A stretch of DNA of 64,000 bases from Candidatus Blackburnbacteria bacterium (lineage in GTDB: Bacteria; Patescibacteriota; Microgenomatia; UBA8517; UBA10165), in NCBI GenBank assembly GCA_016183565.1, contig JACPEJ010000001.1, positions 358,479 to 422,478 on the forward strand, in the 5' to 3' direction. The notes beneath the pieces are model-generated. The model was not told where the DNA came from, searched no databases, and saw only the letters and a program-made list of their open reading frames with translations. This document shows positions 1 to 64,000 of this stretch, piece after piece. A program made the position numbers and the translations under genes. Positions within the stretch are counted from its first letter, which is position 1, and the number at the start of each line of letters is the position of its first letter.

Positions 1-3
1 GCG

Positions 4-906
4 TTGCATAATAAATTCATATGGTGGGGAGATGTTTTGTTGCGCAACTATTTTCAACCATACTCCACTCAATTTCTTTTTATAAATGGTGATCTTAACC
101 CCAGGCACTCTCCTTCCGGAATTGGTCAGCTTTATAAATATGAAGCGCCTTTCCTTTTGCTAGGCGTGGCTTTCTTTCTCACTCGTCCTTTTGATAAAAA
201 AGTTAAATTATTTTTTGCATTTTGGTTATTAGCGTCTCCGATTCCTGCGGCTTTGACTCGCGATGGGGGTATGCATGCTACTCGGCTATTTTTTTGGGTA
301 GCTCCCCTGCTGTTTTTAGTTGCGTTGGGAATTTATTATTCTTTTGAGTTATTTAAAGGTTTAGGGCGCAAGATTTTTATATTGGCAACAGTGGGTGTTT
401 TTGTGATAAGTTTTCTTTTCTACCAACATAAGTTTTGGGTTCATTATCCATGGGATTCGGAGCGTTGGTGGCATGCTGGATACGAAGATGCAATAAAAAC
501 AGCAGTTGCCGAAAGTGGCAAATACGACAGGGTGATTATAAGTATGTCTTCAGAGCCTGCATACATATTCTTTTTGGGGTGGTCCCAGTTTGACCCAAAT
601 ATATTTCACCAAAATTATCAGGAAAGAGGTAAGGGAAAGTGGCTTCCTTTAGAAACCCTTCCCGGTTTTGGACAAATATCAAAACTAGAAAAGTATTATT
701 TCGGCTCAGCTGGAGTAGATCTTTACAGTCTTGCGCAAGTGCTACCTGATAGTAGTCTTTATCTTGCAACAGCAAAAGACGTAAATGTAAATTTGATTTT
801 GGAACCCGAACGGTTGCCGAAAGATTTAAAACTTATAAAGTCGTCGCCGTTCCCCTCAGGTGAACCAGCGTACTACCTCTTGACCAAAAACACTTTGACA
901 CAATGA
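4..906 (+). CDS. C-terminal part of a PMT/ArnT-like (GT39-type) GT-C membrane glycosyltransferase paralog, truncated at the 5' end by the window edge
   Basis: The frame is open from the window start. 'ASPIPAALTRDGGMHATRLFF' aligns with 'LAPIPAALTKGAGFAANR' (3813 gene), 'APLPAALSRDSVHAIR' (8900 gene) and 'APVAAALTFQSPHALR' (10589 gene). The C-terminal 'YEDAIK..YDRVII..EPAYIFFLGW..FDP' domain is shared with the tandem paralogs. The TGA stop overlaps the next gene's ATG (ATGA). Confidence 0.6.
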   Translation: MHNKFIWWGDVLLRNYFQPYSTQFLFINGDLNPRHSPSGIGQLYKYEAPFLLLGVAFFLTRPFDKKVKLFFAFWLLASPIPAALTRDGGMHATRLFFWVAPLLFLVALGIYYSFELFKGLGRKIFILATVGVFVISFLFYQHKFWVHYPWDSERWWHAGYEDAIKTAVAESGKYDRVIISMSSEPAYIFFLGWSQFDPNIFHQNYQERGKGKWLPLETLPGFGQISKLEKYYFGSAGVDLYSLAQVLPDSSLYLATAKDVNVNLILEPERLPKDLKLIKSSPFPSGEPAYYLLTKNTLTQ

Positions 907-2180
907 AATCCATAACAAAAATACTCTTGATGGCTTTTCTCCTTCGAGTTGTCTTCTCATTTGTAACTTGGCATCCTGATTTGAATAACCATGTAGATTG
1001 GGGGATTAGGTTTTGGCAATATGGACCGGCAAAGTTTTACAGTCCGCAAGCAAATGTTTGGAGTTTTACATGGCCTAATCAGCCTCCAGGAACTATTTAT
1101 ATGTTTGCAGGAGTAAGGAAGGTTTTTGAAGCTGTTTTTGCATTCTTTTGGTTTATAAATGTAAAAGTGCCACTTTTTCCTTCTGGTATTATGTTGTTTT
1201 TTGAAAGAACACTTTATCAGGCACTTTTGAAATTACCAGCTATACTTGCTGATGTGGGAATGGCCTATCTGATATATCGAATCTTTGCAAAAGTTGGCAA
1301 GGAACGTATTGGCATTTTGGGGAGTATCTTGTTCTTGGCAAATCCGGTTGTTTGGTATAACTCAACAATTTGGGGACAGACAGATGCAACTATAAACTTT
1401 TTTGGCCTCTTGGCTTTTGTTTTGCTTTTAGAAAGAAGGCTTACTTTAGCAGTTGCTAGCCTTCTATTGTCTTTTTACATAAAAGTGTCACTTTTGGTGT
1501 TTTTGCCGATTTTTGCCATTGTTGTGTGGAGGCAGAGATACTCAGTGAAGAATATTCTTACGTCTATTGTCGTGCCTGTGTTTCTTGTTGGGTTGGTTAC
1601 CATTCCCTTTTCGCGAGGGGAACCGTATGGTTGGTTGTATGAGATTTACAAAAGCAAAGTTTTTACACAACAGCTACAGGTAATTACTGCTAATGCATTT
1701 AATATCTGGGCAGCATTAACAGGCATCCACGAGCGACCTCACACGCTAATGCTTGGACCGCTCTCTTATCAAATGTGGGGCTTGATTTTGTTTTTGGGAG
1801 CTATGGTTTCGATATTCAAAATGGTTTATAGAAAACAAGATGCAACCTTGGTTTTCTGGGCGCTGTCTATTACTGCCTTTGCGTCATTTATGTTCTTAAC
1901 GAATATGCATGAGCGTTATATATACCCGTTGTTTCCCATGCTTACTATATTGGTAGCGCAGAGCAAGAAATTATTGCCATTGTATCTTGGTATTTCAGCA
2001 ATCAGTCTTCTTAACTTGTACAATTTTTGGTGGTATCCGAGGATAGAGGTGTTGATTTATGCAATGTCTGCTTTTGATAGGTTAGCTCCTCGAGTTTTGG
2101 GATTAGTAAGTTTTGTGCTCTTTGTGTTTTTATATCTCCGCTTTGTTAAAAATTCCCAAGCGGAAGGAAAGCATATTTAA
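903..2180 (+). CDS. polytopic membrane protein, GT-C-fold glycosyl/mannosyltransferase-like
   Basis: 425 aa with about 10 hydrophobic helices. The conserved first loop reads 'WHPDLNNHVDWGIRFW'. ATGA overlap with the upstream gene. Family assignment is uncertain. Confidence 0.45.
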   Translation: MKSITKILLMAFLLRVVFSFVTWHPDLNNHVDWGIRFWQYGPAKFYSPQANVWSFTWPNQPPGTIYMFAGVRKVFEAVFAFFWFINVKVPLFPSGIMLFFERTLYQALLKLPAILADVGMAYLIYRIFAKVGKERIGILGSILFLANPVVWYNSTIWGQTDATINFFGLLAFVLLLERRLTLAVASLLLSFYIKVSLLVFLPIFAIVVWRQRYSVKNILTSIVVPVFLVGLVTIPFSRGEPYGWLYEIYKSKVFTQQLQVITANAFNIWAALTGIHERPHTLMLGPLSYQMWGLILFLGAMVSIFKMVYRKQDATLVFWALSITAFASFMFLTNMHERYIYPLFPMLTILVAQSKKLLPLYLGISAISLLNLYNFWWYPRIEVLIYAMSAFDRLAPRVLGLVSFVLFVFLYLRFVKNSQAEGKHI

Positions 2181-2200
2181 GCAATAACTTCAATTATTAT

Positions 2201-3757
2201 ATGAAAAAAACTATTGTTTACTCTGGTTTTGTGTTGTTTTTTGCTCTTACTGCTATTGTTTATGGAGCTTTATTAAGCCGGACTCCTGTTTATCTTAATC
2301 AAGATGAATTGGGGTTTGCACTAAATGCTTATTCAATTGCACAAACGGGGTTTGATGATAATAATCGTTTTTTCCCTTTGTATTTTTGGCACCTGGGTGT
2401 TATGTGGGCAACTCCGATAATTGTCTACGCAACAGCATTAGTTCTTAGGTTTTTACCCTTAACAGAGGGGATGATAAGATTGCCAAGTGTTTTTGTAGGG
2501 CTTTTGGATATTTTCTTAGTGTGGATTCTGGCAGGTAAGATTTTTAAGGAGAAAATATATGTTTTTCTTGCTGGATTTTTGCTAGCCACAACCCCTGTGC
2601 ATTTTATCCATAGCAGAATTCTTTTGGATAATCTTTTTGTGATTCCATTCGTGATTTTGTGGCTTATCTTATTGTCACTGTTTATCAAGGAAGGGCGAAT
2701 TGTTGATCTTGGGCTTGGGTTTTTTGTGCTCGGAGTAGGGGTCCATAGTTATCATGCAGCAAAGATTATGATGCCTTTGTATATTTTTCTTACAATTTGG
2801 GTTTTATGGTCGCAGGTAAAAAACAACAAGAAGCTTCTTGGAGTTGTTTTGGTTTCTTTTTTACTTCCTCTTCTGCCTTTTATTCCTTGGCTTTCTAAGT
2901 ATCCCGATACGCTTATTGACCAAGTTAAGTATACACAGCTTTATGATGCAAAGTTAAATCCCTTGGTTGGAGTTTTGAGTCTTTTGACTCCAAGAAGTTT
3001 GTTGCACAGAGTAGACGTATATGTGAATTACTTTAATCCGAAGTTTCTTTTCTTGAGGGGTGATGCTAGTTTGATTCATTCAACACAGAAGACTGGAGTA
3101 TTGTTATTCCCATTGGCTATATTTGTTCCTCTTGGAATTTTTAGTGCCTTAAGGAAATGGGAACCACTTGAGAAAATTTTGGTTGCTGGTTTCTTTACTG
3201 CGCCAATAGCTGCAACGATTGCTGGAGATCATTATAGAATTTCGAGGGCTCTTTTTATTTTACCTTTTGCTGTAATCTTAGCTACTTATGGAGTTAAATT
3301 CTTGTTTTCCTTGCGAAGTAGAAAGTGTCAAGTACTTGGGCTAGTTTTACTTTTCGCAATTCCTCTGCAAGGTTTTTATTTCCTATATGATTATTTTACT
3401 GATTACAGGTTGCGTTCGTATTCGTGGTTTAATAACAATGTTCCTGGTGCACTTGAATCGATTATTAAATATGATAGGCAACAATCATTGGTTCATGTAT
3501 ATTTCGATAAAACAATAGACTTCTTACCTAGTTATTGGAAGTTTTATTTAATAAAACATGACAGGCGAGATCTTCTTTGGAAAACAGAGTTTTTTGACCC
3601 GAAGTTTGTTGATACAGAATTGCTTCCTCAAAACACCCTTTTACTATACAGTCACCATAATGTTGATGGGCAAAAGCAAAGCATAGGTCAATTTAATAAG
3701 CTGGATCCAATATTTGAGCCAGACGGAGTCCAAAAGCTATACCTCTACAAAAACTAG
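2201..3757 (+). CDS. divergent PMT/ArnT-like GT-C membrane glycosyltransferase paralog
   Basis: 'LNQDELGFALNAYSIAQTGFDDNNRFFPLYF' parallels the 'DE..GYNAYS..TGRDEWG' loop-1 motif of the tandem paralogs. 'FFTAPIAATIAGDHYRISRALFILPF' parallels the 'APIPAALT' motif. About 12 TM helices. Confidence 0.5.
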   Translation: MKKTIVYSGFVLFFALTAIVYGALLSRTPVYLNQDELGFALNAYSIAQTGFDDNNRFFPLYFWHLGVMWATPIIVYATALVLRFLPLTEGMIRLPSVFVGLLDIFLVWILAGKIFKEKIYVFLAGFLLATTPVHFIHSRILLDNLFVIPFVILWLILLSLFIKEGRIVDLGLGFFVLGVGVHSYHAAKIMMPLYIFLTIWVLWSQVKNNKKLLGVVLVSFLLPLLPFIPWLSKYPDTLIDQVKYTQLYDAKLNPLVGVLSLLTPRSLLHRVDVYVNYFNPKFLFLRGDASLIHSTQKTGVLLFPLAIFVPLGIFSALRKWEPLEKILVAGFFTAPIAATIAGDHYRISRALFILPFAVILATYGVKFLFSLRSRKCQVLGLVLLFAIPLQGFYFLYDYFTDYRLRSYSWFNNNVPGALESIIKYDRQQSLVHVYFDKTIDFLPSYWKFYLIKHDRRDLLWKTEFFDPKFVDTELLPQNTLLLYSHHNVDGQKQSIGQFNKLDPIFEPDGVQKLYLYKN

Positions 3758-3812
3758 TTTCTTTGCCCCTTTTTCTTAATTGAATGTATAATCGTAGTAG
3801 TAGAGTTGCTAC

Positions 3813-5549
3813 TTGTATACCATGCTTTGTAACCTACGCAAGTATAATGTCTCGCACATACTGCTTTTAAGCAGCATTGTCTTGCTGGCATTTCTTTTGC
3901 GTTTTGTTGGAATTTCTTCTTACCCGGTTGGTTTTACACCGGATGAGGCTTCTTTTGGGTATGATGCTTATTCACTTTTGAAGACTGGGAGGGATCAGTG
4001 GGGGGAATCATGGCCTTTAACTTTTCGCTCGTTTGGAGATTTTAAACTTCCTCTTTATGGTTATTTGACCGTTCCCTCGATCGCTCTTTTTGGCCTTAAT
4101 GAGTTTGCGGTTAGGTTGCCCAATGCTATTTTTGGCACTCTAGCGATTTTGGCAACATACCTTATGGTTGGACAAATGTTCAGAGACAGAAAAATACAAT
4201 TGTTTTCTGCGTTTTTGTTAGCAATTTCTCCTTGGCATGTTTCACTATCAAGAGGGGCTTTCGAGGCAAACCTGACAACCTTTTTTATGCCTTTTGGTAT
4301 TTGGGCTTTTTTGAAAGGTGTAAAGAAACCGCATTGGATGGTTGTTTCGGCAATAGCGTTTGGGCTCAACCTGTTTTCTTATCATTCTGCCCGACTTATA
4401 ACACCTCTAATAGTTCTTTCATTGTTGTGGTTTAATACTACACTCCTACGAACAGATCATTCCCTTTGGGAATGGAGGAGTGTAGGAAAACACAAGTGGG
4501 GATTAAGTGTTTTCAGCGCTTTTTTGGTGATTGCGGTCTATACAGTGTTTTTTGGGGCTGGTGCAAGAGGAGCGGATATTGCAATATTTAATCCAACGGA
4601 CAAATGGTCTGCAGTTTCTGATAGGCGGTACGAAGCTTTTTTGCAAGGGCTTCCAGATGGCGTGGCACGAGTTTTTTCGAACAAAGTGGTTTATGTGATT
4701 GATAATTTTGTTAACAATTACTTTTCTTATTTATCGCCACAATTTCTTTTTACTCAAGGAGCAGGAGAGTGGACTTATGGAATGATTCCAGGGTGGGGGG
4801 TGCTTTATTTAATTGAACTACCGTTTTTGTTATTTGCTTTATGGGGTGTTTTTGCAAGGCGTCCCCTTGCAGGATTGTCAAGGGGACGCCTTATTAAGGT
4901 TATATTGATCTGGATTCTACTTGCACCAATCCCGGCAGCCTTAACTAAAGGAGCGGGGTTTGCGGCAAATCGTGTTTCAGTAATGATGCCGGCGGTTCAA
5001 GTGTTATCAGCATACGGCGCAGTGGTATTGTGGGATGTTATGCAAAAGAGATGGCCAAAGTATAAGCAAGCATTGCTAGCTTGTTACCTTGTTAGTGTCT
5101 TAGTAAGTTTAGGTTTCTTTTTGGAAGACTATCGTTATCACGCACCTAAAAGTGCTGCTGGCGCTATGCTTTATGGAAGACGTGATGCTGTTGATTTTGC
5201 CGAGAGTTTGCAGGATCGATATGGGCGGATTGTTTTTTCAAAGAGTTTGTCTGAGCCCCAAATTTATGTTGCTTTTTATGGAGCTTGGGATCCCAAAGAC
5301 TATCAGGAGCAAGCACAAGGTTGGTTGCGATACGAGAAAGAATGGCTTCTTTTTGTTGATCAACTTGGTGAATATGGCCTAGGTAAGTACGTTTTTAGTG
5401 GTGTAAACAATATTAGAGAGAAGAATGAAAGCAACATTGTTTTGGTTGGTAAGCCCGAGGAATTTCGAAAAGAAGATAATATTTTGAAGGCAATATATTA
5501 TCCTGGCGGTAAGCCGGCAATTTTATTAACAGAATTTAATCCAAATTAA
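3813..5549 (+). CDS. PMT/ArnT-like (GT39/PMT_2-type) GT-C membrane glycosyltransferase, paralog 1 of the tandem array
   Basis: Motifs 'GFTPDEASFGYDAYSLLKTGRDQWGESWPLTFRSFGDFKLPLYGY' and 'LLAPIPAALTKGAGFAANR'. The first in-frame ATG is at 3822; 3813 is a TTG. Confidence 0.65.
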   Translation: MYTMLCNLRKYNVSHILLLSSIVLLAFLLRFVGISSYPVGFTPDEASFGYDAYSLLKTGRDQWGESWPLTFRSFGDFKLPLYGYLTVPSIALFGLNEFAVRLPNAIFGTLAILATYLMVGQMFRDRKIQLFSAFLLAISPWHVSLSRGAFEANLTTFFMPFGIWAFLKGVKKPHWMVVSAIAFGLNLFSYHSARLITPLIVLSLLWFNTTLLRTDHSLWEWRSVGKHKWGLSVFSAFLVIAVYTVFFGAGARGADIAIFNPTDKWSAVSDRRYEAFLQGLPDGVARVFSNKVVYVIDNFVNNYFSYLSPQFLFTQGAGEWTYGMIPGWGVLYLIELPFLLFALWGVFARRPLAGLSRGRLIKVILIWILLAPIPAALTKGAGFAANRVSVMMPAVQVLSAYGAVVLWDVMQKRWPKYKQALLACYLVSVLVSLGFFLEDYRYHAPKSAAGAMLYGRRDAVDFAESLQDRYGRIVFSKSLSEPQIYVAFYGAWDPKDYQEQAQGWLRYEKEWLLFVDQLGEYGLGKYVFSGVNNIREKNESNIVLVGKPEEFRKEDNILKAIYYPGGKPAILLTEFNPN

Positions 5550-5563
5550 TTCTTCTTGCTTTA

Positions 5564-7201
5564 ATGTTTAAAAAGTCAACTTTATTAATAATTGCTTTGT
5601 TGATAGTTGTTGTTGCTCCGACCTTCGCAAGAATGCTTAGGCCTGGTATTTATTCGATGCAGGACTATCACTTTTTTAGACTTTACGAATTTGACCGTTG
5701 TGTTCGGGATTTACAAATTCCTTGCCGGTGGTCTCCGGATGCAGGACTTGGTTTTGGTGAACCATTGTTTAATTTCTATGGACAGTTGGCCTATGTGCCA
5801 GGAGCAGTACTTCATTTGTTGGGTGTTTCGCTTACTGATTCTTTGAAATTACTTTTTATTTTTTCTCTTTTCGGTTCGGCTTTAACTATGTTTTTTTTGG
5901 CACGACAAATTTGGGGGAATAATTCTGCTGCATTCCTATCGTCTGTGCTGTATGTTTGGGCGCCTTACAGAGCAATTGATGTTTGGGTGCGAGGTGCCCT
6001 TCCAGAGGCTTTGAGTTTTGTGATATTTCCGCTTGTTGTATATAGGTTTAACTTACTTGTTAAAAGAGGGAAAGCTTTTGATTTGTTATTGTTTAGTGTT
6101 GTTTTTGCCCTTCTTATACTGACTCACAATCTTTCCACATTTATGTTTGGCTTTTTTCTATTGGGTTGGATTTTTTACAAATTAATATCTTTGAAAAAAT
6201 TTAGAGTTTTACCAAAGATTTTGGGAGGATTTATTCTTTCAGGGCTTTTGTCTGCTTTTTACCTCTTGCCTGTTGTTTTTGAATCGCAGTTTGTGCGTCT
6301 TGAAAATATGACTCAAGGATATTTTGATTTCAGAGGACATTTTGCTGGTATTTGGCAACTTTTGTTTTCAAGATTTTGGGGATATGGTGCTTCGCTTTTT
6401 GGGCCGAATGATGATTTAAATATTTCAATTGGACACCTTCAATGGATTATTCCTCTTTTAGCTTTGGTTGTTTGTGTTGTAAGAAGTAGAAAAAATTTGG
6501 GTAGACTTGTGATGTTGGTTGGTATGGGTTGGTTCTTACTGTTTTTGACACATAACAAGTCTTCTTTTATTTGGGAGAGTTTTCCACAAATGGCCTTTAT
6601 TCAGTTTCCTTGGAGATTTTTAGCTGTTGCTGTTTTTGCTTTTTCGTTAGCTGGAGGAGCTTTTGTGATAACTTTTGGCAGGTATGCTAAGTTTATGGTT
6701 TTAGGTCTTAGCGTGTTTGCAGTTTTTTTAAATTATTCGTTTTTCAAAGAAGATATTTGGAGGAATGTGGGTGATAAAGACATTACTAGTGGAATTTATT
6801 GGGAGGAGCAAACTAGGGCTTCTATACAAGATTATTGGCCTCGGTATGGAAATATTCCTCCTGAGTCTGTGCCCTCTGACTTTGATAACGCCAAGTTAGT
6901 GGATAAGAAAAGTAACGTTGTTTCGTACTATGTTACTACTCAAGAAAAACAAGAGGTCCAATTTCCTGTTACTTATTTTCCGGGATGGGTTGCTAGAATA
7001 GAAAGTACAAAATATGAAACACATCCAACGGGGGAGTATGGTTTGGTAACAAGCACGTTGCCGCAGCTTAACAATACTCTTGTTACTTTGGAATTTAGGG
7101 ATACGTTTGTAAGATTGATTGGTAATGTGGTTAGCATGGTGTCGTTTGTAGCTTTAGTGGTGGTGTTCGGCATTTTTAGAAAAAGAACACATGCAACGTA
7201 A
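5564..7201 (+). CDS. YfhO/PTPS-related-like GT-C-fold membrane protein
   Basis: The N-terminal motif 'DYHFFRLYEFDRCVRDLQIPCRWSPDAGLGFGEPLFNFYGQLAY' follows the D..Q/H..lP.W..G.P pattern of YfhO / 6-pyruvoyl-tetrahydropterin-synthase-related membrane proteins. About 13 TM helices, then a C-terminal extracytoplasmic domain and a terminal TM. Confidence 0.45.
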   Translation: MFKKSTLLIIALLIVVVAPTFARMLRPGIYSMQDYHFFRLYEFDRCVRDLQIPCRWSPDAGLGFGEPLFNFYGQLAYVPGAVLHLLGVSLTDSLKLLFIFSLFGSALTMFFLARQIWGNNSAAFLSSVLYVWAPYRAIDVWVRGALPEALSFVIFPLVVYRFNLLVKRGKAFDLLLFSVVFALLILTHNLSTFMFGFFLLGWIFYKLISLKKFRVLPKILGGFILSGLLSAFYLLPVVFESQFVRLENMTQGYFDFRGHFAGIWQLLFSRFWGYGASLFGPNDDLNISIGHLQWIIPLLALVVCVVRSRKNLGRLVMLVGMGWFLLFLTHNKSSFIWESFPQMAFIQFPWRFLAVAVFAFSLAGGAFVITFGRYAKFMVLGLSVFAVFLNYSFFKEDIWRNVGDKDITSGIYWEEQTRASIQDYWPRYGNIPPESVPSDFDNAKLVDKKSNVVSYYVTTQEKQEVQFPVTYFPGWVARIESTKYETHPTGEYGLVTSTLPQLNNTLVTLEFRDTFVRLIGNVVSMVSFVALVVVFGIFRKRTHAT

Positions 7202-8903
7202 TTCTTTTGCTCTTTTGTTCCTGATTGTTATTTTTGGATTGGGGTTGCGCCTTTATAATATTTCCGATGTGCCCCCTAGTCTTAATTGGGATGAGGTAAG
7301 TCATGGTTATAATGCTTATTCTATTCTTAGGACAGGAAGAGATGAGTGGGGGAAGCAGTTTCCGGTGACTAATTTTCGAGCGTATGGTGATTACCCTTTA
7401 CCGTTAAATTTGTATTTTCTTATTCCGTCTGTTGCGGTTTTTGGTTTAACTGAGTTTGGAATTCGGTTTCCTCATGTTATTTTAGGCACACTCACAATTA
7501 TCAGCTCGTTTTTTCTTGCTTACGGGGTAGCTAGGAGGCGGGTAGTAGGTTTTCTAGTTGCTCTTTTGGTAGCTATTGAGCCTTGGTATGTTTTTCCCTC
7601 GCGCTTTGTTCTTCAGTCTAACATGTCGGTGTTTTTAATCATCACGAGTATGGCTTTGTTTTTTAATCGTGAGAAACACAGGATTTTTTTACCATTAGCA
7701 GCCTTTTTGTTGGGGCTGACCTTATTTGCTTATCACAGTACCAGAATTTTCTCACCACTTCTTTTATTAGCAGTTATTTTTATATACAGACCTGACTTGT
7801 TTAAATGCTTGAAGAAGGAGAGCGTATTGTCGATGATCTTGTGGGGTGTGGCTTCTGTATTTTTTTTATCCTTGCCTGTGATACTTTTGAATAATGAAGC
7901 GCGAGCAAGAGCAAATTGGGTTTTTTTAATTGATCAAGGAGCTGTCAATAAGATTATTGAGAGCAGGAGTAATTCTCACCTTCCTCCAATTCTTGTTAAA
8001 GCGGTTTATAATCGGCCTGTTTATTTTATTAAAGCGTTCTCACAGCGCTATGTTGAATACTTTTCTCCGGAATTTCTCTTCTATAAAGGGGGAACTCACT
8101 ATCAATTTAGTGTGCCGGACACAGGATTATTGTACAAAATAAATTTGCCGTTTTTCTACCTAGGCTTATTCTGTATTATATGTGCTGCTCTTAAGCGTAA
8201 AAAGGATTACATTTTTGTAACTGTGTGGTTTTTATTAGCTCCAATTCCAGCAAGTATAACCCAAGAACATTTTGCCGTGCTGCGTTCTACAACCTTCTTA
8301 CCTCTGCCGCAGCTTTCTGTAGCATTAGGATTTTTGTTTGGACTAGATTTAATAAAAAGAAAGTTTGGAAGGGGCGAGGTATCTGGAAAGGTTGCTGTTA
8401 CACTTTATGTTGCACTCCTTTTAATTGAGTTAGAAGGATATTTAACTGTATTGTTTACTGAGTATAATCAAAAATATTCTTGGGCATGGCAGTATGGTTA
8501 TAAACAAGTAGCAGAGTATGCGAAGCAGAGATATGGAAATTATGACAAATTTATTGTTACTAAAAAGTATGGCGAACCACACGAGTTTTTCCTTTTCTAT
8601 TTGCATTATGATCCGCGAAAATATATGAACGACCTTGGTACTGTTCGATACTTTAAGTCGGATTGGTATTGGGTAGATGGGTTTGATAAGTTTTATTTTC
8701 TCAATGACTGGAATGTAGTAGGAGACACAGGTACAGATGGAGGTACAGAATTTGTGTTGGAGAGTGGTGGAACTGTGGATTGCAGGATGTTACGGTGTTT
8801 GATGATTACTAGTCCAGGGAATTATCCCTTGGGATGGCGATTGGTCGAAACTATTTATTTTCTTGACGGAAAGACTGCTTTTGAGATTTTGGAAAACATA
8901 TGA
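7191..8903 (+). CDS. PMT/ArnT-like GT-C membrane glycosyltransferase, tandem paralog 2
   Basis: Motifs 'LNWDEVSHGYNAYSILRTGRDEWGKQFPVTNFRAYGDYPLPLNLYF', 'LLAPIPASIT', and the C-terminal 'YGYKQVAEYAKQRYGNYDKFIVTKKYGEPHEFFLFYLHYDPRKY'. The start overlaps the upstream stop. Confidence 0.65.
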   Translation: MQRNSFALLFLIVIFGLGLRLYNISDVPPSLNWDEVSHGYNAYSILRTGRDEWGKQFPVTNFRAYGDYPLPLNLYFLIPSVAVFGLTEFGIRFPHVILGTLTIISSFFLAYGVARRRVVGFLVALLVAIEPWYVFPSRFVLQSNMSVFLIITSMALFFNREKHRIFLPLAAFLLGLTLFAYHSTRIFSPLLLLAVIFIYRPDLFKCLKKESVLSMILWGVASVFFLSLPVILLNNEARARANWVFLIDQGAVNKIIESRSNSHLPPILVKAVYNRPVYFIKAFSQRYVEYFSPEFLFYKGGTHYQFSVPDTGLLYKINLPFFYLGLFCIICAALKRKKDYIFVTVWFLLAPIPASITQEHFAVLRSTTFLPLPQLSVALGFLFGLDLIKRKFGRGEVSGKVAVTLYVALLLIELEGYLTVLFTEYNQKYSWAWQYGYKQVAEYAKQRYGNYDKFIVTKKYGEPHEFFLFYLHYDPRKYMNDLGTVRYFKSDWYWVDGFDKFYFLNDWNVVGDTGTDGGTEFVLESGGTVDCRMLRCLMITSPGNYPLGWRLVETIYFLDGKTAFEILENI

Positions 8904-10570
8904 AAATGAAATACATCCTTATTGTAATAGTTCTTCTTGGTTCAGTTTTTAGGTTGTGGGGTCTTTCCGAGAATCCTCCTCACTTGACGAGTGACGAAGC
9001 GGCGCTTGGCTATAACGCTTATTCTATTTTAAAAACTGGGCGGGATGAGCACGGTGAATTATTCCCAATAGTTTTTAAATCATTTGGGGACTGGAAACCG
9101 GGGCTTTATGTGTATCTTACAGTACCGTTTGTAGCGACCCTTGGTTTAACAGAACTTGCAGTAAGATTACCAGCGGCTATAGCTGGTGTCTCGGCAATAG
9201 TTCTTCTGTTTTTGATAACACACCAACTTTTTGATAACAAAAAGGTTGCTCTTTTTGCAAGTTTCTTTTTAGCTATTTCTCCTTGGCATATACAGTTTTC
9301 GCGGGGGGCATGGGAGGCTGGTATTGCTTTAACACTTACCCTTTTAGGAATTTACTTTTTCCTTCTAGTGGTTAAGGGCAGACCACGCATGCTTATTGTT
9401 GCGGGTTTATTTTTTGCCTTAACCCTTTGGACATATCAGGGTGCAAAGCTTGCAACTGCCGTAGTGGGGCTTGGACTTTTGATCTGTTTTTGGAAGGAAC
9501 TCTCGAAAGTTTCGCTAAAGATTTTAGGCAAAAGTTTAGCAATTGGTTTTTTGGTTGCCTTACCAGTTTTGGTGGGTTTTTGGCAGGGGAAAACAGGTAG
9601 GCTTGAGGTTTATAGTATTTTTTCGTACAGACGGCCTGAGGATTATGTGCAAGCTATTCTTGGCCAAGAACGTGTGAGCCGTGATTCTTGGCAATATATT
9701 CTTTACCACTCCGAATCTCTAAATTTTGTACGGGGCATATTGGGCAGGTGGTTTAATTACTATTCAGGACGATTTTTGTTTTTCGATGGTGATTGGACTA
9801 ATCCTCGTCATGCTGTCCCTAATTCAGGGAATTTATTGATAATAGATAGTATAATGCTCGTCCTTGGTCTCTTTGCCTTGTCACGGGTAGGTGCAAAGAA
9901 GGAAGCGCTTTTTGTTTGGTTTTGGATTATTTTTGCTCCATTGCCAGCAGCTTTGTCTCGAGACTCGGTTCATGCTATACGTACGTTAAATATGGTAATT
10001 CCGCTAACAATTTTATTGGCGTTGGGTGCAAATGCTGTCTGGGATCAAAGAAAGAGAGTTGGGAAATTGCTGCCTGTGTTGTTGGTAGTTTTCAGTGGGA
10101 TCTATATAGCAAACTATGTGTATTATCTTGATCAATACTGGATTCATGGGCCAAAGAGAAATTCCAAATATTGGCAGTATGGTTATAAGCAGATGGTTGA
10201 GAAACTCACTCCACTTCAACAAAAATATGATGAGATAGTTGTTATTCAGGATTATACGCAACCGTATATATTTTTCCTTTTCTACCAAAAGTACGATCCT
10301 GTAAAGTATCAAGGAATGGTCAGTCAAGTTTATATGCCTAACAAATATGGGGATGTTGGTCTTGTTTCGGGATTGGATAATATTACGTTTAGGGATATAA
10401 ACTGGCAAGATGATCGTGGTATGGTTGGGAAACTTTTTGTTGTAGATCCGATTCGTGTTCCTATTGTGGATTCAAGTAGCCCGGCGGAATTTAAATTAGT
10501 TGATCAGGTGAATTATTTAAATGGAGATGTGGCATTTCGTATTTTAGAAATCCTTGGGGAAAAGAGATAA
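8900..10570 (+). CDS. PMT/ArnT-like GT-C membrane glycosyltransferase, tandem paralog 3
   Basis: Motifs 'LTSDEAALGYNAYSILKTGRDEHGELFPIVFKSFGDWKPGLYVY', 'IFAPLPAALSRDSVHAIR', and the C-terminal 'YGYKQMVEKL..YDEIVVIQDYTQPYIFFLFYQKYDPVKY'. ATGA overlap with the upstream gene. Confidence 0.65.
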   Translation: MKMKYILIVIVLLGSVFRLWGLSENPPHLTSDEAALGYNAYSILKTGRDEHGELFPIVFKSFGDWKPGLYVYLTVPFVATLGLTELAVRLPAAIAGVSAIVLLFLITHQLFDNKKVALFASFFLAISPWHIQFSRGAWEAGIALTLTLLGIYFFLLVVKGRPRMLIVAGLFFALTLWTYQGAKLATAVVGLGLLICFWKELSKVSLKILGKSLAIGFLVALPVLVGFWQGKTGRLEVYSIFSYRRPEDYVQAILGQERVSRDSWQYILYHSESLNFVRGILGRWFNYYSGRFLFFDGDWTNPRHAVPNSGNLLIIDSIMLVLGLFALSRVGAKKEALFVWFWIIFAPLPAALSRDSVHAIRTLNMVIPLTILLALGANAVWDQRKRVGKLLPVLLVVFSGIYIANYVYYLDQYWIHGPKRNSKYWQYGYKQMVEKLTPLQQKYDEIVVIQDYTQPYIFFLFYQKYDPVKYQGMVSQVYMPNKYGDVGLVSGLDNITFRDINWQDDRGMVGKLFVVDPIRVPIVDSSSPAEFKLVDQVNYLNGDVAFRILEILGEKR

Positions 10571-10588
10571 ATTAGAATTTAAAAACAA

Positions 10589-12277
10589 ATGAGAATTTGT
10601 CTTCAACTATATATGAAACGTTTAATTTGGCTAATTATAATTCTTGCTGCAATACTGCGTTTTTATCGTTTGGATGTTTTGCCTGCGTTGAATGCTGATG
10701 AGGCAGCGATAGGATATAATAGTTATTCACTTATTAAAACAGGTAATGATGAGCATGGGAACTTATGGCCAGTTCATTTTCAGTCTTTTAATGACTATAA
10801 ACCGGGATTGTATTTTTACTTGGTTTTACCTTTTGTCGCGTTTTTTGGTTTGAATGAGTGGGCAGTAAGAATACCTGGGGCTTTTCTTGGGGTTTCTACG
10901 GTTTTTGTAGTTTGGCTTCTTGTGAAAGAGTTGTTTCCAGATAGAAAGTGGCTGCCAGAGTTATCAGCATTTTTTCTTACTATTTCTCCTTGGCATATTC
11001 ATTTTTCTCGAGGGGGATGGGAAGTGAATGTGGCGACATTTTTTATAACCGTGGGGGTTTGGGGATTTATTAAAGGGGTTAGAGATAACAGATGGTTTTG
11101 GCTTTCGAGTTTAGCTTTTGTTGCCTCACTGTATACTTATCATACTGCGAGGATTGTTGTTCCATTATTGATATTGGGTTTTTTGTTTATTTTTAAAAAA
11201 GCTCTTTTTTGGGATAGTAAGGATGCTGTTTTTAAATTCTTGAAAGTTGGTGTACCCAAGCATTTTTTCTTGAGTGTTGTGGTAGGGGTATTGTTTTTAG
11301 TGCCTTTAGTAAGAGGTCTTTTAGGACCGGCAGGTGTTTCTCGTGTTGCGGGTGTTGGGCTTTTTGCTGATACTGGTCCTTTTTGGCTAACAAATCAGCA
11401 ACGTGGGGAACATGAAGATTTTCAGGGTAAATTTGCTTTACTTTTACACAATAAACCAATCAACTATGGTATTGCTTTTTTGGAAAATTATGCTGGGCAT
11501 TTTTGGGGAGAATTTCTTTTCTTGTCAGGTGATGAAATTCAGCGAAACAAGGTTCCAGAAATTGGCCAAATGTACTTGTTTGATCTTTTGTTTTTGGCTC
11601 TGGGTTTAATAGTTATTGCAAGAAGTCCTAAAAACTGGGGAGTTGTAATCTTGTGGATTATGGTTGCTCCTGTTGCAGCGGCCCTTACGTTTCAGTCCCC
11701 CCATGCCTTAAGAGCTGAGAATATGGTAGTCCCTTTGACGATGATTAGTGCGTATGGTGGATATTGGTTATGGGGGAAGTGCAGACCCTCGGACAGAGGG
11801 AAGTTAGGCAGGTTAGGGAAGTTATGTGAGATACTGCTTGTAGTTTGGGTATTATGGGATTTTTCTCGATATTTACACCAGTATTATTTTCATATGGCGA
11901 AGACTTATGATTACTCTTCCCAGTATGGAATGAAGGAATTAGTACAATATATTACTCACAATAATAGCGAGAATAGGAGAGTGGTGGTAACTAATAGGTA
12001 TGATCAGCCGTATATTCTTTTCTTGTTCTATTTAAAATATCCGCCGGAGCAGTTTCAAAAGGAGCATGTTTTGACCCCAAGAGATAAATTTGGTTTTTCC
12101 ACAGTGGAGGGGTTTGGGAATTACACTTTTCGAGAGATTGGAAATTGGGATGAGATAAGGCGAGATTATCCGGGTGCTTTAATAGCTGGGACAGAGGACG
12201 AGATCCCGGGTGGAAATATACTTAGCACTATTACCTTTCCAAGTGGGAGAACGGTGTTTAAGATTGTAGCTAACTAG
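10589..12277 (+). CDS. PMT/ArnT-like GT-C membrane glycosyltransferase, tandem paralog 4
   Basis: Motifs 'LNADEAAIGYNSYSLIKTGNDEHGNLWPVHFQSFNDYKPGLYFY', 'IMVAPVAAALTFQSPHALR', and the C-terminal 'QYGMKELVQYI..RRVVVTNRYDQPYILFLFYLKYPPEQF'. Confidence 0.65.
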   Translation: MRICLQLYMKRLIWLIIILAAILRFYRLDVLPALNADEAAIGYNSYSLIKTGNDEHGNLWPVHFQSFNDYKPGLYFYLVLPFVAFFGLNEWAVRIPGAFLGVSTVFVVWLLVKELFPDRKWLPELSAFFLTISPWHIHFSRGGWEVNVATFFITVGVWGFIKGVRDNRWFWLSSLAFVASLYTYHTARIVVPLLILGFLFIFKKALFWDSKDAVFKFLKVGVPKHFFLSVVVGVLFLVPLVRGLLGPAGVSRVAGVGLFADTGPFWLTNQQRGEHEDFQGKFALLLHNKPINYGIAFLENYAGHFWGEFLFLSGDEIQRNKVPEIGQMYLFDLLFLALGLIVIARSPKNWGVVILWIMVAPVAAALTFQSPHALRAENMVVPLTMISAYGGYWLWGKCRPSDRGKLGRLGKLCEILLVVWVLWDFSRYLHQYYFHMAKTYDYSSQYGMKELVQYITHNNSENRRVVVTNRYDQPYILFLFYLKYPPEQFQKEHVLTPRDKFGFSTVEGFGNYTFREIGNWDEIRRDYPGALIAGTEDEIPGGNILSTITFPSGRTVFKIVAN

Positions 12278-12279
12278 AT

Positions 12280-13155
12280 ATGAAAAAAAGTCGAGCGAAG
12301 ATATCAGTAGTTTTAGCAACATTCAATGAAGAAAAAAACATAGGTGTTTGTCTTGAATCGATTCGACAACTGGCAGATGAGATAGTAGTGGTTGATGGTT
12401 CTTCAACTGATAGAACAAGAGAGATAGCTAAGTCATATGGCGCTCATGTTATAAAAGTAAAGAACTATCCTATTTTTCATATTAATAAACAGAGGGCGTT
12501 AGAGAGTGCAACTAGTGAGTGGATACTTCAGCTTGATGCTGATGAACGTGTGACAAAAGAACTGGCAGACGAAATATTGAAGGTAGTGAATATGAGTAAT
12601 GATGAGATAGAGGCTTATCAGAAACAGTTAGAGAATCGAGCACTATTTTTAAGACATCAGCAAATACTTACAGAGAGAGATGGTACTATTGGTGCAAAAG
12701 ACGGAGAATATGCAGCGTTTTTCCTTCCACGGTTGAATTATTTTCTTGGTGGTTACTTAAGACATGGAGGGACTTATCCTGATGGGGTGATTAGGTTGGT
12801 TAAGCGGGGGAAAGCACATTTTCCTGCGAAGAGTGTTCATGAGCAGATTGTTGTTGATGGTAAGGTTGGTTGGCTAGGGAACGATCTTTTACATTTGGAT
12901 TCCCCGAATTTTAAACGATATTTAGAGAGAAACAGTCGTTACGTAGACTTAATTAGAGATGAAATGAAGCAAGAAAAAGTAGGTAAGAACTTTCTTCAGT
13001 TTGTAAATTACTTTTTAGTTAAACCGTTTGGGTGGTTTTTTCTGACGCAGTTTAGACATAAGGGAATTTTGGATGGTTACCGGGGAGTTGTTTTCTCGTT
13101 TTTTTCTGCCCTGAGATTCCCTAGGGCATATTGGAGGTACATAAAGGAAAGTTAA
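12280..13155 (+). CDS. GT2-family (GT-A fold) glycosyltransferase
   Basis: 'ISVVLATFNEEKNIGVCLESI...EIVVVDGSSTDRTREIA...LQLDADE' is the classic GT2 signature with DxD. Confidence 0.7.
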   Translation: MKKSRAKISVVLATFNEEKNIGVCLESIRQLADEIVVVDGSSTDRTREIAKSYGAHVIKVKNYPIFHINKQRALESATSEWILQLDADERVTKELADEILKVVNMSNDEIEAYQKQLENRALFLRHQQILTERDGTIGAKDGEYAAFFLPRLNYFLGGYLRHGGTYPDGVIRLVKRGKAHFPAKSVHEQIVVDGKVGWLGNDLLHLDSPNFKRYLERNSRYVDLIRDEMKQEKVGKNFLQFVNYFLVKPFGWFFLTQFRHKGILDGYRGVVFSFFSALRFPRAYWRYIKES

Positions 13156-13171
13156 AAATGAAAAGTCAAAA

Positions 13172-14209
13172 ATGAAAGTTTTTATTGACGAACAAGTGTT
13201 AAATATCAGACACACGATTCGGGGTATTGGGGTGTATACTAGAAATCTTGTTGATGCTTTAAAAAAGCAGAAAGACATAGTTTTAGTTTCTGACGGGAGA
13301 GCGGCAGATATAATCCACTATCCATATTTTGACTTGTTTTTTAGTACTTTAAAAGTTCAGGGTGGGGAAAAGACTATAGTTACTATCTACGATACCATTC
13401 CGCTTATTTATCCGCAACATTATCCATCGGGAATTAAAGGAAAATTAAACTTTATTAGGCAAAAGAAAGCACTTCAGAAGATAGATGCTGTAGTTACAAT
13501 ATCGGAGACATCTAAGAAGGATATTGTACGATTTTTAGATGTACCGCAAGAAAAGATCTATACGGTTTATCTAGCACCTGGTGCAATTTTCAGGAAAGTG
13601 GAAGGTGGAAAGTGGAAAGTGGAAGTTGCAAAACGTTATGCTCTTCCAGAGCGTTTTGTCCTATATGTTGGTGATGTAAACTACAATAAAAATTTGAGTG
13701 GATTGGCCCAAGCATGTGTGCTGGCAAAGCTGCCTTTGGTTATTGTAGGTAAGCAAGCGGCCACTGCTGAATTTGATAAGCAACACCTGGAAAACAGACC
13801 GTTTGCCTCTTTCTTAGAGAAGTATGGAGGTAATTCGAATATTAGGCGTTTGGGTTTTGTGCCAGATGAGGATTTGGTGTTAATTTATAATTTGGCGACA
13901 GTGTATTGCCAACCATCTTTTTACGAAGGGTTTGGGCTTCCTGTTTTAGAGGCGATGGCTTGTGGTTGTCCTGTTGTTGCTTCTCGGACACAAGCGTTGG
14001 TAGAAATATGTGGTGACAGTGCGCTTTTTGCTGATCCGAAGGATCCTCGGGATATTGCTGTTAAGATTAAAACTGTGTCTGGAAACAGAAAATTGGCCAG
14101 TTCATTAGGTAGAAGTGGTATTGAGAAAGTAAAGCAGTTCTCATGGGAGAAACTTGCTTATGAAACAACTAAAGTATATACAACGATTCTTAAACAAAAT
14201 AGACACTAA
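13172..14209 (+). CDS. GT4-family (GT-B fold, group 1) glycosyltransferase
   Basis: Carries the C-terminal 'EGFGLPVLEAMACGCPVVASRT' E-x7-E-type GT4 motif. The N-terminal domain reads 'GIGVYTRNLVDAL'. Confidence 0.75.
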   Translation: MKVFIDEQVLNIRHTIRGIGVYTRNLVDALKKQKDIVLVSDGRAADIIHYPYFDLFFSTLKVQGGEKTIVTIYDTIPLIYPQHYPSGIKGKLNFIRQKKALQKIDAVVTISETSKKDIVRFLDVPQEKIYTVYLAPGAIFRKVEGGKWKVEVAKRYALPERFVLYVGDVNYNKNLSGLAQACVLAKLPLVIVGKQAATAEFDKQHLENRPFASFLEKYGGNSNIRRLGFVPDEDLVLIYNLATVYCQPSFYEGFGLPVLEAMACGCPVVASRTQALVEICGDSALFADPKDPRDIAVKIKTVSGNRKLASSLGRSGIEKVKQFSWEKLAYETTKVYTTILKQNRH

Positions 14210-15347
14210 ACAAATTTTACTACTCTTTTTGGTTTGGAGAGTTTGGACTTTTGTCTTTGCCTTACTTGGGATAATTTTAGTTCCTTTATATAGTCGGGAC
14301 TTTTTTGGGGGTGGATTAGACCACTACCTTGAAAATCCTGTGTTTTGGAGTTGGGCTAATTTTGATGGTGAGCATTATATTTCCTTAGTCCAACATGGTT
14401 ATCAGAAATTAACTCATTCCTTTTTCCCGTTTTATCCGTTGGTTGTGAGGATTGCTTCTACGGAAAGTATTTCTAATATAACTGCGGTTGGAGTTTTGAT
14501 TTCAAGCGTATCTTTGTTTGTGGGTATTTGTTTATTTTGGAGACTTGTATGTGTTGATTTTTCACCAAAGGTGGCTTTGTATTCGCTTGTTTCTCTTCTT
14601 GTTTTTCCAACGTCTTTCTTTTTTGGGGCTTTTTATACAGAGTCTTTGTTTTTCTTGCTTGTTGTTGGTTCTTTTTTCGCTGCCAGGAAGTCTAACTGGT
14701 TCTTGAGTGGGATCTTGGGTGCTCTAGCGAGTTCTACGCGAATAATTGGGATTTTTCTTTTGCCGGCTCTTATTGTTGAGTGGTTATTACAAGGTAGAGA
14801 CGAGTCTTTAAAAAAGTCTCTAGGTAAGAGAATATTGCAGTTTCTGTGTATCTTCCTTGTACCTTTGGGCTTGGGGATATATATGTTTTATTTGTATAGA
14901 ACTACGGGTAATTGGCTGAGTTTTTATACGGACCTTTCCCCTTTTGGGGAGCAACGCGGGGGTGGTACAATCGTATTTCTTCCTCAAGTGTTGTGGCGAT
15001 ATGTAAGGATGATTTTTACTGTTGATAAGACAAGTTTGTTCTATCTAACACTTCTGATGGAGTTTTTGACTGGTATCGGTGTATTGTTTCTGGGGGTGTG
15101 GGGGTGGATGAAAAACGTGCGTTTGTCGTACTTGGTTTTTATGGGGTTGGGTTATATACTTCCTACTTTGACGGGAAGTTTTAGTTCCCTTCCGAGATAT
15201 GTTTTGGTATTGTTTCCTTTGTTTATTATCATGGGCATGTTTTTGTCTAAACAGAGAATGTTTGTGCGTATGGCAATTCTTTCTCTGTTGACTGTTTTAT
15301 TGATAATTGAAACAATGCTCTTTGTGCGCGGTTATTGGGTAGGATAG
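14160..15347 (+). CDS. PIG-V/Gpi18-like (Mannosyl_trans2, GT76-type) GT-C membrane mannosyltransferase-like protein
   Basis: 'WANFDGEHYISLVQHGYQKLTHSFFPFYPLVVR' matches the W-D..H/Y-F..IA..GY...AFFPLYP hallmark of GPI mannosyltransferase 2-like proteins. About 10 TM helices. ATG 14160 is given as the start; the ORF track begins at an upstream TTG (14154). Either way it overlaps the end of the GT4 gene by about 50 nt. Confidence 0.5.
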   Translation: MKQLKYIQRFLNKIDTKQILLLFLVWRVWTFVFALLGIILVPLYSRDFFGGGLDHYLENPVFWSWANFDGEHYISLVQHGYQKLTHSFFPFYPLVVRIASTESISNITAVGVLISSVSLFVGICLFWRLVCVDFSPKVALYSLVSLLVFPTSFFFGAFYTESLFFLLVVGSFFAARKSNWFLSGILGALASSTRIIGIFLLPALIVEWLLQGRDESLKKSLGKRILQFLCIFLVPLGLGIYMFYLYRTTGNWLSFYTDLSPFGEQRGGGTIVFLPQVLWRYVRMIFTVDKTSLFYLTLLMEFLTGIGVLFLGVWGWMKNVRLSYLVFMGLGYILPTLTGSFSSLPRYVLVLFPLFIIMGMFLSKQRMFVRMAILSLLTVLLIIETMLFVRGYWVG

Positions 15348-15348
15348 T

Positions 15349-16611
15349 ATGAAATTTACAAAGATATTATTCCTGTATTTTTTGTCTTTGGCCGGAAGCT
15401 CGTTTTTTGCGGGAAGTATTATTATGGTGCTTGGTACAAATTTTCATAACCTTGGCCAGTTGGTCTACCACTTTCTGGCCGGCAGACTTTTAGGCAAAGT
15501 TTTCTATGGAGACCTGGCGGCCCTAATTTCTATTTTTGGTCTTCTTGCAATAATTCAACAAGCTTTTGGTTTAACAATTATTAAGTTTGTTGCATCAGCA
15601 AAAAGTCCCGAGGAAGCTAATAACTTTACCAAGTGGGTGTGGTTCTGGAGTATTTGGGTAGGTGTTATAGTTTTTGTCTTGCTTTTGTTTTCCTCACCAT
15701 TTATAGTCCAATTTTTAAACATTAGTCAACCGCAGGTAATTTATATATTTATTCCCGTCGTTCTTGTTGGCTTTATCTCAAATACTGGTAGAGCGCTTTT
15801 ACAAGGTTTTACTAGATTTACCCAGTTTGTTGTTAGTATGGTTGCAGAAGTAGGAGCAAAGATTGTTGCTATGGTACTTCTTGTATATCTCGGCTACTCA
15901 CTTTTTGGGGCAGTAGCAGCACTTCCTGTGGGAGCTGTGGTTGGATTTGTTATTGTCTGGTTGGGGTTGAGGAAAAACCTTAAAGGACCAAGAGCCAAGA
16001 TGCCCAATCTCTCCCCTCTTTTTGCATATTCATTTCCCGTGTTTATTCAAAGTATTGCTCTTACTTCAATGTATTCATCAGATATTTTGCTTGCTAAGCA
16101 CTTTTTTACCGCAGAGCAGGCAGGACTTTATGCTGCCTTGGCAAAACTTGGAACGATTGCATTCTTCAGCTCTTCTCCGATAACGAGTGTGATGTTTCCA
16201 ATAATTGCGAGAAATCATACGCATGGTCAGCCCTATCACAGAATTTTTTACCTTAGTGTCGCTTTAGTTACACTGATTTCATTAGCCGTAATAATCTCCT
16301 ATATATTCCTTTCTGGTTTTATTATCGGGATTCTTTTTGGCAAAGATTTTGTTGAAGGCGCCCCGATTTTATGGTGGTTTAGTCTTTATATGTTCCTATT
16401 GGGGGTCGGAATGCTTTTTGTTCATTTTTATTTGTCGATTGGTAAAACAAAAGTCGTTTGGTTGTTTGCCGCAGCAGCACTTACTCAAATAGTTCTGATT
16501 CTGGTGTTTCACGCCACCTTATTAAGTGTTATTCAAATGTCAATAATTGCAGCAGCTTTACTCGTTCTGGGTCTTCTTCTATACTTTCCTTACCACCACA
16601 GACAAAGATGA
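15349..16611 (+). CDS. Wzx-like polysaccharide / lipid-linked oligosaccharide flippase (MOP superfamily)
   Basis: 420 aa with 12-14 TM helices and the typical 'polysaccharide biosynthesis protein' topology. Short positively charged loops ('GLRKNLKGPRAKMPN') lie between two 6-TM halves. Overlapping boundaries on both sides. Confidence 0.55.
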   Translation: MKFTKILFLYFLSLAGSSFFAGSIIMVLGTNFHNLGQLVYHFLAGRLLGKVFYGDLAALISIFGLLAIIQQAFGLTIIKFVASAKSPEEANNFTKWVWFWSIWVGVIVFVLLLFSSPFIVQFLNISQPQVIYIFIPVVLVGFISNTGRALLQGFTRFTQFVVSMVAEVGAKIVAMVLLVYLGYSLFGAVAALPVGAVVGFVIVWLGLRKNLKGPRAKMPNLSPLFAYSFPVFIQSIALTSMYSSDILLAKHFFTAEQAGLYAALAKLGTIAFFSSSPITSVMFPIIARNHTHGQPYHRIFYLSVALVTLISLAVIISYIFLSGFIIGILFGKDFVEGAPILWWFSLYMFLLGVGMLFVHFYLSIGKTKVVWLFAAAALTQIVLILVFHATLLSVIQMSIIAAALLVLGLLLYFPYHHRQR

Positions 16612-17396
16612 AAAACGGGCTGTTATCTATTGTTGTACCGGCGTACAAGCAAGAGCAAACGATTAAAAGAGATCTTGAGAATATAGATCAAACGTTGCGT
16701 GAGGGACTAAAAGGCTATATTTATGAAATTATATGTGTTGTGGATGGTAGGGTTGATCGAACTTGGGAAGAGGCTAAGAAAGTGAAGTCTAGAAGAGTTA
16801 AGGTTGTTGGCTATGATGCAAATCGTGGCAAGGGTTACGCAGTTAGATATGGTATGGCAACATCCAGGGGTGATTGGGTTTCGTTTTTGGATGCTGGTAT
16901 GGAAATAAGCCCAACTGGAATTATGATGCTGATGGCGCATATGGAGTGGTATGGTGCCGATATTATAGTTGGGTCCAAACGCCACCCTGCTTCCCGAGTA
17001 AACTATCCTTTCCTTCGTTATATTCTAAGTATTGGCTATCATGGTTTATCGATGTTTTTTTTTGGTTTACCACTTAGGGATACACAAAGCGGAATAAAAA
17101 TTTTCAAAAGAGAAGTACTTAAAAAGATTCTTCCTCGACTTCTGGTTAAAAGGTATGCAATGGACATAGAAATGTTAGCAGTAGCCAAATATCTTGGATT
17201 TGATAGAATTTTTGAGGCTCCTATAGAAGTAAGATTTGATCAAAGAACGAGTAGGGTTTCCTGGCGCAGTATTTTTAACATGGCATGGGACACACTGGCA
17301 GTGTTTTATCGCCTAAAAATCTTGCATTATTATGATGATAAAAACAGGAAAAACTGGCTTGTTGATCATGAATATTCTTATTCTTTCTTGGCGTGA
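16608..17396 (+). CDS. GT2 polyprenyl-phosphate sugar synthase-like glycosyltransferase (DPM1-like)
   Basis: 'LSIVVPAYKQEQTI', 'CVVDGRVDRT', 'VSFLDAG', 'GSKRHPASRVN' and 'RDTQSGIKIFKREVL' are DPM1/GtrB hallmarks. The real ATG is at 16608, overlapping the flippase stop (ATGA); the upstream part of tracked ORF 16458 lies inside the flippase. Contains a T9 homopolymer at 17055-17063. Confidence 0.7.
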   Translation: MKNGLLSIVVPAYKQEQTIKRDLENIDQTLREGLKGYIYEIICVVDGRVDRTWEEAKKVKSRRVKVVGYDANRGKGYAVRYGMATSRGDWVSFLDAGMEISPTGIMMLMAHMEWYGADIIVGSKRHPASRVNYPFLRYILSIGYHGLSMFFFGLPLRDTQSGIKIFKREVLKKILPRLLVKRYAMDIEMLAVAKYLGFDRIFEAPIEVRFDQRTSRVSWRSIFNMAWDTLAVFYRLKILHYYDDKNRKNWLVDHEYSYSFLA

Positions 17397-18486
17397 CCCC
17401 AAACATCCATTAGCTGGTGGTGCAGAGCAAGTTATGCATGAACATGCAAAGGGGTGGGTGGAGGCTGGCCATAATGTTACCCTTTTTGCCTCTCACTTTA
17501 AGTATGCACCCCGCTGTCAGGTGTTGGACGGTGTAACCGTAATAAGATATGGTTTTCAATATCTTGGTGTCCATTTGGCAGCCTTTTTCTGGTACTTGTT
17601 TGGCAAACACGCGCATTTTGATTTGGTTGTTGATCAGTTCCATGGCATTCCTTTTTTTACGCCCTTTTATGCAAGAGTGCCTAAACTTGCGGTACTTCAA
17701 GAAGTGGCACGCGAAGTTTGGCTGATTAACCACTTACCGTGGCCATTTAGTTGGATTGTAGGATGGATGGGGTATCTTAGCGAACCGTTGGTCTTTATTT
17801 TTTATAAACATGCTCCGTTCATGGTGGGTTCTGAATCGGCAAAACAAGACCTAATTAAATTGGGAATTGGTGATAATAATATTACAGTTGTACCTCATGG
17901 TGTGTTGATAAGAAAACCTAAGCCAGTGCCTCAAAAAGAAAAAGTTAAATCAATTGTCTTTTTGGGTGCTTTGGCAAAAGATAAGGGTGTTGAAGACGCA
18001 ATAAAGGCATTTGGCTTACTCACTAAATTTGGTAAGTTTGAGTTTTGGATAATTGGTAGAGGTTCTGTAAGTTATATAGCTAAACTTAAAAAACTTGCAA
18101 GTTGTGTTGGAGTAGAGAAAAGTACTATCTTTTGGGGTTTTGTATCTGATAAGAAAAAGTTTGAATTACTTGCAAGAGCGCATGTTATGGTTAATCCGTC
18201 TGTTCGAGAAGGATGGGGACTTGTTAATATTGAGGCAAATGCAATGGGTACACCAGTTGTGGCTTATAGGTCTCCAGGTTTGGTTGACTCGGTGAAAGAT
18301 GGGGTTAGTGGTGTTTTATGTTACCACAATACTCCTGAAGCCCTAGCAGAAGCTATTTTTGCTTTACTAAAAGATGCTAGTTATTTGGCGAGCATAAGTA
18401 AAACTTCAGTTGCGTGGAGTAAACAGTTTACTTGGGTAGAATCGCGCGCAAGGAGTTTAAAACTGATTGAGAAAATAGCTACTTGA
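17368..18486 (+). CDS. GT4-family glycosyltransferase
   Basis: The 'EGWGLVNIEANAMGTPVVAYRSPGLVDSVKDGVSGVL' GT4 C-terminal motif. The likely start is M13 (ATG 17368) of tracked ORF 17332, which reduces the overlap with the upstream gene. Confidence 0.75.
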   Translation: MNILILSWRDPKHPLAGGAEQVMHEHAKGWVEAGHNVTLFASHFKYAPRCQVLDGVTVIRYGFQYLGVHLAAFFWYLFGKHAHFDLVVDQFHGIPFFTPFYARVPKLAVLQEVAREVWLINHLPWPFSWIVGWMGYLSEPLVFIFYKHAPFMVGSESAKQDLIKLGIGDNNITVVPHGVLIRKPKPVPQKEKVKSIVFLGALAKDKGVEDAIKAFGLLTKFGKFEFWIIGRGSVSYIAKLKKLASCVGVEKSTIFWGFVSDKKKFELLARAHVMVNPSVREGWGLVNIEANAMGTPVVAYRSPGLVDSVKDGVSGVLCYHNTPEALAEAIFALLKDASYLASISKTSVAWSKQFTWVESRARSLKLIEKIAT

Positions 18487-18528
18487 TTTTATATAAGTAA
18501 GAGTGTAACAATATGTTATGCTAGGTGT

Positions 18529-19098
18529 ATGAACAAGGTTTTTGCGGTCGCAACAATTGTTTTGGGATTGTCACTTATTCTAGTAGCACCAGTATATGCT
18601 GTACAGAGGAGGTTGCCTACCTCCGCACCGACTCCAACTCCCACCCCTACCCCCACTGTTGTTCCTGTCAATTCGTTTGAGTTGTTTTGGCCACTTGTTG
18701 CAGGCAAAACAGAAGGTGATTCTTTTTATTCTTTGAAGCTTATTAAAGAACAGGTTCAAGGTTGGTTTATTTTTGACGGTTCAAAAAAAGCAGATTATCA
18801 AGTTTTCTTGGGTACAAAGCGTGTACTAGAATCAGAGAAGCTTATTAAAGAAAGTAAAGCCAAAAATGCTGAGAAAACACTTGAACGAGCAAGTAGTAAC
18901 TTTTCTCGAGCGTATGATTTTGCCAAGACCGCAGGAGACAAAGGTAACTTTGATGCAGGCAAAGTTAGAAAGGATAGGCTGTTTAACGTAAAAACCTTGA
19001 TTGACTCACTGAAGGTGTTTGCCCCGAGTGATCTGAACATAGGTCTTGATGTGGTTAGGGGTAAAGCAGATAGACTTCTAAGCGACTATTTACCCTAG
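18529..19098 (+). CDS. small secreted protein with a signal peptide and Pro/Thr-rich linker, a putative O-glycosylation acceptor
   Basis: N-terminal 'MNKVFAVATIVLGLSLILVAPVYA' is signal-peptide-like. It is followed by 'PTSAPTPTPTPTPTVVP' and then a charged, helix-rich domain. Paralogous to the 62546 gene. Confidence 0.5.
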   Translation: MNKVFAVATIVLGLSLILVAPVYAVQRRLPTSAPTPTPTPTPTVVPVNSFELFWPLVAGKTEGDSFYSLKLIKEQVQGWFIFDGSKKADYQVFLGTKRVLESEKLIKESKAKNAEKTLERASSNFSRAYDFAKTAGDKGNFDAGKVRKDRLFNVKTLIDSLKVFAPSDLNIGLDVVRGKADRLLSDYLP

Positions 19099-19115
19099 GA
19101 CTATTAAGGGTGGAC

Positions 19116-21233
19116 CTACTCCCCGAAAGTGAAGATCCGGAGACCAATACTTGATAGGTCACAAGGATAATTTACAGGAGAAACTAGTCTTATATACTGA
19201 GCGTTATCTCCTGGAAAAAGAAAAACAAAATCTGCATTATATCCGGCTATTTCCCTCACAGAGAAATTATTTACACTCTCGTCTTTTTGAAAGTACTGAT
19301 CTCCGTCCGTAGAAATGTACACAGTTGCGCCAATTAACTTATTTTTACACTCATCCGAAGGAAAAGAAAAAGTCAAAGCCTTAAGCTTTTTTATTCTATA
19401 AAGCGAAATAAAAATTTCTTTTTTACCATCATAGGCAGAGTATGTTCTCTTGAATTGCTCACTTGTTCCTTCTATATTAAGACCTTCTTTAAGGTATTGC
19501 TTGTCATTTTTCCATATTTTTAAAACTGGAACACCATCCACTCTTACGGCATATACCTCGTTGAGAAAGTTATCTAAGTATTTATGTCTAAAAGTATTAC
19601 TGAATATATCTTGTCCAACAACAAGCGCCATTTGGTATTCTCCCTCTTGGTTGTAGCCGCTTCTGGAACCATTAGAAAAATCGATATCTTCTCGAAGAGA
19701 TAGGCGAGATATATTTTGTGCATTTCCAGAAACTAGTGCAAGTTTTGCTCTTAGTTCTGCATTTTGGTTTATCCACTTTACGCCTTGTAAGTAAGCGTTA
19801 CCGTAAGTATTTCCATATCCAGGGAAATCTTTTTCCGCTGCACCTTTTAGCCCTCCTATGAGAAAGTTAAAATAAACATTTTGGTTTGGATGTATTTTCC
19901 AAAGAGTCGAGAGTGTGGGTATAAAACCAGCTAAGATTAGAAGAGATACAATTAAGCTGATAATTTTTTTCTTTGGTCGTTGAGACAGAAAATACTTTGT
20001 CAGGATTTTAGCAATAAAGTTTCGCAAAAAAAGTGCGCCAACACTCGCTATCATTGCCATGGGTGCAACAAATTCCATAATTTGTCTTAACCCCCCATAT
20101 ATATTAGTTATTGAAAAAGTTACCCTAAGAATTGTAAAGTAAAAGAAAGTAAGCCAAAGAATAGTGACAGAACCTTTTTCCTTAAAACGAAAAACGCCAA
20201 CGATAGAACCTACAAGAAGCAGAAAAAGGGTAAAGGGGGGAATTGTATACAGGAAATATTTGATGCTAATAAGTTGTGTGCACTCTGTGAACCAGAATTT
20301 CGTTAAGGGAGAATGGGGACATGTTGGTCCGCCAATGTCTTTATAGTACATAACGACTTGATAAATTTTTTCTGCGGGATTAGGCCACAAAGCTGGCCAA
20401 GTCAGAAAGAAAACCAAAAATATGATTATTGGATAGATGGCAAGAGCAAGAAGCATTCTTTTTGAGAAGATCTGTTTTAGGCGGTGGTAGTTTGTGAATA
20501 GGTAGGCTGCAAACCAAGGGAAAAGAATAAATGGAGCAAATACAAAATTAAACTTTGTGCCGAACGATGCTCCTCCTGCTAACGCAGAGAGAATAAGGTA
20601 TAAAATCCTCTTTTTTGTAAATGACAGCCAAAAGAAATATAGAGAAATAATAAAAAACGTTGCCATTGGAGGGTCTTTGATATTAAAATGTTGTTCTGCA
20701 AAAAGAAGCGGAAGGGTGTAAATTGTTAGTACGGATATAATGGAAGCAAAGGTTCCGAAAGTTCGTTTTGCCCAAATAGAGACGGTTAAAGCCAGCAAAA
20801 ATGTGGTAAACACACTGTAGAGGTGATAACTGTCTATATCTTCGACCCAACCCAGATATTTGAAAAAGACTGTGTTGCTTGCCGCAAGCATCAAGTCACT
20901 AAAAGCAGGATGTCCGTAGGTGCCTTTTGCAACCCAGCTATTAAAGTCAAGAAGATTGCTTTCGTATTCACTAACACGCACTTTGCGATGTCTGTCGCAG
21001 ACTTCGCCCGTAGCCGCGTCTACGTGGGAGTTTAAATTATATTCACTTTTACAAAGACTGGGTAAATCGGAATAGTCCGTTTTATGAGATAAAATATAGC
21101 GTAAATAAGCTTGGCCGCGTGCAAAGTGAACTGGTGAATCCCAATTCATTCCATAGTCATATTGTGTTGTAAGGGCAACAATAAAAAACAGTATTGGAAT
21201 TAAAAAGGAGGAAAAGCGTTGGATTAAGGTCAT
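19116..21233 (-). CDS. large GT-C-fold-like polytopic membrane protein with a C-terminal extracytoplasmic domain (paralog A of an inverted pair)
   Basis: The N-terminus 'MTLIQRFSSFLIPILFFIVALTTQYDYGMNWDSPVHFARGQAYLRYILSHKTDYSDL' parallels the 25672 gene. 'NIYGGLRQIMEFVAPMAMIASVG' and 'NVYFNFLIGGLKGAAEKDFPGYG' are shared with it. ATG at 21233; the track starts at an upstream alternative start codon (21278). Confidence 0.55.
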   Translation of the reverse strand: MTLIQRFSSFLIPILFFIVALTTQYDYGMNWDSPVHFARGQAYLRYILSHKTDYSDLPSLCKSEYNLNSHVDAATGEVCDRHRKVRVSEYESNLLDFNSWVAKGTYGHPAFSDLMLAASNTVFFKYLGWVEDIDSYHLYSVFTTFLLALTVSIWAKRTFGTFASIISVLTIYTLPLLFAEQHFNIKDPPMATFFIISLYFFWLSFTKKRILYLILSALAGGASFGTKFNFVFAPFILFPWFAAYLFTNYHRLKQIFSKRMLLALAIYPIIIFLVFFLTWPALWPNPAEKIYQVVMYYKDIGGPTCPHSPLTKFWFTECTQLISIKYFLYTIPPFTLFLLLVGSIVGVFRFKEKGSVTILWLTFFYFTILRVTFSITNIYGGLRQIMEFVAPMAMIASVGALFLRNFIAKILTKYFLSQRPKKKIISLIVSLLILAGFIPTLSTLWKIHPNQNVYFNFLIGGLKGAAEKDFPGYGNTYGNAYLQGVKWINQNAELRAKLALVSGNAQNISRLSLREDIDFSNGSRSGYNQEGEYQMALVVGQDIFSNTFRHKYLDNFLNEVYAVRVDGVPVLKIWKNDKQYLKEGLNIEGTSEQFKRTYSAYDGKKEIFISLYRIKKLKALTFSFPSDECKNKLIGATVYISTDGDQYFQKDESVNNFSVREIAGYNADFVFLFPGDNAQYIRLVSPVNYPCDLSSIGLRIFTFGE

Positions 21234-21257
21234 GCTTGTACAAATAGGGCTTCGTAG

Positions 21258-21290
21258 TACCCTTAGACGTGGTATCATTATATACTAGTT
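21258..21290. promoter_or_regulatory. compact divergent promoter region for the 21233(-) and 21309(+) genes, with overlapping -10 elements
   Basis: The 75-bp intergenic space contains 'CATTATATACT'. This reads TATACT on the + strand (21281-21286) and TATAAT on the - strand (21277-21282). The -35 elements are weak. Confidence 0.3.
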
Positions 21291-21308
21291 GCTCAGGGGT
21301 AAAAGATA

Positions 21309-22316
21309 ATGATTGTAGTAAGAGCGCCGCTACGAGTAAGTTTTGTTGGTGGAGGTACAGACCTTGCCGATTTTTATACACGCACACCGGGCCGCGTAAT
21401 TTCAACAGCTATCGACAAATGGGTGTATTTAGTTATCAACAAAACTCCAATGATTGATAAAATATCAGCCCGTTATTCTATTACTGAAACTGTAGATAAG
21501 CTCGATGAGCTACAACATACTCGTATTAAAGCAGCATTACTCGACTTAGGGATTGAAAAAGGAATTGAGATTGGCTCATTTGCTTCACTTCCAGCTAAGA
21601 CTGGTTTGGGGTCTTCCTCCAGCTTTTCGGTTGCATTGATGAAGGGCCTCCATGCTTCTTTTGGGAGAAGCCTAACACCATACCAGGCTGCAGAAGAAGC
21701 ATGCCGGCTTGAGATTACGCTGTTGGGAGAACCTATAGGCAAGCAAGACCAATATGCAGCGGCTTTTGGTGGCTTGAACCGCATTCAATTTAATCCAGAC
21801 CATAGTGTGGAAGTCAAACCAATACTGATAAACTACCGTGTCCAATCAAAAATTGAAGATCATTTGCTTATGTTTTTTACGGGTATCACACGTTTTGCCT
21901 CGGAAATTCTGACAGAACAAAAAAACAATATTTATCAAAAATTCGACACCCTCTGTGAAATGGCCGACTCAACCTTTGATTTTGAAAAGATGCTTCTTGG
22001 GGGAGATGTAGAAGGTATGGCAAAGATGCTCCACAGTGGGTGGCTTCTCAAACGCTCTCTCGCATCCTCTGTCTCCAATTCTGCCATTGACAATCTTTAC
22101 AGTATTGGAGTAGGGGCGGGTGCATTGGGTGGAAAGGTGCTTGGTGCTGGCGGGGGTGGTTGTATTCTTTTTATAGTGCCTCCTAAAAAATGGAGTGGAG
22201 TATCTAAGGAGCTTTTGAAAGAATCGGCAAGGAATAGTCTTTCTCAAGCAAGAGTTATCCCTTTCCGTTTTGCTAATTTTGGAACTGAAGTTGTATTTGA
22301 TGACCAAATAACATAA
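21309..22316 (+). CDS. GHMP-family sugar kinase (heptose-7-phosphate-kinase / fucokinase-like)
   Basis: 'IVVRAPLRVSFVGGGTDLADFY', the GHMP motif 'PAKTGLGSSSSFSVALMKGL', and C-terminal 'GKVLGAGGGGCILFIVP'. Confidence 0.75.
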   Translation: MIVVRAPLRVSFVGGGTDLADFYTRTPGRVISTAIDKWVYLVINKTPMIDKISARYSITETVDKLDELQHTRIKAALLDLGIEKGIEIGSFASLPAKTGLGSSSSFSVALMKGLHASFGRSLTPYQAAEEACRLEITLLGEPIGKQDQYAAAFGGLNRIQFNPDHSVEVKPILINYRVQSKIEDHLLMFFTGITRFASEILTEQKNNIYQKFDTLCEMADSTFDFEKMLLGGDVEGMAKMLHSGWLLKRSLASSVSNSAIDNLYSIGVGAGALGGKVLGAGGGGCILFIVPPKKWSGVSKELLKESARNSLSQARVIPFRFANFGTEVVFDDQIT

Positions 22317-22326
22317 ATTAATAGTA

Positions 22327-22353
22327 TCAGCCATACCCAGCGGCTAGGGCTGA
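22327..22353. terminator. putative bidirectional hairpin between convergent genes
   Basis: TCAGCC(22327-22332)...GGCTGA(22348-22353) forms a 6-bp perfect stem with a 15-nt loop. It sits in the 59-bp space between the GHMP kinase (+) and epimerase (-) stops. The flanking U-tract is weak. Confidence 0.25.
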
Positions 22354-22375
22354 CTGACAAAAGAGAAATTACCTT

Positions 22376-23500
22376 TTATGTTTTCTTTGTTTTTCGTATA
22401 ACTCCCAATGCCATCATTTTTTTAAAAGCCTCGTCAGATCTATCTTCAATAGGTCCTAAACTCTCAAGATACTCCTTATACTGCTGCATGGACTTTTCCA
22501 AACTTACTTTAGGTTTCCAACCTAACTTGCTTATTGCCTTAATACTCGAAACCGTTGAGCGAGTATCACCCAATCGGAAAATACCTGGAATTTCTGGCTC
22601 TAAAGAGGAATCGAACATTCTTAATATTATCTTTGCGAAACTTAAGTTTGTATAACCTCGGCCACTTCCAACAAAGAAAACTCTATTGTTTGCCCGATTA
22701 TCTTCTAAAACTAATAAATTAGCTGCAGCAACATCATATACACTCACATAATCCTTAAGTCCTAAACCGTCTTCAAACAGAACGGGGCGTTTATTGTTTA
22801 AAATTCTTTGAGCAAATACTCGGGCTATTCCTGAGTAAGCGTTGTAAATTGAATTCCTTGGACCCTGCACGTAGGTATATCGCATGCACACTGTTGGTAT
22901 ACCGTGCTTTTTACCCAGTACATCAGCCAGTAATTCAATTACATACTTAGAAACACCATAAGTAGTAGTTGGCCGGGCGATGTCCTCTGTCATTAGAACG
23001 TTCTTTGCTGGTTTGCCACAATTCGGGCATTTCAAATCCCACTCACCCCTTTCTAGTTGCACTAAAGGACGTTGTACAGCCCAAAACTTACCGTGCACAG
23101 AGCATTTCCATTTCCCATCTCCTGCAACTGCCTGAGAGGAAGCAAAAATTATTTTCTTAATGGGGAGTTTGTGTTGTAATATAAGTTCAAACATGAGCGC
23201 GGAACTTTCTGTGTTAGTGTGTATGAAATGCGAAAAGTCAGGAAGATAATCTTGGTAGGCAGCTAAATGATAAACTGCGTCAACTCCTTTTAATCCTTTT
23301 AATAGATCCTTTGGATTTGCCACATCTCCTTTAATAAATTCCACTTCGTTGGGAATATAGTCAGGCTTGCCTTTTGGATGTACTCTTTCTTGGAGATTAT
23401 CTAAAATCTTGACGGAATATCCTTTTTTCAGAAGTAAATCTATTGTGTGAGACCCGATGAATCCAGCTCCACCGGTGACTAAAACCTTGTGATATTTCAT
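22376..23500 (-). CDS. NAD-dependent sugar epimerase/dehydratase (extended SDR) with an inserted Cys/His zinc-ribbon
   Basis: 'KVLVTGGAGFIGSHTIDLLLKKGYSVKILDNL' is the Rossmann fold, and 'YGVSKYVIE' is the catalytic YxxxK. The insert 'CSVHGKFWAVQRPLVQLERGEWDLKCPNCGKP' (C-x3-H...C-x2-C) lies between the catalytic Ser and Tyr regions. Confidence 0.8.
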   Translation of the reverse strand: MKYHKVLVTGGAGFIGSHTIDLLLKKGYSVKILDNLQERVHPKGKPDYIPNEVEFIKGDVANPKDLLKGLKGVDAVYHLAAYQDYLPDFSHFIHTNTESSALMFELILQHKLPIKKIIFASSQAVAGDGKWKCSVHGKFWAVQRPLVQLERGEWDLKCPNCGKPAKNVLMTEDIARPTTTYGVSKYVIELLADVLGKKHGIPTVCMRYTYVQGPRNSIYNAYSGIARVFAQRILNNKRPVLFEDGLGLKDYVSVYDVAAANLLVLEDNRANNRVFFVGSGRGYTNLSFAKIILRMFDSSLEPEIPGIFRLGDTRSTVSSIKAISKLGWKPKVSLEKSMQQYKEYLESLGPIEDRSDEAFKKMMALGVIRKTKKT

Positions 23501-23536
23501 GAACTATTCTAACATTAGAGTGATTTTTGAGCAAAC

Positions 23537-24313
23537 ATGGTTAAGTCTTTAACAAAGGGAGCCTGGATACTATTTTCTGAAAAGTTTGGAACTAGTATTT
23601 TGCACCCACAGTTTATATTGCTAAGGTTTCAGAGAGAGGTACTCGAAGAGGCGAAAAAGTATGCAAAAGGTAAGTTGGTGGATATAGGGTGCGGCCGGAT
23701 GCCTTATAGGAAAGAATTCGAACCTCTTGTGGAATCTTATATAGGTGTGGATCACCCGGAGGTTTCGAAACTTTATGGTCCAGATAATTCGCCGGAAGTG
23801 TTAGCAGATGCGAAGAAACTTCCTTTTAAGACTAATTCTTTTGACACTGCTTTGTTGCTTCAGGTGTTAGAGCATGTTGATGATCCAGAGAGGGTAATTA
23901 AAGAAGCCTCAAGAGTTTTAAAGCCGAACGGAGTGCTGATTGTTTCGGTACCCTTTTTTTATCCACTTCATGATATGCCTTACGACTGGGGTAGGTATAC
24001 AAGTGTGGCCTTAAAAAGTTTAATGAAGGGTGCATCTCTTCGTCTTGTTAAGATAAAGACACAAGGAGGGTTTTTTGAATTTTGGTTGCAAATGTTGAAC
24101 ACATTTCTTGTCAAGCGTATAAACGACATACTCTTGACTAATTTTGGGTTTCATTCTATTGTTTTACTTGTCGTTATTGTGGCTTTTTCCCTACCTATGT
24201 TTTTGTTTAATAATTTATTAATAGTAATTATTAGTTCTATGTCACGCCTGTTTCCCAAGTACCCTGATTATTTCCCATTAGGTTATTTAGTAGTTGCGAG
24301 GAAAAAGCCATGA
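23537..24313 (+). CDS. class I SAM-dependent methyltransferase (Methyltransf_11-like) with C-terminal TM helices
   Basis: 'VDIGCGRMPY' is motif I; 'LLQVLEHVDDPERVIKEASRVLKPNGVLIVSVP' is the post-II region. The hydrophobic C-terminus is 'IVLLVVIVAFSLPMFLFNNLLIVIISS'. Confidence 0.7.
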   Translation: MVKSLTKGAWILFSEKFGTSILHPQFILLRFQREVLEEAKKYAKGKLVDIGCGRMPYRKEFEPLVESYIGVDHPEVSKLYGPDNSPEVLADAKKLPFKTNSFDTALLLQVLEHVDDPERVIKEASRVLKPNGVLIVSVPFFYPLHDMPYDWGRYTSVALKSLMKGASLRLVKIKTQGGFFEFWLQMLNTFLVKRINDILLTNFGFHSIVLLVVIVAFSLPMFLFNNLLIVIISSMSRLFPKYPDYFPLGYLVVARKKP

Positions 24314-25539
24314 ACCGTCGGAAGATTAAAGTACTTGTTTTAACAAGCTCATTCCCTAGGTATAAGAATGATTGGTGGCAACGTACAATTTTGAGTATTT
24401 ATAGTAATATGGATCTGAAAAAATATTCTGTCACTGTTGTCGCTCCGTCGGGTCCAGACTCATTGATTTCAGAAAAAATTGGCGGAATAAATATTAGAAG
24501 GTTTAACTATTTTTACCCAAGATCTCTACAAGTTCTTACGTCTGGGGAGGGCATACTATATAGCGGTAAGAAAAATAGAATATTGGGTAAGGTCCAGATG
24601 TTTACTTTTATTCTTGCTGAATTCTTTACAGCTTTAAAGTCATTAATGCAAGAAGATTTCGACATTATACACGCAAATTGGATTATTCCCCAAGGTTTTA
24701 CAGCAGTTCTTTTGGGATTCATTTTCCATAAGAAAGTAGTAGTCACAGTACACGGTACAGATGTTTTTGCTTTGAAAAAACTGAATTTTATTAAAGCCTT
24801 TATTCTTAAATATTGTGATCTGTGTACTGCAAACAGTTCTGTTACCAGAGATGCCGTAAAAGAAATATACCCGAAGGCAAAAGTGGAGATAGCATACATG
24901 GGAGTTGACGTAAGGTTATTCAATCCGCTTAAGCGCAACAAATCGTGGATAGAAGGATTTGGAAACAATCCAAAAATAATTTTGGGCGTAGGAAGGTTGA
25001 TTAAATGGAAAGGCTTTGAATATCTAATAAAAGCATATGCCCAAGTTTTAAAGTCTGTTCCTAATGTAAAACTAGTTTTAATTGGCAAGGGTCCTGAAGA
25101 AGATGCTCTAAAAAAGTTGGCAAGCAAACTTGGCCTTAAAGAAAATGAAGAAATATTTTTTATGGGAACATTTGGACCTGACAAATTACCAACGATTTAC
25201 GCATCAAGCAATTTAGTCGTTTCACCATCAATAACAATTGCTAAAACCGGCGAAAAAGAAGGCCAGGGAAATGTTGTGCTGGAAGCACGAGCCTCAGGAG
25301 TTCCTGTAATAGCAAGTAGGTCAGGCGGACTTGTTGATACAGTCGATGGGAAAACAAATGGGCTTTTATTTGAAGAAAGAGACTATAAAGAACTAGCCAA
25401 AAAAATTATACTTATTCTTTCTGACGAGGTGTTAAAGAAGAGACTATCAAAAAACGGATTAAAGTATGTAAGAGAGAACTTCTTCTGGAAAAAGGCAAGT
25501 GCGAGATTTTGTGAGCTGTATGAAAGTATTCTCTCTTGA
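24310..25539 (+). CDS. GT4-family glycosyltransferase
   Basis: 'EGQGNVVLEARASGVPVIASRSGGLVDTVDGKTNGLLFEE'. ATGA overlap with the upstream gene. Confidence 0.8.
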   Translation: MNRRKIKVLVLTSSFPRYKNDWWQRTILSIYSNMDLKKYSVTVVAPSGPDSLISEKIGGINIRRFNYFYPRSLQVLTSGEGILYSGKKNRILGKVQMFTFILAEFFTALKSLMQEDFDIIHANWIIPQGFTAVLLGFIFHKKVVVTVHGTDVFALKKLNFIKAFILKYCDLCTANSSVTRDAVKEIYPKAKVEIAYMGVDVRLFNPLKRNKSWIEGFGNNPKIILGVGRLIKWKGFEYLIKAYAQVLKSVPNVKLVLIGKGPEEDALKKLASKLGLKENEEIFFMGTFGPDKLPTIYASSNLVVSPSITIAKTGEKEGQGNVVLEARASGVPVIASRSGGLVDTVDGKTNGLLFEERDYKELAKKIILILSDEVLKKRLSKNGLKYVRENFFWKKASARFCELYESILS

Positions 25540-25671
25540 CCTAAAAGGTCTATTTCTAGTTCCTTTGGGCTCCCTCTTGTTTTTAGTGATGGTGTTATTT
25601 GCCCTAAGTGGTTATGGTATTGGTTGGGATGAACCCCAATATATTATTCAAGGTTGGGCATGGGGAGGCAA

Positions 25672-27741
25672 ATGTTGAGTAACAAAGTTGTAGCTCTGTT
25701 TCTATCTTTTTTGTTTTTTATTTTGGGTTTAGCCACCCTATCGCACTATGGGATTAACTGGGATGCACCGAGCCACCTTATCCGAGGTCAGGCATATTTG
25801 CATTATTATCTGACAGGAAAAAAAGACTACACAGATATTGATCAATGGAATTTATATAGAGAAAAAGAAGAGGAGATTCGAATAAAAACTGCGCATGATA
25901 GTGTGCCAAGGTACAGACTTTATTTTCAACAGGTTGACACTATTTTTTTTAACCCCGATGTACCTAAAGATCAAGTTCCTCGAATAAGTATATACCAGAA
26001 CACAGGTAAGGATCTTAATGATGTAGTGGCGCATTATGACTATGGCCATCCTCACATAAGCGATGTTTTGTCTTCTGTATTTAATCTTGTATTTTTCCAA
26101 AAACTTGGCTTTTTAAATGACATAGACTCATATCGCGTTTATGGAGTTTTGCTCTCGAGCCTGCTTGTGGGCTTAGTATTTTGGTGGACTGCAAACTCAT
26201 ATGGGAAATTTTCTGGACTTGTTGCCGCATTGTCACTTTCCCTTTATCCACTTTTCTGGTCAGAATCGCACTTTAACAACGAGAAGGATATTCCACAGAC
26301 TGTTTATTGGAGTTTCCTGCTGTTTTCCGTGTGGCGTGGTATTACAACTAAAAGTTGGAAATGGATATTGACATCTGGGGTATTTTTTGGTCTTGCTCTA
26401 GGTAGTAAATTTAATGCCCTTTTTTCGATATTTGTCATTGTTCCATGGCTTACTCTGTATCTTGCTTCTAAGCGCAAGAGGTCCTTCTCTGTTGTCGCTT
26501 TTCTAAAAAGACACACTAAGTCTATTTTGGCTTTGGCTACTGCGCCAGTTTTAGGCCTCACCATCTTTTTTGGTACTTGGCCATATTTTTGGGTGGATCC
26601 GGTAGGTAAGATTACAAAAATGATAAATTTTTATGTAACTATAGGTATGGCTGACAATGTTGACCACCGCTTTCTTGGCCTGTTGGGGGTAAACACATAC
26701 CCGCTTCAGTGGATTTTGTATACTACTCCACTCGTGATCTTGTTTCTGTTTTTTGTGGGAGTTGGAGTAGCTGTGTCGAGATTGTTTCGGGAAGATAAAA
26801 TGCAGTCTTTGCTTTTTTTGCTATGGTTGACTGTACCCATAGCAAGAGTTACGTGGCCAGGTACTAATATATATGGTGGAGTGAGACAGATTATGGAGTT
26901 TATACCGGCCATAGCTATAATTGCGGGAGTCGGAGGAGGGCAACTTTGTAAGTGGGTAGGGGGTGGTTTGGGGAGGTGGGGAATTGGGGTGTATGGGCAG
27001 ACTTTTGGTGCTTCTCTTTTGATACTGGTGCTTTTTGTGCCGTTAACGCTAAAGCTTGTTGAGATTCACCCTAATGAGAATGTCTATTTTAATCCTTTAA
27101 TAGGGGGACTTAGAGGTGCTGAGGAACGGGATTTTCCGAGCTGGGGTGTTTCGTTTGGCGCCCCGTACAGAGAGGCTATTGAGTGGATAAATAAAAATGC
27201 TGAGCCAGGGGCAAAATTGACTCTCCCTGAGATATTGAGTAATATTCCGGGTGTATTTATTCGACCGGATATAGATTACGATTACAAAGGTGACAGTGGG
27301 TATCTTCAGCAAGGAGAATATGTGATATCACTTAGATTTGACGGGACTGAGAATCGGTCCTATTTTGACATGTACCTAGACAGAATGATTGAGCCGTTGT
27401 ACGAGATAAAAGTTGATGATGTCGCGATCCTCAAAATCTGGAAAAATGATAAAAGATATCTTAAAAAGGAGTGGAAAATTGAGAGCGTTTTGGATAAAAT
27501 CAAAGTTGTAAATAAAGACTCAGTTATTCTTTTTGACTTAGGCAAAGAGGTAAAACTGTCAAGGTTGGAATTGGAGTACGTAGAAAATTCCGCCTGCTCA
27601 GAGCTTTCTTGGGCTTATTTGATAGTTTCAAAAAACGGTAGAGACTGGGAGAGAGTTCCTGGAGTTTTACCAGAGGAGGTCAGGATCAAAGCCTTAGGTA
27701 TTCAGCCATCAGGAGGAAAGTTTATTGAGCCTTTCGCCTGA
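25672..27741 (+). CDS. large GT-C-fold-like polytopic membrane protein (paralog B, inverted relative to the 19116-21233 gene)
   Basis: 'INWDAPSHLIRGQAYLHYYLTGKKDYTDI', 'NIYGGVRQIMEFIPAIAIIAGVGGG' and 'NVYFNPLIGGLRGAEERDFPSWG' are shared with paralog A. GGAGG lies at 25664-25668 just upstream of ATG 25672; the track starts at TTG 25654. Confidence 0.55.
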   Translation: MLSNKVVALFLSFLFFILGLATLSHYGINWDAPSHLIRGQAYLHYYLTGKKDYTDIDQWNLYREKEEEIRIKTAHDSVPRYRLYFQQVDTIFFNPDVPKDQVPRISIYQNTGKDLNDVVAHYDYGHPHISDVLSSVFNLVFFQKLGFLNDIDSYRVYGVLLSSLLVGLVFWWTANSYGKFSGLVAALSLSLYPLFWSESHFNNEKDIPQTVYWSFLLFSVWRGITTKSWKWILTSGVFFGLALGSKFNALFSIFVIVPWLTLYLASKRKRSFSVVAFLKRHTKSILALATAPVLGLTIFFGTWPYFWVDPVGKITKMINFYVTIGMADNVDHRFLGLLGVNTYPLQWILYTTPLVILFLFFVGVGVAVSRLFREDKMQSLLFLLWLTVPIARVTWPGTNIYGGVRQIMEFIPAIAIIAGVGGGQLCKWVGGGLGRWGIGVYGQTFGASLLILVLFVPLTLKLVEIHPNENVYFNPLIGGLRGAEERDFPSWGVSFGAPYREAIEWINKNAEPGAKLTLPEILSNIPGVFIRPDIDYDYKGDSGYLQQGEYVISLRFDGTENRSYFDMYLDRMIEPLYEIKVDDVAILKIWKNDKRYLKKEWKIESVLDKIKVVNKDSVILFDLGKEVKLSRLELEYVENSACSELSWAYLIVSKNGRDWERVPGVLPEEVRIKALGIQPSGGKFIEPFA

Positions 27742-27802
27742 CAAGTTGCCAAGTTTATTGAAATTAAACTTAATCCAGAAAACTCTTGCCTTAAAAATGT
27801 TA

Positions 27803-27832
27803 TTGACTCACGTTTGTATTACTTTGAATAAT
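27803..27832 (+). promoter_or_regulatory. candidate sigma70-like promoter for the 27845 methyltransferase gene
   Basis: TTGACT(27803-27808), an 18-nt spacer, AATAAT(27827-27832), and 12 nt to the ATG. Confidence 0.3.
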
Positions 27833-27844
27833 TAAACAAAAATA

Positions 27845-28585
27845 ATGATATTTACTGACGACACCATAAAAAGAATTAAGAAAGACCCCTTTAGAGTAAT
27901 ATTTAGAGCATTTAATAAATATATTTTTGGGACAATGCGTTACAAAAAAGGAAAAGGTTATGATGCCGCCTTGTATTGGCAGGATCGTTTTAGTAAATAC
28001 AAAGACTCAATAAAGGGACCTGGCGACGAAGGTTTAACGGAAAAGGAAAATTTAGAAATGTATAACCAAGCGAAAAAAACTTTCCTAAAATTTTGTAAGG
28101 CAGAGAAAATATCATTTACAAAGTCAAAAGTTTTAGAAATTGGACCGGGTACGGGTTTTTACACAGGGATTCTTAAAAACTCTGGGGTAAAAAATTACAC
28201 AGGTCTTGATATAACCGATGTGGCTTTTAGCAAACTAAAGAAAGAATACCCCTATTTTAGGTTTATTAAACGCGATATAACAAAATTTTCTCCCACAGAA
28301 AAATATGATGTTGTGGTTATGATTGACGTTATCGAGCATATAGTAGAGGAAGAGAAACTTAAAAAAGCCATGGAGAATATAAGCAGATCTCTTGGATCAA
28401 AAGGAGTTTTTATTCTTGCACCGATTATGAGGAACAGTAAAAAGAAGTTCTTTTATGTTAGGTATTGGACACTAGAAGAGCTTGAAGTAATTCTCAAAAA
28501 TCATAAGTTTAGCAAACCTATACGATTCCGGAATGGATATTTGGTATCTGTAAGGCATAGATACAACTCGTTTCAAAACTCATAA
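27845..28585 (+). CDS. class I SAM-dependent methyltransferase
   Basis: 'VLEIGPGTGFYTG' is motif I; 'YDVVVMIDVIEHIVEEE' and 'SKGVFILAP' follow. Confidence 0.65.
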   Translation: MIFTDDTIKRIKKDPFRVIFRAFNKYIFGTMRYKKGKGYDAALYWQDRFSKYKDSIKGPGDEGLTEKENLEMYNQAKKTFLKFCKAEKISFTKSKVLEIGPGTGFYTGILKNSGVKNYTGLDITDVAFSKLKKEYPYFRFIKRDITKFSPTEKYDVVVMIDVIEHIVEEEKLKKAMENISRSLGSKGVFILAPIMRNSKKKFFYVRYWTLEELEVILKNHKFSKPIRFRNGYLVSVRHRYNSFQNS

Positions 28586-28620
28586 ATTGGTCTTATTAAA
28601 TTTTTTGAGACGAGATTGGA

Positions 28621-28657
28621 GAAGTTGTTTTGAAACAGCTTCATAGTTCTTATTTTT
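28621..28657. terminator. putative bidirectional intrinsic terminator between convergent methyltransferase genes
   Basis: Stem GAAGTTGT(28621-28628), loop TTTGAA, stem ACAGCTTC(28635-28642), giving 8 bp with one G-U pair. A T-rich run TTATTTTTAC(28650-28659) follows. There is a 7-nt gap between stem and U-run, which is not ideal. Confidence 0.3.
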
Positions 28658-29396
28658 ACTTTGAAGGTTTTTGAGCAACTACTACAATACCAAGTCCAAA
28701 TGGTAGGTCGAAATAAGTAATTATTTTTGATTCCATAGACAAAAGTGATAATAAAATATCATTAAGTAGCTTGCTTTCAGAACTCACACCTGAAGAAATC
28801 TCTTCTTTGGGGGTAACGCTCTCTGCGAACTGTTTGATCACCGCTAGAGGTAAAAGAATCATATTTACATAGGAAATCCTTTTGACTTCAAAACCTGAGT
28901 TGATTATTTTTCTCTTAATTTCGTTGGTCGAGTACCGCTGTCTTGTGTGTACATGTTTATCATGATTGAGGTGCAACCATTTGTTTGCTGGTACTCTCAC
29001 GATGACAAGCCCGCCAGGTTTTAACACCCGATAAAATTCTTCTAGTGCTTTTGCGTCATTTACTTGTTTGTGGTAAAGAACATCGAGACTCACAATAAGG
29101 TTAAAGCTATCTTTTTTGAAAGGAAGTTTGTTTACCGATCCCTGCTTCACCCGCGCCCCTCTTTTTTTTGCATATTTGATCGCCTCAGTGTTTATGTCAA
29201 TTCCACAAACCTTCCCAAAGCGTCCCAATTTTTTAGCAAGAAGGCCTGTTCCACAGCCGGCATCAAGAATTTTTGCTTTAGATGGTGGAACTTTGAGATA
29301 TTTTTTGACAAGAGAAATTATTATATTGTGATTGCTTACATAGAAGAAATGGGAAGACTCGTTTTTATAGATGTTTTCGTATTCTGAGGTTTGCAT
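28656..29396 (-). CDS. class I SAM-dependent methyltransferase
   Basis: 'ILDAGCGTGLLAKKLGRFGKVCGIDINTEAIKYAKKRG', 'SFNLIVSLDVLYH' and 'VLKPGGLVIV'. Confidence 0.7.
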   Translation of the reverse strand: MQTSEYENIYKNESSHFFYVSNHNIIISLVKKYLKVPPSKAKILDAGCGTGLLAKKLGRFGKVCGIDINTEAIKYAKKRGARVKQGSVNKLPFKKDSFNLIVSLDVLYHKQVNDAKALEEFYRVLKPGGLVIVRVPANKWLHLNHDKHVHTRQRYSTNEIKRKIINSGFEVKRISYVNMILLPLAVIKQFAESVTPKEEISSGVSSESKLLNDILLSLLSMESKIITYFDLPFGLGIVVVAQKPSK

Positions 29397-29404
29397 GATT
29401 AAAC

Positions 29405-30127
29405 CTACCTAGAAGAATTATCAAATATCATCAGCTTAAGCCACAAAGCGCCAATATCTAAATAAGTTTTAATTATTTTTGACGGTCTAAAAAATTGCGA
29501 CTGTCCATATTTTCTGTCGTAATGATGTACAGAAACTTGGCGAAATACTGCCCCGGCCCTTTCTGCTTTCTTTGCAAGCTCTATACAGATTGAGCCACTA
29601 TTGGATTGAAGTTTTATTTTTTTGATGATATCTCGCCTGATTAATCTAAAATCGCAGTCTACGTCATATATTGGGAGCCAAAAAAGCCAGCGGTTTATGA
29701 ATCTATGCATATTACCGAAGAAAATTCGGTGTGGCACATCGCCTCTCCGCATCTTTATGCCATTTATAAAGCTAACGTCTGGAGTCATTAGGCTAAGAAG
29801 TATTGGCATTTCATTTACATCATATTGCCCGTCCCCGTCAGTATAAAAAACTAAATCCTTAGAAGCATTAGCGAAACCGCTTTTTAGTGCCCCACCGTAT
29901 CCGCGATTCTTTTTATGTGTTACTACTTTTAACTTCTTGTGTTTTTTGGCTAATTTCAATAGTACCTCTCCACTTTCATCACGTGATCCATCATTAACTA
30001 CAATAACCTCATGGTCTTTTGCAATTTTTGCTAGAGTATCGAATGCGTCTTTTACTAACCCTCCGATAGTTTTTGCGTCATTATAGCAGGGGAAAAATAC
30101 GGAGATACTTGTGGATTTTTTTGCCAT
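29405..30127 (-). CDS. GT2 polyprenyl-phosphate sugar synthase-like glycosyltransferase (GtrB/DPM1-like, soluble form)
   Basis: 'ISVFFPCYNDAKTIGGLVKDAFDTL', 'EVIVVNDGSRDESGEVL', 'VFYTDGDGQYD', 'GIKMRRGDVPHRIFFGN' and 'DVDCDFRLIRRDII'. The true ATG is at 30127 (M106 of the tracked ORF), overlapping the upstream gene's TGA by 1 nt. The first 105 codons of tracked ORF 29405-30442 lie inside the upstream gene. Confidence 0.65.
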   Translation of the reverse strand: MAKKSTSISVFFPCYNDAKTIGGLVKDAFDTLAKIAKDHEVIVVNDGSRDESGEVLLKLAKKHKKLKVVTHKKNRGYGGALKSGFANASKDLVFYTDGDGQYDVNEMPILLSLMTPDVSFINGIKMRRGDVPHRIFFGNMHRFINRWLFWLPIYDVDCDFRLIRRDIIKKIKLQSNSGSICIELAKKAERAGAVFRQVSVHHYDRKYGQSQFFRPSKIIKTYLDIGALWLKLMIFDNSSR

Positions 30128-31074
30128 CACTTGATAATTTCCTTGATGTTGGCAGAATAATCTATTTTGCCACGGGAGGCAAGCATCATTTCGGCAAGTA
30201 GCCCGGTTGATATAAGCTGAACTCCGACAATTATTAAGAGTATCCCTAAAATAAGGAGCGGTTGTCGACCTTGGACACCTCCTGTTGTTACCCTTAGATA
30301 AGTAATATAAAGACCAATCAGAAATCCAAAAAAGAAAGATATTAAGCCAAATGTGCCAAAGAAATGCCCAGGACGCCTGTTGTATCCGGTTAAGAAGAAT
30401 ATTGTTAAAAGATCCAAAAAGCCCTTGATATTTCTCTCCCAACCAAATTTAGAGATACCATGTTGTCTTGCTCTGTGTTCTACGGGGATCTCTGTTACGC
30501 GGAAAGCCTGTTTTACAGCAAAAACTGGGATGAAACGATACAGCTCTCCGTACAGGTTAAGGCTTTTTACAACTTCTTTTCGATATGCCTTAAATCCGCA
30601 ATTTATATCATGAAGCTTGACACCTGTCAGCAAGGGAGTTAAAAAATTATTCAAAATTCTTGAAGGAATTACTTTAACGGAAGGGTCAAACCTTCGCTTT
30701 TTCCAACCCGATACAAGATCATAACCCTGATCAAGCTTTGCAAGAAAATGTGGGATTTCGGAAGGATTATCTTGAAGATCTCCGTCAAGAGTAAGAACTA
30801 TTTCTCCTGAAGCTTTCTCAAAACCGACCTGAAGAGCTGCTGATTTACCAAAGTTTCCCCTAAAACGGATAACTTTTACATCTATGTCTTTTTTATGCAG
30901 CGCCTTCATTTTTTCAAACGTGCTGTCTGTCGATCCATCATCAATGAAAATTATTTCGTAGCTTTTCTTGAGCTTGCGAACAACAGACACGATTTCTTGG
31001 TATAAAGTAGGAATTGATTCTGCTTCATTTTTGGCGGGAATGATAAATGATAGGTCTGTAGATTTAAGTTTCAT
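30127..31074 (-). CDS. membrane-anchored GT2 polyprenyl-phosphate glycosyltransferase (ArnC/GtrB/CsbB-like)
   Basis: 'LSFIIPAKNEAESI', 'EIIFIDDGSTDST', 'VLTLDGDLQDNPSEIP' and 'DINCGFKAYRKEVV'. Two C-terminal TM helices: 'FFGTFGLISFFFGFLIGLYITYL' and 'LILGILLIIVGVQLISTGLLAEM'. Confidence 0.75.
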   Translation of the reverse strand: MKLKSTDLSFIIPAKNEAESIPTLYQEIVSVVRKLKKSYEIIFIDDGSTDSTFEKMKALHKKDIDVKVIRFRGNFGKSAALQVGFEKASGEIVLTLDGDLQDNPSEIPHFLAKLDQGYDLVSGWKKRRFDPSVKVIPSRILNNFLTPLLTGVKLHDINCGFKAYRKEVVKSLNLYGELYRFIPVFAVKQAFRVTEIPVEHRARQHGISKFGWERNIKGFLDLLTIFFLTGYNRRPGHFFGTFGLISFFFGFLIGLYITYLRVTTGGVQGRQPLLILGILLIIVGVQLISTGLLAEMMLASRGKIDYSANIKEIIK

Positions 31075-31125
31075 TCAAGCAAATTCTATCATTTCCTAAA
31101 GTGCGTTGCCAGCGTGATTATTTTT

Positions 31126-32376
31126 TTAGATAAACTTAATTTTTTTGGCTGCAACTGCGACCATTTTAAGAAGTAGCCAGCCATGGATAATACGATTGAT
31201 ATTGCTTTTACCATATTTTCTTTCTCTATATCTTACCGGTACTTCTATAATTTTTAAGTTTAATTTGGTGGCGCCAAACAAAAGGTCAAAGTCTCCGAAG
31301 GGGTCTAGTTCCCCAAATGTTTTTCTATTCTTTTCAATTTCTAAATAGTCTTTTCGAAAAAGAACTTTGGTGCCGCACAAAGTGTCTTTAATTTTTTGCC
31401 CTAAAAGGAAAGTGAAGGTGAGGCTAAATAATTTGTTGCCTAGATAGTTTAGAGATCTCATTGCTTGTTTGGGTACCGGATAAATAAGGCGCGAGCCATT
31501 TGCAAAATCGCAATGATTTTCTGAGAGTGCACGGTAGAACTTGATTAGATCAGAGGGAGGGACAGTTAGGTCTGCGTCAAGAATTATTAAAATATCATTC
31601 TTTGCTTTTTGGAAACCTAGGCGCACTGCGTCGGCTTTTCCTTTGTTTTTTTGTTTGCATAAAAGGGTCTTGAATTTTTTCGCGTTCATTATTTCTTTTT
31701 GTATTACGGCATAAGTATTGTCAGTTGAGTGTCCTTCTATAAATATAACTTCGGTTTTTTTCCCTAGATTTGGGATTTCTTTTAATAACTTTTTGATGTT
31801 ACCTGCTTCGTTGCGGGCTGGGATGATTATGGAGACCGAATAGTGTTTGGGTTGGGGTTTTAGACGGAATATTTGGTAGGTTACTAGACAAAGCTTGTTT
31901 ATTAGAGGTAGTTGTCCTATGAAGTTGTTTATTAGGGGTGAGAAGGATCCTAGGGGTATTGGTAGAAGAAGCCTTCTTCCTCTTTTTACCTCTTCGCACC
32001 CTTCTAGTTGGAAAATATTGTTAATGTCTTGTTGTGATAGCCAATTGGGTTCTCTTGGGTCTTTTTTTCGGAGACCAAAAAATGTAGCAAGGTCAAGAAT
32101 TGGTTTCCATAGAAAACTATAGCCAACTACCACGATGCGGCTGCGCGGTTTGCAGTATTTTTTTAGTTTTCCTACTGAGTTTTGTACATCTTCACTATAT
32201 GCCAAAGAATTTTGCAGTAGGAGGTAATCAGATTTTCCATTGGCTTTCTCTTCGCCGATTCTTGTTGAAGAATACCCTCGCGGAACGATTTGTTTAAAGA
32301 ACCTTTCCAGATCTTTCTGGTAATAATCTGCAAAGATATTCATCTTGTTGTTTTTGTGGTGATCCACTATTATCAT
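31126..32376 (-). CDS. GT2 polyprenyl-phosphate sugar synthase-like glycosyltransferase with a ~170-aa N-terminal extension of unknown function
   Basis: The C-terminal 245 aa read 'VSIIIPARNEAGNI', 'EVIFIEGHSTDNT', 'ILIILDADLTVPPSD', 'GSRLIYPVPKQAMRS' and 'KDTLCGTKVLFRKDY'. The N-terminal region 'MNIFADYYQKDLERFF...RIVVVGYSFLW' has no GT motif. Confidence 0.65.
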   Translation of the reverse strand: MIIVDHHKNNKMNIFADYYQKDLERFFKQIVPRGYSSTRIGEEKANGKSDYLLLQNSLAYSEDVQNSVGKLKKYCKPRSRIVVVGYSFLWKPILDLATFFGLRKKDPREPNWLSQQDINNIFQLEGCEEVKRGRRLLLPIPLGSFSPLINNFIGQLPLINKLCLVTYQIFRLKPQPKHYSVSIIIPARNEAGNIKKLLKEIPNLGKKTEVIFIEGHSTDNTYAVIQKEIMNAKKFKTLLCKQKNKGKADAVRLGFQKAKNDILIILDADLTVPPSDLIKFYRALSENHCDFANGSRLIYPVPKQAMRSLNYLGNKLFSLTFTFLLGQKIKDTLCGTKVLFRKDYLEIEKNRKTFGELDPFGDFDLLFGATKLNLKIIEVPVRYRERKYGKSNINRIIHGWLLLKMVAVAAKKIKFI

Positions 32377-32393
32377 ACGTAGTATACAAGTTC

Positions 32394-33239
32394 ATGCAAA
32401 AGGGTCTAGTGTCGGTAATTATTACAACCAAAAACGAGCAAGATGTTATTAGGGATTTGCTTTCGAGTATAAAAGAGCAAAGTTACGAAAAATTCGAAAT
32501 CATTGTGGTTGATAACAATTCTACGGATAAAACGCGGGAGATTGCTAGAAAATATACAAAAAAAGTTTACACAAAAGGGCCGGAGCGTTCAGCGCAGAGG
32601 AATTATGGAGTTGAGAACGCAAGTGGAGAATATGTGCTTATTTTAGATGCAGATCAACAGCTTGCGCCAACGATTCTGCAGGAATGTGTGGATCAGTTTG
32701 AAAAGGACTCTACACTTGGTGCTTTGGTGATACCGGAAAAATCTTTCGGTAAAGGATTCTGGACGCAATTTAAAGTGTTTGAAAGGGAATTTTATGTTGG
32801 CGAGGATGATATAGAAGCTGCACGATTTTTTCAAAAAAGTTTGTTTGATAAATTTGGTGGTTATGACCTTTCGATTACCGGACCCGAGGATTGGGATTTA
32901 CCACTGAGAATGAGGAAGGCAGGTGTAAAAATTGGCCGGATTAAAAGTTTTATTTTGCACAATGAGAGGGTTTTCAACCCCTGGAAATCCGCGAAAAAGA
33001 AGTTTTATTATGCCAAAGGTAGCCGTGAGTACCTGAGAAGGCATCCGGAGAAAGCTTTTACACAGGGTAACCTTCTTTTCAGGAATGTTTTTTTTAGAAA
33101 GTGGAGAAGGCTTGTAGCAAACCCATTTTTAGCGTTAGGTATGTTTAGTATTAGAGCGCTTGAGATGAGCGGTGCTCTGGTAGGTGTAATATATTCTGTC
33201 GTGTGTCCGTTAAGCAAAGTTAAGCATTACATTTTTTGA
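32394..33239 (+). CDS. GT2-family glycosyltransferase
   Basis: 'VSVIITTKNEQDVI', 'EIIVVDNNSTDKTREIA' and 'VLILDADQ'. Only 17 bp separate it from the divergent upstream gene. Confidence 0.65.
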   Translation: MQKGLVSVIITTKNEQDVIRDLLSSIKEQSYEKFEIIVVDNNSTDKTREIARKYTKKVYTKGPERSAQRNYGVENASGEYVLILDADQQLAPTILQECVDQFEKDSTLGALVIPEKSFGKGFWTQFKVFEREFYVGEDDIEAARFFQKSLFDKFGGYDLSITGPEDWDLPLRMRKAGVKIGRIKSFILHNERVFNPWKSAKKKFYYAKGSREYLRRHPEKAFTQGNLLFRNVFFRKWRRLVANPFLALGMFSIRALEMSGALVGVIYSVVCPLSKVKHYIF

Positions 33240-33253
33240 GAAATGGAGAGCGA

Positions 33254-34462
33254 ATGGAGAAAACAGCACTTCAAGATAAACTTAGTTCTATGAATGTAGT
33301 GATCGCGTCTCATGTGTTTGCATCAGGACCTTCTTTAGACTTGGAGGAATATTTAAAAGATAAAGTGAGATACCTTCTTTATATTGGGCACCCTTTTGCT
33401 GAAAGGACTGATGTGCGTTCTTTTTGTAGAGAGTACCGAAAGGGAACTTTGGTGAGGAAACACGAAGCATATCCAGTAAGATTATCGAGTTTTTTTGTTT
33501 ATTTTAAGGAGGCGTTTTATACAATGTTTTGGCTTCTGTTTACTAGGGAAAAAATTGACTTGTATATAGGCTCTGATAATTATATGGCGTATTTGGGTTT
33601 ATTGGCGAAAAAGACTGGAAGGGTTAGGAAGGTGGTTTTATATACGATTGATTTTGTTCCAAAGAGATTTAAAAATCCAGCGTTGAATTGGCTTTATCAT
33701 TTTTTTGATAGAGAATGCTTGAATAAATGCGATATGGTATGGAATGTTTCTTCTGCGATAACTCAAGCGCGAGAGGAGTATTACAGAGGTCTGAGAAGGT
33801 GTGCAAAACAGATTGTAGTGCCTTTAGGGATTTGGCACGACCGTATATCGAAGTTACCTTTTACCAAAAGGAGTGAGAATAAGATAATATTTCTTGGTCA
33901 TTTATTAGAAAAACAGGGATTGTCTTTAGTCATAGAAGCTTTGCCTTTGATAGCAAGAAAGTTGCCGAGTTTGAAACTTGTTATTATTGGTACAGGTCCG
34001 TTTGAGAGGCACCTGAAGTTGTTGGTAGCCAAACTGAGAGTTGGTAGACGTGTTGAGTTTAGAGGATATGTAGAAAATCACCGAGATGTAGAAGAGGAGC
34101 TTTCAGACAGTACGATTGCAGTGGCTATGTATAAGCCAGATCCGGAATCCTTTACTTATTTTGCTGATCCTGCGAAAATTAAAAATTATTTATCTGCTGG
34201 TTTACCGGTGATTCTTACTGATGTCCCGCCAATAGCAGAGGAAATTGCCCAAAAACGCTGTGCGTTGATTGCAAAATATGATGTTTATGATTTTGCTGAT
34301 AAGGTTGATGCTTTGTTAACTGATCGAAGAATGCTTAGCGAGTACAGTAAAAATGCTATAAAATTTGCAGAACAGTTTGATTGGGATAAGGTTTTTACAG
34401 AGGCTTTAGAAAAAACCCTTCAGCAACCTGCTTCATCATTGCTTCTTAAGCAAAAAAATTAA
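33254..34462 (+). CDS. GT4-family glycosyltransferase (member of a three-paralog family with 37640-38824 and 55454-56592)
   Basis: 'LYTIDFVPKRFKNPALNWLYHFFDRECLNKCDMVWNVSSAITQARE' and 'KIIFLGHLLEKQGLSLVIEALPLIARKLPSLKLVIIGTGP'. ATG at 33254 is preceded by GGAGAG; the track starts at TTG 33236. Confidence 0.65.
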   Translation: MEKTALQDKLSSMNVVIASHVFASGPSLDLEEYLKDKVRYLLYIGHPFAERTDVRSFCREYRKGTLVRKHEAYPVRLSSFFVYFKEAFYTMFWLLFTREKIDLYIGSDNYMAYLGLLAKKTGRVRKVVLYTIDFVPKRFKNPALNWLYHFFDRECLNKCDMVWNVSSAITQAREEYYRGLRRCAKQIVVPLGIWHDRISKLPFTKRSENKIIFLGHLLEKQGLSLVIEALPLIARKLPSLKLVIIGTGPFERHLKLLVAKLRVGRRVEFRGYVENHRDVEEELSDSTIAVAMYKPDPESFTYFADPAKIKNYLSAGLPVILTDVPPIAEEIAQKRCALIAKYDVYDFADKVDALLTDRRMLSEYSKNAIKFAEQFDWDKVFTEALEKTLQQPASSLLLKQKN

Positions 34463-35152
34463 ATTGTTGTGATTCTTATAGACTTTCTTATACCTTGCCT
34501 TAACCAACAACCTTTCCATGGCTTCATCTGTCAGTATATCAGCCTCGACACAAACTATCGTAGGTCTAAATTTCCCCCAATCGTTACTTTTTAAAACCTC
34601 AAGATCGTATCCCTCAACATCCACACTTAAAAAATCAATTTTTTTGTTTTTGCAATATTCTTTGAATATTTCACTTAGTCTTGAAACTTTTATTCTTGAA
34701 GTCTCAACTAGCTTAAATCCTTCCTTTTTATAATTCTCTGCGGCTTTTTTCGAAAAAGTTGAAAGTGTTTCCGGTTCAAACTTAAAATACTCAAGTTTTC
34801 CACTTTTGTTTGCAATCCCGAGGTTTAAGTTTGTGTCTCTGGGACGCGAGTTATAGAATTTCTTAATTTTTCGAGGATCTGGTTCAATATTTATTCCTGT
34901 CCAACCGCGTGCATAAAACCTCTTTGTGTTGCTGAGTCTTGTAGGATTGTATGCGCCCACATCAACGTAAAACCCAGATTTTCTATTTCCCAACAAGTTA
35001 TCGATCAAAATATCCTCTCCGTTTTGACTAAACGATTTTTGAAGAAACCCTCTTTTTAACATCAGAATCTCTCCGATTAAGTACTGAAATAGTCTCATTG
35101 GGCCGTACAGTTTTAAATAGTTGTAAGATTTTAGAATCATCGAGATTTTCAA
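34436..35152 (-). CDS. FkbM-family methyltransferase
   Basis: 'GFYVDVGAYNPTRLSNTKRFYARGWTGINIEPDP' and 'IDFLSVDVEGYDLEVL' are FkbM hallmarks. TTG start at 35152 with an internal ATG at 35140. Its 3' end overlaps the convergent GT4 gene by 27 nt. Confidence 0.7.
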   Translation of the reverse strand: MKISMILKSYNYLKLYGPMRLFQYLIGEILMLKRGFLQKSFSQNGEDILIDNLLGNRKSGFYVDVGAYNPTRLSNTKRFYARGWTGINIEPDPRKIKKFYNSRPRDTNLNLGIANKSGKLEYFKFEPETLSTFSKKAAENYKKEGFKLVETSRIKVSRLSEIFKEYCKNKKIDFLSVDVEGYDLEVLKSNDWGKFRPTIVCVEADILTDEAMERLLVKARYKKVYKNHNNLIFLLKKQ

Positions 35153-36222
35153 TAATGCGTATGCAACTGATAGTCTCTACATATTTGGCTAATTAGTTGG
35201 GGTCCTTCGAAGATAATACCTGTTATTAGTTGGATTAGGTCTGCGCCAGCGGAAAATTTCTCCAGGGCGTCTTTTGTATTAAACACGCCTCCGCAGCCAA
35301 TGATTGCGACATTGCCCCCAAACTTTTTACGTGTATGGGAAATGAGGTGGTTGGCACCTTTTGTAGTCGGTTTTCCACTGAAATTGCCTTTGAGGTTAGC
35401 GACATTTAAAATTTCGTTCTGATCGAAAGCCCGATTTTCTCTGTTTTTGACTAAGTTAGAAAATATGAAGCCACTGATTCCCTGGGTTAAAGCTGCCTCT
35501 ACTAACAAGTCGCTTTTTTTAGCGTCAATCTCATTGGGCATTTTTACAAAAATGGGCTTTTCCATACTAAGAGAGGTAACCTCTTTGACGAGATTTTTGA
35601 AATTTTGTACCTCGATAAACGACTCGGTCATGTTGGTATTTGGACAGCTTATATTTAGTTCGAAATATTTAATGTATTTTTTCTTTTTAAAGATATCAAA
35701 AGAAAATGTATAATCATCAATAGCTTTGTTGATTGTGTTGACTTTTGGACTGTTGGTACTGCCTATGCTTATTCCCACTGTGTGGCCCTGCAGGTCTTTT
35801 TTATCGAGCCTTTGAGCTACTGCAATGGCGCCTTCTGATTTGAAGCCCTTGTTAACTAATATTGACCTTGATTTAGGGAGTCTTACCAATCTTGGCTTAG
35901 GATTTCCTTCATAAGGTTTTGCTGTAACTGTACCAACTGTATTAAATCCAAAGCCTATGTACTTTAAGACTTTTGCCAGATGTCCATCGTAATCAAAACC
36001 TGCTGATAAACCGGTCGGGTTTTCAAAATCTATGCCAAGTACTTTCCTCTTTAAGGCTGGGTCTCTAAAGGCAAAGAGCCAAGATAGTAGACTGTTTTGG
36101 TTTTCTAGATTCTCTCCGAGCTTTGTGATTGTATCGTGTACAATTTCGGCATCTATCTGAAAGGCAATTGGTCTAAAGAGGTTTTTGTATAAAAGGGTTG
36201 CTATGTGACTTTTGTAATTCAT
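35149..36222 (-). CDS. pyrD: dihydroorotate dehydrogenase (class 2, quinone-type)-like flavoenzyme
   Basis: 'GIDFENPTGLSAGFDYDGH', 'NTVGTVTAKPYEGNPKPRLVRLPKSRSILVNKGFKSEG', 'ISCPNT' and 'IIGCGGVFNTKDALEKFSAGADLIQL'. ATG at 36222 overlaps the upstream TGA (ATGA). Confidence 0.65.
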   Translation of the reverse strand: MNYKSHIATLLYKNLFRPIAFQIDAEIVHDTITKLGENLENQNSLLSWLFAFRDPALKRKVLGIDFENPTGLSAGFDYDGHLAKVLKYIGFGFNTVGTVTAKPYEGNPKPRLVRLPKSRSILVNKGFKSEGAIAVAQRLDKKDLQGHTVGISIGSTNSPKVNTINKAIDDYTFSFDIFKKKKYIKYFELNISCPNTNMTESFIEVQNFKNLVKEVTSLSMEKPIFVKMPNEIDAKKSDLLVEAALTQGISGFIFSNLVKNRENRAFDQNEILNVANLKGNFSGKPTTKGANHLISHTRKKFGGNVAIIGCGGVFNTKDALEKFSAGADLIQLITGIIFEGPQLISQICRDYQLHTHY

Positions 36223-37628
36223 GGTTGAAATTTCTTGAGGACATTTTTCCCGACTCTTGCAGCATTGGCCATTATTGTTAATGTTGGTGGTTTTGCGGGC
36301 AATACTTTCCATGTTGAGGAATCGGCAATGTAAATTCTTTTGGCTTGGTGTAACCTCCCTTTTGAATCTGTTGACAGTTTACCTTGCTTAGATTGAAAAG
36401 AAACCCCGCCAGCGTAATGTGAAGTGACATTGCTTGTGATCGTTTTCATTGGAAGTAGCCCAAAAGACTGAATTTTTCTGTAGATCTTTTTCAGTTCCTC
36501 TTTGTGCTTTTTAATCTCCCTATCTGTTGTATGTGATGATACTTCTAAAACACCTATATCGCACTTTTCCTTTTTTAATCTACAGAAACTCTTATTTGAT
36601 TTAAATGTTGGAAAACGTACGTCTACTATTACCAGGTATGGTGCGATTATTGAAAAAAACAAAGAAGCAAGTGGCTTTGGTAAAGGAATATATTGAAGAG
36701 CCAAATCTTGCGCAAGAGGGTTACATCTATAAAACTGGACGAAAAAAGAATTTAAGTCTTGGTCAAGATCATTGCAAGTTAGTGAAACTTGGCCGAGGCT
36801 AGCTATATTATTCTGGCGTCTTTTTAGTAATGTTTGGGGGTGTAAGCATACAAGCATTGTGTGCCCTTTTGTCAAGAAAGGAACCTGGTAATTATAAAGC
36901 CTAAAGCTTTGCAAGAGAATTCTTGTGGTGTTAATGGCACCTGCTGCCAAAATTAAATAACGTGATTTAATATACGATTTTTCTTGACTCTCAATCGAAA
37001 TACTCTCGATTTCTACGTGTTTGTTTTTATCTTTTACTTTCAGAACCAATTGTTTGGGTATATAGGTAAAGTTTTTGTACTTTTTTAAATCTTCGATCAC
37101 ACTCTTAGTACGGTAAGGATATGCAATAGGTAGTCTATAAACTTGATTCTTTGCTTTTTTCAAGATTAGTTGTCCATGTAAATCAAGCTGTGGTTTAGTT
37201 TTAAGGTTTATGCGCTTTGCGATCTCTTTATATTCTTTTTGAATCTCTAGAGCTGGAAGACCAGTCTCAGCGAGCTCTGAATCTGTGAAATAGTCACAAA
37301 TGCCGTGCCAAATTTCTGACAAGCCACCCTTTGCCAAACTTTGGATGATCTCAATATTGCTTTGAACTTTCAGAAGTTGGTAAGTTTTGGTAAAAACATA
37401 ACCACTTTTTATTAAGAGATCATACGGGTTGCTTTTGTTGTGTAGTTTTTTGTTTATAGGTTGGTTATCTTGCTTTTTGCTGTCTAACCCGCCGTCTATA
37501 ATTGCAACTCGCAATCCTGCTTCAACTAGAGGGTATGCTGCGTGTACTCCCGCCGGGCCTGAACCCACAACGATCACATCATGGAGAGTGTTTGGCTTAG
37601 CTGTAGAATGGCCCGAATTGTGTAGCAT
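36219..37628 (-). CDS. GMC-family FAD-dependent oxidoreductase
   Basis: N-terminal 'VIVVGSGPAGVHAAYPLVEAGLRVAIIDGG' is the GxGxxG FAD site. The C-terminal 'HYAGGVSF...RIYIADSSTWKVLPAKPPTLTIMANAARVGKNV' is the GMC substrate-binding and active-site His region. Confidence 0.6.
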   Translation of the reverse strand: MLHNSGHSTAKPNTLHDVIVVGSGPAGVHAAYPLVEAGLRVAIIDGGLDSKKQDNQPINKKLHNKSNPYDLLIKSGYVFTKTYQLLKVQSNIEIIQSLAKGGLSEIWHGICDYFTDSELAETGLPALEIQKEYKEIAKRINLKTKPQLDLHGQLILKKAKNQVYRLPIAYPYRTKSVIEDLKKYKNFTYIPKQLVLKVKDKNKHVEIESISIESQEKSYIKSRYLILAAGAINTTRILLQSFRLYNYQVPFLTKGHTMLVCLHPQTLLKRRQNNIASLGQVSLTCNDLDQDLNSFFVQFYRCNPLAQDLALQYIPLPKPLASLFFSIIAPYLVIVDVRFPTFKSNKSFCRLKKEKCDIGVLEVSSHTTDREIKKHKEELKKIYRKIQSFGLLPMKTITSNVTSHYAGGVSFQSKQGKLSTDSKGRLHQAKRIYIADSSTWKVLPAKPPTLTIMANAARVGKNVLKKFQP

Positions 37629-37639
37629 TTTAATATTAT

Positions 37640-38824
37640 CTAGCCTAGCAGGCGAGATATATTTTTACTAAAAATAATATTCCAGTCAAATTGTTTTACA
37701 TACTGCAAAGCGTTCTTCCTATATTCTTTCCATAACTTACGGTTAGATAAAAGTTTAATTACAGCATCTGCGAATGATTCGGTACTAAAATTAACGACCA
37801 TGCTACACCTTGCTTTCTGGATTTCTTTGGCAATAGAAGGTGCCTTCGTTGTTATAACTGGTATGCCAAGGGAAAGATACTCCTTAATTTTAGCGGGATC
37901 AGCGTTTTTGGCAGGGGGGTTGTTTTTTGTGCGGTATGGGGCAAGTGCAATTGCTGAATTGGAAATAATATTCAATGCAGTTTTGTTGCTTTCAACAAAT
38001 CCATGAAATTTAATCATTTGATTTACTTGAAGTTTCTGCGCTAGCTGTTTTAGATATTCCAACTGTTCTCCTCCACCAACAATTTCCAGGGTAACGTCAG
38101 GAATGGTTTTTGCAATGATTGGCAGAGCTTTAATTGCCAAATCTACTCCTCGAAAAGCTACAAGGTGTCCAATAAATACGAGTTTTGTTTTTTTTATTCT
38201 ATTCAACGGGATTATATTTCTTTGGTTTAACCATACACCTATTGGAACTGTAAACTGTCTGGAATGACCTGTTTCCGGTATACCGTTTTCTGCTCTAAAC
38301 CTTTTCATAAATGGTGAGACGTTCCAAGTTTCATCACAGTTCGCAACGCATAATTTGTCAAGTTTGTGATATATCCAATTGATAAATGTATTGCTAAACC
38401 TCTCTGGGTACAAATCAATTGTGTAATATATGACCTTATTTACTTTCCCAAGTTTTTTGAGCACCAAGCCCGCTAGAGCATTTAGGTTGTTAATGCCAAA
38501 ATATAAATCGTAAGTATTTCTTGATTTGAGTATCCAATATGTTGTGTAGAGAAAATCTTTAATATAGTGGCCTGACTCAGGAAGTATGACCCGAGGTGCT
38601 TTTGAAGTTTTTACAGGAGAGTTTCCATTGTAATGTTCAACTTCAGAGTGGAGCTTGTAACTTTCTTTAAGCAAAAGAAGTGGATGCTTAATATACAATA
38701 GAGACTTGCAGTTGTGTGTTAGCAGAAACCTTTTTAAGTCATCTCCTGGTATACAAGGCATTATTGATCTGTGTGTAACGATAGCTATATTCTTGCTTCC
38801 CAGGTTTATCTTTGGTCTGCCCAT
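37640..38824 (-). CDS. GT4-family glycosyltransferase (paralog family member)
   Basis: 'YYTIDLYPERFSNTFINWIYHKLDKLCVANCDETWNVSPFM' and 'KLVFIGHLVAFRGVDLAIKALPIIAKTIPDVTLEIVGGG'. There is a 29-bp divergent gap to the 38854 gene. Confidence 0.65.
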   Translation of the reverse strand: MGRPKINLGSKNIAIVTHRSIMPCIPGDDLKRFLLTHNCKSLLYIKHPLLLLKESYKLHSEVEHYNGNSPVKTSKAPRVILPESGHYIKDFLYTTYWILKSRNTYDLYFGINNLNALAGLVLKKLGKVNKVIYYTIDLYPERFSNTFINWIYHKLDKLCVANCDETWNVSPFMKRFRAENGIPETGHSRQFTVPIGVWLNQRNIIPLNRIKKTKLVFIGHLVAFRGVDLAIKALPIIAKTIPDVTLEIVGGGEQLEYLKQLAQKLQVNQMIKFHGFVESNKTALNIISNSAIALAPYRTKNNPPAKNADPAKIKEYLSLGIPVITTKAPSIAKEIQKARCSMVVNFSTESFADAVIKLLSNRKLWKEYRKNALQYVKQFDWNIIFSKNISRLLG

Positions 38825-38853
38825 CTGTTAATTTTACCTAATATGCCGACAAA

Positions 38854-39699
38854 ATGTTAGAATTTGTTAATCGTACTAGCATGAACAGAATTAAAGTGTC
38901 GGTTTTGATGCCTGTCTACAATGCAGAAAAGTATGTAGATTTTGCAATCCAAAGCATACTTGGACAAACTTTTCGCAATTTCGAGTTTGTCATTGTCGAT
39001 GACTACTCGACTGACAAAAGCTGGGAGATTATTAAAAAATATGCCAAACTGGACAAGCGAATCATTGTACTTAGAAATAGAGAAAATTTGAGAACTACAA
39101 AGAGCCTTAATCGGGGATTGAAACTTGCCAGGGGTAAGTATGTTGCTCGTATGGACGCTGACGATTGGAGTTATCCTGATAGATTAGAAAAGCAATTTCA
39201 GTTTATGGAACAACATCTAATGGTTGGAGTTAGTGGAGGAACTATTGAGATCTGTGACAGAAACCTGAAAGTTTTGAATCTTCGGAGATATCCATTAAAT
39301 GATCAAGCGGCCAGAAAAATAATTTTTAGATACAGCCCTTTTGCACATCCTGTCACAATATGGAGAACAGAGGTTATAAAGAGGGTGGGTGGTTACAATG
39401 AAAATATACCATTAAGCCAAGATTACGAGTTGTACTTCAGGATAGGAAAAGTATCAAAATTTGCTAACCTTCCGGATGTGTTGTTAAAGTTGCGAACGCA
39501 TAATAATTCAAGTTCGATAGTGAGAGGAAAGTATCAAGAACAGTATGCGCTTTACTCGAGAATTAAGGCATTTTTAGAATATGGGTATGACATGACAACT
39601 GCTGATAAATTTTATTCCTTTTTTCAAATGTTGAGCATTGTAATAGTTCCACCAAAAATAAAGTTTTGGCTATTCAATTTCTTGAGGAGAGCAAGGTAA
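38854..39699 (+). CDS. GT2-family glycosyltransferase
   Basis: 'VSVLMPVYNAEKYVDFAIQSILGQTFRNFEFVIVDDYSTDKSWEII' and 'VARMDADD'. Confidence 0.7.
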   Translation: MLEFVNRTSMNRIKVSVLMPVYNAEKYVDFAIQSILGQTFRNFEFVIVDDYSTDKSWEIIKKYAKLDKRIIVLRNRENLRTTKSLNRGLKLARGKYVARMDADDWSYPDRLEKQFQFMEQHLMVGVSGGTIEICDRNLKVLNLRRYPLNDQAARKIIFRYSPFAHPVTIWRTEVIKRVGGYNENIPLSQDYELYFRIGKVSKFANLPDVLLKLRTHNNSSSIVRGKYQEQYALYSRIKAFLEYGYDMTTADKFYSFFQMLSIVIVPPKIKFWLFNFLRRAR

Positions 39700-41558
39700 T
39701 GTGTGCTATAGCTGGTTATTGTGGAGACGGAAATAAAGCATGCCTTGAGAAAATGCTTCAAATTCTCAAACATCGTGGTCCTGATGATAGCGGAATATTT
39801 ATAAATGGGTATGTTGGATTGGGCAGTAACAGACTTTCGATAATAGATCTATCCGCAAGAGGCCATCAACCTATATTCAACGAAGATAATTCAATTTGTA
39901 TTGTTTACAACGGTGAAGTCTACAACTTTCAAGCCCTAAGAAAGAAACTCGAGCGCAAACATAAATTTAGATCTCACACAGATACAGAAGTGATACTTCA
40001 TGCTTACGAAGAGTGGGGTATCGATTGTCTAAAGGTGTTAAACGGGATGTTCGCGTTTGTTATTTATGACAAAAACAAAGACTTGCTGTTTGGGGCAAGG
40101 GACAGGCTTGGAGAAAAACCCTTAAAATATTTCTGGGACGGCAAACTTTTTGCGTTTGCATCGGAGATAAAAGGGCTTTTGCCAATTGTAAAAAAGCGAG
40201 AAATACATTCAGAGGCGATTGACGACTACCTAACTCTTCAATATATTCCCTCTCCAAAAACTGGTTTTAAAAATATTTTCAAGGTTCCGGCTGGGCATTA
40301 TTTTATTTTCAAAAGTGGGAAACTGGTAGTTAAGAGATATTGGGGGCTAGATTATTCTCAAAAGTTGAAGCTAAAGGAGGAAGAGTGGGAGGAGATAATT
40401 TTTGAAAAGATTAATGAGTCAGTTGCAAGTCGAACGATATCCGATGTGCCAATTGGCGCTTTTTTGTCGGGGGGTGTTGATTCAAGCACTATAGTTGCTT
40501 TTCTTAGTCAGGACATAAACTCGAAACTTAAAACATTCAGTATCGGTTTTGAAGACCCTCGATTTGACGAAAGCAAATGTGCACTACAGATTGCAAAGCA
40601 ATATCACACCGAGCACTCCCTCTTGAAAGTTGGGTTAAAGGAGATGGAGGGTGTCTTTACCCATTTGGCTGACTATTATGATGAACCTTTTGCAGATAAC
40701 TCTAGTATTCCCACGATAATACTATCGCGATTTGCAAGGAAGGACGTAAAAGTTGCACTAAGCGGTGATGGAGGAGATGAGAATTTTGGAGGATACGAAC
40801 GGTACAGTGTTGTAAGGTTTTCAGAAAGTTACAAACGAGTTTTGAAAATGGCACGAGGTTTGGTTAAAAGCATAAGTGGCATTGGCGCAAAATTACACAA
40901 AAGCCAACTTTTGGATAGAATGAATATTTTTGCCTTAAGCTTTGATGACCCTTTCTATAAAAAGTATGTATATTACAACTGTTTTTTTAAACATAACGAC
41001 AAAAGAGCACTTTACTCAAGGGAATTTTTAAGCCGAATTTGCAAAAACGATACATTTAATATTTTTAGAAATTTCTATAATAGAAAATTGAGCGATTTGG
41101 ATAACGCTTTAAGCATAGACATCCAGTCTTATCTGCCTGAAGATCTTTTGTATAAAATGGACACGAGTTCTATGAGTGCTTCTTTAGAAGTGCGAGCACC
41201 GTTTCTTAATCACGAACTTTTCGAGTTAACTGCCAAAATGCCAGACAAACTAAAAGTACGGCTTTTTGAGAAAAAATACATTTTCAAAAAAATGCTTGGT
41301 AAAAAGCAGATACTCTTACCGGGGATATTAAACCGAAGAAAGCAAGGTTTTGTTGCTCCAATTGAGCAATGGATGAGGGGGGACCTTGGAAATTTTGTGA
41401 TAGATCAGACAACCTCTAAAAAAAACAAACAGATGAATATCTTTGATTCTTCAAAAATTGAGATATATTTGTCTGACTATTTAGCTGGCAAGCACAACGA
41501 AAACAATAATATCTTTGCTTTATTTTCTTTGTGTTCATGGATAAATAAATATTTTTAA
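39699..41558 (+). CDS. asnB: asparagine synthetase B-type glutamine amidotransferase (WbpS-like, sugar amidation)
   Basis: 'MCAIAGY' gives the N-terminal Cys nucleophile directly after the ATG at 39699 (TAATG overlap). 'SGGVDSS' is the PP-loop. 620 aa. Confidence 0.85.
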   Translation: MCAIAGYCGDGNKACLEKMLQILKHRGPDDSGIFINGYVGLGSNRLSIIDLSARGHQPIFNEDNSICIVYNGEVYNFQALRKKLERKHKFRSHTDTEVILHAYEEWGIDCLKVLNGMFAFVIYDKNKDLLFGARDRLGEKPLKYFWDGKLFAFASEIKGLLPIVKKREIHSEAIDDYLTLQYIPSPKTGFKNIFKVPAGHYFIFKSGKLVVKRYWGLDYSQKLKLKEEEWEEIIFEKINESVASRTISDVPIGAFLSGGVDSSTIVAFLSQDINSKLKTFSIGFEDPRFDESKCALQIAKQYHTEHSLLKVGLKEMEGVFTHLADYYDEPFADNSSIPTIILSRFARKDVKVALSGDGGDENFGGYERYSVVRFSESYKRVLKMARGLVKSISGIGAKLHKSQLLDRMNIFALSFDDPFYKKYVYYNCFFKHNDKRALYSREFLSRICKNDTFNIFRNFYNRKLSDLDNALSIDIQSYLPEDLLYKMDTSSMSASLEVRAPFLNHELFELTAKMPDKLKVRLFEKKYIFKKMLGKKQILLPGILNRRKQGFVAPIEQWMRGDLGNFVIDQTTSKKNKQMNIFDSSKIEIYLSDYLAGKHNENNNIFALFSLCSWINKYF

Positions 41559-42274
41559 TGGCCATCTTAAAAAAACTCTTCCCATTTTTAAGAAACGATG
41601 AAAGGAGAGAAATTTGGGTTTGCCAAAAACTGGCTTCAATTCCAAAGAGGGAAAAAATCTTAGATGTTGGTGCAGGAGAGTGTCGATATAAAAAATACTG
41701 CCAGCATTTGCTCTACAAAAGCCAAGACTTTGGACAGTATACAGGACAGGGCGACTATTCTGGTCTGCAGACTGGTACATGGGATACCTCAAAGATTGAT
41801 ATAATCTCTGATATAACAAATATTCCCGTTTCAAGTAGTTCTTATGACAATATATTGTGCACTGAGGTTCTTGAACACATACCATATCCCGATATGGCAA
41901 TAAAAGAGATATCAAGAATTTTGAAAAAAGGTGGTAGACTTATTTTGACGGCTCCATTTTGCTCGCTAACTCACATGTCGCCCTATTTTTACTGCACTGG
42001 ATTTAGTATTAGTTGGTATAATCGAATCTTAAAAGAAAATAAACTAGACATTGTTGAAATGGAGGCAAATGGGAATTTTTTTGATTTTGTATCTCAGGAA
42101 CTTGCTCGTTTGCCTCTTACGCTTAAAAAGTATTCCTTCTTGGGGCTTCTGGCGCTGATTTTATACATGCTTCTACTACCGATAATTCTATTGGTTTCTT
42201 TACTTTCCTACCTGGATAAAGGCTCAGAAAAGCAGCTTTGCTTCGGGTGGCATGTCTTAGCTAAAAAATGTTGA
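41558..42274 (+). CDS. class I SAM methyltransferase with a C-terminal TM anchor (paralog of the 23537 gene)
   Basis: 'ILDVGAGECRY', 'CTEVLEHIPYPDMAIKEISRILKKGGRLILTAPF', and the C-terminal 'LLALILYMLLLPIILLVSLLSYL'. TAATG overlap with the upstream gene. Confidence 0.65.
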   Translation: MAILKKLFPFLRNDERREIWVCQKLASIPKREKILDVGAGECRYKKYCQHLLYKSQDFGQYTGQGDYSGLQTGTWDTSKIDIISDITNIPVSSSSYDNILCTEVLEHIPYPDMAIKEISRILKKGGRLILTAPFCSLTHMSPYFYCTGFSISWYNRILKENKLDIVEMEANGNFFDFVSQELARLPLTLKKYSFLGLLALILYMLLLPIILLVSLLSYLDKGSEKQLCFGWHVLAKKC

Positions 42275-43899
42275 TTAATACTTTAAAAAAATTGCTACCT
42301 TTTCTATCACTCGCAGTGGTAGTAGTTTTTGTTTTTAAAGATTTGCCGCAAACTTTCTATCAGCAGGACGAGTGGAACGGGTTGGGGCTAGCCCTTGCTG
42401 AAGGGTCGAGATCCATTTTGAATGGTGTCCAAAGTGTTATCAGTATTTTCCTTGGTAAGGGACGGTTGATATCTAATGGGATTTTTTATTTATTCCTCTA
42501 CGGGTTCCCTTTTCAGAATTCTCAAATGGCAATTTTTGCTATTTTTTTGCACCTGATTGCAACATCTCTAGTATATTTTCTTGTAAATAGATTTCTCAAA
42601 AATTCCACTATTTCATTTTTAGGAGCGCTATTTTTTGCTGTGAACTCAGTCTCACATGGTGCTGTTACCTGGCCTTTTGTTGCAACAAGCGCTGTGGGGT
42701 CTAGTATTTTTGTTCTTTTAGCAACACTTTTTTTCTTTAGATATATAGATACCACTAAGACAAAGTGGTTATTTCTAGCAGGTCTGTTGCTTTATCTCTC
42801 TTTGTGGTTTAAAGAAACCGGACTCTACATGTTTATTTTCCTTCCATTTGCAACACTTATCTTTAAGAAGTACGAGCCCTTAATTTTTCTGAAAAAATTT
42901 TGGTTGTTTCTACTGCCATTCCTATTAATTGTTGGTTATAGAGTTTTGGAACTTCGCCTTAGAATAACAGGCTCAAACCTTTATATCACAGGTAACAACG
43001 ACAACTTCTTTTTAACCTTAATAATTCGCGCGATTTTATATCCTCTTACTTCTTTTTCGCTAATGTTTGTGCCAGGAAATCACTTTATAGAATTTGCCAG
43101 AGAAGTAGTGCATGATAACTACCCATTTTTTGCCGGTGCTCCCAACTTTGTATTAATCGCACAATCTGCAATTTTAGATATCCTTGCCGTAGTTCTGACA
43201 GGCTTCATTATTTTTGTAATCTTTTTATTTTTAAGGAAAGAGAAGTCTGAAAACATTAATATTGTTATATTCTGGTTAGCATTCTCGCTCTTTAGTTTTA
43301 TTCCTTACATTGTACTTGCTAAAGATTTTTCATACCTTGAGTCGAGATATTACTATGTTTCGGTCGCAGGCGGGTCTTTTTTGCTAGCATGGTTGCTTCA
43401 AAGGCTTAGACAAATTATTGGGAAGGTAGGATTTTTGGTTTTTGTTGCACCGCTTTATGTGTTTTTTCTCTGGTGGCATGTGAATACAGTAAGGGCCGCT
43501 ATCTCTGAGCAGGTGGTGTTAAGCAATATACGAAATAATTTTATTATCCAGTTAAGAGAACAGCTGCCCACGCTGAATGCTAAAAAAAATATCTTTTATG
43601 TTACTAGTGATAAAAATTACTGGGCGGATACAAATATGCTTCCTTTTCAGCAGGGTTCGGGATATACTCTTATGGTCTTATATTACTATTCCGGAAAAAT
43701 ACCAAGTGAGTTTTTAAAAAATGGGTATCTATTTGAGATCGGGAGTCAAGGATACAAGGAGTCGGGCGATTTAGGCTTTGGTTTCTTCTGGAATAAAGAA
43801 GAACTTACAAAAGCTATGGAAACCCACAAACTTCCTGAAAATAGTATAATTTACTTAAGTTACAATTCCAAAAAAGAAAGTGTGACTATATCTAAATGA
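42268..43899 (+). CDS. polytopic membrane protein, GT-C-like (first-loop 'QDEWNG' acidic motif)
   Basis: 543 aa with about 12 TM helices. 'FYQQDEWNGLGLALAEG' comes after TM1. C-terminal soluble domain. Confidence 0.4.
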   Translation: MLINTLKKLLPFLSLAVVVVFVFKDLPQTFYQQDEWNGLGLALAEGSRSILNGVQSVISIFLGKGRLISNGIFYLFLYGFPFQNSQMAIFAIFLHLIATSLVYFLVNRFLKNSTISFLGALFFAVNSVSHGAVTWPFVATSAVGSSIFVLLATLFFFRYIDTTKTKWLFLAGLLLYLSLWFKETGLYMFIFLPFATLIFKKYEPLIFLKKFWLFLLPFLLIVGYRVLELRLRITGSNLYITGNNDNFFLTLIIRAILYPLTSFSLMFVPGNHFIEFAREVVHDNYPFFAGAPNFVLIAQSAILDILAVVLTGFIIFVIFLFLRKEKSENINIVIFWLAFSLFSFIPYIVLAKDFSYLESRYYYVSVAGGSFLLAWLLQRLRQIIGKVGFLVFVAPLYVFFLWWHVNTVRAAISEQVVLSNIRNNFIIQLREQLPTLNAKKNIFYVTSDKNYWADTNMLPFQQGSGYTLMVLYYYSGKIPSEFLKNGYLFEIGSQGYKESGDLGFGFFWNKEELTKAMETHKLPENSIIYLSYNSKKESVTISK

Positions 43900-44507
43900 T
43901 TAAAGCGGTTATTTTTGATTTAGACGGTGTGCTTGTTGATGCTACTGAATGGCATTTTGAGGCTCTTAATGATGCTCTCAAGCTTTTTGGCTTTGAGATA
44001 ACTCGTGATGAGCATGTTGGTTTTTATAATGGCCTTCCTACTGCGGAGAAGTTAAGGGTTCTTTCAGAAAAAAAGGCATTGCCAGTGGGTTTACATGAGG
44101 TTATAAAATCAATGAAGAGAAAATATACTGACGAAAGAGTGGCTCGGTTATGCAGGCCAAGTTATGAAAAGCAGTTAATGCTTCGCCAATTAAAAGCAAA
44201 AGGTTATAAATTAGCATGTTGTAGTAATGCACAAAAATATTCTGTTGTGAATATGCTTACATTCGCGGGGATTATCGATTTTTTTGATCTGGTAATCGGT
44301 AACGACGAAGGTTTTAAACCTAAACCAGCACCTGATATTTATTTGGCAGCTTTTGAACGCTTGAGTATCTTGCCTTCCGAAGCGGTTATAATAGAAGATG
44401 CTCCCCACGGGATTCAGTCGGCAAAGGCCTCTGGGGCAAGGGTAATTGAGGTTAAAGGATATCATGATGTGGACTTGTCGCTTTTTGCCAACTCGAAGGT
44501 AATCTAA
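43896..44507 (+). CDS. HAD-superfamily phosphatase (beta-phosphoglucomutase-like subfamily IA)
   Basis: 'VIFDLDGVLVD' is motif I with nucleophile Asp. Also 'LACCSNA' and 'IIEDAPHGIQSAKASGARVIEV'. Confidence 0.75.
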   Translation: MIKAVIFDLDGVLVDATEWHFEALNDALKLFGFEITRDEHVGFYNGLPTAEKLRVLSEKKALPVGLHEVIKSMKRKYTDERVARLCRPSYEKQLMLRQLKAKGYKLACCSNAQKYSVVNMLTFAGIIDFFDLVIGNDEGFKPKPAPDIYLAAFERLSILPSEAVIIEDAPHGIQSAKASGARVIEVKGYHDVDLSLFANSKVI

Positions 44508-45239
44508 ATGCAAAAAACACTTAATATAGTAATTCCTTTGGCCGGAGCTGGTTCAAGTTTCGTTAAAGCTGGATATAGTTTTCCTAAACCTTTAATCGAT
44601 ATAAATGGCAAGCCGATGATTCAAGCAGTAATTGAAAACCTTATTCCCAAGTTTAGTCATAGGTTTATTCTTATTTGTAGAGAAGAACATTATGAAAAGT
44701 ACTCACTTTACCAAATTTTTGCCAATGCTACCCGTGATAACTATGAGTGTGTTCGCCTCTTGGCTCCAACGCAGGGGGCTGCCTGTACTGTTCTAACAGC
44801 CGTTGATTATATAAACAATGATGATGAGCTTGTTATTGCCAACGCCGATCAGTTGGTGGATGTGAGTTTGGAAGACTTTGTCAAATTTGCTCGAGAGAAC
44901 AAGCTTGATGGTGCCTTAATGACATTTAATTCAAGTCATCCTCGGTGGAGTTATGCTCTTTCGGACAAAAGGGGGAATGTTTTAGAGGTTGCTGAAAAAC
45001 GAGTAATTTCTGATAATGCAACTGTTGGTCTTTACTACTTCCGAAAAGGGAGTTTTTTTGTAGAGAGTGCGGCAAAGATGATAGGGAAGGATATTAGGGT
45101 TAATGGTGAGTTCTATGTAAGCCCGGTATATAATGAGATGATACTAGCGGATAAGAAGATTAAGATATTGCCGATTGATAAAACAAAAATGCATAGTTTG
45201 GGTACACCGGAGGATTTGCGCGAATATCTAAAAAAATGA
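44508..45239 (+). CDS. sugar-phosphate nucleotidyltransferase (LicC/IspD/MobA-like NTP_transferase fold)
   Basis: 'IVIPLAGAGSSFVKAGYSFPKPLIDINGKPMIQAVIENL' is the G-rich NTP-binding loop plus 'KPL..I.GKPMI'. C-terminal 'LGTPEDLREY'. Confidence 0.6.
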   Translation: MQKTLNIVIPLAGAGSSFVKAGYSFPKPLIDINGKPMIQAVIENLIPKFSHRFILICREEHYEKYSLYQIFANATRDNYECVRLLAPTQGAACTVLTAVDYINNDDELVIANADQLVDVSLEDFVKFARENKLDGALMTFNSSHPRWSYALSDKRGNVLEVAEKRVISDNATVGLYYFRKGSFFVESAAKMIGKDIRVNGEFYVSPVYNEMILADKKIKILPIDKTKMHSLGTPEDLREYLKK

Positions 45240-46042
45240 TTATTGTTGTTCCGATGGCAGGTAGAGGTTCCAGGTTTTTTGATGCTCAGCATCTCAATCC
45301 CGAGTATGCTAACCCTAAGCCATTGATTGCTATTCTTGGTAAACCTATGGTGTGTTGGGCTATTGAATCGCTTCCATTTATTGATTTGCCAAAAAGGCCA
45401 GCTAGTACAGAACTCAAGGTCCCAACTAGTAAACTTGTTTTTATTTGCAGGAGGGATCATGAAGATGAATTTGCAATTTCCTCCAAGCTTAAAGAAGTAT
45501 TCGCAGAGGATATAACAGTTCTCTTTGTCGATCAGATAACCCGAGGTGCTGCGGAGACTGTACTTATAGCAAAGGATTTGATAAACACAGATGAAGAAAT
45601 TATAATTTCTGACTCAGACCATTACTTTGACGGAACAAATCTTTACGAAGCAATACGTTCAAAAAATAGTGAAACCGTAGGCATAATTCCTGTTTTTCAG
45701 CCGCCTGACAACGAGCCTAAGTGGAGCTACACACTTTTTGACGAGAACAGAGTTGCTTCTGCTGTTGGAGAAAAAGACGCGGAGTTAGCTGCAAAAGGCG
45801 CTTGGGCGAATATTGGGGGGTATTACTTCTCAAAGGGGAAGATTTATGTTGAGGAGGCAGAGGAGATGATTGCAAATGGTGATATGTACGGAGCCGAGGG
45901 GAAGAAAGAGTTTTACCTTGCGCCGGTTTATGACAGACTTATTAAAAAAGGGCATAGGGTGGAGGTGGCACTTATTCCTCAAGTGTGGGGTTTGGGTACA
46001 CCTAAAGATGTAGAGTATTTTGAGAATAACTTCAAGCAATGA
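45236..46042 (+). CDS. sugar-phosphate nucleotidyltransferase, paralog of the 44508 gene, with a ~35-aa insertion
   Basis: 'IIVVPMAGRGSRFFDAQHLNPEYANPKPLIAILGKPMVCWAIESL' and C-terminal 'LGTPKDVEYF'. ATGA overlap with the upstream gene. Confidence 0.6.
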   Translation: MIIVVPMAGRGSRFFDAQHLNPEYANPKPLIAILGKPMVCWAIESLPFIDLPKRPASTELKVPTSKLVFICRRDHEDEFAISSKLKEVFAEDITVLFVDQITRGAAETVLIAKDLINTDEEIIISDSDHYFDGTNLYEAIRSKNSETVGIIPVFQPPDNEPKWSYTLFDENRVASAVGEKDAELAAKGAWANIGGYYFSKGKIYVEEAEEMIANGDMYGAEGKKEFYLAPVYDRLIKKGHRVEVALIPQVWGLGTPKDVEYFENNFKQ

Positions 46043-46380
46043 AAACTTATAGATTGAATGAGTTTAAAGGGGGTTGGTTTGTGGGTAATTTTTTACCAAC
46101 TATAATTGATACAAAGGAATGTGAGGTTGCTGTTAAAGTTTATAAGAAAGGTGACTTTGACGAAGCACACTATCACAAGTTAGCTGATGAGATAACTGTT
46201 GTGGTTTATGGAAAATGTAGTATTAATGGCCAAATTTATGGGCCGGGGGATATTATTTGGCTTGAGAGAAATGATGTTTCTAAATTTGAAGCATTGGAAG
46301 ATTCGGCAAATGTTATTGTAAAAATTCCCTCAGTAGTAGGTGATAAGTACGTGGTGGAATCAGAAGTTGCTGCGAAGTAA
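46039..46380 (+). CDS. small cupin-fold protein (possible sugar isomerase/epimerase-type)
   Basis: 113 aa. 'HYHKLADEITVVVYGKCSINGQIYGPGDIIWLE' shows a cupin His and a beta-strand pattern. Confidence 0.4.
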   Translation: MKTYRLNEFKGGWFVGNFLPTIIDTKECEVAVKVYKKGDFDEAHYHKLADEITVVVYGKCSINGQIYGPGDIIWLERNDVSKFEALEDSANVIVKIPSVVGDKYVVESEVAAK

Positions 46381-47061
46381 GTTGAGGGGAGATCCGGTTG
46401 ATGCTGCTCCAATTTCTAAAACCAGCGGTTCAGCAGAAATCTGGTGTCTGAGTTTAGCCATTCTTTGCCCATAAACCCTAAGCTTTTGTGCCTGATCCTC
46501 AGTTGGCAAACCGGTTATCCTGGCTGCACTAATGTGTAACATGTCTGTTATAAGAAGAGGCTTTAGCCCCTGACCTGTGTAGGCCTCGGCAAGTTCTTCC
46601 CTTGCTGCAAGTACCCATTCTGGTATTTCAAGAGCAGTTAAGAGTAAATTACCTTTATCAACCAGTAAATATTTGTATTCAATCGTTTTGCCAACTAGGC
46701 CGTTTAACAGTGCTCCAACAGATTGGCCATCTAGCACTTGTGCAAACTTCTGTTGCCTCTCGGCAACATCTGTGCCTTCGTATAGACCTTCTAGCAGAGT
46801 AGAGTGAAGTTTAAAGTCACGTCCAGCGAGAAAGAAGTCAACACCTAGCTCGTCTCCGATTGCAGTAATTTGGTTCCCAACTTTTTCTCTGAACCGAGCT
46901 TCGGAATCTGAAGTGAAGCATAGAGCGGTGTTGAATCGGTTATTTAGGCTTTCTGGAAAGCTGCTAAATTCCTGTATAGCTCCTTCTTGGTAGAGTGCTG
47001 CTGTTCCAGCACGATCTATTCCTGCGTATTTTCTACCGGTTCCACTGACACTTTCTGTCAT
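46360..47061 (-). CDS. 2H-phosphoesterase (LigT-like)-family protein
   Basis: Two H-x-[ST]-x motifs about 80 aa apart: 'KLHSTLLEG' and 'MLHISAARITG'. The GC content is visibly higher than in neighbouring genes. Confidence 0.4.
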   Translation of the reverse strand: MTESVSGTGRKYAGIDRAGTAALYQEGAIQEFSSFPESLNNRFNTALCFTSDSEARFREKVGNQITAIGDELGVDFFLAGRDFKLHSTLLEGLYEGTDVAERQQKFAQVLDGQSVGALLNGLVGKTIEYKYLLVDKGNLLLTALEIPEWVLAAREELAEAYTGQGLKPLLITDMLHISAARITGLPTEDQAQKLRVYGQRMAKLRHQISAEPLVLEIGAASTGSPLNLLRSNF

Positions 47062-47167
47062 GTGGGGATATTATAGTTGTTCGACAGAGATCAGTCAAGT
47101 TCTCGGTTTGGATTACGGAAAGCGCCTGGGTACCTAAAGGTGGGTGCCAAATTGAGGTGGTAAATAG

Positions 47168-48073
47168 CTACAAGCGGGAAACTTCCTCGGGATAGTCTGT
47201 GCAGAGATAGTCAGCTCCGGCTTGTTTGATTTGTTTGATTCTTGCCATAAGTGTAGGTAAATCTTTTGCATCTCTATGTGATTCTCCACCATAAAGTCCA
47301 GGAGAGGTTCCGTGCAGTTCGGGGGTTACAAGTGCTACGAAAAGTCCAGCGTTGTGGAGTTTTTCAAAAAATTCTGGGGTATATAGTTGCTTTGTTGTTC
47401 CATTCTCGCCTTGAGTATCCCACTCATCTCCCCATACCCCGTCAATTAGCCCTTTGGACCTTAATGCTAATGCTTCTTCCACAGATATCAGTGTGCCGCC
47501 TACAGAATCGTTGTAGCGGGCAATGTCGTAGGGGTGGGTAACAGAGGGAGCAAGCCTTATAGTTGGAAACTGTTTCTTTAGAGTTCTGGCAGTGTCTGGC
47601 TTTACATCAAAGATAATGAATTTACTAAATATGTCGGAATGTTTCGATAGTGCTTCCATAATTCTTTCGAGAGTCTCAGGGGTTTGGAAGCGTGCCTTAA
47701 GGTGCAAGGCGCTAATTGTGGAGTCGCTATTTCTTATTAAGTCCATTACTTCATCAAAGGTTGGGATTCTGCCGTTTGCAAGGGGGATTTGTGTAGTTTC
47801 GGCAGTTGTAACTTCTGCAACTGGGCGTTCATCTCTTCCACCAGTTGGCCTTTTAAGAGTGGCATCATGCATGACGATAATGCCGTCTTTTGTTGGATTT
47901 GGGTCGAATTCTATGCTGAAACCACGTTTCAGGTGGTTTTCGAAAGCCTCGAAACTGCTTTCTGAAAAAAAATTTGGCTTGCTTGGCTCAAGTCCTCTGT
48001 GGGTTATAACTCTTGCTTTGCCAATCGCTTCCTGTTCTTTTCTCTCCATGGATTTTCCTGATTCTGTGACCAC
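47168..48073 (-). CDS. glycerophosphodiester phosphodiesterase (GDPD family)
   Basis: 'VITHRGLEPSKPNFFSESSFEAFENHLKRGFSIEFDPNPTKDGIIVMHDATL' gives the GDPD HR..E..D..H signature. Elevated GC. Confidence 0.7.
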   Translation of the reverse strand: MVTESGKSMERKEQEAIGKARVITHRGLEPSKPNFFSESSFEAFENHLKRGFSIEFDPNPTKDGIIVMHDATLKRPTGGRDERPVAEVTTAETTQIPLANGRIPTFDEVMDLIRNSDSTISALHLKARFQTPETLERIMEALSKHSDIFSKFIIFDVKPDTARTLKKQFPTIRLAPSVTHPYDIARYNDSVGGTLISVEEALALRSKGLIDGVWGDEWDTQGENGTTKQLYTPEFFEKLHNAGLFVALVTPELHGTSPGLYGGESHRDAKDLPTLMARIKQIKQAGADYLCTDYPEEVSRL

Positions 48074-48234
48074 GAGGGTATTTTACCCTGTAACCATTAC
48101 TAAGTCTATCACAAACAAAGACACGTCTTTATAAGTCTTGATGGCAGCATCTTTGATTTTAAGGGTAGGTTGAAATTTCATGACATAAAATTTTAGAAAT
48201 TCATATTTATGATATTTTCGTCCACAGCAAAGGG

Positions 48235-48263
48235 TTGACAAAGTTTACGCATTGAATTAATAA
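48235..48263 (+). promoter_or_regulatory. candidate sigma70-like promoter for the 48294 membrane-protein gene, in the divergent intergenic region
   Basis: TTGACA(48235-48240), a 17-nt spacer, TAATAA(48258-48263). The 220-bp gap is AT-rich. Confidence 0.4.
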
Positions 48264-48293
48264 TGGGTTAATTTCTGAACTAATTTTTAATTT

Positions 48294-50252
48294 ATGAAAA
48301 TGGAAAAGGGCCTTCTGGCCATAATCGGGATATACACATTATTGATCCTGTTGATGTTGCCCTTAAGGGAGGTGGGCTATCATATGGACTTTGCCTATCA
48401 TCACGCTGTTGGAGATTTCCTTGAATCAGGCATTCTTAAAAACCACACAGCCGTTGTACCAAGTTTCATTTTACAAGAAGTGTGGGGAGCACTATTTAGT
48501 TATTTATTGGGATTTTCATATAAGACTCTTCATATATCAGTTATAGTTTTATTCTTCTTCGGCATAGTAGCCTTTTATAAAGCATTAAGAGAACTCAACT
48601 TAAGTGAGGTTAGGTCAGTAGTTTTTACCACCACATTGTTGGTTTTTCCACATCTTCTACGTTTTATATTCACTTTCATGACCAATATTCCTCATCTTTC
48701 TCTTCAACTGGTTTCTTTGCTTTTTGGAATTTGGGCGATAAAAAGGAACTCTTGGCGTTATGCCTTTAGCTCGAGCGCATTCGGCATGCTTGCGTTTTTA
48801 ATAAGAAATTTTAGTATCGTTTTTCCGATTTCTTTATTTATCGTGTTTGCCATAAAATCGTATTATGATAAAAAGTTTTATTTTAAACATTTACTTGCAA
48901 TTGCTATTCCTGCACTGTTTATTACTTCTGCCTATTATTACTGGCTGATTGTCGGTGACAACATTACCTCAGGGCAATATCACTTCGTATACAACAACCT
49001 AGAAGAAACTAAGCGCCATCTGTTCCCTCCAAATTTACGTGCAGTGGCAACATATTATCATTCATATATTGGCTATTACTACCGTGTTAGTCTTTTTGTT
49101 CTTCTACTCTTCACGATCCTACTACCGCTTGTCATGATGTTTAAAATTCCAAAGCTTGATACCATAAAAAGAAACAAAGGTTTTCTATTACGCACATTCT
49201 TCATAGGCTCTGTACTTTTCGCACTCATCTATATAAAGCTAATTGCAGATCATGGAATAAGACTTGAAGGAGCATACTGGCGAGTTTATCTACCATTAAT
49301 TGGACCAATCTCTTGGGGACATGCCCTCTATCGTTACGTCAGTGACAATATTTACTACGACGTGAACAATTGGGCTAGGGCGATTCTATTATTTTTATCC
49401 TACGCTACACTTCCATTGGCAATTTTTGCAGGAGGGGTAATGATTTATAAAACGCACTTGATGTTTTTCGAGTTTAAGAAAATTAGGAATTTTTTTAACA
49501 ACAAACTATTTATTGGCATTCTTGTGATTGCAGGTTTAATATTTCGAAAACAACTTGTTGAATTACTTTATGTTTATCACGAGTCTGCACGAGACGCTTT
49601 CGGGTTTTGGGTCTTCTGGACTATAATTCTTGCTGTTTTTATACATACGTTTGTATTTCGGCCTAGGAAAAAGTTAATCTCACCAGACGCTTTTTTTACT
49701 TTGTTCTTTTCATTATCTCTCGTTTTTCAATTATTTATGTTAATGATATACGACACTGGGTTAGATTTTGAGTATATGTTTCCGCTATTTCCACTTGCAA
49801 TCCTTATTTTTGCTATCGTCTTTAGAGAAGCGCCTCTCAGTCCCATACGCGCAACCATAATTACAATAGTGCTTGTTGTAATTGGATTACATTGGGCAAG
49901 GAGGGATTATCAAATACCGGGTATTTTTTGGGAAAAGTCTGTGCAAATTATTAATAACGGAATAGTTGAACCAAGAAATGTTGAGCAATTTACTTGGGCA
50001 TGGCTTCCATACTTTTATTATGAAGATGGATACAAGCTAGAATTAGCAAAAAGAGGTGGAGATAGAAAAAAAGTTTTGTTGCACACATGGAGGGAGGTGC
50101 CACATCTTGATCCAGACCTTAACAAACCATTCTTAGTTCATCAAGAGTGCAGGAAAGTTAATTGGTCTGAAGGAGATCCTAAAATTATCGATCGTACTTA
50201 CGAAAGAAGTTTATTTATAAACACGGAATTCTGCCACATAATGAAGAACTAG
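48294..50252 (+). CDS. large polytopic membrane protein of unknown function (GT-C-like candidate)
   Basis: 652 aa with about 14 hydrophobic helices and a C-terminal ~90-aa soluble tail. No recognisable soluble-enzyme motifs. Confidence 0.45.
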   Translation: MKMEKGLLAIIGIYTLLILLMLPLREVGYHMDFAYHHAVGDFLESGILKNHTAVVPSFILQEVWGALFSYLLGFSYKTLHISVIVLFFFGIVAFYKALRELNLSEVRSVVFTTTLLVFPHLLRFIFTFMTNIPHLSLQLVSLLFGIWAIKRNSWRYAFSSSAFGMLAFLIRNFSIVFPISLFIVFAIKSYYDKKFYFKHLLAIAIPALFITSAYYYWLIVGDNITSGQYHFVYNNLEETKRHLFPPNLRAVATYYHSYIGYYYRVSLFVLLLFTILLPLVMMFKIPKLDTIKRNKGFLLRTFFIGSVLFALIYIKLIADHGIRLEGAYWRVYLPLIGPISWGHALYRYVSDNIYYDVNNWARAILLFLSYATLPLAIFAGGVMIYKTHLMFFEFKKIRNFFNNKLFIGILVIAGLIFRKQLVELLYVYHESARDAFGFWVFWTIILAVFIHTFVFRPRKKLISPDAFFTLFFSLSLVFQLFMLMIYDTGLDFEYMFPLFPLAILIFAIVFREAPLSPIRATIITIVLVVIGLHWARRDYQIPGIFWEKSVQIINNGIVEPRNVEQFTWAWLPYFYYEDGYKLELAKRGGDRKKVLLHTWREVPHLDPDLNKPFLVHQECRKVNWSEGDPKIIDRTYERSLFINTEFCHIMKN

Positions 50253-50278
50253 AAACGATAGAAACCGCATTTGCAATA

Positions 50279-51085
50279 ATGAGATTAGCAAAACCCCCTA
50301 AGTTAGATGTTTCGGATTGGCAAGTACCACCTTATAAAATTAACCAATTCCGTCCCAAACGCACAGAATATTGTGTTTGTATTCCGGTCATAAATGAGGG
50401 TACGAGGTTAAAAAAACAACTGGATCGAATGCGCCCTTTTTCAAAAGATATTGACATCATAATTTCGGACAAAGGGAGTTCAGATGGCTCAACTGATCCT
50501 AAGTTTCTAAGATCTAAGAATGTGAGAGCATTAATAACCCTAACAGGGCAAGGGCGACAGGGGTCACAATTGAGAGCCGGTTCTTCATTCGCGATAAAGG
50601 ACGGTTATCAAGGCATTATTATTTTAGATGGAAATAATAAAGATGGAGTTGAGGCTATACCCAGTTTTATTAAAAAGCTAGAAGAAGGTTACGACTATAT
50701 CCAAGGGTCTCGCTTTGCCAGAGGAGGAAAACACGCGAATACCCCCATGTCACGGTTTTTAGGAATTCGATTTGTGGCATCACCATTATTAAGCCTTGCT
50801 GCAGGTTACTGGTATACAGATGTTACCAATGGCTTTCGGGGGGTAAGTAAAAAATACATACTTCACCCTCGACTTAAACCGTTTAGAGATGAGTTTGTTG
50901 GGTATGAGTTTTTGATGTATTTAACAGTCAGGGCTAAACGTTTAGGTCTTAAAACTTTGGAGATACCAGTAAACAGGGTTTACCCAAGAGGAATGACTCC
51001 TACAAAAATAGTTGGTATTAGAAACAAACTTGACATGCTTTTAAAATTATTTAAAGTAGTGCTTGGGCATTTTAATCCAAATTGA
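50279..51085 (+). CDS. GT2 polyprenyl-phosphate mannose/sugar synthase-like glycosyltransferase (DPM1-like)
   Basis: 'CVCIPVINEGTRL', 'IIISDKGSSDGS', 'IILDGNNKDG', 'IQGSRFARGG' and 'TDVTNGFRGVSKKYI' are DPM1 hallmarks. Confidence 0.7.
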   Translation: MRLAKPPKLDVSDWQVPPYKINQFRPKRTEYCVCIPVINEGTRLKKQLDRMRPFSKDIDIIISDKGSSDGSTDPKFLRSKNVRALITLTGQGRQGSQLRAGSSFAIKDGYQGIIILDGNNKDGVEAIPSFIKKLEEGYDYIQGSRFARGGKHANTPMSRFLGIRFVASPLLSLAAGYWYTDVTNGFRGVSKKYILHPRLKPFRDEFVGYEFLMYLTVRAKRLGLKTLEIPVNRVYPRGMTPTKIVGIRNKLDMLLKLFKVVLGHFNPN

Positions 51086-51086
51086 T

Positions 51087-51650
51087 ATGGCAAGAAACAT
51101 TCTGAGCTTTACTCAAAAATTCAGAAGTTCTTTGATAACAAGAACATACAAAAATTGGTTGAAAAGAAATGAGAAGGTTTTAGATGTCGGATGTGGAACT
51201 GGTGTGGTGTCAGAATATCTCGCTTCGCATTTTAACGTTACAATTACTGGTTGTGATATAAACAACCACTTGAGTAGAGATATAAAGTTTGTGAAGATGG
51301 CATATAAAGATAAGCTACCATTACCCAAAAACAGCTTTGATACTGCTATGCTTAATGATGTTTTACACCACGTAGAGTGGGATGATCAAGAAAGACTATT
51401 AAGAGAAGCGCTTCGGGTAAGCAAGAAAGTACTATTATTTGAAGTGCAACCAACTCTTGTGGGCAAGTTGTGTGATTATCTTCTCGGGAAAATTTACTAC
51501 AAGAATATGTTGATACCATTTACTTTTCGAACATCTGCGGAATGGAAAATCTTATTTAAAAAGTTACCTGTCAAGAGATTGAAAACCAAATACGTACATA
51601 GACCTTTTTTTTATCCTTTTTCACACATTGCGTTCTGTTTAGAGAAATAG
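51087..51650 (+). CDS. class I SAM-dependent methyltransferase
   Basis: 'VLDVGCGTGVVSEYLASHF' and 'AMLNDVLHHVEWDDQERLLREALRVSKKVLLFE'. ATG at 51087; the tracked ORF starts upstream at 51063 and overlaps the previous gene. Confidence 0.6.
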   Translation: MARNILSFTQKFRSSLITRTYKNWLKRNEKVLDVGCGTGVVSEYLASHFNVTITGCDINNHLSRDIKFVKMAYKDKLPLPKNSFDTAMLNDVLHHVEWDDQERLLREALRVSKKVLLFEVQPTLVGKLCDYLLGKIYYKNMLIPFTFRTSAEWKILFKKLPVKRLKTKYVHRPFFYPFSHIAFCLEK

Positions 51651-51674
51651 CCTAGCTAAGTTCAAAAGTCAAGG

Positions 51675-51704
51675 TTGCACACTTGGTGAAAATAGCCTTA
51701 TACT
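51675..51704 (+). promoter_or_regulatory. candidate sigma70-like promoter for the 51712 gene
   Basis: TTGCAC(51675-51680), a 17/18-nt spacer, TTATAC / TATACT(51698-51704). ATG at 51712, so the leader is short. Confidence 0.35.
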
Positions 51705-51711
51705 CATTCTC

Positions 51712-52971
51712 ATGTTAGATCTTTCAAGTAAACCTAGTGTTAATGGAGCAAAGCATTGGTGTGAAGAAATAAACCAGCTTTATCATCCGACAGGTGTTTT
51801 TGAACAGGATTCTCAGGACTTGGTTTATTCATTTGGAAATTTAAATTCTACGAAGTTTGTTCCTATTCTTCTTAAGGAGTGGTTTTATCTTCTTAAAAAG
51901 GATGGGTATTTAGTAGTTGATTATCTTCCAAACAAAACATGTAATTTTCAAAAACTGGAAGAACAGATGTGGTGGCTTTGGAAGATGAAGTATAACATTA
52001 TTTACCATGGGTATGTAAGTACAAAGGAACTGAAGAACAAAAAAACTGAAGGACTTATAAATTTTGTGAAGAACGCCCCGAGTCAAGCGAATCCTTCCGA
52101 GGAAGATGGCAGCTACTTTAGGTTTGTCTGCAAAAAGTTGGTGTCAACCAAGATACCAGGAGACGATATAAACAAATGGACGTTTGGTATGATAACCAAA
52201 GGCGAAAGGAATGAATGGATAGAGGAGATTATTCAGGCAATTCACAAACAAAAAGTTCCTCAGTATGAGATTATAGTATGCGGGACTTATCATGGTAGGA
52301 AAGAGAGGAATTTTATATATATTCCTTTTAAAGAAAGAGATGATAAAGGTTGGATTACAAAAAAGAAGAATTTAATTGTAAGACAAGCAAGATATGAGAA
52401 TCTTTGTATTCTGCATGACAGGATAGTCTTAGGAGATGATTGGTTTAAAGGAGTAAAAAAGTATGGCAATTGCTTTGAGCTTATGTGCGTTAAACAAACT
52501 CTTCGTGGTAGCAGCCTAAGAACAGGCGATTGGATTACTTATGGCGGGAGTACGTTAGACATGCCTTACGGGATTTCAAAGTTAGATTACGAGGATTGGG
52601 ACGAATATGTATATGTTGGGGGGATGCTTACAATTCTTAAAAAGCATATCGCTCTTGAGGCTCCTTGGGATGAAACACGTTATTGGGGAGAGTTCGAAGA
52701 TGTTGAATTAACCTTTAGACAAAGGGATTTGGGATTCCTTGCCCGATTTAATCCTTACTCATCTGTCGAGGCGTTGTCATGGAGGTTTGGCGATCTGCCT
52801 TTAAAGTATTACCCCTCAGAGGGTTTTTTGCCGAAAGACATGTTAATGCGTCGCTTAATGCGGCAGTTAAATAAGGCTCTTTTTTCTGTGTCTATCTTAA
52901 AGATGATATTTTTTCCTCTGATTAATCGACTTGTACGGTCTCGGATTTACAACTTTTTGACACAACATTAG
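51712..52971 (+). CDS. two-domain hypothetical protein: a degenerate methyltransferase-like N-terminus plus a GT-A-like C-terminal domain lacking canonical DxD
   Basis: N-terminal 'ILLKEWFYLLKKDGYLVVDY' looks like a methyltransferase post-II region but has no GxG motif I. The middle 'WTFGMITKGERNEWIEEIIQAIHKQKVPQYEIIVCGTYHG' resembles the start of a GT2 domain. Confidence 0.35.
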   Translation: MLDLSSKPSVNGAKHWCEEINQLYHPTGVFEQDSQDLVYSFGNLNSTKFVPILLKEWFYLLKKDGYLVVDYLPNKTCNFQKLEEQMWWLWKMKYNIIYHGYVSTKELKNKKTEGLINFVKNAPSQANPSEEDGSYFRFVCKKLVSTKIPGDDINKWTFGMITKGERNEWIEEIIQAIHKQKVPQYEIIVCGTYHGRKERNFIYIPFKERDDKGWITKKKNLIVRQARYENLCILHDRIVLGDDWFKGVKKYGNCFELMCVKQTLRGSSLRTGDWITYGGSTLDMPYGISKLDYEDWDEYVYVGGMLTILKKHIALEAPWDETRYWGEFEDVELTFRQRDLGFLARFNPYSSVEALSWRFGDLPLKYYPSEGFLPKDMLMRRLMRQLNKALFSVSILKMIFFPLINRLVRSRIYNFLTQH

Positions 52972-52972
52972 T

Positions 52973-53854
52973 ATGGGTGAAAAATTTGACTACGACAAGG
53001 TTTTTATGGGAGTTACCCCTGGAAAGAGAAAAGATTACCACCTTTCCGTCAAAGATGATTACCGGCTTGAGCATTTAACAGAAGCTGTTAGGGGTAAATT
53101 TGGAAAGCTTATAGATTTAGGCTGCGGTGGAGGGCTCCTTACCGAAAGTCTTGTTTATTATTATCCCAAAACGAAGATATACGGTTGCGACGTCAGTAGG
53201 ACAGCAATTTCCTATGCAAAAAAGTTTGGAAGTGGAAAAGTGGTGTACAATGTTATAAAAAGTAAGAAACTTCCGTATAAAAACAATTTTTCTGACGTTT
53301 GCATATGCTTAGACGTGTTAGAGCACGTACCGGATGTTGATTTTTTTCTTAAGGAAGTTAAAAGAATTCTCAAAAAGGATGGTAGGTTTTTTTTGATTGT
53401 TCCTTGCGAGGGACAGCCTTTTACATACACGTGGCTTTTTCAGAAAATAAAAAGAGGAGATAAGTTAACACAAAAAAACTGGGGACATATCCATCCGGAG
53501 TTTACACACAAAAACATTGAAGACCTTTTGATAAAACATGAATTTTTTATCGAGAGAAAAACTTATGGTGATCACATTTTCTATCAACTTTTTAATCTTC
53601 TTCCTTACTTCCTCGTCAAAGAAATTATGGATCTAGTTTTGGGCAAGAATGCACAAAAGTATTATGACCGTGGTATCGTTGATAGGGTGGTTAAGCAAGA
53701 AAGAAATACTGATATATTCGATTTGATTCGGGGAACATGGCTCTTTTGGGGAGGCATTTTAAGCCGAGCCATAATAAGCACCGAAATGCACCTTCTAAAA
53801 AAAGTACCTTTTACCGCTTGGAAAATATTTATATATAGTGGTATAAGTAAATAA
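52973..53854 (+). CDS. class I SAM-dependent methyltransferase
   Basis: 'LIDLGCGGGLLTESL', 'CLDVLEHVPDVDFFLKEVKRILKKDGRFFLIVP'. Confidence 0.7.
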   Translation: MGEKFDYDKVFMGVTPGKRKDYHLSVKDDYRLEHLTEAVRGKFGKLIDLGCGGGLLTESLVYYYPKTKIYGCDVSRTAISYAKKFGSGKVVYNVIKSKKLPYKNNFSDVCICLDVLEHVPDVDFFLKEVKRILKKDGRFFLIVPCEGQPFTYTWLFQKIKRGDKLTQKNWGHIHPEFTHKNIEDLLIKHEFFIERKTYGDHIFYQLFNLLPYFLVKEIMDLVLGKNAQKYYDRGIVDRVVKQERNTDIFDLIRGTWLFWGGILSRAIISTEMHLLKKVPFTAWKIFIYSGISK

Positions 53855-53856
53855 CA

Positions 53857-55428
53857 ATGCTCAAAAAGTTGTCCTCAAATACCTATATTCACATTATTTT
53901 AGTTTTTGCGGTTGCGGTCCTTGCTTTTCTTCCGACACTTAAAATGTACTTTTATATGGATGAATGGGGGAATCTATATGAGTGGACTCATAACTATGAA
54001 TATAAATACTCCGTTTTTCCAGGAGAGGTTTTTCATTTTCTTTTTAAAACTTTTGGTCTTAACGCGACAGGGTATTATGCAACTGGGCTTTTGGTCTATG
54101 CCCTCTCGGTGGTCATTTTCTATCTCTTCGTAAGTCGGTTGTTGAGAAATAAATTGTTGGGGTTTATCGCAGGTTTGGTTTATGCAACCTGTCCTATTGG
54201 GATAAATACTGTACAAATGGTATGGACATATGTAGCAGAAGGTGGCTACCCACTTACAGTTGCACTTCTAACTCTGCTTTATTTAATTGTTGGGTACTTT
54301 CAAGAAAAAAAGATTTACTATTTTATTTTGGCTGCTGTATGTTTTTTGCTTTTCTTAGAATTTGAGCCAAGGCGTGTTTTTCTATTTCTACCGCTGCTGT
54401 TTCTTTTTGATTATTTTTACAATTACAAAAAAATTATTCCTAGCGTTGGATTCTTCCTGCGGCAAGCAACATTTTTCCTTATCTTTGTTGCTTATTACAG
54501 ATACAATGTTACGTTGTCTAACATAATACTTCATAGTGGTGTGGCATTTTGGTCTGGTGCATCGACTTTTGATTGGCAGACTAAAGCAAATTTCAGCAAG
54601 GTGGCGCTCACGAGCCCAGAGCCATTAATAAGCTTAACAAACATTCTTCTTGCGGGACCTTGGATATTCCTAAGCGAACGTCTGAAAGGACATGTCGACC
54701 TTGTGGATATAAAGCAAGTCTACCAGGTTGTAGTTATAACTCTTGCTGCTGTTGTCGCGATAATTGCAATAGCCTTAAAAACTAAAAAACAGTGGGGACT
54801 ACTTTTATTATTCTCGTTGGGATGGATATACGCAAATATTTTAGGTTTTTATATCTTTAGCTCGCCTGGTGTGAATGATGCACCGCATAGATATCTGTCT
54901 CTTGCTGCTCCAGGCTATGCCCTCTTTGTTACGCTTTCCATTACTTCTTTATATGCATTTTTTGTAAGGAGGAATAAAAAAGCCAAGCCAAAACTTAAAA
55001 AGGTGTTTGCAGCTTTATTGTTTGGCATTATAGCAGTAAACTTTTTGGCAACCAAGATCAATTTCGATAAATTTAATGATTTTCATGGAACCCCTGCACG
55101 TGCATTTTATAAAGATTTAAAGAATTTTTACCCGACATTCCCGTCTGATTCTCTTATTTATTTTGAAACACCACCAAGTGCAGCGATTAAGTATAAGTTG
55201 AGCAGAATCTACGGGGGAAATAACTATGGTATTGCTGCAACCATAGCTGTTTTTTATCCTGAGAGGAAGAAGGAAGAACTCCAAGTCGTTCGTGATTATG
55301 TATTGGTCGAAAAATTTATTGGTAATGATTCAACAAAAATTGACCGCGTTTTTGCATTCTACTATGACAAGACTGGCTTGCAAAATAAAACAGAAGAAAC
55401 AAGAGCAAAATTAAGAGAGAAGATTTAA
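53857..55428 (+). CDS. polytopic membrane protein, GT-C-like (first-loop 'YMDEWGN' acidic motif)
   Basis: 523 aa with about 11 TM helices. 'LKMYFYMDEWGNLYEW' comes after TM1. C-terminal ~140-aa soluble domain. Confidence 0.4.
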   Translation: MLKKLSSNTYIHIILVFAVAVLAFLPTLKMYFYMDEWGNLYEWTHNYEYKYSVFPGEVFHFLFKTFGLNATGYYATGLLVYALSVVIFYLFVSRLLRNKLLGFIAGLVYATCPIGINTVQMVWTYVAEGGYPLTVALLTLLYLIVGYFQEKKIYYFILAAVCFLLFLEFEPRRVFLFLPLLFLFDYFYNYKKIIPSVGFFLRQATFFLIFVAYYRYNVTLSNIILHSGVAFWSGASTFDWQTKANFSKVALTSPEPLISLTNILLAGPWIFLSERLKGHVDLVDIKQVYQVVVITLAAVVAIIAIALKTKKQWGLLLLFSLGWIYANILGFYIFSSPGVNDAPHRYLSLAAPGYALFVTLSITSLYAFFVRRNKKAKPKLKKVFAALLFGIIAVNFLATKINFDKFNDFHGTPARAFYKDLKNFYPTFPSDSLIYFETPPSAAIKYKLSRIYGGNNYGIAATIAVFYPERKKEELQVVRDYVLVEKFIGNDSTKIDRVFAFYYDKTGLQNKTEETRAKLREKI

Positions 55429-55453
55429 ACTCTCGGCTTGTACATTTCTCACA

Positions 55454-56592
55454 CTACAAACCCATTTTTTTCAAGGCCTGAGAGTAGGTATTTTCCCATG
55501 TGTTGTCTGTTGCTCGTTTTATTGCGTTTTTCCGCATTTTTAAATAGGTTTTCTTGTCTTTTAATAGTTTTAATACAGCTTCAGCTTGCTCTTGGGGATT
55601 ATCTTTTGCAATTACTCCAGCCTCGTCCCTTTCAATCTCTTTTCCCAAGGGCGGTACTTGGGTTGTGATAACCGGTACACCTGCGGCAAGGTAAAGCCTT
55701 ATCTTCGTAGCATCGGCCCACCATCTGGGAGAGCCAGGTACTGCAAGATAAGGTGCAAGTCCGATTGCATACATACTTGTCTCTTTTGAGAGTTTAACTT
55801 GGTTGGATATGAAACCATGAAATATAACTTTATTGTTCAGTTTGAGTTTTTCGGTTAACTTCTTTAATCTTGTCATGTCTGGTTCGCCACTCCCGTAAAT
55901 GTGGAGTGATGTGCTGGGAATAGATTTTAACACTATTTTTAATGCTTTAATTGCAAGGTCAGGTCCGTTTATTTTGCCTAGAGTTCCCACAAAAACTAAA
56001 CTGTTGGGAATTATGCGAGATGTAGGAAGGTAATTTATTTGTTTGGGGAATAATGCATTTGGCACATGGATAACCGGTGTTGCTTTTTGAGGGTCAAGAC
56101 CAACTTTTATTCTTGCGGGCATCATGGCAAGTGAGACGTCCCAAATAAAGTCCGAGTGTGTCGCGGCATACCGATCAAGCCAAAGATAGAGGTCGTTAAA
56201 CCATTTGGGCTTGTATCTTTCTGGTGAATAGTCCGACACGTAATAAACCACTCTCCTAACTTTTCTTAGTTTTCGCAGAACAATACCTGCAAGCGCGTTG
56301 ATGGATTCCAAACCTATGAACAAGTCATATTTTTTACCTTCTAATAAAACGTACTCTAATACGGAAAAAAAATCGCGGATCTTGAAGATAACTGATGTTT
56401 CCGGTGTGTTGATAAATTTTAAAAAAGGATATAGAAGATATGAGGTTATGAAGTTTCGGGATCGTTTAATTAATTTGTTGTGTTGGTAGACCTCGAGAAA
56501 TGGGATAACGGAATCGCTTCCTGGATGTGGCTGCTCAATTAAAACAAATTTTTTGCTTTCGGAGCAAAGAACAAACTGAGAGGTTCTATCAT
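55454..56592 (-). pseudogene. GT4-family glycosyltransferase (paralog of the 33254 and 37640 genes) interrupted by a frameshift in a T6/A6 homopolymer at 56549-56554
   Basis: Tracked ORF 55454-56323 starts at 'MFIGLESINALAG', which aligns to residue ~100 of the paralogs. The same frame stays open upstream for ~90 more codons ('...KKFVLIEQPHPGSDSVIPFLEVY...VLEYVLLEGKKYDLFIGLES') with no ATG/GTG/TTG. The only ATG (56592) is in the +1 frame ('MIEPLSLFFAPKAKNLF*'). Adding one A to the A6 run would fuse the two frames into a ~379-aa protein. Confidence 0.5.
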
Positions 56593-56663
56593 GCCGTTGG
56601 TGGCTGTCCTCTCACTATTTGTTCGTACTGAGAAAGTTGCGAAGAGTATTGAACTTATTTTTT

Positions 56664-56691
56664 TTGCCATTTAAACTTCAAAGAGTATACT
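56664..56691 (+). promoter_or_regulatory. strong candidate sigma70-like promoter for the giant membrane-protein gene
   Basis: TTGCCA(56664-56669), a 16-nt spacer, TATACT(56686-56691), with an upstream T8 tract. ATG 56703 lies 11 nt downstream, so the mRNA is leaderless or has a very short leader. Confidence 0.45.
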
Positions 56692-56702
56692 TCAAGTATA
56701 TT

Positions 56703-59700
56703 ATGTGGTTCAAGTCAAAAGACAGGTTTTTACTGATTGGGATTTTATATGTTCTTGTGGTTCTTGTGGCATTATTTATCTTGACACTTACGTGGTTACC
56801 TCCGGGTTACACCCTGGCGGGACACGATTCGGGTTTGCCACTTGACGCAAAGGAATTCTTACGAACGCGTCTTTATGCTTGGGATGATCGCTTGGGTTTT
56901 GGCTTAGACAATTCTGTTAACCTTGGAAGCTTAACGATCCATTTTTTTGACTGGCTTTCAGCTATCATTGCTGGGGTACCGTATTCGGGTAACTACATCT
57001 CCGTCTTTTTTTGGTTAAGTTTAATTTTTGTATCAGCATTCTTCTTTGCATATCAATTAAAAGATATTTTTGGAAAAACTTTCATTTTTATCTTGCCGCC
57101 TCTTGCAACATTTAACTTTTATATTTTTCAGTCAGTTTTTATGCTTGAGAGAGGCAAGTTTGGAGTTTTCTCAGCAATGCTTATTCTCCTGACGGTGTAT
57201 TTTAGAGTGCAGAGTAGGAAAATGCGTGTTTTTTCGGCAGCTCTAATCTCATCGGTGGTATTCTCGATATTTAACGGCGGAGGACTATTTGGAATTACAT
57301 TATTTGGCGGAGTAGTTCTTGTGTTGGGACTGATGTTTCTTTCCTCGTTGTTTGCTGCGATAAAAGAGGATCAGTACAAGGATTTTAAGAGAATCATTTC
57401 CTTTTTGCTTCTAACAATTGCCCTCTACGTCGCATTTAATGCGTATTCGCTTCTCCCTTTTTTTGCTCATTATATCAAAGACGATCCAACCGCTATTTTC
57501 AAAGAATCACTTGCCAGAGTCAATCAAGAATGGCTTGAGTATGTGAGTCGGTCTGCGTCATATTTAAATTTATTTAGATTTTATGGTGTTCCGGATTGGT
57601 ACGGAGGATGGGAGGTATTAGACAAAGCAGATCCTTCTCACCCATACGCTTCTTTTTATCTTAACAACAAAGCCCTGGTCTTTATCAGTTTCCTTTTTCC
57701 TGTGTTTTCTTTCTCCAGTTTGCTATTGGCAAGACGCGGATTGCAGAGAAGAATTCTGGCCACTTTTGGAATGATTGCACTTTTGGGTATTTTCTTGGCT
57801 GCTGGTTCCCATAGGCCATTAGGATTCATCTACGAATTTTTGATGGAAAAATTGCCAGGTTTTGTGCTGTTTCGCTCAGCTTTCTACAAATTTGGAATTT
57901 TTTATCTGTTCGGCATGCTTGTTATGCTTGCTTTTACGATCAGTTTTTTGCTCGAGAGGCTCTCGGGTTTTCTACCCCCAAGGTTGGCTAAGGTTTCACT
58001 TGTGGTAGGTGTCTTTTTGTTTCTGGGACTGTGGTTTGGCTACCATTGGGTGTTGTTTGATGGTGCCAAGGTTTTTGCTTGGAAGACCGATCAAGCGACA
58101 AAGGTTCATGTGCCTTCTTATGTCTATGATTTTTCAAGTTGGGTGGAAGGGAGTGACTTGGGTGAGAGGAGGATGCTTCTACTACCTCCTGTCAATAAAG
58201 ATTGGGAGGCCGATGCGTATAAATGGGGATATTGGAGTCTTTCGCCCTTACCGTATGCCTTAAGTTCCGTAAGTATTTTATCAAATTGGCATGCGCTGAC
58301 AAATGATGAGAGAGCTTTGGTTAATAATCTTTATAGCGCAGTAAGAGGAATGGATGAGGTTAGATTTTTAACATTAGTAGAAAAGCTTAATATTGGGTAT
58401 TTTCTAGTAAGACACGATGTGCTGGTTGATTCTAGCTGGTCTGCCGTCGAGCGGCCGGAGAACTATCAGAAAGCATTGGAGTCATTCACGAGTGTGGATA
58501 AAATTAAGAGCTTTGGAGAGTGGGACGTATACAAGCTTGTACTAGATAATGATACTGGAGTTTATGCAACCAGAGTGCTTAATATCGCTCCAGACAAATA
58601 TGTATCTTTGGCTAATGATTTTTTCGGACAAGGGCATTCAATTGATCTGTCTGCAACAAAGTTATACAAAGACATTGATTACATAGCTTCTAACAAGATG
58701 GAGGTTTATGACTGTTTATCCTGTCGCCTGGAACGAAAAGCAAGTTTACAGAGCCTTCCTGAGGTGAGTTTGCTTCCAAGCTCGATATTTTACCCCCTTA
58801 AAGAGAGGCAAGAAGAAGAGCTTTTGTCACAGTCTAAGGACCCTGGAAGTAAGTTGGCGGATTATCTTGGTTTGGTTTTGAGGAGAACTGCTGAGCAAAA
58901 AAGGATGATTGATATGGATGTGAAAGAAAAATATTTGATGCAAAATGCGAAAGTCATAAGGGGCTACTTGGACAAAGTTTACTCACAATTAGAATCTTCG
59001 CCGGAGATTTTCCAAGACTTTGAGACCGCAAGTCTATTTCGGGACTTCTTAGGCCCTGTTGAGCGTGTGCTTAACGATGATGTTAAAAGTAGTGCATTTA
59101 AAGCCTCTGACCGTAACTTTATTGATGAAACACTTGGTATTCTTTGGAGTATAAACAGGATTAACGATTTTTTTGCGCCTTTTTTAACAAATCCTGAAAG
59201 GTGGTCGAACCGGAAGGTTTATAAAATAGATCTGCCTGGGGATGGGGAATATAACTTGTTCTTTCCTGTATCCTCTTTCCCTCAACATAAGAATGGAGAG
59301 ACCATCCTTCCCAAATCTGTGGAGTTGAAAAAAAATAATTGGAAAAAGACATTAAAAGTTGAAGAGGAAAAAGATGGTTGGCTTAGAGCTCCTGTTGATT
59401 ATGAAATTAGAGGACAAGCGGAGCTTCTCTTGAATTTTGAAGAATTACCGAATTTGTTGACTATCGATAGTTCAGGGTTGGAGGAGTTTTCCTCTGGTAA
59501 GGCAGCATGTTTCCGGGGTAATATAGCAAACTTTGACAGGAAGCGAGTATACGAGATTAGGGTATGGAGGACCGATAGACTTAGGCCAGCAAGAGCTATT
59601 TTTAAAGATAGGTCTTTTGTTTATTCTGAAAAACATGGGTTTTTGCAAGGCGAAGATAGTTTTGAAATACCGGTGATCGCTGGTGGAGGGTTTGCTAGGT

Positions 59701-60197
59701 ATGTCTTCTTCCCTTCGGTTTCAGCAAATATCATCTCTTTGTATGTTTGTAGTGATAATGTAGATCTTCCGCAGATTGACAAAATTGAGGTTATAGAATC
59801 TTTTGCACCGCCGATTATTGGAGTGACTGGTTTTAATCTGCCTGCTAATTCACTTGTAAATGTTGACTATGTTCGCGCTAATCCTACAGGATACGAAGCT
59901 GAGGTGGGTGATGTACAGGTCCCGTATGTTTTAGTTTTGAACCAAAAGTTTAATCCCTCTTGGAGCTTGTCTGTTAAAAACAGGGATGGTAGTTCTACTC
60001 CACTTAAGGAGCATTTCAAAGTGGATGGTTATGCTAATGGTTGGCTTGTTAACCAGCCGGGTGCTAAGAAGTTCCAAATTGAATATACGCCGCAATCTGT
60101 GCTTCGTGCTTCTAGTATCTTTTCACTAATATCAGTGTTCGTTGGTATCTCTTGGCTTGTTGTTTTGCTGATTAGGAGCAAAAAGAATGGGAATTAG
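56703..60197 (+). CDS. giant (~1160 aa) membrane protein: N-terminal polytopic GT-C-like domain, long extracytoplasmic beta-rich region, C-terminal TM anchor (AftD/DUF3367-like architecture)
   Basis: 'LPPGYTLAGHDSGLPLDAKEFLRTRLYAWDDRLGFG' follows TM1. There are about 12 TM helices in the first 450 aa. A ~700-aa hydrophilic region is followed by the terminal 'IFSLISVFVGISWLVVLLI' TM helix. The first ATG is 56703; the track starts at TTG 56619. Confidence 0.5.
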   Translation: MWFKSKDRFLLIGILYVLVVLVALFILTLTWLPPGYTLAGHDSGLPLDAKEFLRTRLYAWDDRLGFGLDNSVNLGSLTIHFFDWLSAIIAGVPYSGNYISVFFWLSLIFVSAFFFAYQLKDIFGKTFIFILPPLATFNFYIFQSVFMLERGKFGVFSAMLILLTVYFRVQSRKMRVFSAALISSVVFSIFNGGGLFGITLFGGVVLVLGLMFLSSLFAAIKEDQYKDFKRIISFLLLTIALYVAFNAYSLLPFFAHYIKDDPTAIFKESLARVNQEWLEYVSRSASYLNLFRFYGVPDWYGGWEVLDKADPSHPYASFYLNNKALVFISFLFPVFSFSSLLLARRGLQRRILATFGMIALLGIFLAAGSHRPLGFIYEFLMEKLPGFVLFRSAFYKFGIFYLFGMLVMLAFTISFLLERLSGFLPPRLAKVSLVVGVFLFLGLWFGYHWVLFDGAKVFAWKTDQATKVHVPSYVYDFSSWVEGSDLGERRMLLLPPVNKDWEADAYKWGYWSLSPLPYALSSVSILSNWHALTNDERALVNNLYSAVRGMDEVRFLTLVEKLNIGYFLVRHDVLVDSSWSAVERPENYQKALESFTSVDKIKSFGEWDVYKLVLDNDTGVYATRVLNIAPDKYVSLANDFFGQGHSIDLSATKLYKDIDYIASNKMEVYDCLSCRLERKASLQSLPEVSLLPSSIFYPLKERQEEELLSQSKDPGSKLADYLGLVLRRTAEQKRMIDMDVKEKYLMQNAKVIRGYLDKVYSQLESSPEIFQDFETASLFRDFLGPVERVLNDDVKSSAFKASDRNFIDETLGILWSINRINDFFAPFLTNPERWSNRKVYKIDLPGDGEYNLFFPVSSFPQHKNGETILPKSVELKKNNWKKTLKVEEEKDGWLRAPVDYEIRGQAELLLNFEELPNLLTIDSSGLEEFSSGKAACFRGNIANFDRKRVYEIRVWRTDRLRPARAIFKDRSFVYSEKHGFLQGEDSFEIPVIAGGGFARYVFFPSVSANIISLYVCSDNVDLPQIDKIEVIESFAPPIIGVTGFNLPANSLVNVDYVRANPTGYEAEVGDVQVPYVLVLNQKFNPSWSLSVKNRDGSSTPLKEHFKVDGYANGWLVNQPGAKKFQIEYTPQSVLRASSIFSLISVFVGISWLVVLLIRSKKNGN

Positions 60198-60552
60198 AAA
60201 ATTCACTTTTGCAGATATAGAGAGGGTAGAAAAAACTCTTTTCCAATGGATTCTTCCAAAAAGGTATAGACTGGTACTTTTACTTTTTGTTATTTCTATG
60301 TTGACTGCCGCAGGGTTTGCCCCCTATTTTAATTTAATTCTAAATTTTTACATAATTGTGCTCGTTTCTCTTGTTCTTACACCCATTATTTTAAATGTGG
60401 ACTCTAAAATATTTTTTGTGGTAGGCATAGTGTGTTTTTTTCTTGCAGCACTTCTGTGGTTTATGGGTCAGACTGAAGAGGCAGAAGTTTTGACTGAATA
60501 TATTTTTATCATTCTACTGTCTGGTTCTTTTAAAGCTTTTCTGTCGTCTTGA
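60187..60552 (+). CDS. small 3-TM membrane protein of unknown function
   Basis: 121 aa with three hydrophobic helices. Its start overlaps the upstream stop. Its 3' end overlaps the convergent gene by 39 nt, so it could be spurious. Confidence 0.3.
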   Translation: MGIRKFTFADIERVEKTLFQWILPKRYRLVLLLFVISMLTAAGFAPYFNLILNFYIIVLVSLVLTPIILNVDSKIFFVVGIVCFFLAALLWFMGQTEEAEVLTEYIFIILLSGSFKAFLSS

Positions 60553-62481
60553 TATCCAAAGAGAATATGAAAGTATTGTAAGAAGCGTAAAAATACTGAT
60601 AGTTCTACCTAGTTGATAACTCTCAGGGTAATAATACAGTTCGACGGACTGTATTTCGTTTCCGAATGTAACTTTTATTAATTTGTTAGTTGTTTCAACT
60701 ACTCTGATTTTTTTGCCATCATTTGTTTTTGCTTTCCATCCAGGGCTCCAGGTTTCAGCAAGAACCATTTCTTTCGCTTTGTGTTTTGATGTGTCAATAA
60801 TGATTTTGTTAGGTGAGTAATACAGAATCGGGGCTTCGATTTCTGATTTATTGCCTTTAGCAACGAAATATGCTCTAGATTTGAATAGTGTATTCTCGAA
60901 AACAAAAAATTTATCGAACTGTTTGACTAACTTGAAATCTATTCCAGTGAGCTTGTGTGGGCTGATAACGTACTTAACATTATGGTCTGCAAGTATTGAG
61001 GCAATAGGTTGTATCTCGCGGAAGTTATATATAGAAGGAGGGGGAAGCATTGACGTATATTTATCCCAAAAAACTTGCGATAGTTGAATGAACTGATTGT
61101 AATAATTTTTTTGGTAAATCGTGCCATAACCTTCGATCGTCTCGAGATTGTACTTTGCTACATCTTGTTGGGACAAACAACGGTTGACACAAAAAACACG
61201 GAAACGTTCTGGATCCTTTTTGAGGAATTCATATAGGGCAACTGGAACTTTTTCTCTTTGGTGGGGTATTGGTCTTTCAAGTCGTATCCACGAAAGTATA
61301 AGCAATTCGCCTATCGTTAGTGCAGCGAGTACTCCCGCAAGTCTTTTTAGTTTTTTCTTTTGAAGAGTCTCAAAACCAGAACCGGCAAGGAAGACTAAGC
61401 TCAAGATTACGATGAACCAGTTTCTTGTTGATACACGGCTTAAGACATACCAATCAGATGACAACAACAAAGGTTGGATTGGCGAAACGTTGTTGAGACT
61501 GATAAGAAATATCCCAGAAACAAAAAGGATTAGTAAAATTTTGAATTTGTTTTGGAGTTTTAAGAATCCGATTAAGGCAAGAATAGATATAAAAAATCCG
61601 ATGGCGATCCATTTTTCGGAGTCGAGATCGTTAATTAAATTTTTTCCACCAAAAACGTGAGGGTATATTGCTTTTATAAACTCAGTTTTTCCATTCCATT
61701 TAGGATATACATCGCGGTCTTGGAGCAATATAAATCGAGTAGTTTGGGGTAGCCATTCTAATTGCGGGAAGAGTGTTATTGCAGTAAGGCCAATAGTAAT
61801 GGCGATACCAAAACCCAGAAATATTAAGGTTTTCAGGGAACGATTCTTGGAAAAAAAATAACTTCCTCCGACAAATAAGACTGTTGATGCGGCCGCTGTG
61901 ACAAAAGTTGTTGCAAACGTAAAAAAAAGTCCCGATAGACTGATTGCTAAAAGTATAGACCATTTAAAATTCGGAAATTTAATTAATTTTATGGCAGCAA
62001 GTAAGAGGTATGGCATCCATGCCGTTGTCGCTACAAATGGAAAATGGCCTGTTTCTAGAAAACCTGCGGTTCTAGGGAAAGTAATGTAAAATATGGCGGT
62101 AAAAATACTGGATGTTTTTGAAAAACGTAACCCCTTTTTGGCTACTAGATAAGTGCCTAAACCTCCAAAAAAGGTGTGAAGTATGAACGATGCGATGAAC
62201 GCATAGTCAATTGGCAAGACAAGAAAAATAATATTTGGAAGATAAAACAAGAATGATCCTGGATCGGAAATGAGTGGTGTGCCTGAAAAAAACATATTGT
62301 TCCATAAGGGTAGTGTATGATTTTGAAGAAGAGATTCTTTTGTAAAGTAGAAAATTGGCCAGTAGAATTCCTGAAGGTCATTTCCGCGATTTAGAATGAT
62401 TGCTGGATTTAGGATCGCTGGTAAGTATAATAGTAAAGTTATAGCTAAAATTACTAATAGACAGGTTGTATTTTGTCTCAT
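60514..62481 (-). CDS. YfhO-family-like GT-C membrane glycosyltransferase
   Basis: 'NRGNDLQEFYWPIFYFTKESLLQNHTLPLWNNMFFSGTPLISDP' is the YfhO N-terminal D..Q..P...G.lP.W...G.P signature. About 13 TM helices, then a C-terminal extracytoplasmic domain and a final TM. ATG 62481 is preferred; the alternative ATG 62565 would overlap the divergent gene's start. Confidence 0.5.
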   Translation of the reverse strand: MRQNTTCLLVILAITLLLYLPAILNPAIILNRGNDLQEFYWPIFYFTKESLLQNHTLPLWNNMFFSGTPLISDPGSFLFYLPNIIFLVLPIDYAFIASFILHTFFGGLGTYLVAKKGLRFSKTSSIFTAIFYITFPRTAGFLETGHFPFVATTAWMPYLLLAAIKLIKFPNFKWSILLAISLSGLFFTFATTFVTAAASTVLFVGGSYFFSKNRSLKTLIFLGFGIAITIGLTAITLFPQLEWLPQTTRFILLQDRDVYPKWNGKTEFIKAIYPHVFGGKNLINDLDSEKWIAIGFFISILALIGFLKLQNKFKILLILFVSGIFLISLNNVSPIQPLLLSSDWYVLSRVSTRNWFIVILSLVFLAGSGFETLQKKKLKRLAGVLAALTIGELLILSWIRLERPIPHQREKVPVALYEFLKKDPERFRVFCVNRCLSQQDVAKYNLETIEGYGTIYQKNYYNQFIQLSQVFWDKYTSMLPPPSIYNFREIQPIASILADHNVKYVISPHKLTGIDFKLVKQFDKFFVFENTLFKSRAYFVAKGNKSEIEAPILYYSPNKIIIDTSKHKAKEMVLAETWSPGWKAKTNDGKKIRVVETTNKLIKVTFGNEIQSVELYYYPESYQLGRTISIFTLLTILSYSLWISRRQKSFKRTRQ

Positions 62482-62545
62482 TTGTTTCCTTAGGATATCA
62501 TAAATGTTGTTTTTACCTGGCAGGTATGTTAATCTTTTTAACAGT

Positions 62546-63064
62546 ATGAAGGTTACAGGCGTCATATTTTTTAGTTTTCTATTTGGTATTTTATCCTTTT
62601 CTTTTCCATATAGTGCTTTAGCTCAAACTGATACTGCTCCTGTTGCGGCTGAGGAGGTAACTTATGAAAAAGTTAATCCAGATGGTGGGTTTGCGTACCT
62701 CCAGAAGAGATTTAGTGAAAAGGCGAAATTGTTCTTTCTTTCTTTTTCGACGGAGCGATCGGAGGATTATTATAGGCAATTAGCTAATAGGAGGTTGGCA
62801 GAGGTGAAGTACATAATAGATCAAAATAAGATGGCTTATTTTGAAAAAGCTACAGTTAGATACTCAACAGCAGTTGGAAATTGGGTTGAGTATATAAATA
62901 AAAAAGGTCTAAGTCGCGAAAAAGAACCTGCGGTTCAACTTCTTTCGCAGCATGTACCGGTTGTTCAAAAGTTGATGGAGAAATACGATCCGACTACGGC
63001 AGAATGGCGTTTTGTTAAACACGATTTAGATTATTTAAATATTTATATTTCCCAGCTTAAATAA
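62546..63064 (+). CDS. small secreted protein, paralog of the 18529 gene
   Basis: Signal-peptide-like 'MKVTGVIFFSFLFGILSFSFPYSALAQT' followed by 'DTAPVAAEE'. 'FAYLQKRFSEKAKLFFLSFSTERSEDYYRQLANRRLAEVKYII' aligns with 'FYSLKLIKEQVQGWFIFDGSKKADYQVFLGTKRVLESEKLI' in the 18529 protein. Confidence 0.45.
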   Translation: MKVTGVIFFSFLFGILSFSFPYSALAQTDTAPVAAEEVTYEKVNPDGGFAYLQKRFSEKAKLFFLSFSTERSEDYYRQLANRRLAEVKYIIDQNKMAYFEKATVRYSTAVGNWVEYINKKGLSREKEPAVQLLSQHVPVVQKLMEKYDPTTAEWRFVKHDLDYLNIYISQLK

Positions 63065-63092
63065 AGTTCAAAATCTTCTCTCCTCAAAATAA

Positions 63093-63121
63093 TTGTGCCA
63101 GTCTTGAGAAAAAGCTACAAT
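63093..63121 (+). promoter_or_regulatory. candidate sigma70-like promoter
   Basis: TTGTGC(63093-63098), a 17-nt spacer, TACAAT(63116-63121). ATG 63128 lies 7 nt downstream. Confidence 0.4.
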
Positions 63122-63127
63122 TAAAGC

Positions 63128-63295
63128 ATGTTTTTGCGCCTAGCTTTTTTGTGTATACTTTCTAGTTTTTTGCTCATTGCGCTTCTTCTTGCGACTGGGC
63201 ATCCTGGATTTGCTATTCGAATTGCTAATTATCTGTTTCTTCTAATTTTGGCTATAACGATAGTGGGCTTAATACATGGGAAAATTCAAAAATAG
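63128..63295 (+). CDS. possible 55-aa small hydrophobic protein / leader peptide
   Basis: 'MFLRLAFLCILSSFLLIALLLATGHPGFAIRIANYLFLLILAITIVGLIHGKIQK'. It sits immediately after a good promoter and overlaps the next ORF's start by 20 nt. It is not in the ORF track because it is under 60 aa. Confidence 0.25.
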   Translation: MFLRLAFLCILSSFLLIALLLATGHPGFAIRIANYLFLLILAITIVGLIHGKIQK

Positions 63296-64000
63296 TATCT
63301 TGCTTCTAGGTCTGGTTGTTATTCCAGTTATTTTGGTTTTTAGAGCATTTTTTTTGCTTGGTCCGGCGGTTTGGGGGGATGCTCCGTATTTTTACCCCGA
63401 AGCATTTAGGGATTTTTTCTCCGAGCCTCTTGTTTGGGAAAGCAGAGGCAGATTGGGAGTAGTGAATGATCTTTATTTTATTTATCCTTTGATGCTTATT
63501 TATCGGGGACTTGGTTTTTTGGGTTTAAGTAATGATTTGGTTATTCGGGCCCTTTTTTACTTTCCCGCAATATTTTTTGCTTTTTTATCGCCTTGGCTAC
63601 TCGCTCGATATCTTCGATTTTCGCCTATTGTGGTCATGTTTTCGAGTCTTGTTTATGTTCTTAATACTTACTTTATTCTTGTTGTTGACGGTGGCCAGGT
63701 GGGTGTTGCCTTGGCTTATGGTTTGTTTCCGTTTGCCCTTCTCGAGCTTTTTAAGTTAGTTGACAAAAGAGGAACTTCACAGTTTTTTACTAGCTTATGT
63801 GTGTTCATGTTACTTGTAATTGCTGATGTAAGGTTTGCGTTAATTGCAATTTTTACATTTTTTGTTTGGTTGGTTCTTAATCGGTTGAGTGTACAGCGGA
63901 GAAGGCTGATATTTTTTGGTATCGCTGTTTTGGCGCTTAGTTCGTATTGGTTGATTCCAAATTTGAGACTTGAACCGACTACTGGTTCTGGTACTAGATC
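63276..64000 (+). CDS. N-terminal part of a polytopic membrane protein, truncated at the 3' end by the window edge (GT-C-like candidate)
   Basis: The frame stays open from ATG 63276 to the window end ('MGKFKNSILLLGLVVIPVILVFRAFFLLGPAVWGDAPYFYPEAFRDFF...'). At least 6 hydrophobic helices. It is missing from the ORF track because no stop falls inside the window. Confidence 0.45.
   Translation, partial: MGKFKNSILLLGLVVIPVILVFRAFFLLGPAVWGDAPYFYPEAFRDFFSEPLVWESRGRLGVVNDLYFIYPLMLIYRGLGFLGLSNDLVIRALFYFPAIFFAFLSPWLLARYLRFSPIVVMFSSLVYVLNTYFILVVDGGQVGVALAYGLFPFALLELFKLVDKRGTSQFFTSLCVFMLLVIADVRFALIAIFTFFVWLVLNRLSVQRRRLIFFGIAVLALSSYWLIPNLRLEPTTGSGTR

Follow-up and report, generated by a model that had tools for sequence, protein, structure and literature searches.

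A conserved, ordered array of PMT_2/ArnT-like glycosyltransferase paralogs in Microgenomates and its putative role in envelope glycan assembly

We analysed a 64-kb stretch of DNA from Candidatus Blackburnbacteria, of the Microgenomates/Patescibacteria (hereafter the window), and found six co-oriented, plus-strand glycosyltransferase paralogs in one putative operon (1–906 and the genes starting at 2201, 3813, 7191, 8900 and 10589). They are ancient, retained members of the PMT_2/ArnT-like GT-C family to which a soluble domain has been added at the C-terminus, much as an earlier note on this DNA had supposed, and five of the six belong to orthogroups that keep a fixed order across the lineage. 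Judging from sequence, we consider it probable (about 60%) that the paralogs are non-redundant polyprenyl-phosphate-sugar transferases that together build one envelope glycoconjugate.

Results

Six homologous GT-C paralogs

The open reading frames of the array region were found where the earlier note had placed them, all eight on the plus strand (Table 1), and BLASTP supported the homology that it had claimed for six of them. Pairwise alignment, which the note had proposed, revealed similarity beyond shared composition: the five full-length paralogs were 23–37% identical over approximately 400–580 aa (E values of 1e-14 to 1e-94). The 300-aa fragment, paralog A, aligned with four full-length copies (E 2.5e-15 to 7.1e-32) and more weakly with the divergent 2201 copy (E 1.6e-06, 30% over 164 aa). 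This fragment had been read as cut by the window edge; we found that it is truncated by the window only, because L086, an independent assembly with identical sequence, carries a full-length copy of 589 aa with a PMT_2 match on record. The Pfam gathering score of PMT_2 (PF13231, 26.1 bits) and/or PMT (PF02366, 22.7 bits) was passed by all five full-length copies, and that of PMT was exceeded by the 7191 and 8900 proteins.

The three motifs described earlier (loop-1, 'hhAPhPAALT' and C-terminal-domain) were recovered, and they are placed in soluble loops and the C-terminal domain. The C-terminal alpha/beta domain is specific to this paralog family; it forms a sequence family of its own, and a Pfam search with the isolated domain of 18 members returned nothing meaningful. 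In the 2201 protein the domain had been called weakly recognisable. Its weakness was borne out, but recognition was not, since it is statistically unrecognisable against the domain profile (hhalign E 0.42). The description of the genes as mostly overlapping at their stop and start codons was overstated: overlaps of 4–11 nt occur at three of the seven junctions in the region (906/903, 7201/7191 and 8903/8900), and the other four are gaps of 14–55 nt. The GT2 gene at 12280 follows the array after a 2-nt gap. Over 1–19200, consensus scans for promoters and terminators performed no better than on shuffled sequence, so operon status is read from gene spacing alone; Rfam gave no match over the whole window.

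Table 1. Genes of the array and of the region downstream
Gene	Coordinates	Strand	Evidence
Paralog A, C-terminal 301 codons	1..906	+	Frame open from base 1; identical end in L086 622-2391, with PMT_2 match
ALG6/GT87-like GT-C	903..2180	+	No Pfam match of its own; ortholog profile A4
Paralog B, divergent, sporadic	2201..3757	+	PMT_2 E 6e-10, 40 bits; 23-30% identity to other copies
Paralog C	3813..5549	+	PMT_2 E 3.6e-12, 47.2 bits; single ortholog per locus, 19/19, same relative position
PTPS_related/YfhO-like GT-C inside array	5564..7201	+	PF10131 25.6 bits (cut-off 26.4)
Paralog D	7191..8903	+	Pfam PMT 34.3 bits (cut-off 22.7); one per locus, 19/19
Paralog E, modelled copy	8900..10570	+	PMT_2 37.4 bits
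Paralog F	10589..12277	+	PMT_2 E 2e-8, 35.1 bits; one in each of 19/19 loci, always last in array
GT2 (GT-A)	12280..13155	+	Glycos_transf_2 E 1e-19; nearest solved structures GmaR, SunS
GT4 (GT-B)	13172..14209	+	Glycos_transf_1 E 9e-29; position conserved
PIG-V/Mannosyl_trans2-like GT-C	14154..15347	+	Weak PMT_2 match
MOP-family (Wzx-like) flippase	15349..16611	+	Polysacc_synt E 5e-25; NCBIfam MOP flippase match under cut-off
Candidate polyprenyl-phosphate hexose synthase (GT2)	16458..17396	+	Nearest solved structure 5mlz
Second GT4	17332..18486	+	Glycos_transf_1 E 1e-34
Secreted DUF5667 protein with Pro/Thr linker, cluster 3' end	18529..19098	+	DUF5667 E 2e-10

Fold, putative active site and family membership

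A model that failed to match the GT-C fold would have spoken against the earlier reading; the model of paralog E (8900) matched it in structure comparison, with the predicted multi-pass membrane fold common to ArnT, STT3/PglB/AglB, PMT and ALG enzymes. The conserved acidic motif of the first extracytoplasmic loop was present as well. An Asp-Glu pair follows TM1 in six of six copies, including full-length paralog A from L086, which carries its own loop-1 motif (GDELDVGYHAYS), and the loop-1 Glu is invariant across 37 homologs. By analogy, the pair is putatively catalytic. All copies retain this motif together with the other invariant residues; thus none looks like a pseudo-enzyme, and by motif retention all six appear catalytically intact. 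Kyte–Doolittle topology counts were too noisy to orient the C-terminal domain, so its orientation was inferred from homology to ArnT, AglB and STT3 only.

The label 'GT39-type' or PMT was not supported. NCBIfam scores were far below the cut-offs for protein O-mannosyltransferase proper (NF058602, best 19.2 bits versus 800) and for ArnT proper (GT83, NF009784, 19.8 versus 567), and below that for Agl23 (TIGR03663, best 53.4 versus 126), and the paralogs had no Pfam match to the PMT_4TMC or MIR domains. Identity to any solved GT-C was only 11–15%, and in structure ALG12, ArnT and STT3 were at least as close as PMT. Among solved structures, the best sequence match was ArnT (5ezm, profile E 1.3e-4). 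In GenBank the genes go under the name 'glycosyltransferase family 39', which probably reflects only a generic PMT_2-type model.

The 903 and 5564 genes had been assigned to other GT-C types, and our searches agreed. The ortholog profile of the 903 family matched yeast ALG6 (6snh, E 6.5e-6, residues 27–392), one ortholog matched Pfam GT87 (2e-6) and one Alg6_Alg8 (0.002); orthologs are found at this position in L002, L004 and L005 as well. The 5564 protein scored just under the PTPS_related cut-off, and its 49% identical ortholog in L004 has a PF10131 match on record. Compared with the paralog family by hhalign, the 903 family reached a probability of 84% and 5564 one of 64%.

The array is conserved across the lineage

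Six copies in a row had been called exceptional, which fails within the lineage. Across 47 species-level loci, each of at least 20 kb, we found a median of 5 copies per 21.6 kb (range 3–7). Collinear arrays of 5–7 copies are usual in the sampled Microgenomates genomes, and the array is therefore a lineage-wide conserved operon. A neighbour-joining (NJ) tree of 19 loci resolved five ancient orthogroups in the fixed order A-C-D-E-F. Clades C, D and F have exactly one member per locus (19/19), clade E has one per locus plus one extra, and clade A is present in 18 of the 19, two of which hold two copies. The B (2201) orthogroup is sporadic, occurring in 3/19 tree loci, with a confident ortholog in 3/45 large loci. 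D, E and F always co-occur, and the coordinates of this core hardly differ from locus to locus, with few exceptions. Positional orthologs of each copy are 45–64% identical between genomes, versus 23–37% between copies. The check for gene conversion that the earlier note had suggested revealed no recent event in the paralog array: direct repeats were limited to motif-coding stretches of 20–53 nt at 70–95% identity, the longest shared DNA stretch being 53 nt at 70–83%, and the duplications are old. The ordered set thus appears, on sequence grounds, to be a standard surface-sugar pathway of the Microgenomates lineage and no one-off.

Genes downstream of the array

Four neighbourhoods (L001, L002, L004 and L005) were compared gene by gene. 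The GT2 gene follows the array at the same place in all of them, and the other operon partners (DPMS-like GT2, MOP flippase and GT4s) are conserved too. The array and three to four other GT-C types fall within one conserved operon. Orthologs of the 14154 protein were 52% (L001) and 43% (L004) identical, both with a PF04188 Mannosyl_trans2 match; the true start of this gene is probably downstream of 14154. Among solved structures, the 16458 GT2 came closest to the Dol-P-Man synthase of Pyrococcus furiosus (5mlz, E 3.7e-15), with GtrB and ArnC next, and its best NCBIfam matches, PgfS and PpgS, were both under cut-off; its real start is probably near 16620. In the DUF5667 protein, a possible acceptor, a signal peptide precedes PTSAPTPTPTPTPT. 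Its orthologs end the cluster in L002, L004 and L005, and L015, L025, L032 and L054 carry further homologs on the downstream side of the array. The window as a whole is a glycan island that carries 13 or more GT-C genes, nearly all of it devoted to glycan synthesis; neither a priming phosphoglycosyltransferase nor a ligase was found in it.

Discussion

We infer donor type, topology, sequential action and acceptor as follows. The DPMS-like GT2 of the operon, which by analogy points to a polyprenyl-phosphate-sugar donor, would load sugar onto polyprenyl phosphate at the cytoplasmic face. The lipid-linked sugar, and possibly a primer built by the GT4s, would then be flipped across the membrane, the MOP flippase of the operon being the candidate. 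At the outer face each paralog would add one specific sugar or linkage through its loop-1 Asp-Glu site, so that the five conserved orthogroups (A, C, D, E and F) would act as non-redundant steps and, with the GT-Cs of ALG6/GT87-like, YfhO-like and PIG-V-like type, would build one lineage-typical envelope glycoconjugate. The product may be a lipoglycan or glycolipid; alternatively, envelope proteins may bear it as an O-glycan. The GT2 at 12280 speaks against this scheme, as it resembles soluble SunS/GmaR-type enzymes, unlike a lipid-phosphate sugar synthase. So do the absence from the window of a recognised priming phosphoglycosyltransferase or ligase and the low identity, 11–15%, to solved GT-Cs.

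A stepwise pathway would account for the fixed order and the 1:1 orthology, but so, just as well, would a hetero-oligomer or a set of five enzymes that differ in their protein acceptors. A less probable competitor is that the paralogs are protein O-glycosyltransferases like PMT or streptococcal PgfM1/PgtC2, each attaching a lipid-phosphate-linked sugar to Ser/Thr-rich stretches in its own set of secreted or membrane proteins, with no sequential action on one glycan. The loop-1 Asp-Glu motif is a PMT signature and two copies pass the Pfam PMT cut-off, yet the NCBIfam score for protein O-mannosyltransferase (19 versus 800 bits), the missing PMT_4TMC and MIR domains and a structure no closer to PMT than to ALG12 or ArnT argue against it. 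A possible acceptor is the secreted DUF5667 protein that ends the operon here and has a (Pro-Thr)n linker; S/T/P-rich linkers recur in some orthologs but are not kept in all. There is a precedent in monoderms, where a GT-A and GT-C pair glycosylates Ser/Thr-rich disordered regions (PMC12041528). Five invariant orthogroups accompanied by other GT-C types, GT4s and a flippase instead suggest a multi-step glycan.

It is improbable that the copies form hetero-oligomeric complexes with some subunits regulatory or scaffolding, as Pmt1 and Pmt2 do in forming hetero-oligomers: tight packing with 4–11 nt overlaps at three junctions suggests co-translation, and D, E and F are found together in every case, but the motif and invariant residues retained in all copies leave no subunit resembling a pseudo-enzyme. 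Fast-evolving redundancy for surface variation, in evasion of phage or host as with Gtr-type O-antigen modules, would suit a copy number of 3–7 between loci and a sporadic B type. We regard it as very unlikely, given core copies that are strictly 1:1 orthologous in fixed order at 45–64% identity across orders, and neither recent duplication nor gene conversion was seen. The notion that the genes are unrelated and their motifs an artefact of transmembrane-helix composition was rejected with near certainty, being excluded by full-length BLASTP E values down to 1e-94, the position of the motifs in soluble loops and the C-terminal domain, and the GT-C fold.

Several known systems bear comparison with the array. 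ArnT (GT83), the undecaprenyl-phosphate-L-Ara4N:lipid A transferase, resembles the paralogs in its PMT_2 core and in ending, beyond the last helix, with a soluble domain, and by analogy the paralogs presumably also use a polyprenyl-phosphate sugar. Identity to ArnT is 13%, however, the C-terminal domain is a separate family without a Pfam model, and five to seven paralogs stand in these loci against one ArnT; to our knowledge, Patescibacteria lack lipid A. The likeness to PMT (GT39) extends to the family-39 name in GenBank, but the paralogs carry a different C-terminal domain. For function, 'one paralog, one position' has its nearest parallel in the Rhizobium Rgt set, in which several ArnT-like GT-C paralogs, RgtA/B/C(/D), each add one GalA at a defined glycolipid position from a polyprenyl-phosphate sugar made by the GT2 RgtE; rgtA-E were reportedly characterised in a dedicated paper. 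RgtA and RgtB add GalA to Kdo (PMC4402001). The resemblance is one of function, with three to four Rgt paralogs versus five to seven here and an LPS acceptor in a diderm host.

In the mycobacterial lipomannan/lipoarabinomannan (LM/LAM) and arabinogalactan set (PimE, MptA-C, EmbA-C, AftA-D; Ppm1), many GT-Cs act in sequence outside the membrane on a glycan that is anchored to lipid and begun by cytoplasmic GT4s, with a GT2 supplying the donors. Those genes, however, are mostly dispersed save embCAB and belong to other GT-C families, and there is no sign here of a phosphatidylinositol glycolipid acceptor. The ER-lumen ALG pathway (ALG3/9/12/6/8/10, DPM1/ALG5, RFT1) has the same complement of GT4s, MOP-type flippase, DPMS-like GT2 and many GT-Cs that is found here within one operon, and the 903 family profile and the 14154 orthologs lead to ALG6 and the PIG-V family, respectively; the likeness is at fold level only (7–14% identity), and no oligosaccharyltransferase was identified here. 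In the streptococcal Pgf and GtrB-PgtC2 systems of a monoderm host, a GT-A makes Und-P-sugar and a YfhO-type GT-C transfers it to extracytoplasmic Ser/Thr-rich regions (PMC12041528). The operon here has a YfhO/PTPS-like gene (5564) and a PgfS-like GT2, but its six paralogs are PMT_2-type, not YfhO-type, and one or two GT-Cs make up the streptococcal complement.

These genes constitute no new enzyme class, being already labelled family-39 glycosyltransferases in GenBank; we found no description of the array in full texts on GT39, GT-C or PMT enzymes or mannosyltransferases of Patescibacteria, CPR or Microgenomates. A bolder proposal, which we hold only tentatively and think somewhat doubtful, is that Microgenomates possess their own lineage-wide extracytoplasmic glycan assembly line with at least nine GT-C enzymes in one operon (five PMT_2-type orthogroups plus the ALG6/GT87-like, YfhO-like and PIG-V-like types), which would draw on a DPMS-like GT2, GT4 primers and a MOP flippase. 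If true, it would surpass all bacterial pathways described so far in its number of GT-Cs and be a prokaryotic counterpart, convergent or distantly kin, of mycobacterial lipoglycan synthesis or the ALG pathway of the ER lumen, and its product would be an envelope polymer that characterises these episymbiotic bacteria. The genomes of Patescibacteria are very small, and the array-bearing contig is 686 kb; that diverged copies of one enzyme, some 10 kb in all, are nevertheless kept in fixed order argues that the surface glycoconjugate is central to the biology of the lineage, where it may serve envelope integrity or host attachment. For heterologous expression, and for glycomics on enrichment cultures, the five orthogroups and the C-terminal domain are well-defined targets.

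Extent and homology of the six paralogs

Eight co-oriented open reading frames occupy 1-12277, with positions exactly as in the earlier note: six paralogs, which we call A (1-906) and B to F (starting at 2201, 3813, 7191, 8900 and 10589), and two other genes starting at 903 and 5564. The genes had been described as mostly overlapping at their stop and start codons, which proved inaccurate, as only three of the seven junctions overlap and the other four are gaps of 14-55 nt. Paralog A is indeed cut at the window edge, with frame 1 open from base 1, and is not truncated in the genome. In an independent assembly of identical sequence (L086) this gene was full-length (589 aa), with a PMT_2 match and its own loop-1 motif 'GDELDVGYHAYS', demonstrating that the truncation is a window-edge effect.

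When the 8900 protein was used as reference, the six proteins aligned over their whole length with 24-37% identity. BLASTP among the five full-length paralogs gave E values of 1e-14 to 1e-94 over ~400-580 residues, and the 300-aa A fragment matched four of them at 2.5e-15 to 7.1e-32 and the divergent 2201 copy at 1.6e-06. Pfam PMT_2 or PMT scored above gathering in all five complete copies. The conserved motifs were placed in soluble loops and the C-terminal domain, so transmembrane composition does not explain them, and the possibility that they were compositional was refuted by this placement together with the BLASTP values. By hhalign, no kinship was detectable (E 0.42) between the shared domain and the C-terminal region of the 2201 protein, a region earlier held to be weakly recognizable. 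Furthermore, DNA repeats between the copies did not exceed 53 nt, which gives no indication of recent gene conversion.

A search of 1.84 billion proteins with a profile of the C-terminal domain yielded 2,399 cluster representatives (50% identity) at E ≤1e-3. In the best 150 matches listed, all full-length proteins (~490-670 aa) carried the domain at their very C-terminal end, and the shorter matches look like fragments. We therefore regard it as a hallmark of this GT-C family; judging by analogy to ArnT, AglB and STT3, it probably lies outside the membrane.

Fold and annotation

Comparison of the modelled 8900 protein with solved GT-C structures gave values of 25.3 for ALG12, 23.1 for ArnT, 22.1 for STT3B, 21.9 for AglB, 19.8 for Pmt4, 19.2 for Pmt2, 17.3 for AftD and 16.5 for PglB, at identities of 9-15%. 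The nearest solved protein by sequence was ArnT (profile E 1.3e-4). The Asp-Glu pair after TM1 was present in six of six copies and its Glu was invariant across 37 homologs, so that no copy looks like a dead enzyme. The description of the proteins as PMT/ArnT-like thus holds at superfamily level and fails for the specific families: the best scores were 19 bits for the NCBIfam Protein O-mannosyltransferase model (cut-off 800), 20 for ArnT (cut-off 567) and 53 for Agl23 (cut-off 126), and Pfam found no MIR or PMT_4TMC domain in the paralogs.

The genes already carry a generic annotation: a GenBank protein from a 686-kb contig, named 'glycosyltransferase family 39 protein [Candidatus Blackburnbacteria bacterium]', matches the 8900 protein at 100% identity. 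The 8900 protein has more than 4,400 homologs, and those with names all belong to Patescibacteria or unclassified bacteria.

An ancient, collinear gene set

We found the same operon in four homolog neighbourhoods (L001, L002/L003, L004 and L005). Its order is GT2 and GT2, then a PMT_2 type, a 903 type and a PMT_2 type; PTPS_related (in L004) and three more PMT types; GT2, GT4, a Mannosyl_trans2-type GT-C and a Polysacc_synt flippase; and GT2, GT4 and DUF5667. A scan limited to one genome per species revealed at least 595 relatives, and those of the best 80 loci with a lineage name were Woesebacteria, Shapirobacteria, Amesbacteria, Daviesbacteria or other Microgenomates. The Microgenomates-type operon was also borne by many public MAG records titled 'uncultured Gammaproteobacteria bacterium' (L007, L008, L012, L013, L015, L019 and others) and by one 'Clostridia bacterium', titles that look like placeholders or mis-assignments.

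Family members were then counted with a profile HMM in 47 loci of ≥20 kb. Per ~21.6 kb, three copies were found in 2 loci, four in 5, five in 21, six in 14 and seven in 5. With a median of 5 copies per locus in this recurrent operon, six in a row is not exceptional within the lineage, as had been supposed.

Identity between each window copy and its positional orthologs was 45-64%, against only 23-37% among the copies themselves. A neighbour-joining tree was built from 109 proteins of 19 loci and the window. Every locus contributed a single protein to each of clades C, D and F; clade E had the same make-up apart from one additional protein, clade A was present in 18 of 19 loci and clade B (2201 type) in only three. 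The gene order A-C-D-E-F was collinear across loci. The 1:1 clades and collinearity indicate that the duplications arose before these candidate phyla diverged and that each copy was kept separately, in agreement with the earlier proposal of ancient, retained duplications. Upstream of the array, several genomes encode an extra family member on the opposite (minus) strand (L005 3362-6699, L018 2028, L037 2479 and similar); as it shares only ~27-34% identity with any of the window copies, it may belong to another orthogroup, one absent from the window.

Operon partners

That other GT-C types sit between the paralogs was confirmed, the 5564 gene being PTPS_related/YfhO-like and the 903 family matching ALG6/GT87. 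The 903 protein alone had no Pfam or NCBIfam match. Its ortholog profile matched yeast ALG6 (6snh) over nearly the full length (E 6.5e-6), and single orthologs matched Pfam GT87 and Alg6_Alg8, which places 903 in a bacterial family of ALG6/GT87-like GT-Cs that is conserved within the array. Orthologs of the 14154 gene, whose reading frame shares 56 nt with the preceding GT4 gene, bear a PIG-V family domain, and 15349 encodes a MOP flippase. Among solved structures, the 16458 GT2 came closest to archaeal dolichol-phosphate mannose synthase (E 3.7e-15) and next to GtrB and ArnC, making it the obvious candidate maker of the lipid-phosphate sugar donor. With orthologs of ~258 aa and a GT2 domain beginning only at residue 56, this gene probably starts near 16620. 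The 12280 GT2 resembles SunS and GmaR, not the dolichol-phosphate mannose synthase type. Orthologs of the 18529 DUF5667 protein, a possible O-glycosylation substrate, occupy the same place elsewhere.

Proposed function

GT-C enzymes draw on sugars linked to polyprenyl phosphate or diphosphate at the non-cytoplasmic membrane face, and the operon supplies matching parts in its DPMS-like GT2, flippase and GT4s. Strict 1:1 orthology, fixed order, and the lack of decay or recent exchange argue for distinct, non-redundant roles. We favour, with a probability of about 0.6, the prediction that the paralogs are sequential or position-specific transferases building one conserved envelope glycoconjugate. 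Such a set would resemble Rhizobium RgtA-C acting on LPS, mycobacterial LM/LAM assembly and the ER-lumen ALG steps.

The main rival is protein O-glycosylation of different acceptors, which we consider a possible but clearly less probable explanation. The PMT-model matches and the secreted DUF5667 protein with its PTSAPTPTPTPTPT linker at the operon end speak for it, as does the precedent of streptococcal GT-A/GT-C systems, which glycosylate Ser/Thr-rich regions (PMC12041528); however, the S/T/P-rich DUF5667 linkers vary and are only variably conserved. A hetero-oligomer of the paralogs is unlikely. Surface variation is highly improbable and a compositional artefact practically negligible, both being contradicted by the data.

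Full-text literature searches found no paper describing this array. Enzyme class, fold, donor logic and generic annotation are already known, and the array does not amount to a novel type of system; what sets it apart is a C-terminal domain of its own and a paralog set that is ancient, collinear and unusually large. The array bears on the envelope of Microgenomates and hence merits targeted biochemical follow-up.

A glycan-synthesis island

The window is a glycan-synthesis island almost throughout. At least 13 GT-C genes lie in the 64 kb, together with seven GT2s, six GT4s, seven SAM methyltransferases (one of FkbM type), two nucleotidyltransferases, an HddA-like sugar kinase, an epimerase, an asparagine synthase and a GDPD phosphodiesterase. 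The window showed no priming phosphoglycosyltransferase, and its GC skew was positive throughout. The four further PMT_2-type proteins are 543-720 aa, and in the 720-aa one ~200 additional residues at the C-terminus gave faint galactose-binding-like matches.

Coordinates of operon partners and other features in the window
Feature	Position	Strand	Remarks
903 gene	903-2180	+	membrane protein, 425 aa
16458 GT2, mechanical ORF	16458-17396	+	overlaps flippase gene by ~150 nt
DUF5667 protein 1	18529-19098	+	signal peptide, then PTSAPTPTPTPTPT linker; last in conserved glycosyltransferase operon
PMT_2-type GT-C	19116-21278	-	outside six-paralog family
PMT_2-type GT-C	25654-27741	+	outside six-paralog family
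PMT_2-type GT-C	42268-43899	+	outside six-paralog family
ORF, 233 aa	46360-47061	-	no Pfam match
PMT_2-type GT-C	48294-50252	+	outside six-paralog family
ORF, 419 aa	51712-52971		no Pfam match
Possible fifth PMT_2-type GT-C	53857-55428	+	hhalign 68% probability
Large ORF, 1192 aa	56619-60197	+	no Pfam match
Large ORF, 683 aa	60514-62565	-	no Pfam match
DUF5667 protein 2	62504-63064	+

Follow-up and report, generated by a model that had tools for sequence, protein, structure and literature searches.

What do two small, apparently secreted proteins contribute to a large block of glycan genes? The question was raised by a 64-kb stretch of the genome of a Candidatus Blackburnbacteria bacterium, referred to here as the window (64,000 nucleotides). 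The CPR bacteria, to which it belongs, have not been cultured; their genomes are tiny, and they rely on contact with other cells. An earlier note, made from the sequence of the window, had described two genes of about 170-190 aa as a paralog pair at the borders of GT-C gene blocks. It had proposed the products as substrates or carriers for PMT-type O-mannosyltransferases and had named accessory or assembly factors as the fallback.

Both genes proved to be real open reading frames, of 189 aa (protein A) and 172 aa (protein B). The parts of protein A were delimited as follows.

18529-19098, + strand: DUF5667 protein A, 189 aa
18529-18600, + strand: signal peptide of A, residues 1-24 (alignment)
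18601-18669, + strand: PT-rich disordered linker of A, residues 25-47 (alignment and model)
18670-19095, + strand: five-helix domain of A, residues 48-189 (alignment and AlphaFold model)

Protein A is 100% identical to the NCBI entry HYU80_02020 (Candidatus Blackburnbacteria; Microgenomates group, Patescibacteria group). It opens with the signal peptide MNKVFAVATIVLGLSLILVAPVYA, continues with the linker VQRRLPTSAPTPTPTPTPTVVPV and enters the domain at NSFELFWP. Pfam DUF5667 (PF18915) was matched at 41.4 bits, above the gathering threshold of 27 bits. The AlphaFold2 model comprised five helices (67-79, 84-107, 111-137, 148-164 and 167-187; pLDDT 87.9, pTM 0.74), and the linker was modelled with low confidence (pLDDT about 55). 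Family A was aligned from 35 homologs (alignment A1); linker and signal statistics were taken from 60 A homologs. Alignment A1 comprised the same three parts, namely a signal-peptide-like N-terminus, a variable linker and a domain of about 142 aa, and this length held for the mature domain in nearly all 60 homologs (range 138-155). The motif FWP was invariant, lying inside NSYELFWPLVAGKTEGD and followed by the helices. Close members of family A also share a C-terminal ...DYLP (window 19084-19095, alignment A1), which matches no known sorting signal.

Protein B lies at the other end of the window, divergent from a large membrane protein.

62546-63064, + strand: DUF5667 protein B, 172 aa when read from the ATG codon at 62546 (NCBI form 186 aa from 62504)
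Within B, + strand: signal peptide, residues 1-26; short linker, 27-37; five-helix domain, 38-172 (alignment and model)
60514-62565, - strand: polytopic protein divergent from B, 683 aa (655 from Met29), probable GT-C

Protein B is HYU80_02215 of the same assembly. It matched DUF5667 at 28.5 bits, also above the 27-bit threshold; the earlier note had suggested a search of Pfam for DUF families, and one such family was returned for both proteins. Alignment A2 (23 homologs) contained a signal-peptide-like N-terminus, a variable linker and a domain of about 142 aa in family B too, with the motifs 'VNPxDGF...KRLGEK' and, at the C-terminus, 'TTAEWRFVKHD.DYL.IYISQL'. The AlphaFold2 model of B comprised five helices (49-65, 69-92, 96-119, 123-144 and 152-171; pLDDT 84.9), again with a low-confidence linker.

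Start calls seem too long for both divergent genes (62481-62565 and 62504-62546). For B, the start at 62546 appears better than the 62504 of NCBI, because in alignment A2 the hydrophobic stretch of the orthologs is preceded by M and 2-6 further residues. For its neighbour, orthologs are 646-667 aa, not 683, so the protein probably starts at Met29 (62481). With starts at 62481 and 62546 the divergent intergenic region is 64 nt. Promoter and terminator scans of the window gave hits at chance level; a lone promoter-like site (9/12) at 62473-62501 is consistent with the start of B at 62546.

The relation between A and B was examined at several levels. BLASTP found no significant similarity (E = 5). 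Comparison of the two family profiles by hhalign gave a probability of 95.4% and an E of 1.7e-8, at 17% identity over 139 columns. With each family's profile, the other protein was the best non-self match among the 190 ORFs of 50 aa or more in the window, and nothing else scored. A merged alignment of both families (A3) spans the proteins end to end; in it K87 and E101 (A numbering) are invariant in both families, F53, K70, E74 and R98 are nearly so, and family A carries a 12-residue insertion, relative to family B, that holds the FWP motif. The two AlphaFold2 models share one five-helix architecture. On profile and model evidence, A and B are taken to be remote relatives within one superfamily rather than a recent pair. 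The homologous helical domain described in the earlier note was borne out, as both proteins pass the DUF5667 threshold and the same five-helix domain is predicted for both; the 'paralog pair' stands at the level of profile homology and falls as a close pair.

An exhaustive profile search for the family returned 6050 representative clusters at E <= 1e-3, 1084 at 1e-10 and at least 202 at 1e-30; the proteins of the best 150 clusters were all 142-206 aa. Like Pfam DUF5667 at large, A and B pass the family threshold, and all close homologs carry the same annotation. They differ in belonging to a uniform small subset of 142-220 aa, built of signal peptide, linker and one domain, which was here met only in Microgenomates/Patescibacteria glycan clusters. 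A search of one literature library found no paper mentioning DUF5667, and broader searches on CPR glycosylation returned nothing relevant. NCBIfam gave no match for A, B or their large neighbours. Foldseek searches of the PDB with the A and B models gave generic helical bundles and designed repeats only (all E > 0.1), and a PDB sequence search with the A profile gave designed coiled coils only. A and B are additional members of an established Pfam family with no assigned function.

Signal-peptide features were judged from alignment columns and a simple heuristic script. In both A and B the last residue of the signal peptide is Ala. Among the 60 A homologs the residue at -1 was Ala in 56, Gly in 3 and Ser in 1, and the residue at -3 was V (28), A (14), I (8), T (6) or S (2) in 58/60. 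A hydrophobic N-terminal segment followed by a signal-peptidase-like site was present in 255/260 relatives; the other five resemble truncated gene calls. The heuristic script found the features of Sec export and signal peptidase I cleavage, that is, a basic n-region, an h-region, small residues at -3/-1 and no lipobox Cys. The small-residue pattern at -3/-1 is what signal peptidase I recognises, and export and cleavage of A and B by this enzyme are therefore likely from the sequence. The signal-peptide-like N-termini reported in the earlier note were thus upheld. A lipobox-like motif (e.g. LFAC, LWAC) was seen near the N-terminus of 5/260 relatives (P0060, P0071, P0084, P0092 and P0177), which may be lipid-anchored variants, fitting a function at the membrane surface. 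Among 54 window proteins, A and B were the only two that are soluble apart from one hydrophobic segment at the N-terminus.

The window is a glycosylation island. By Pfam it holds at least 11 PMT/PMT_2-type GT-C genes, about 10 GT2, about 7 GT4, about 9 methyltransferases and sugar-nucleotide enzymes. About 50 of its genes are glycan genes, and just one encodes a Wzx flippase. Genes for a dihydroorotate-dehydrogenase-family protein, a FAD/GMC-type oxidoreductase and an asparagine synthase lie among the glycosyltransferases (35149-37628 and 39666-41558) and may serve sugar modification instead of core metabolism. The genes around A are listed first.

2201-12277, upstream of A: six GT-C paralogs in tandem, all reading in one direction (PMT, PMT_2, PTPS_related), 15-25% mutual identity
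14154-15347, + strand: 397-aa polytopic protein, constant in the A module, with weak PMT_2 and 'cell surface glycopolymer formation' matches
15349-16611, + strand: Wzx-type flippase (Polysacc_synt by Pfam), sole Wzx of the window; shares its strand with A, which follows after 1.9 kb
16458-17396, + strand: GT2 upstream of A; every A-type locus compared has a copy with 58-68% identity to this one
17332-18486, + strand: GT4 directly upstream of A
19116-21278, - strand: 720-aa PMT_2-type GT-C, convergent with A across a 17-nt gap (PMT_2 26.7 bits, cutoff 26.1)

Around B, in addition to the divergent gene, the following were found.

56619-60197, + strand: 1192-aa polytopic protein, conserved upstream of B, with DUF5667-like residues ~718-805 (nt 58770-59033)
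60187-60552, + strand: small membrane protein of 121 aa (about four hydrophobic segments) whose gene regularly comes after that of the 1192-aa protein
63273-64000, + strand: N-terminus of a polytopic protein that leaves the window, ortholog of the 854-951-aa (~870-aa) protein found after B-type genes

The divergent neighbour of B (60514-62565) had no Pfam match. Its hhalign comparison with a window PMT_2 profile gave 88.5% and E 2.7e-6 over the N-terminal 140 columns, and the protein is probably a GT-C on this profile evidence. The earlier claim that each gene borders GT-C genes therefore held for A, through the PMT_2 gene at 19116-21278 and the six-gene array, and for B through the GT-C-like neighbour detected by hhalign. 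Co-duplication of partner genes along with A and B was considered and rejected: BLASTP found no similarity between the GT-C neighbour of A and the polytopic neighbour of B, nor between the protein downstream of B and the neighbour of A. The 121-aa gene converges on the 683-aa gene and overlaps its 3' end; no family was matched, and the product may act as a small membrane protein of flippase-like or accessory type.

Contexts of homologs were compared in 21 loci, 16 of them independent. Their proteins were compared with the window proteins by BLASTP, and Wzx genes were counted by HMM. Family A loci (L001-L006, L018) followed the order GT-C(PMT_2) - GT2 - GT4 - 397-aa polytopic - Wzx - GT2 - (extra genes) - (GT4) - A. 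An ortholog of the 720-aa GT-C was present, convergent with the A-type gene, in L001-L004; in L005, L006 and L018 the A-type gene had none beside it. Family B loci (L007-L015, L019-L021) had orthologs of the 1192-aa and 121-aa proteins upstream of B, the divergent GT-C-like gene of ~650 aa before it, and the ~870-aa polytopic protein followed by Wzx - GT2 - methyltransferase after it. Since the ~870-aa gene precedes Wzx in B-type loci and runs off the end of the window, the Wzx belonging to B is expected just past that end. In 14 of the 16 independent loci the DUF5667 gene had exactly one Wzx gene on its own strand at a distance of 2-5.5 kb; the two exceptions were L009/L013, where the contig ends too early, and L016. 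In L017 a B-like DUF5667 gene (9992-10480; 31% identity to B) occupied an A-type position, after GT-C - GT2 - GT4 - polytopic - Wzx - GT2 - GT4, which suggests an interchangeable role within the module. The link to glycan machinery proposed in the earlier note was well supported by this conserved synteny.

Two observations on the loci concern other matters. Genes for a GHMP kinase, a SIS-domain isomerase and a transaldolase-like protein lie 3' of family A genes (L001 9684-12171; L003 10739-13141), and only the GHMP kinase is kept in the window (21309-22316); the set is suggestive of the synthesis of heptose or another unusual sugar precursor. Three MAG contigs (L013, L014, L017) are labelled 'uncultured Gammaproteobacteria bacterium' and carry the same Microgenomates-type cluster with orthologs 44-58% identical, which suggests wrong taxonomy or bin contamination.

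Conserved position bears on the reading that A and B are only loosely tied to glycan assembly. They might be structural proteins of a surface coat or wall, or might bind glycan or lipid after assembly, with the gene travelling along for co-regulation. DUF5667 is large, as the cluster count at E <= 1e-3 indicates, and has no known function, and the nearest low-rmsd structural neighbours of A were the lipid-binding helical bundles of fungal Mp1p, at non-significant values (TM 0.34-0.47, E > 0.2). The genes nevertheless keep a fixed same-strand position with short gaps, in two module types, among homologs only 31-60% identical. This argues for a role within the pathway over loose co-location, and we regard the looser association as rather improbable.

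The pairing with Wzx equally raises a role analogous to the polysaccharide co-polymerases (Wzz/PCP): in a pathway of Wzx/Wzy type, the protein would control how long the glycan chains become or would link polymerisation with export. Like these, A and B are predicted to be helical extracytoplasmic proteins encoded with Wzx-dependent glycan genes. The DUF5667 gene adjoins a candidate polymerase-like polytopic protein, its domain is all-helical by AlphaFold2, and Pfam recognised no Wzz/PCP gene in the modules. PCPs, however, have a long helical hairpin and an alpha/beta base. A and B differ from them in size and predicted shape: they match no Pfam family but DUF5667, and hence no Wzz domain, they have a single cleavable N-terminal segment instead of two flanking TM helices, and their compact 140-aa bundle is unlike the PCP shape and found no fold match in Foldseek. 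A co-polymerase analogue is accordingly the least likely of the readings weighed here, with only a slim chance.

The substrate or carrier role favoured in the earlier note depended on the linkers, which it had called low-complexity. The description suits A, whose run PTSAPTPTPTPTPTVVP contains 14/17 S/T/P, the highest among the 54 window proteins (runner-up 10/17). It does not suit B, whose linker 'TDTAPVAAEE' is neither low-complexity nor S/T/P-rich and whose best 17-aa stretch (7/17 S/T/P) equals background. An origin of the PT linker as slippage-prone DNA repeat was considered and dropped, as Tandem Repeats Finder reported no tandem repeat in the linker DNA and the codons are varied; the varied codons of the PT run indicate that the repeat is maintained at the protein level.

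The linkers of the 60 A homologs were 8-31 aa long (median 17). Their commonest three residues were T, S and P, and S+T+P averaged 0.38 in the linker vs 0.15 in the folded domain. S+T+P was at least 0.4 in 29/60 and below 0.25 in 11/60, and three or more PT/TP dipeptides occurred in only 17/60. Even among homologs 50-55% identical to A, P0004 and P0007 are PT-rich and P0008 and P0009 are not. In the wider sample of 260 relatives the A-type linkers had a mean S+T+P of 0.36; the B-type linkers (67 proteins) had a mean of 0.23, with 9% reaching 0.4, and in the B homolog P0068 the linker is almost absent. Because PT repeats are confined to 17/60, 11/60 linkers are S/T/P-poor and the B-type mean is so low, S/T/P richness appears, across these sequences, to be a tendency in family A and no conserved feature, and to be essentially absent in family B. 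The earlier note had made conservation of a Ser/Thr/Pro-rich linker in orthologs decisive; the outcome went partly against the substrate idea, the 11/60 together with the B-type linkers counting against it and the 29/60 A homologs standing on the other side.

Actinobacterial Pmt substrates are secreted proteins or lipoproteins, O-mannosylated on Thr/Ser within Pro/Ala-rich stretches close to the N-terminus, e.g. M. tuberculosis Apa and LpqH. They are not known to be encoded, as a rule, within the glycosylation cluster. Some pilin or S-layer genes do sit beside their glycosylation machinery. Protein A resembles the actinobacterial substrates in its predicted Sec export, its disordered Pro/Thr stretch after the signal peptide and the PMT-family GT-C and GT2 genes nearby; it differs in that the linker composition is unconserved in its family and missing in B. 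Ser/Thr in a Pro/Ala-rich disordered stretch, as expected of a PMT-type O-mannosylation substrate, was present in A, conserved in part of family A and absent in B-type proteins. Actinobacterial O-mannosylation acts on exported proteins with no strict sequon, Ala/Pro/Gly-rich surroundings being favoured (PMC6593405).

A dedicated glycan acceptor or carrier would be O-glycosylated on its N-terminal S/T/P-rich tail. The sugars would come from polyprenyl-phosphate donors through a PMT-type GT-C, or a Wzx-flipped oligosaccharide would be transferred en bloc. A and B are the only two exported-type soluble proteins in the window, so that the earlier ranking of the pair as the best in-window substrate candidates was fair; A has in addition the only strong S/T/P run. 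PMT, PMT_2 and GT2 genes are plentiful nearby, T, S and P lead the linker composition of the A homologs, nearly half of which reach 0.4, and tight pairing with Wzx fits a dedicated acceptor equally well. Against this, the S/T/P-poor A linkers, the B-type values and the nearly linker-free P0068 show S/T/P richness to be unconserved, the strong conservation falls on the helical domain, a DUF5667-like segment within a membrane protein (described below) could not act as a carrier there, and Pfam found no WaaL/PglL-type (Wzy_C) oligosaccharyltransferase in the window. The tie to glycan machinery and the PT run of A thus survive from the original proposal, and the conserved acceptor tail does so only in part. 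A dedicated acceptor is judged unlikely for the two families, and for A on its own the role is possible at similarly low likelihood.

The membrane protein with the DUF5667-like segment is the 1192-aa protein upstream of B. About 10 hydrophobic segments lie in its first 480 residues, with a further TM helix at the C-terminus, and no Pfam family scored above threshold. A weak DUF5667 match was found at residues 718-771, with an equivalent in the same place in the L007 ortholog. When the segment was taken from 7 orthologs, DUF5667 (PF18915) was the top Pfam family in 6/7 (best E 2e-6); the segment of the 1192-aa protein scored 16.8-21.2 bits (21.2 for the window copy in this comparison), below the 27-bit cutoff, and hhalign gave E 0.005 with a probability of only 7%. 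The register of the core motif agrees between the 1192-aa protein (FYPLKERQEEELLSQSKDPGSKLADYLGLVLRRTAEQKRMI) and protein A (FYSLKLIKEQVQGWFIFDGSKKADYQVFLGTKRVLESEKLI), and the segment sits in the predicted extracytoplasmic part. A fused DUF5667 copy in this protein is probable on these weak matches, though not established. If real, it would mean that the domain can function as an integral outer part of a membrane protein resembling an enzyme. Assignment of the 1192-aa protein as a PMT-like GT-C was rejected, its profile comparison not being significant, and the family profiles of the 683-aa and 1192-aa proteins matched no sequence in the PDB. What is new here for DUF5667 is the consistent placement in Wzx/GT-C glycan modules of Microgenomates, together with this possible fused copy.

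The reading we tentatively favour, with a likelihood a little short of even, is that A and B are extracytoplasmic accessory components of Wzx/GT-C glycan assembly. Each would be exported by Sec, probably cut by signal peptidase I, and would carry one ~140-aa five-helix DUF5667 domain, and each protein is a fixed component of its own Wzx-centred surface-glycan assembly module in Microgenomates bacteria. The DUF5667 protein would act outside the membrane as a non-catalytic partner that aids the GT-C-type or other polytopic enzymes of the module, perhaps because it binds or presents the lipid-linked glycan once flipped, or the polymer as it grows. In the 1192-aa protein, the DUF5667-like segment could supply an equivalent role in cis. 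The Pro/Thr linker of A would be a fast-evolving disordered spacer, quite possibly O-glycosylated in passing, which would not be why the genes are kept.

We infer this physical partnership and biochemical role, because the genes hold a fixed position in two module types with one-to-one Wzx pairing, because the fold is conserved and the linker varies in length and composition, because a fusion into a membrane protein is possible, and because GT-C enzymes have precedent for small accessory subunits. An example is PIG-M with PIG-X/PBN1 in GPI mannosyltransferase I (PMC9306709). In that pair a small non-catalytic extracytoplasmic or lumenal protein likewise stands beside a polytopic lipid-sugar-dependent transferase; for A and B the interaction is read from the genes, and adjacency and the possible fused version hint at the same logic. 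There is no sequence or fold relation to PIG-X, which is membrane-anchored, and A and B are apparently cleaved. The fallback of the earlier note, accessory or assembly factors, fits the synteny and fold conservation best.

Several points weigh against an accessory role. Fold matches give no functional clue, none in the PDB falling below E 0.1 in Foldseek, and the fused domain is weakly supported by scores below the Pfam cutoff and an hhalign probability of 7%. Once cleaved, a soluble protein would depend on something that retains it at the surface, as the cell lacks an outer membrane. There is no constant GT-C partner, the 720-aa gene being missing beside the A-type genes in three loci. The S/T/P enrichment of A-type linkers over the folded domain fits an acceptor too. 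The two roles are compatible, as a PT-tailed accessory protein may be glycosylated in passing.

Despite the CPR lifestyle, this Blackburnbacteria genome devotes at least 64 kb to surface glycosylation. Should A prove to be glycosylated, its small size would make it a handy reporter substrate for the glycosylation enzymes of CPR bacteria. The one-per-flippase placement in two modules and the possible fused copy provide a concrete, testable first hypothesis for DUF5667 with its partner genes named. A bolder form of this hypothesis, which we hold as doubtful but worth stating, is that small DUF5667 proteins are an unrecognised obligatory extracytoplasmic subunit of the Wzx/GT-C machines that assemble surface glycopolymers in CPR (Microgenomates) bacteria, one per flippase module and sometimes fused into a membrane enzyme. 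If true, this would be the first function for DUF5667 and would reveal a form of extracytoplasmic polymer assembly specific to CPR bacteria.

Follow-up and report, generated by a model that had tools for sequence, protein, structure and literature searches.

Divergently transcribed paralogs in a Blackburnbacteria glycosylation island belong to an uncharacterised Microgenomates branch of putative GT-C glycosyltransferases

Several systems of GT-C membrane glycosyltransferases have been described. ArnT (GT83; PDB 5ezm, 5f15), the undecaprenyl-phosphate-L-Ara4N:lipid A transferase, belongs to Pfam PMT_2. The protein O-mannosyltransferases (GT39; Pmt1/2/4 and bacterial Pmt), which have the GT-C_A fold, modify Ser/Thr-rich acceptors on the extracytoplasmic side. 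STT3, PglB, and AglB (GT66) combine a 13-TM core with a C-terminal extracytoplasmic domain. Among the mycobacterial arabinofuranosyltransferases (Emb/Aft), several GT-C paralogs per locus serve one surface polymer with a polyprenyl-phosphate sugar, and EmbC carries a lectin-like carbohydrate-binding module as its C-terminal domain (PMC3044687). In the Pgf cluster of S. mutans (PgfS, PgfE, PgfM1, and PgfM2), a GT2 that synthesises the polyprenyl-phosphate sugar goes together with a sugar epimerase and a pair of paralogous, non-redundant GT-Cs, and glycosylation occurs outside the membrane (PMC11092751).

We analyzed a 64,000-nucleotide stretch of a Candidatus Blackburnbacteria genome (the window). 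The glycosylation island found there spans at least 64 kb and holds at least 11 GT-C genes, together with many soluble glycosyltransferases and methyltransferases and one MOP/Wzx flippase. Two of its genes, designated paralogs A and B, lie 4.4 kb apart, A to the left on the minus strand and B to the right on the plus strand, and are hence transcribed outward. As described in an initial annotation of this DNA, they bracket a GHMP kinase, an SDR, an anchored methyltransferase, and a GT4 (Table 1). An alternative ATG for A is located further upstream at 21278, and a Shine-Dalgarno-like site (GGGGAGG) lies 5 nt upstream of the ATG of B.

Table 1. Features of the A/B locus and its surroundings (window coordinates).
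Feature	Coordinates	Strand	Length (aa)	Matches and remarks
MOP/Wzx-type flippase	15349-16611	+		Pfam Polysacc_synt 4.7e-25
Second GT4 (GT4up)	17332-18486	+		Pfam Glycos_transf_1 1.1e-34
Small secreted DUF5667 protein	18529-19098	+		Pfam DUF5667 2e-10
Paralog A, putative GT-C-fold membrane glycosyltransferase	19116-21233	-	705	
GHMP sugar kinase, HddA/WcbL type	21309-22316	+		Pfam GHMP_kinases_N, GHMP_kinases_C
GalE-like extended SDR	22376-23500	-		Pfam Epimerase 2.1e-38, two stretches
SAM-dependent methyltransferase, C-terminal membrane anchor	23537-24313	+		Pfam Methyltransf_11 6.5e-19
Cytoplasmic GT4	24310-25539	+		Pfam Glycos_transf_1 9.1e-40, Glyco_transf_4
Paralog B, putative GT-C	25672-27741	+	689	Architecture as in A
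Soluble SAM methyltransferase	27845-28585	+		Pfam Methyltransf_11/25, NodS; directly downstream of B
ArnC/PgfS/GtrB-type GT2	30127-31074	-		Two C-terminal transmembrane helices, hydrophobic segments 237-299

The paralogy of A and B asserted in the initial annotation was borne out. BLASTP aligned 648 residues with 35% identity and 53% positives (E 3e-113), and the alignment contains all three motifs quoted there, NWDxPxHxxRGQAYL, NIYGGxRQIMEF, and NVYFNxLIGGLxGA, which form invariant or near-invariant columns in an alignment of 85 homologues. The similarity far exceeds what transmembrane composition bias gives; a likeness limited to such bias had been named as fatal to the paralogy.

The annotation's main reading, an inverted segmental duplication around the sugar cassette in this lineage, deserves almost no credence. 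Paralogous, inverted genes at such a short distance would fit it, and a repeat search did find inverted A/B patches in the DNA (I1-I3). However, the likeness that spans 648 residues in the proteins is reduced to these short patches in the DNA, which are 35-71 nt long, 73-80% identical, and confined to conserved protein motifs. Whereas A and B are 36% identical to each other, they share 47-61% identity with their own orthologues in other candidate phyla (48-61% for A and 47-53% for B). In a neighbour-joining tree, midpoint-rooted without an outgroup, the A clade (Blackburn-, Davies-, Levy-, and Roizmanbacteria), the B clade (Blackburn-, Davies-, and Woesebacteria), and the clade of a third paralog are each supported by 200/200 bootstraps, each spanning several named lineages. 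Moreover, the cassette is not a fixed unit in close relatives, and the A-type gene of Levy- and Roizmanbacteria runs in the same direction as the methyltransferase-GT4 pair. We rejected a local inverted duplication as contradicted by the clade split, the identities, and the variable cassette. The separate clades across several candidate phyla, together with DNA likeness limited to motifs, indicate that the A/B split long predates this Blackburnbacteria genome and predates the lineages that make up the two clades.

At syntenic loci of related Blackburnbacteria, the orthologues of A and B retain the divergent orientation in independent assemblies from different samples, and an assembly artefact was rejected for this reason. 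The intervening content varies: locus L001 lacks both the kinase and the SDR, L004 lacks the SDR and has the kinase, which is also present in L005 and L008-L011, and L005 carries a far larger sugar cassette. As for whether orthologous loci carry one copy or two, a question raised in the initial annotation, related Blackburnbacteria have the two divergent genes and often a third paralog, which in several loci is inserted along with an F5/8-type-C membrane protein and an LPG_synthase_TM gene. The subfamily copies of most other lineages stand in tandem on one strand. The outward-facing order is specific to Blackburn- and Daviesbacteria and stems from rearrangement and gene gain and loss, not from duplication in place.

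The recurrent partners of the subfamily are the anchored methyltransferase, GT4s, and the secreted DUF5667 protein. Homologues of the methyltransferase occur at 35 of 77 loci; the C-terminal anchor, seen by hydropathy as a hydrophobic segment at residues 195-239 in the window's protein, is found in 23 of them, and 21 have a family member within 1.5 kb. The methyltransferase stop overlaps the GT4 by 4 nt, and GT4 orthologues of 84-88% identity occur in L001, L004, and L008. This pair precedes B in the window and another subfamily member in related genomes, and wherever the contig of an A-clade locus reaches far enough, the pair is found next to a subfamily member. The anchored methyltransferase and the GT4 are a conserved partner pair, and the kinase and the SDR are swappable precursor genes, variable accessories of the locus. 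The kinase is D-glycero-D-manno-heptose-7-phosphate kinase-like by its matches to NCBIfam HddA (146.7 bits, under the equivalog cutoff of 600) and to WcbL in the PDB (4usm, 2.7e-43; also 3k85 and 4n3o). The SDR, assigned by sequence to the NDP-sugar epimerase/dehydratase family, matches PDB 4zrm (1.2e-38), with residues ~131-172 left without a match, and has a Cys/His insert of ~40 residues with a CxxH...CPxC tetrad kept in four orthologues.

On the far side of A, the DUF5667 gene is convergent with A across an 18-nt gap. Its product consists of a signal peptide or anchor, a PTSAPTPTPTPTPT linker, and the DUF5667 domain, on which a literature search found nothing published. The order GT4up, DUF5667, subfamily GT-C repeats across Microgenomates, and GT4up orthologues (52-62% identity) lie upstream of DUF5667 and/or a subfamily member in many loci. 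The soluble methyltransferase next to B keeps its place in related Blackburnbacteria; the copy beside the B-orthologue is 87% identical for L001 and 79% for L057. Further downstream, the GT2 scores 181.9 bits with the NCBIfam ArnC model at full length (7-297 of 316) and 155.3 bits with PgfS, both under the equivalog cutoffs; it is a candidate polyprenyl-phosphate-sugar synthase that may supply the donor for the GT-Cs. The MOP/Wzx-type protein is the sole flippase candidate found in the window, where no small GtrA/GtcA-type flippase was found.

Profile searches and structure models place A and B in the GT-C / Pfam PMT_2 superfamily (GT-C_A; ArnT/PMT/STT3-like). B reached 49.8 bits with PMT_2, and A, with 26.7 bits, barely passed the cutoff of 26.1; hhalign matched residues 111-497 of A to the classical PMT_2 genes of the window (probability 94.6%, E 7e-8). 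The initial annotation had suggested the YfhO, PTPS_related, DUF2723, and DUF2079 models, none of which matches A or B. Neither protein reaches Pfam PMT (PF02366) at E <= 0.01; several relatives have precomputed PF02366 matches, and some B-type relatives bear the NCBI name "glycosyltransferase family 39 protein". The AF2 models are confident (A, pLDDT 94.2, pTM 0.92; B, pLDDT 87.8, pTM 0.90). The architecture is the one described earlier, a polytopic N-terminal domain followed by an extracytoplasmic C-terminal region of ~250 residues. In A, the polytopic core extends to residue ~447, followed by an extracytoplasmic α/β domain and a CBM32-like β-sandwich (~589-705). The latter matched CBM32 structures in Foldseek (2j7m, 5zu6, 2j1e, and 4lks; E 5e-3 to 2e-2) and, at the sequence level, PDB 4a42 by profile (E 0.036) and Pfam F5_F8_type_C_2 (E 0.036), below family thresholds. 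B has a longer first outer loop than A and a shorter, less confident C-terminal β region, and CBM32 was not among the Foldseek results for its model. Ten residues (D32, H36, D132, E180, K186, D187, K227, R370, R383, and E387 in A numbering) are invariant in 85 sequences including A and B and are catalytic candidates. The Asp that opens the first extracytoplasmic loop (NWD32 in A, NWD31 in B) is, by its position after TM1 and its invariance, a candidate counterpart of the catalytic Asp of ArnT and PglB.

All best Foldseek matches of both models are GT-C enzymes (STT3, ArnT, EmbA/B/C, AftA/D, PglB, AglB, DPY19, and Pmt4), with E-values of 1e-7 to 1e-3 and a probability of 1.0; the TM-scores against solved GT-C structures are moderate (0.34-0.49). 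ArnT (E 1.6e-6 for A, 3e-6 for B; TM-score normalised by target 0.44-0.48) resembles A and B in the size of the membrane core, the C-terminal periplasmic α/β domain, and the conserved Asp after TM1, and the nearby ArnC-like GT2 adds to the likeness. Unlike ArnT, A and B have a first outer loop longer by 60-80 residues, and A carries the extra CBM32-like domain; neither protein matched the NCBIfam ArnT models or, with phmmer, the ArnT sequences in the PDB. Lipid A would not be expected as an acceptor in a CPR host. The Emb and Aft enzymes share the C-terminal lectin-like modules but differ in their length (1,000-1,400 residues for Emb/AftD), in CBM folds and positions, and in low TM-scores (0.16-0.26, normalised by target), and lack sequence-level similarity to A and B.

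The STT3/PglB/AglB group shares its overall plan with A and B. The lowest E-values went to STT3 subunits of OST (4.7e-7 for A, 2e-7 for B), matches that would suit oligosaccharyltransferase-like enzymes, by which a polyprenyl-diphosphate-linked oligosaccharide, assembled beforehand, is transferred en bloc to a protein or polymer. Such an oligosaccharide could be built by the cytoplasmic GT2/GT4 enzymes and methyltransferases in which the island is rich and flipped by its Wzx-type protein. We nevertheless regard this reading as improbable: STT3, ArnT, and Pmt4 score nearly equally (TM-scores normalised by target 0.46, 0.48, and 0.49; 0.34-0.46 over the STT3/PglB/AglB group), a WWDYG-type motif is absent from A and B, Pfam assigns them to PMT_2 of the ArnT/PMT clan and not to STT3, and the window's ORFs of at least 150 aa yielded no priming phosphoglycosyltransferase.

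We consider it likely that A and B are anciently separated GT-C paralogs that use polyprenyl-phosphate donors and serve different extracytoplasmic acceptors or linkages, as suggested by sequences, models, and analogy. By the example of established GT-C enzymes, they would work on the outer side of the cytoplasmic membrane, taking a sugar from a polyprenyl-phosphate-linked donor, presumably made by the candidate GT2, and passing it to an acceptor that is either a surface glycan or a secreted protein rich in Ser/Thr/Pro. Like the lectin-like modules of Emb enzymes, the C-terminal domain may help hold this acceptor, and the intervening genes would provide steps of the same surface-glycan pathway in the cytoplasm. 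Because both ortholog lineages have persisted separately in several candidate phyla, A and B are most likely not redundant and would differ in donor, acceptor, or linkage. Two transferases of different specificity, the second reading offered in the initial annotation, is still the most plausible functional one. The logic resembles that of Pgf, although PgfM1 and PgfM2 are YfhO-family GT-Cs, and here the recurrent partners are the anchored methyltransferase and GT4s, with no acceptor adhesins encoded.

A specific sub-case of this explanation is that A, and perhaps B, is a PMT/Pgf-type protein O-glycosyltransferase acting on the Ser/Thr/Pro linker of DUF5667 or similar surface proteins. The PMT_2 assignment and the Pgf precedent are compatible with it, as are the DUF5667 gene that directly adjoins a subfamily member in the window as well as in about a third of the 77 related loci, and the linker directly behind the signal peptide, which is short and S/T/P-rich in most orthologues and PS/PT-rich in many. 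Yet such linkers are common and not diagnostic, several orthologues have few S/T, the adjacency is limited to that third, and a lectin-like C-terminal module suits a glycan acceptor at least equally. A and B differ from Pmt, to which Foldseek matched them (Pmt4, Pmt1-Pmt2), in having NWD[SA] in loop 1 instead of the D-E pair of the window's other PMT-type genes, no MIR domain, and a different C-terminal module. We hold the sub-case to be rather unlikely.

Dimers of paralogs are common among GT-C enzymes of this class, and A and B might form a heterodimer like Pmt1-Pmt2 (6p25) or EmbA-EmbB (7bvc), both among the Foldseek matches, rather than work independently. Several Blackburnbacteria keep both orthologues at a single locus. 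Woesebacteria and other lineages, however, have B-clade genes with no A-clade gene within +/-10 kb, and the Levy- and Roizmanbacteria loci have A-clade genes without a B-clade gene; we regard the heterodimer as quite improbable.

A and B are anciently diverged paralogs of a GT-C branch that comprises, at 50% identity, about 1,000 clusters. In all but three cases, its informatively named carriers are Candidatus Microgenomates (CPR/Patescibacteria) lineages. The impression of an uncharacterised family holds for this subfamily, for which the profile and structure libraries and the literature searched yielded no characterised member, but not for the well-known and recognisable GT-C/PMT_2 superfamily. 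As a system, the A/B locus is of an ordinary kind; what is uncharacterised is its membership.

The two genes that flank the sugar-modification region, here called A and B, encode paralogous membrane proteins of the GT-C type. BLASTP aligned their products over 648 residues with 35% identity and 53% positives (E 3e-113), from TM helix 1 through the soluble C-terminal region, and the alignment contains all the motifs picked out in the initial annotation. The coordinates, strands and gene content confirmed the outward-facing pair, A being transcribed leftward and B rightward, with four genes between them. An artefact of TM composition is ruled out because the alignment covers the soluble C-terminal 200 residues and includes strong motifs. 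An assembly error or chimera is likewise ruled out, since independent JGI, ENA and GenBank assemblies share the divergent order of A and B. The DNA similarity found by blastn and the repeat search consists only of patches of 35–71 nt with 73–80% identity beneath the conserved motifs.

Positions of the genes and stretches discussed in the text (identities of array genes are those within the array)
Feature	Position	Strand	Remarks
Truncated PMT_2/PMT-type gene	4-906		C-terminal part, cut by the window start
Head-to-tail array, whole	2201-12277		six genes
Array gene 1	2201-3757		more distant, 23-28% identity
Array gene 2	3813-5549		28-36% mutual identity with genes 4-6
Array gene 3	5564-7201		only a 147-residue match, to gene 5; PTPS_related match
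Array gene 4	7191-8903		28-36% mutual identity with genes 2, 5, 6
Array gene 5	8900-10570		28-36% mutual identity with genes 2, 4, 6
Array gene 6	10589-12277		28-36% mutual identity with genes 2, 4, 5
PMT_2/PMT/PTPS_related stretch	14154-15347		outside the array
DUF5667 protein	18529-19098		small, secreted
A	19116-21233	-	705 aa counted from the second ATG (ORF listing and translation)
GHMP kinase	21309-22316	+	between A and B
Extended SDR	22376-23500	-	between A and B
Methyltransf_11 protein	23537-24313	+	between A and B; C-terminal hydrophobic anchor
GT4	24310-25539	+	between A and B
B	25672-27741	+	689 aa (ORF listing and translation)
GT2, first	29405-30442	-	345-aa ORF as listed
GT2, second	30127-31074	-	two C-terminal TM helices
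Oxidoreductase/amidotransferase stretch	35149-41558		amid glycosyltransferases
PMT_2/PMT/PTPS_related stretch	42268-43899		outside the array
HAD hydrolase and nucleotidyltransferases	43896-46042		
PMT_2/PMT/PTPS_related stretch	48294-50252		outside the array
Polytopic protein	53857-55428	+	523 aa, no Pfam match
Polytopic protein	56619-60197		1192 aa with about 10 TM segments at the N-terminus; DUF5667 match weak (E 0.0094)
Polytopic protein	60514-62565		683 aa, unassigned
DUF5667 protein	62504-63064		small, secreted; divergent from the 683-aa gene, overlapping its 5' end

The AlphaFold2 models, computed from alignments of 85 sequences for A and 62 for B, were very confident for A (pLDDT 94.2, pTM 0.92) and good for B (pLDDT 87.8, pTM 0.90). 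Both models show about 13 long helices, reaching residue ~447 in A and ~465 in B, followed by the soluble C-terminal region. The GT-C_A class has a polytopic core of about 11–13 TM helices with extracytoplasmic domains after or within it, and such a core is evident in both proteins from hydropathy and the models. Their fold also resembles that of solved GT-C enzymes: all significant full-length Foldseek matches in the PDB were GT-C glycosyltransferases (E 2e-7 to 1e-3, TM-scores 0.34–0.49), namely STT3, ArnT, EmbA/B/C, AftA, AftD, PglB, AglB, DPY19, ALG9 and Pmt4. The Pfam PMT_2 model (PF13231, gathering threshold 26.1 bits) matches B clearly (49.8 bits) and A marginally (26.7 bits). The Asp right after TM1, which is D32 of A and D31 of B, is invariant in the 85 and 62 sequences, and its position, where GT-C enzymes carry theirs, makes it a candidate catalytic acid. 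Further invariant charged residues are D132, E180, K186, D187, K227, R370, R383 and E387 (A numbering).

Closer assignments failed. None of the families that the initial annotation had suggested (YfhO, PTPS_related, DUF2723 and DUF2079) matches A or B in Pfam at E ≤ 0.01, and neither does PMT (PF02366), although some B-type relatives have precomputed PF02366 matches. In loop 1, A has NWDS and B has NWDA, and the Asp-Glu pair of GT39 type is absent. NCBIfam, including its ArnT equivalog models, returned no family for either protein, and sequence searches of the PDB with A and B, the family profile included, found no membrane enzyme and only weak CBM32 matches. The likeness to GT66 is at the level of the fold only, since neither translation contains WWD or has a Pfam STT3 match. 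With the WWDYG motif and the STT3 match both absent, and with no priming transferase among the ORFs of at least 150 aa, en bloc transfer by A and B in the manner of OST is less likely. Membership of the tandem PMT_2 array was also rejected, as BLASTP gave no match at 1e-3 and the family HMM just a marginal one, to array gene 2. Only profile-profile comparison links them, hhalign aligning residues 111–497 of A with the classical PMT_2 genes of the window (probability 94.6%, E 7e-8), and A and B therefore constitute a distinct subfamily of the superfamily. The earlier impression of an uncharacterised family holds for A and B themselves, which are new, uncharacterised additions to a known class, but not for that class (GT-C, PMT_2).

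A appears to carry a lectin-like module in its extracytoplasmic C-terminal region. In the model, its last ~115 residues form a β-sandwich that Foldseek matched to CBM32 or F5/8-type-C modules (E 5e-3 to 2e-2, probability 1.0, target-normalised TM-score 0.40–0.48). The sequence support is weak, with E 0.036 in the PDB profile search and a sub-threshold Pfam match to F5_F8_type_C_2 at E 0.036. The corresponding part of B is shorter and was modeled with lower confidence than in A; its Pfam F5_F8_type_C match is weak (E 0.069), and the B model gave no CBM32 match in Foldseek. The homologue P0078 has a precomputed PF00754 match, and some family members of ~550–600 residues lack the module entirely.

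The initial annotation had proposed that the pair arose by an inverted duplication around a precursor cassette. In a neighbour-joining tree of 96 family members (200 bootstrap replicates), A, B and a third paralog fall into three clades, each recovered in 200/200 bootstraps. The A clade comprises Blackburn-, Davies-, Levy- and Roizmanbacteria and the B clade Blackburn-, Davies- and Woesebacteria. A is 48–61% identical to its orthologues and B 47–53% to its own, but A and B share only 36%. The duplication is therefore older than the divergence of these candidate phyla, and the separate clades, together with DNA similarity at the level of motifs only, rule out a recent or in-place inverted duplication. 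Searches for signs of mobile elements around the pair found no terminal repeats, and the 64 kb contain no tRNA gene and no Rfam family at the gathering score. Terminator-like sites were not above the shuffled expectation, and promoter-like sites were only about 2 sd above.

Among orthologous loci, three independent assemblies of A3D26-type Blackburnbacteria (L001–L003) lack both kinase and SDR. Their order begins with DUF5667, the A-orthologue (69%), methyltransferase and GT4, continues with a third paralog that is 35% identical to A and a membrane protein of 789 aa of the F5/8-type-C kind, and ends with LPG_synthase_TM, the B-orthologue (68%) and a second methyltransferase. The closest relatives (L004 and L008; A 81%) have the kinase in addition, but not the SDR. 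A3A58-type Blackburnbacteria and their relatives (L005, L009 and L010) possess a far larger cassette, viewed completely in L005, where positions 3275-9917 beside the A-orthologue encode SIS_2 (GmhA-like), transaldolase, GHMP kinase, SDRs, UDP-glucose dehydrogenase and a GFO/IDH/MocA oxidoreductase, the kinase adjoining the SIS_2 and transaldolase genes. This cassette looks like a route from sedoheptulose-7-phosphate to heptose and hints at the sugar handled in the region. The genome VMGE01 (L010 and L041) has the two-copy layout of the window split over two contigs, one with A, kinase, SDR and methyltransferase, the other with GT4 directly followed by B. In Levy- and Roizmanbacteria (L006, L014, L015 and L017) an A-type gene is co-directional with the methyltransferase and GT4, and in most other lineages the family is present as two or three tandem copies on a single strand. 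The outward-facing order is thus a gene order of Blackburn- and Davies-bacteria, and the supposed cassette a variable region.

Several neighbours recur. Anchored methyltransferase homologues occur in 35 of 77 loci (36 in all); 23 of the 36 are anchored at the C-terminus, and 21 have a family member within 1.5 kb. The GT4 downstream recurs together with the methyltransferase, and about a third of loci have a GT4 upstream with a small secreted DUF5667 protein after it. The window itself encodes three DUF5667-containing proteins, and in these genomes DUF5667 seems to be found habitually beside large polytopic proteins. The 523-aa polytopic protein resembles the N-terminus of the 789-aa F5/8-type-C protein (30% over 118 residues, tblastn E 1e-6), which lies between family paralogs in related Blackburnbacteria (L001 3436-5805, minus strand). 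A YLEDY motif follows TM1 in this larger protein, which may therefore represent a further GT-C-like family that has a discoidin module.

Among the four enclosed genes, the kinase has its nearest counterparts in heptose-7-phosphate kinases (WcbL, 4usm, 2.7e-43) and scores 146.7 bits with the HddA model, under the equivalog cutoff. Of a possible GDP-heptose pathway in the window, only this HddA-like kinase is clear, and the HAD hydrolase and nucleotidyltransferases have weak or no matches to HddC and GmhB-type models. The SDR is GalE-like (PDB 4zrm, 1.2e-38) with an insert of ~40 residues (~131–172) unmatched in 4zrm, whose CxxH...CPxC tetrad is kept in four orthologues and would be compatible with the Zn ribbon noted initially. 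The SDR is about 80% identical among the four orthologues, much more conserved than A in the same genomes (60–62%).

The second GT2, with its two C-terminal TM helices, is the obvious candidate for a polyprenyl-phosphate-sugar synthase; the ArnC model matches along the whole of it (181.9 bits), and the PgfS model scores 155.3 bits. As listed, the two GT2 ORFs have 316 nt in common. The Pfam GT2 domain begins at residue 114 of the first ORF, so its real start probably lies near 30130; this start gives two adjacent ArnC/DPM1-like GT2 genes, with C-terminal TM helices only in the second. Of a three-component system of GT2, GtrA/GtcA and GT-C, the GT2 candidate and GT-Cs were found, but no small membrane protein of GtrA/GtcA type among ORFs of at least 150 aa, with which the window is tightly packed. 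The only flippase among these ORFs is of the MOP/Wzx type.

By analogy with established GT-C biology, A and B would take a sugar from a lipid-phosphate donor and pass it to an extracytoplasmic acceptor, and the ArnC/PgfS-like GT2 nearby suggests that this donor could be a polyprenyl-phosphate-linked sugar at the outer membrane face. The long independent retention of the two ancient ortholog lineages argues for a different donor, acceptor or linkage. The other proposal of the initial annotation, two transferases acting on different acceptors, is reasonable. A glycan acceptor is favoured by the lectin-like module suggested for A and the Emb precedent (PMC3044687). A protein acceptor is kept in play by the PMT_2 affiliation, by the PT-rich linker of the neighbouring DUF5667 protein and by the precedent of Pgf in streptococci (PMC11092751).

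The closest named homologues of A and B are from Candidatus Blackburnbacteria. Scanning one genome for each GTDB species turned up 305 stretches with genes for relatives, and an exhaustive HMM search of 1.84 billion representatives found 1,025 clusters at E ≤ 1e-30, giving a subfamily of about 1,000 clusters at 50% identity. All but three of the informatively named records are Microgenomates (Blackburn-, Davies-, Levy-, Roizman-, Woese- and Gottesmanbacteria); by record title, the three are Parcubacteria, Saccharimonadales or Berkelbacteria, and one more is titled Woesearchaeota. Dozens of TPA MAGs titled "uncultured Gammaproteobacteria bacterium" (L009, L019, L020, L022, L023 and others), and likewise the "Woesearchaeota archaeon" record, bear typical Microgenomates loci with a family GT-C, DUF5667 and the same GT4s. 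Both titles look like placeholder or wrong taxonomy. Literature searches on DUF5667, and on Microgenomates or CPR with glycosyltransferases, returned nothing on the A/B family or DUF5667.

The entire 64 kb window is a glycosylation island with at least 11 genes matching PMT_2, PMT or PTPS_related, A and B included. It also contains further polytopic proteins with no family assigned, numerous genes for GT2, GT4 and methyltransferase enzymes, the Wzx-type flippase and an AsnB-like amidotransferase. Nine such PMT_2/PMT/PTPS_related genes lie besides A and B, six of them in the array. Nearly all of the window codes for protein, and its intergenic gaps are very short. A dihydroorotate-dehydrogenase-like protein, an FAD/GMC-type oxidoreductase and the AsnB-type glutamine amidotransferase, encoded amid glycosyltransferases, presumably act in sugar modification (oxidation, amidation) rather than in pyrimidine or asparagine metabolism. 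Within such an island, diverged GT-C paralogs in opposite orientation are unremarkable. The inverted pair is an ordinary case of paralogous glycosyltransferases shuffled inside a glycan island and points to no new mechanism of duplication or regulation; the initial observation was real, its evolutionary interpretation wrong.

A more far-reaching reading, which we regard as improbable, is that the A/B-type GT-C, anchored methyltransferase, GT4s and secreted DUF5667 protein form a previously undescribed, Microgenomates-specific module for extracytoplasmic glycosylation. It would pass a methylated, possibly heptose-derived sugar from a lipid carrier to surface proteins of the DUF5667 type, at their S/T/P-rich linker, or else to a surface polymer organised by them, with the co-resident paralogs working either in a heteromeric complex or in consecutive steps. 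If true, this surface-coat pathway of ultrasmall episymbiotic bacteria would be lineage-defining.

CPR/Patescibacteria genomes are about 1 Mb in size. Cultivated members are described in PMC11623550 as living attached to other cells. Small genomes and attached life therefore make surface display central to CPR biology, and it is almost unknown. For a CPR genome of ~1 Mb, at least 64 kb and at least 11 GT-C enzymes are a very large outlay, and the A/B subfamily offers a well-defined, structurally confident target for work on the surface glycans of Microgenomates.
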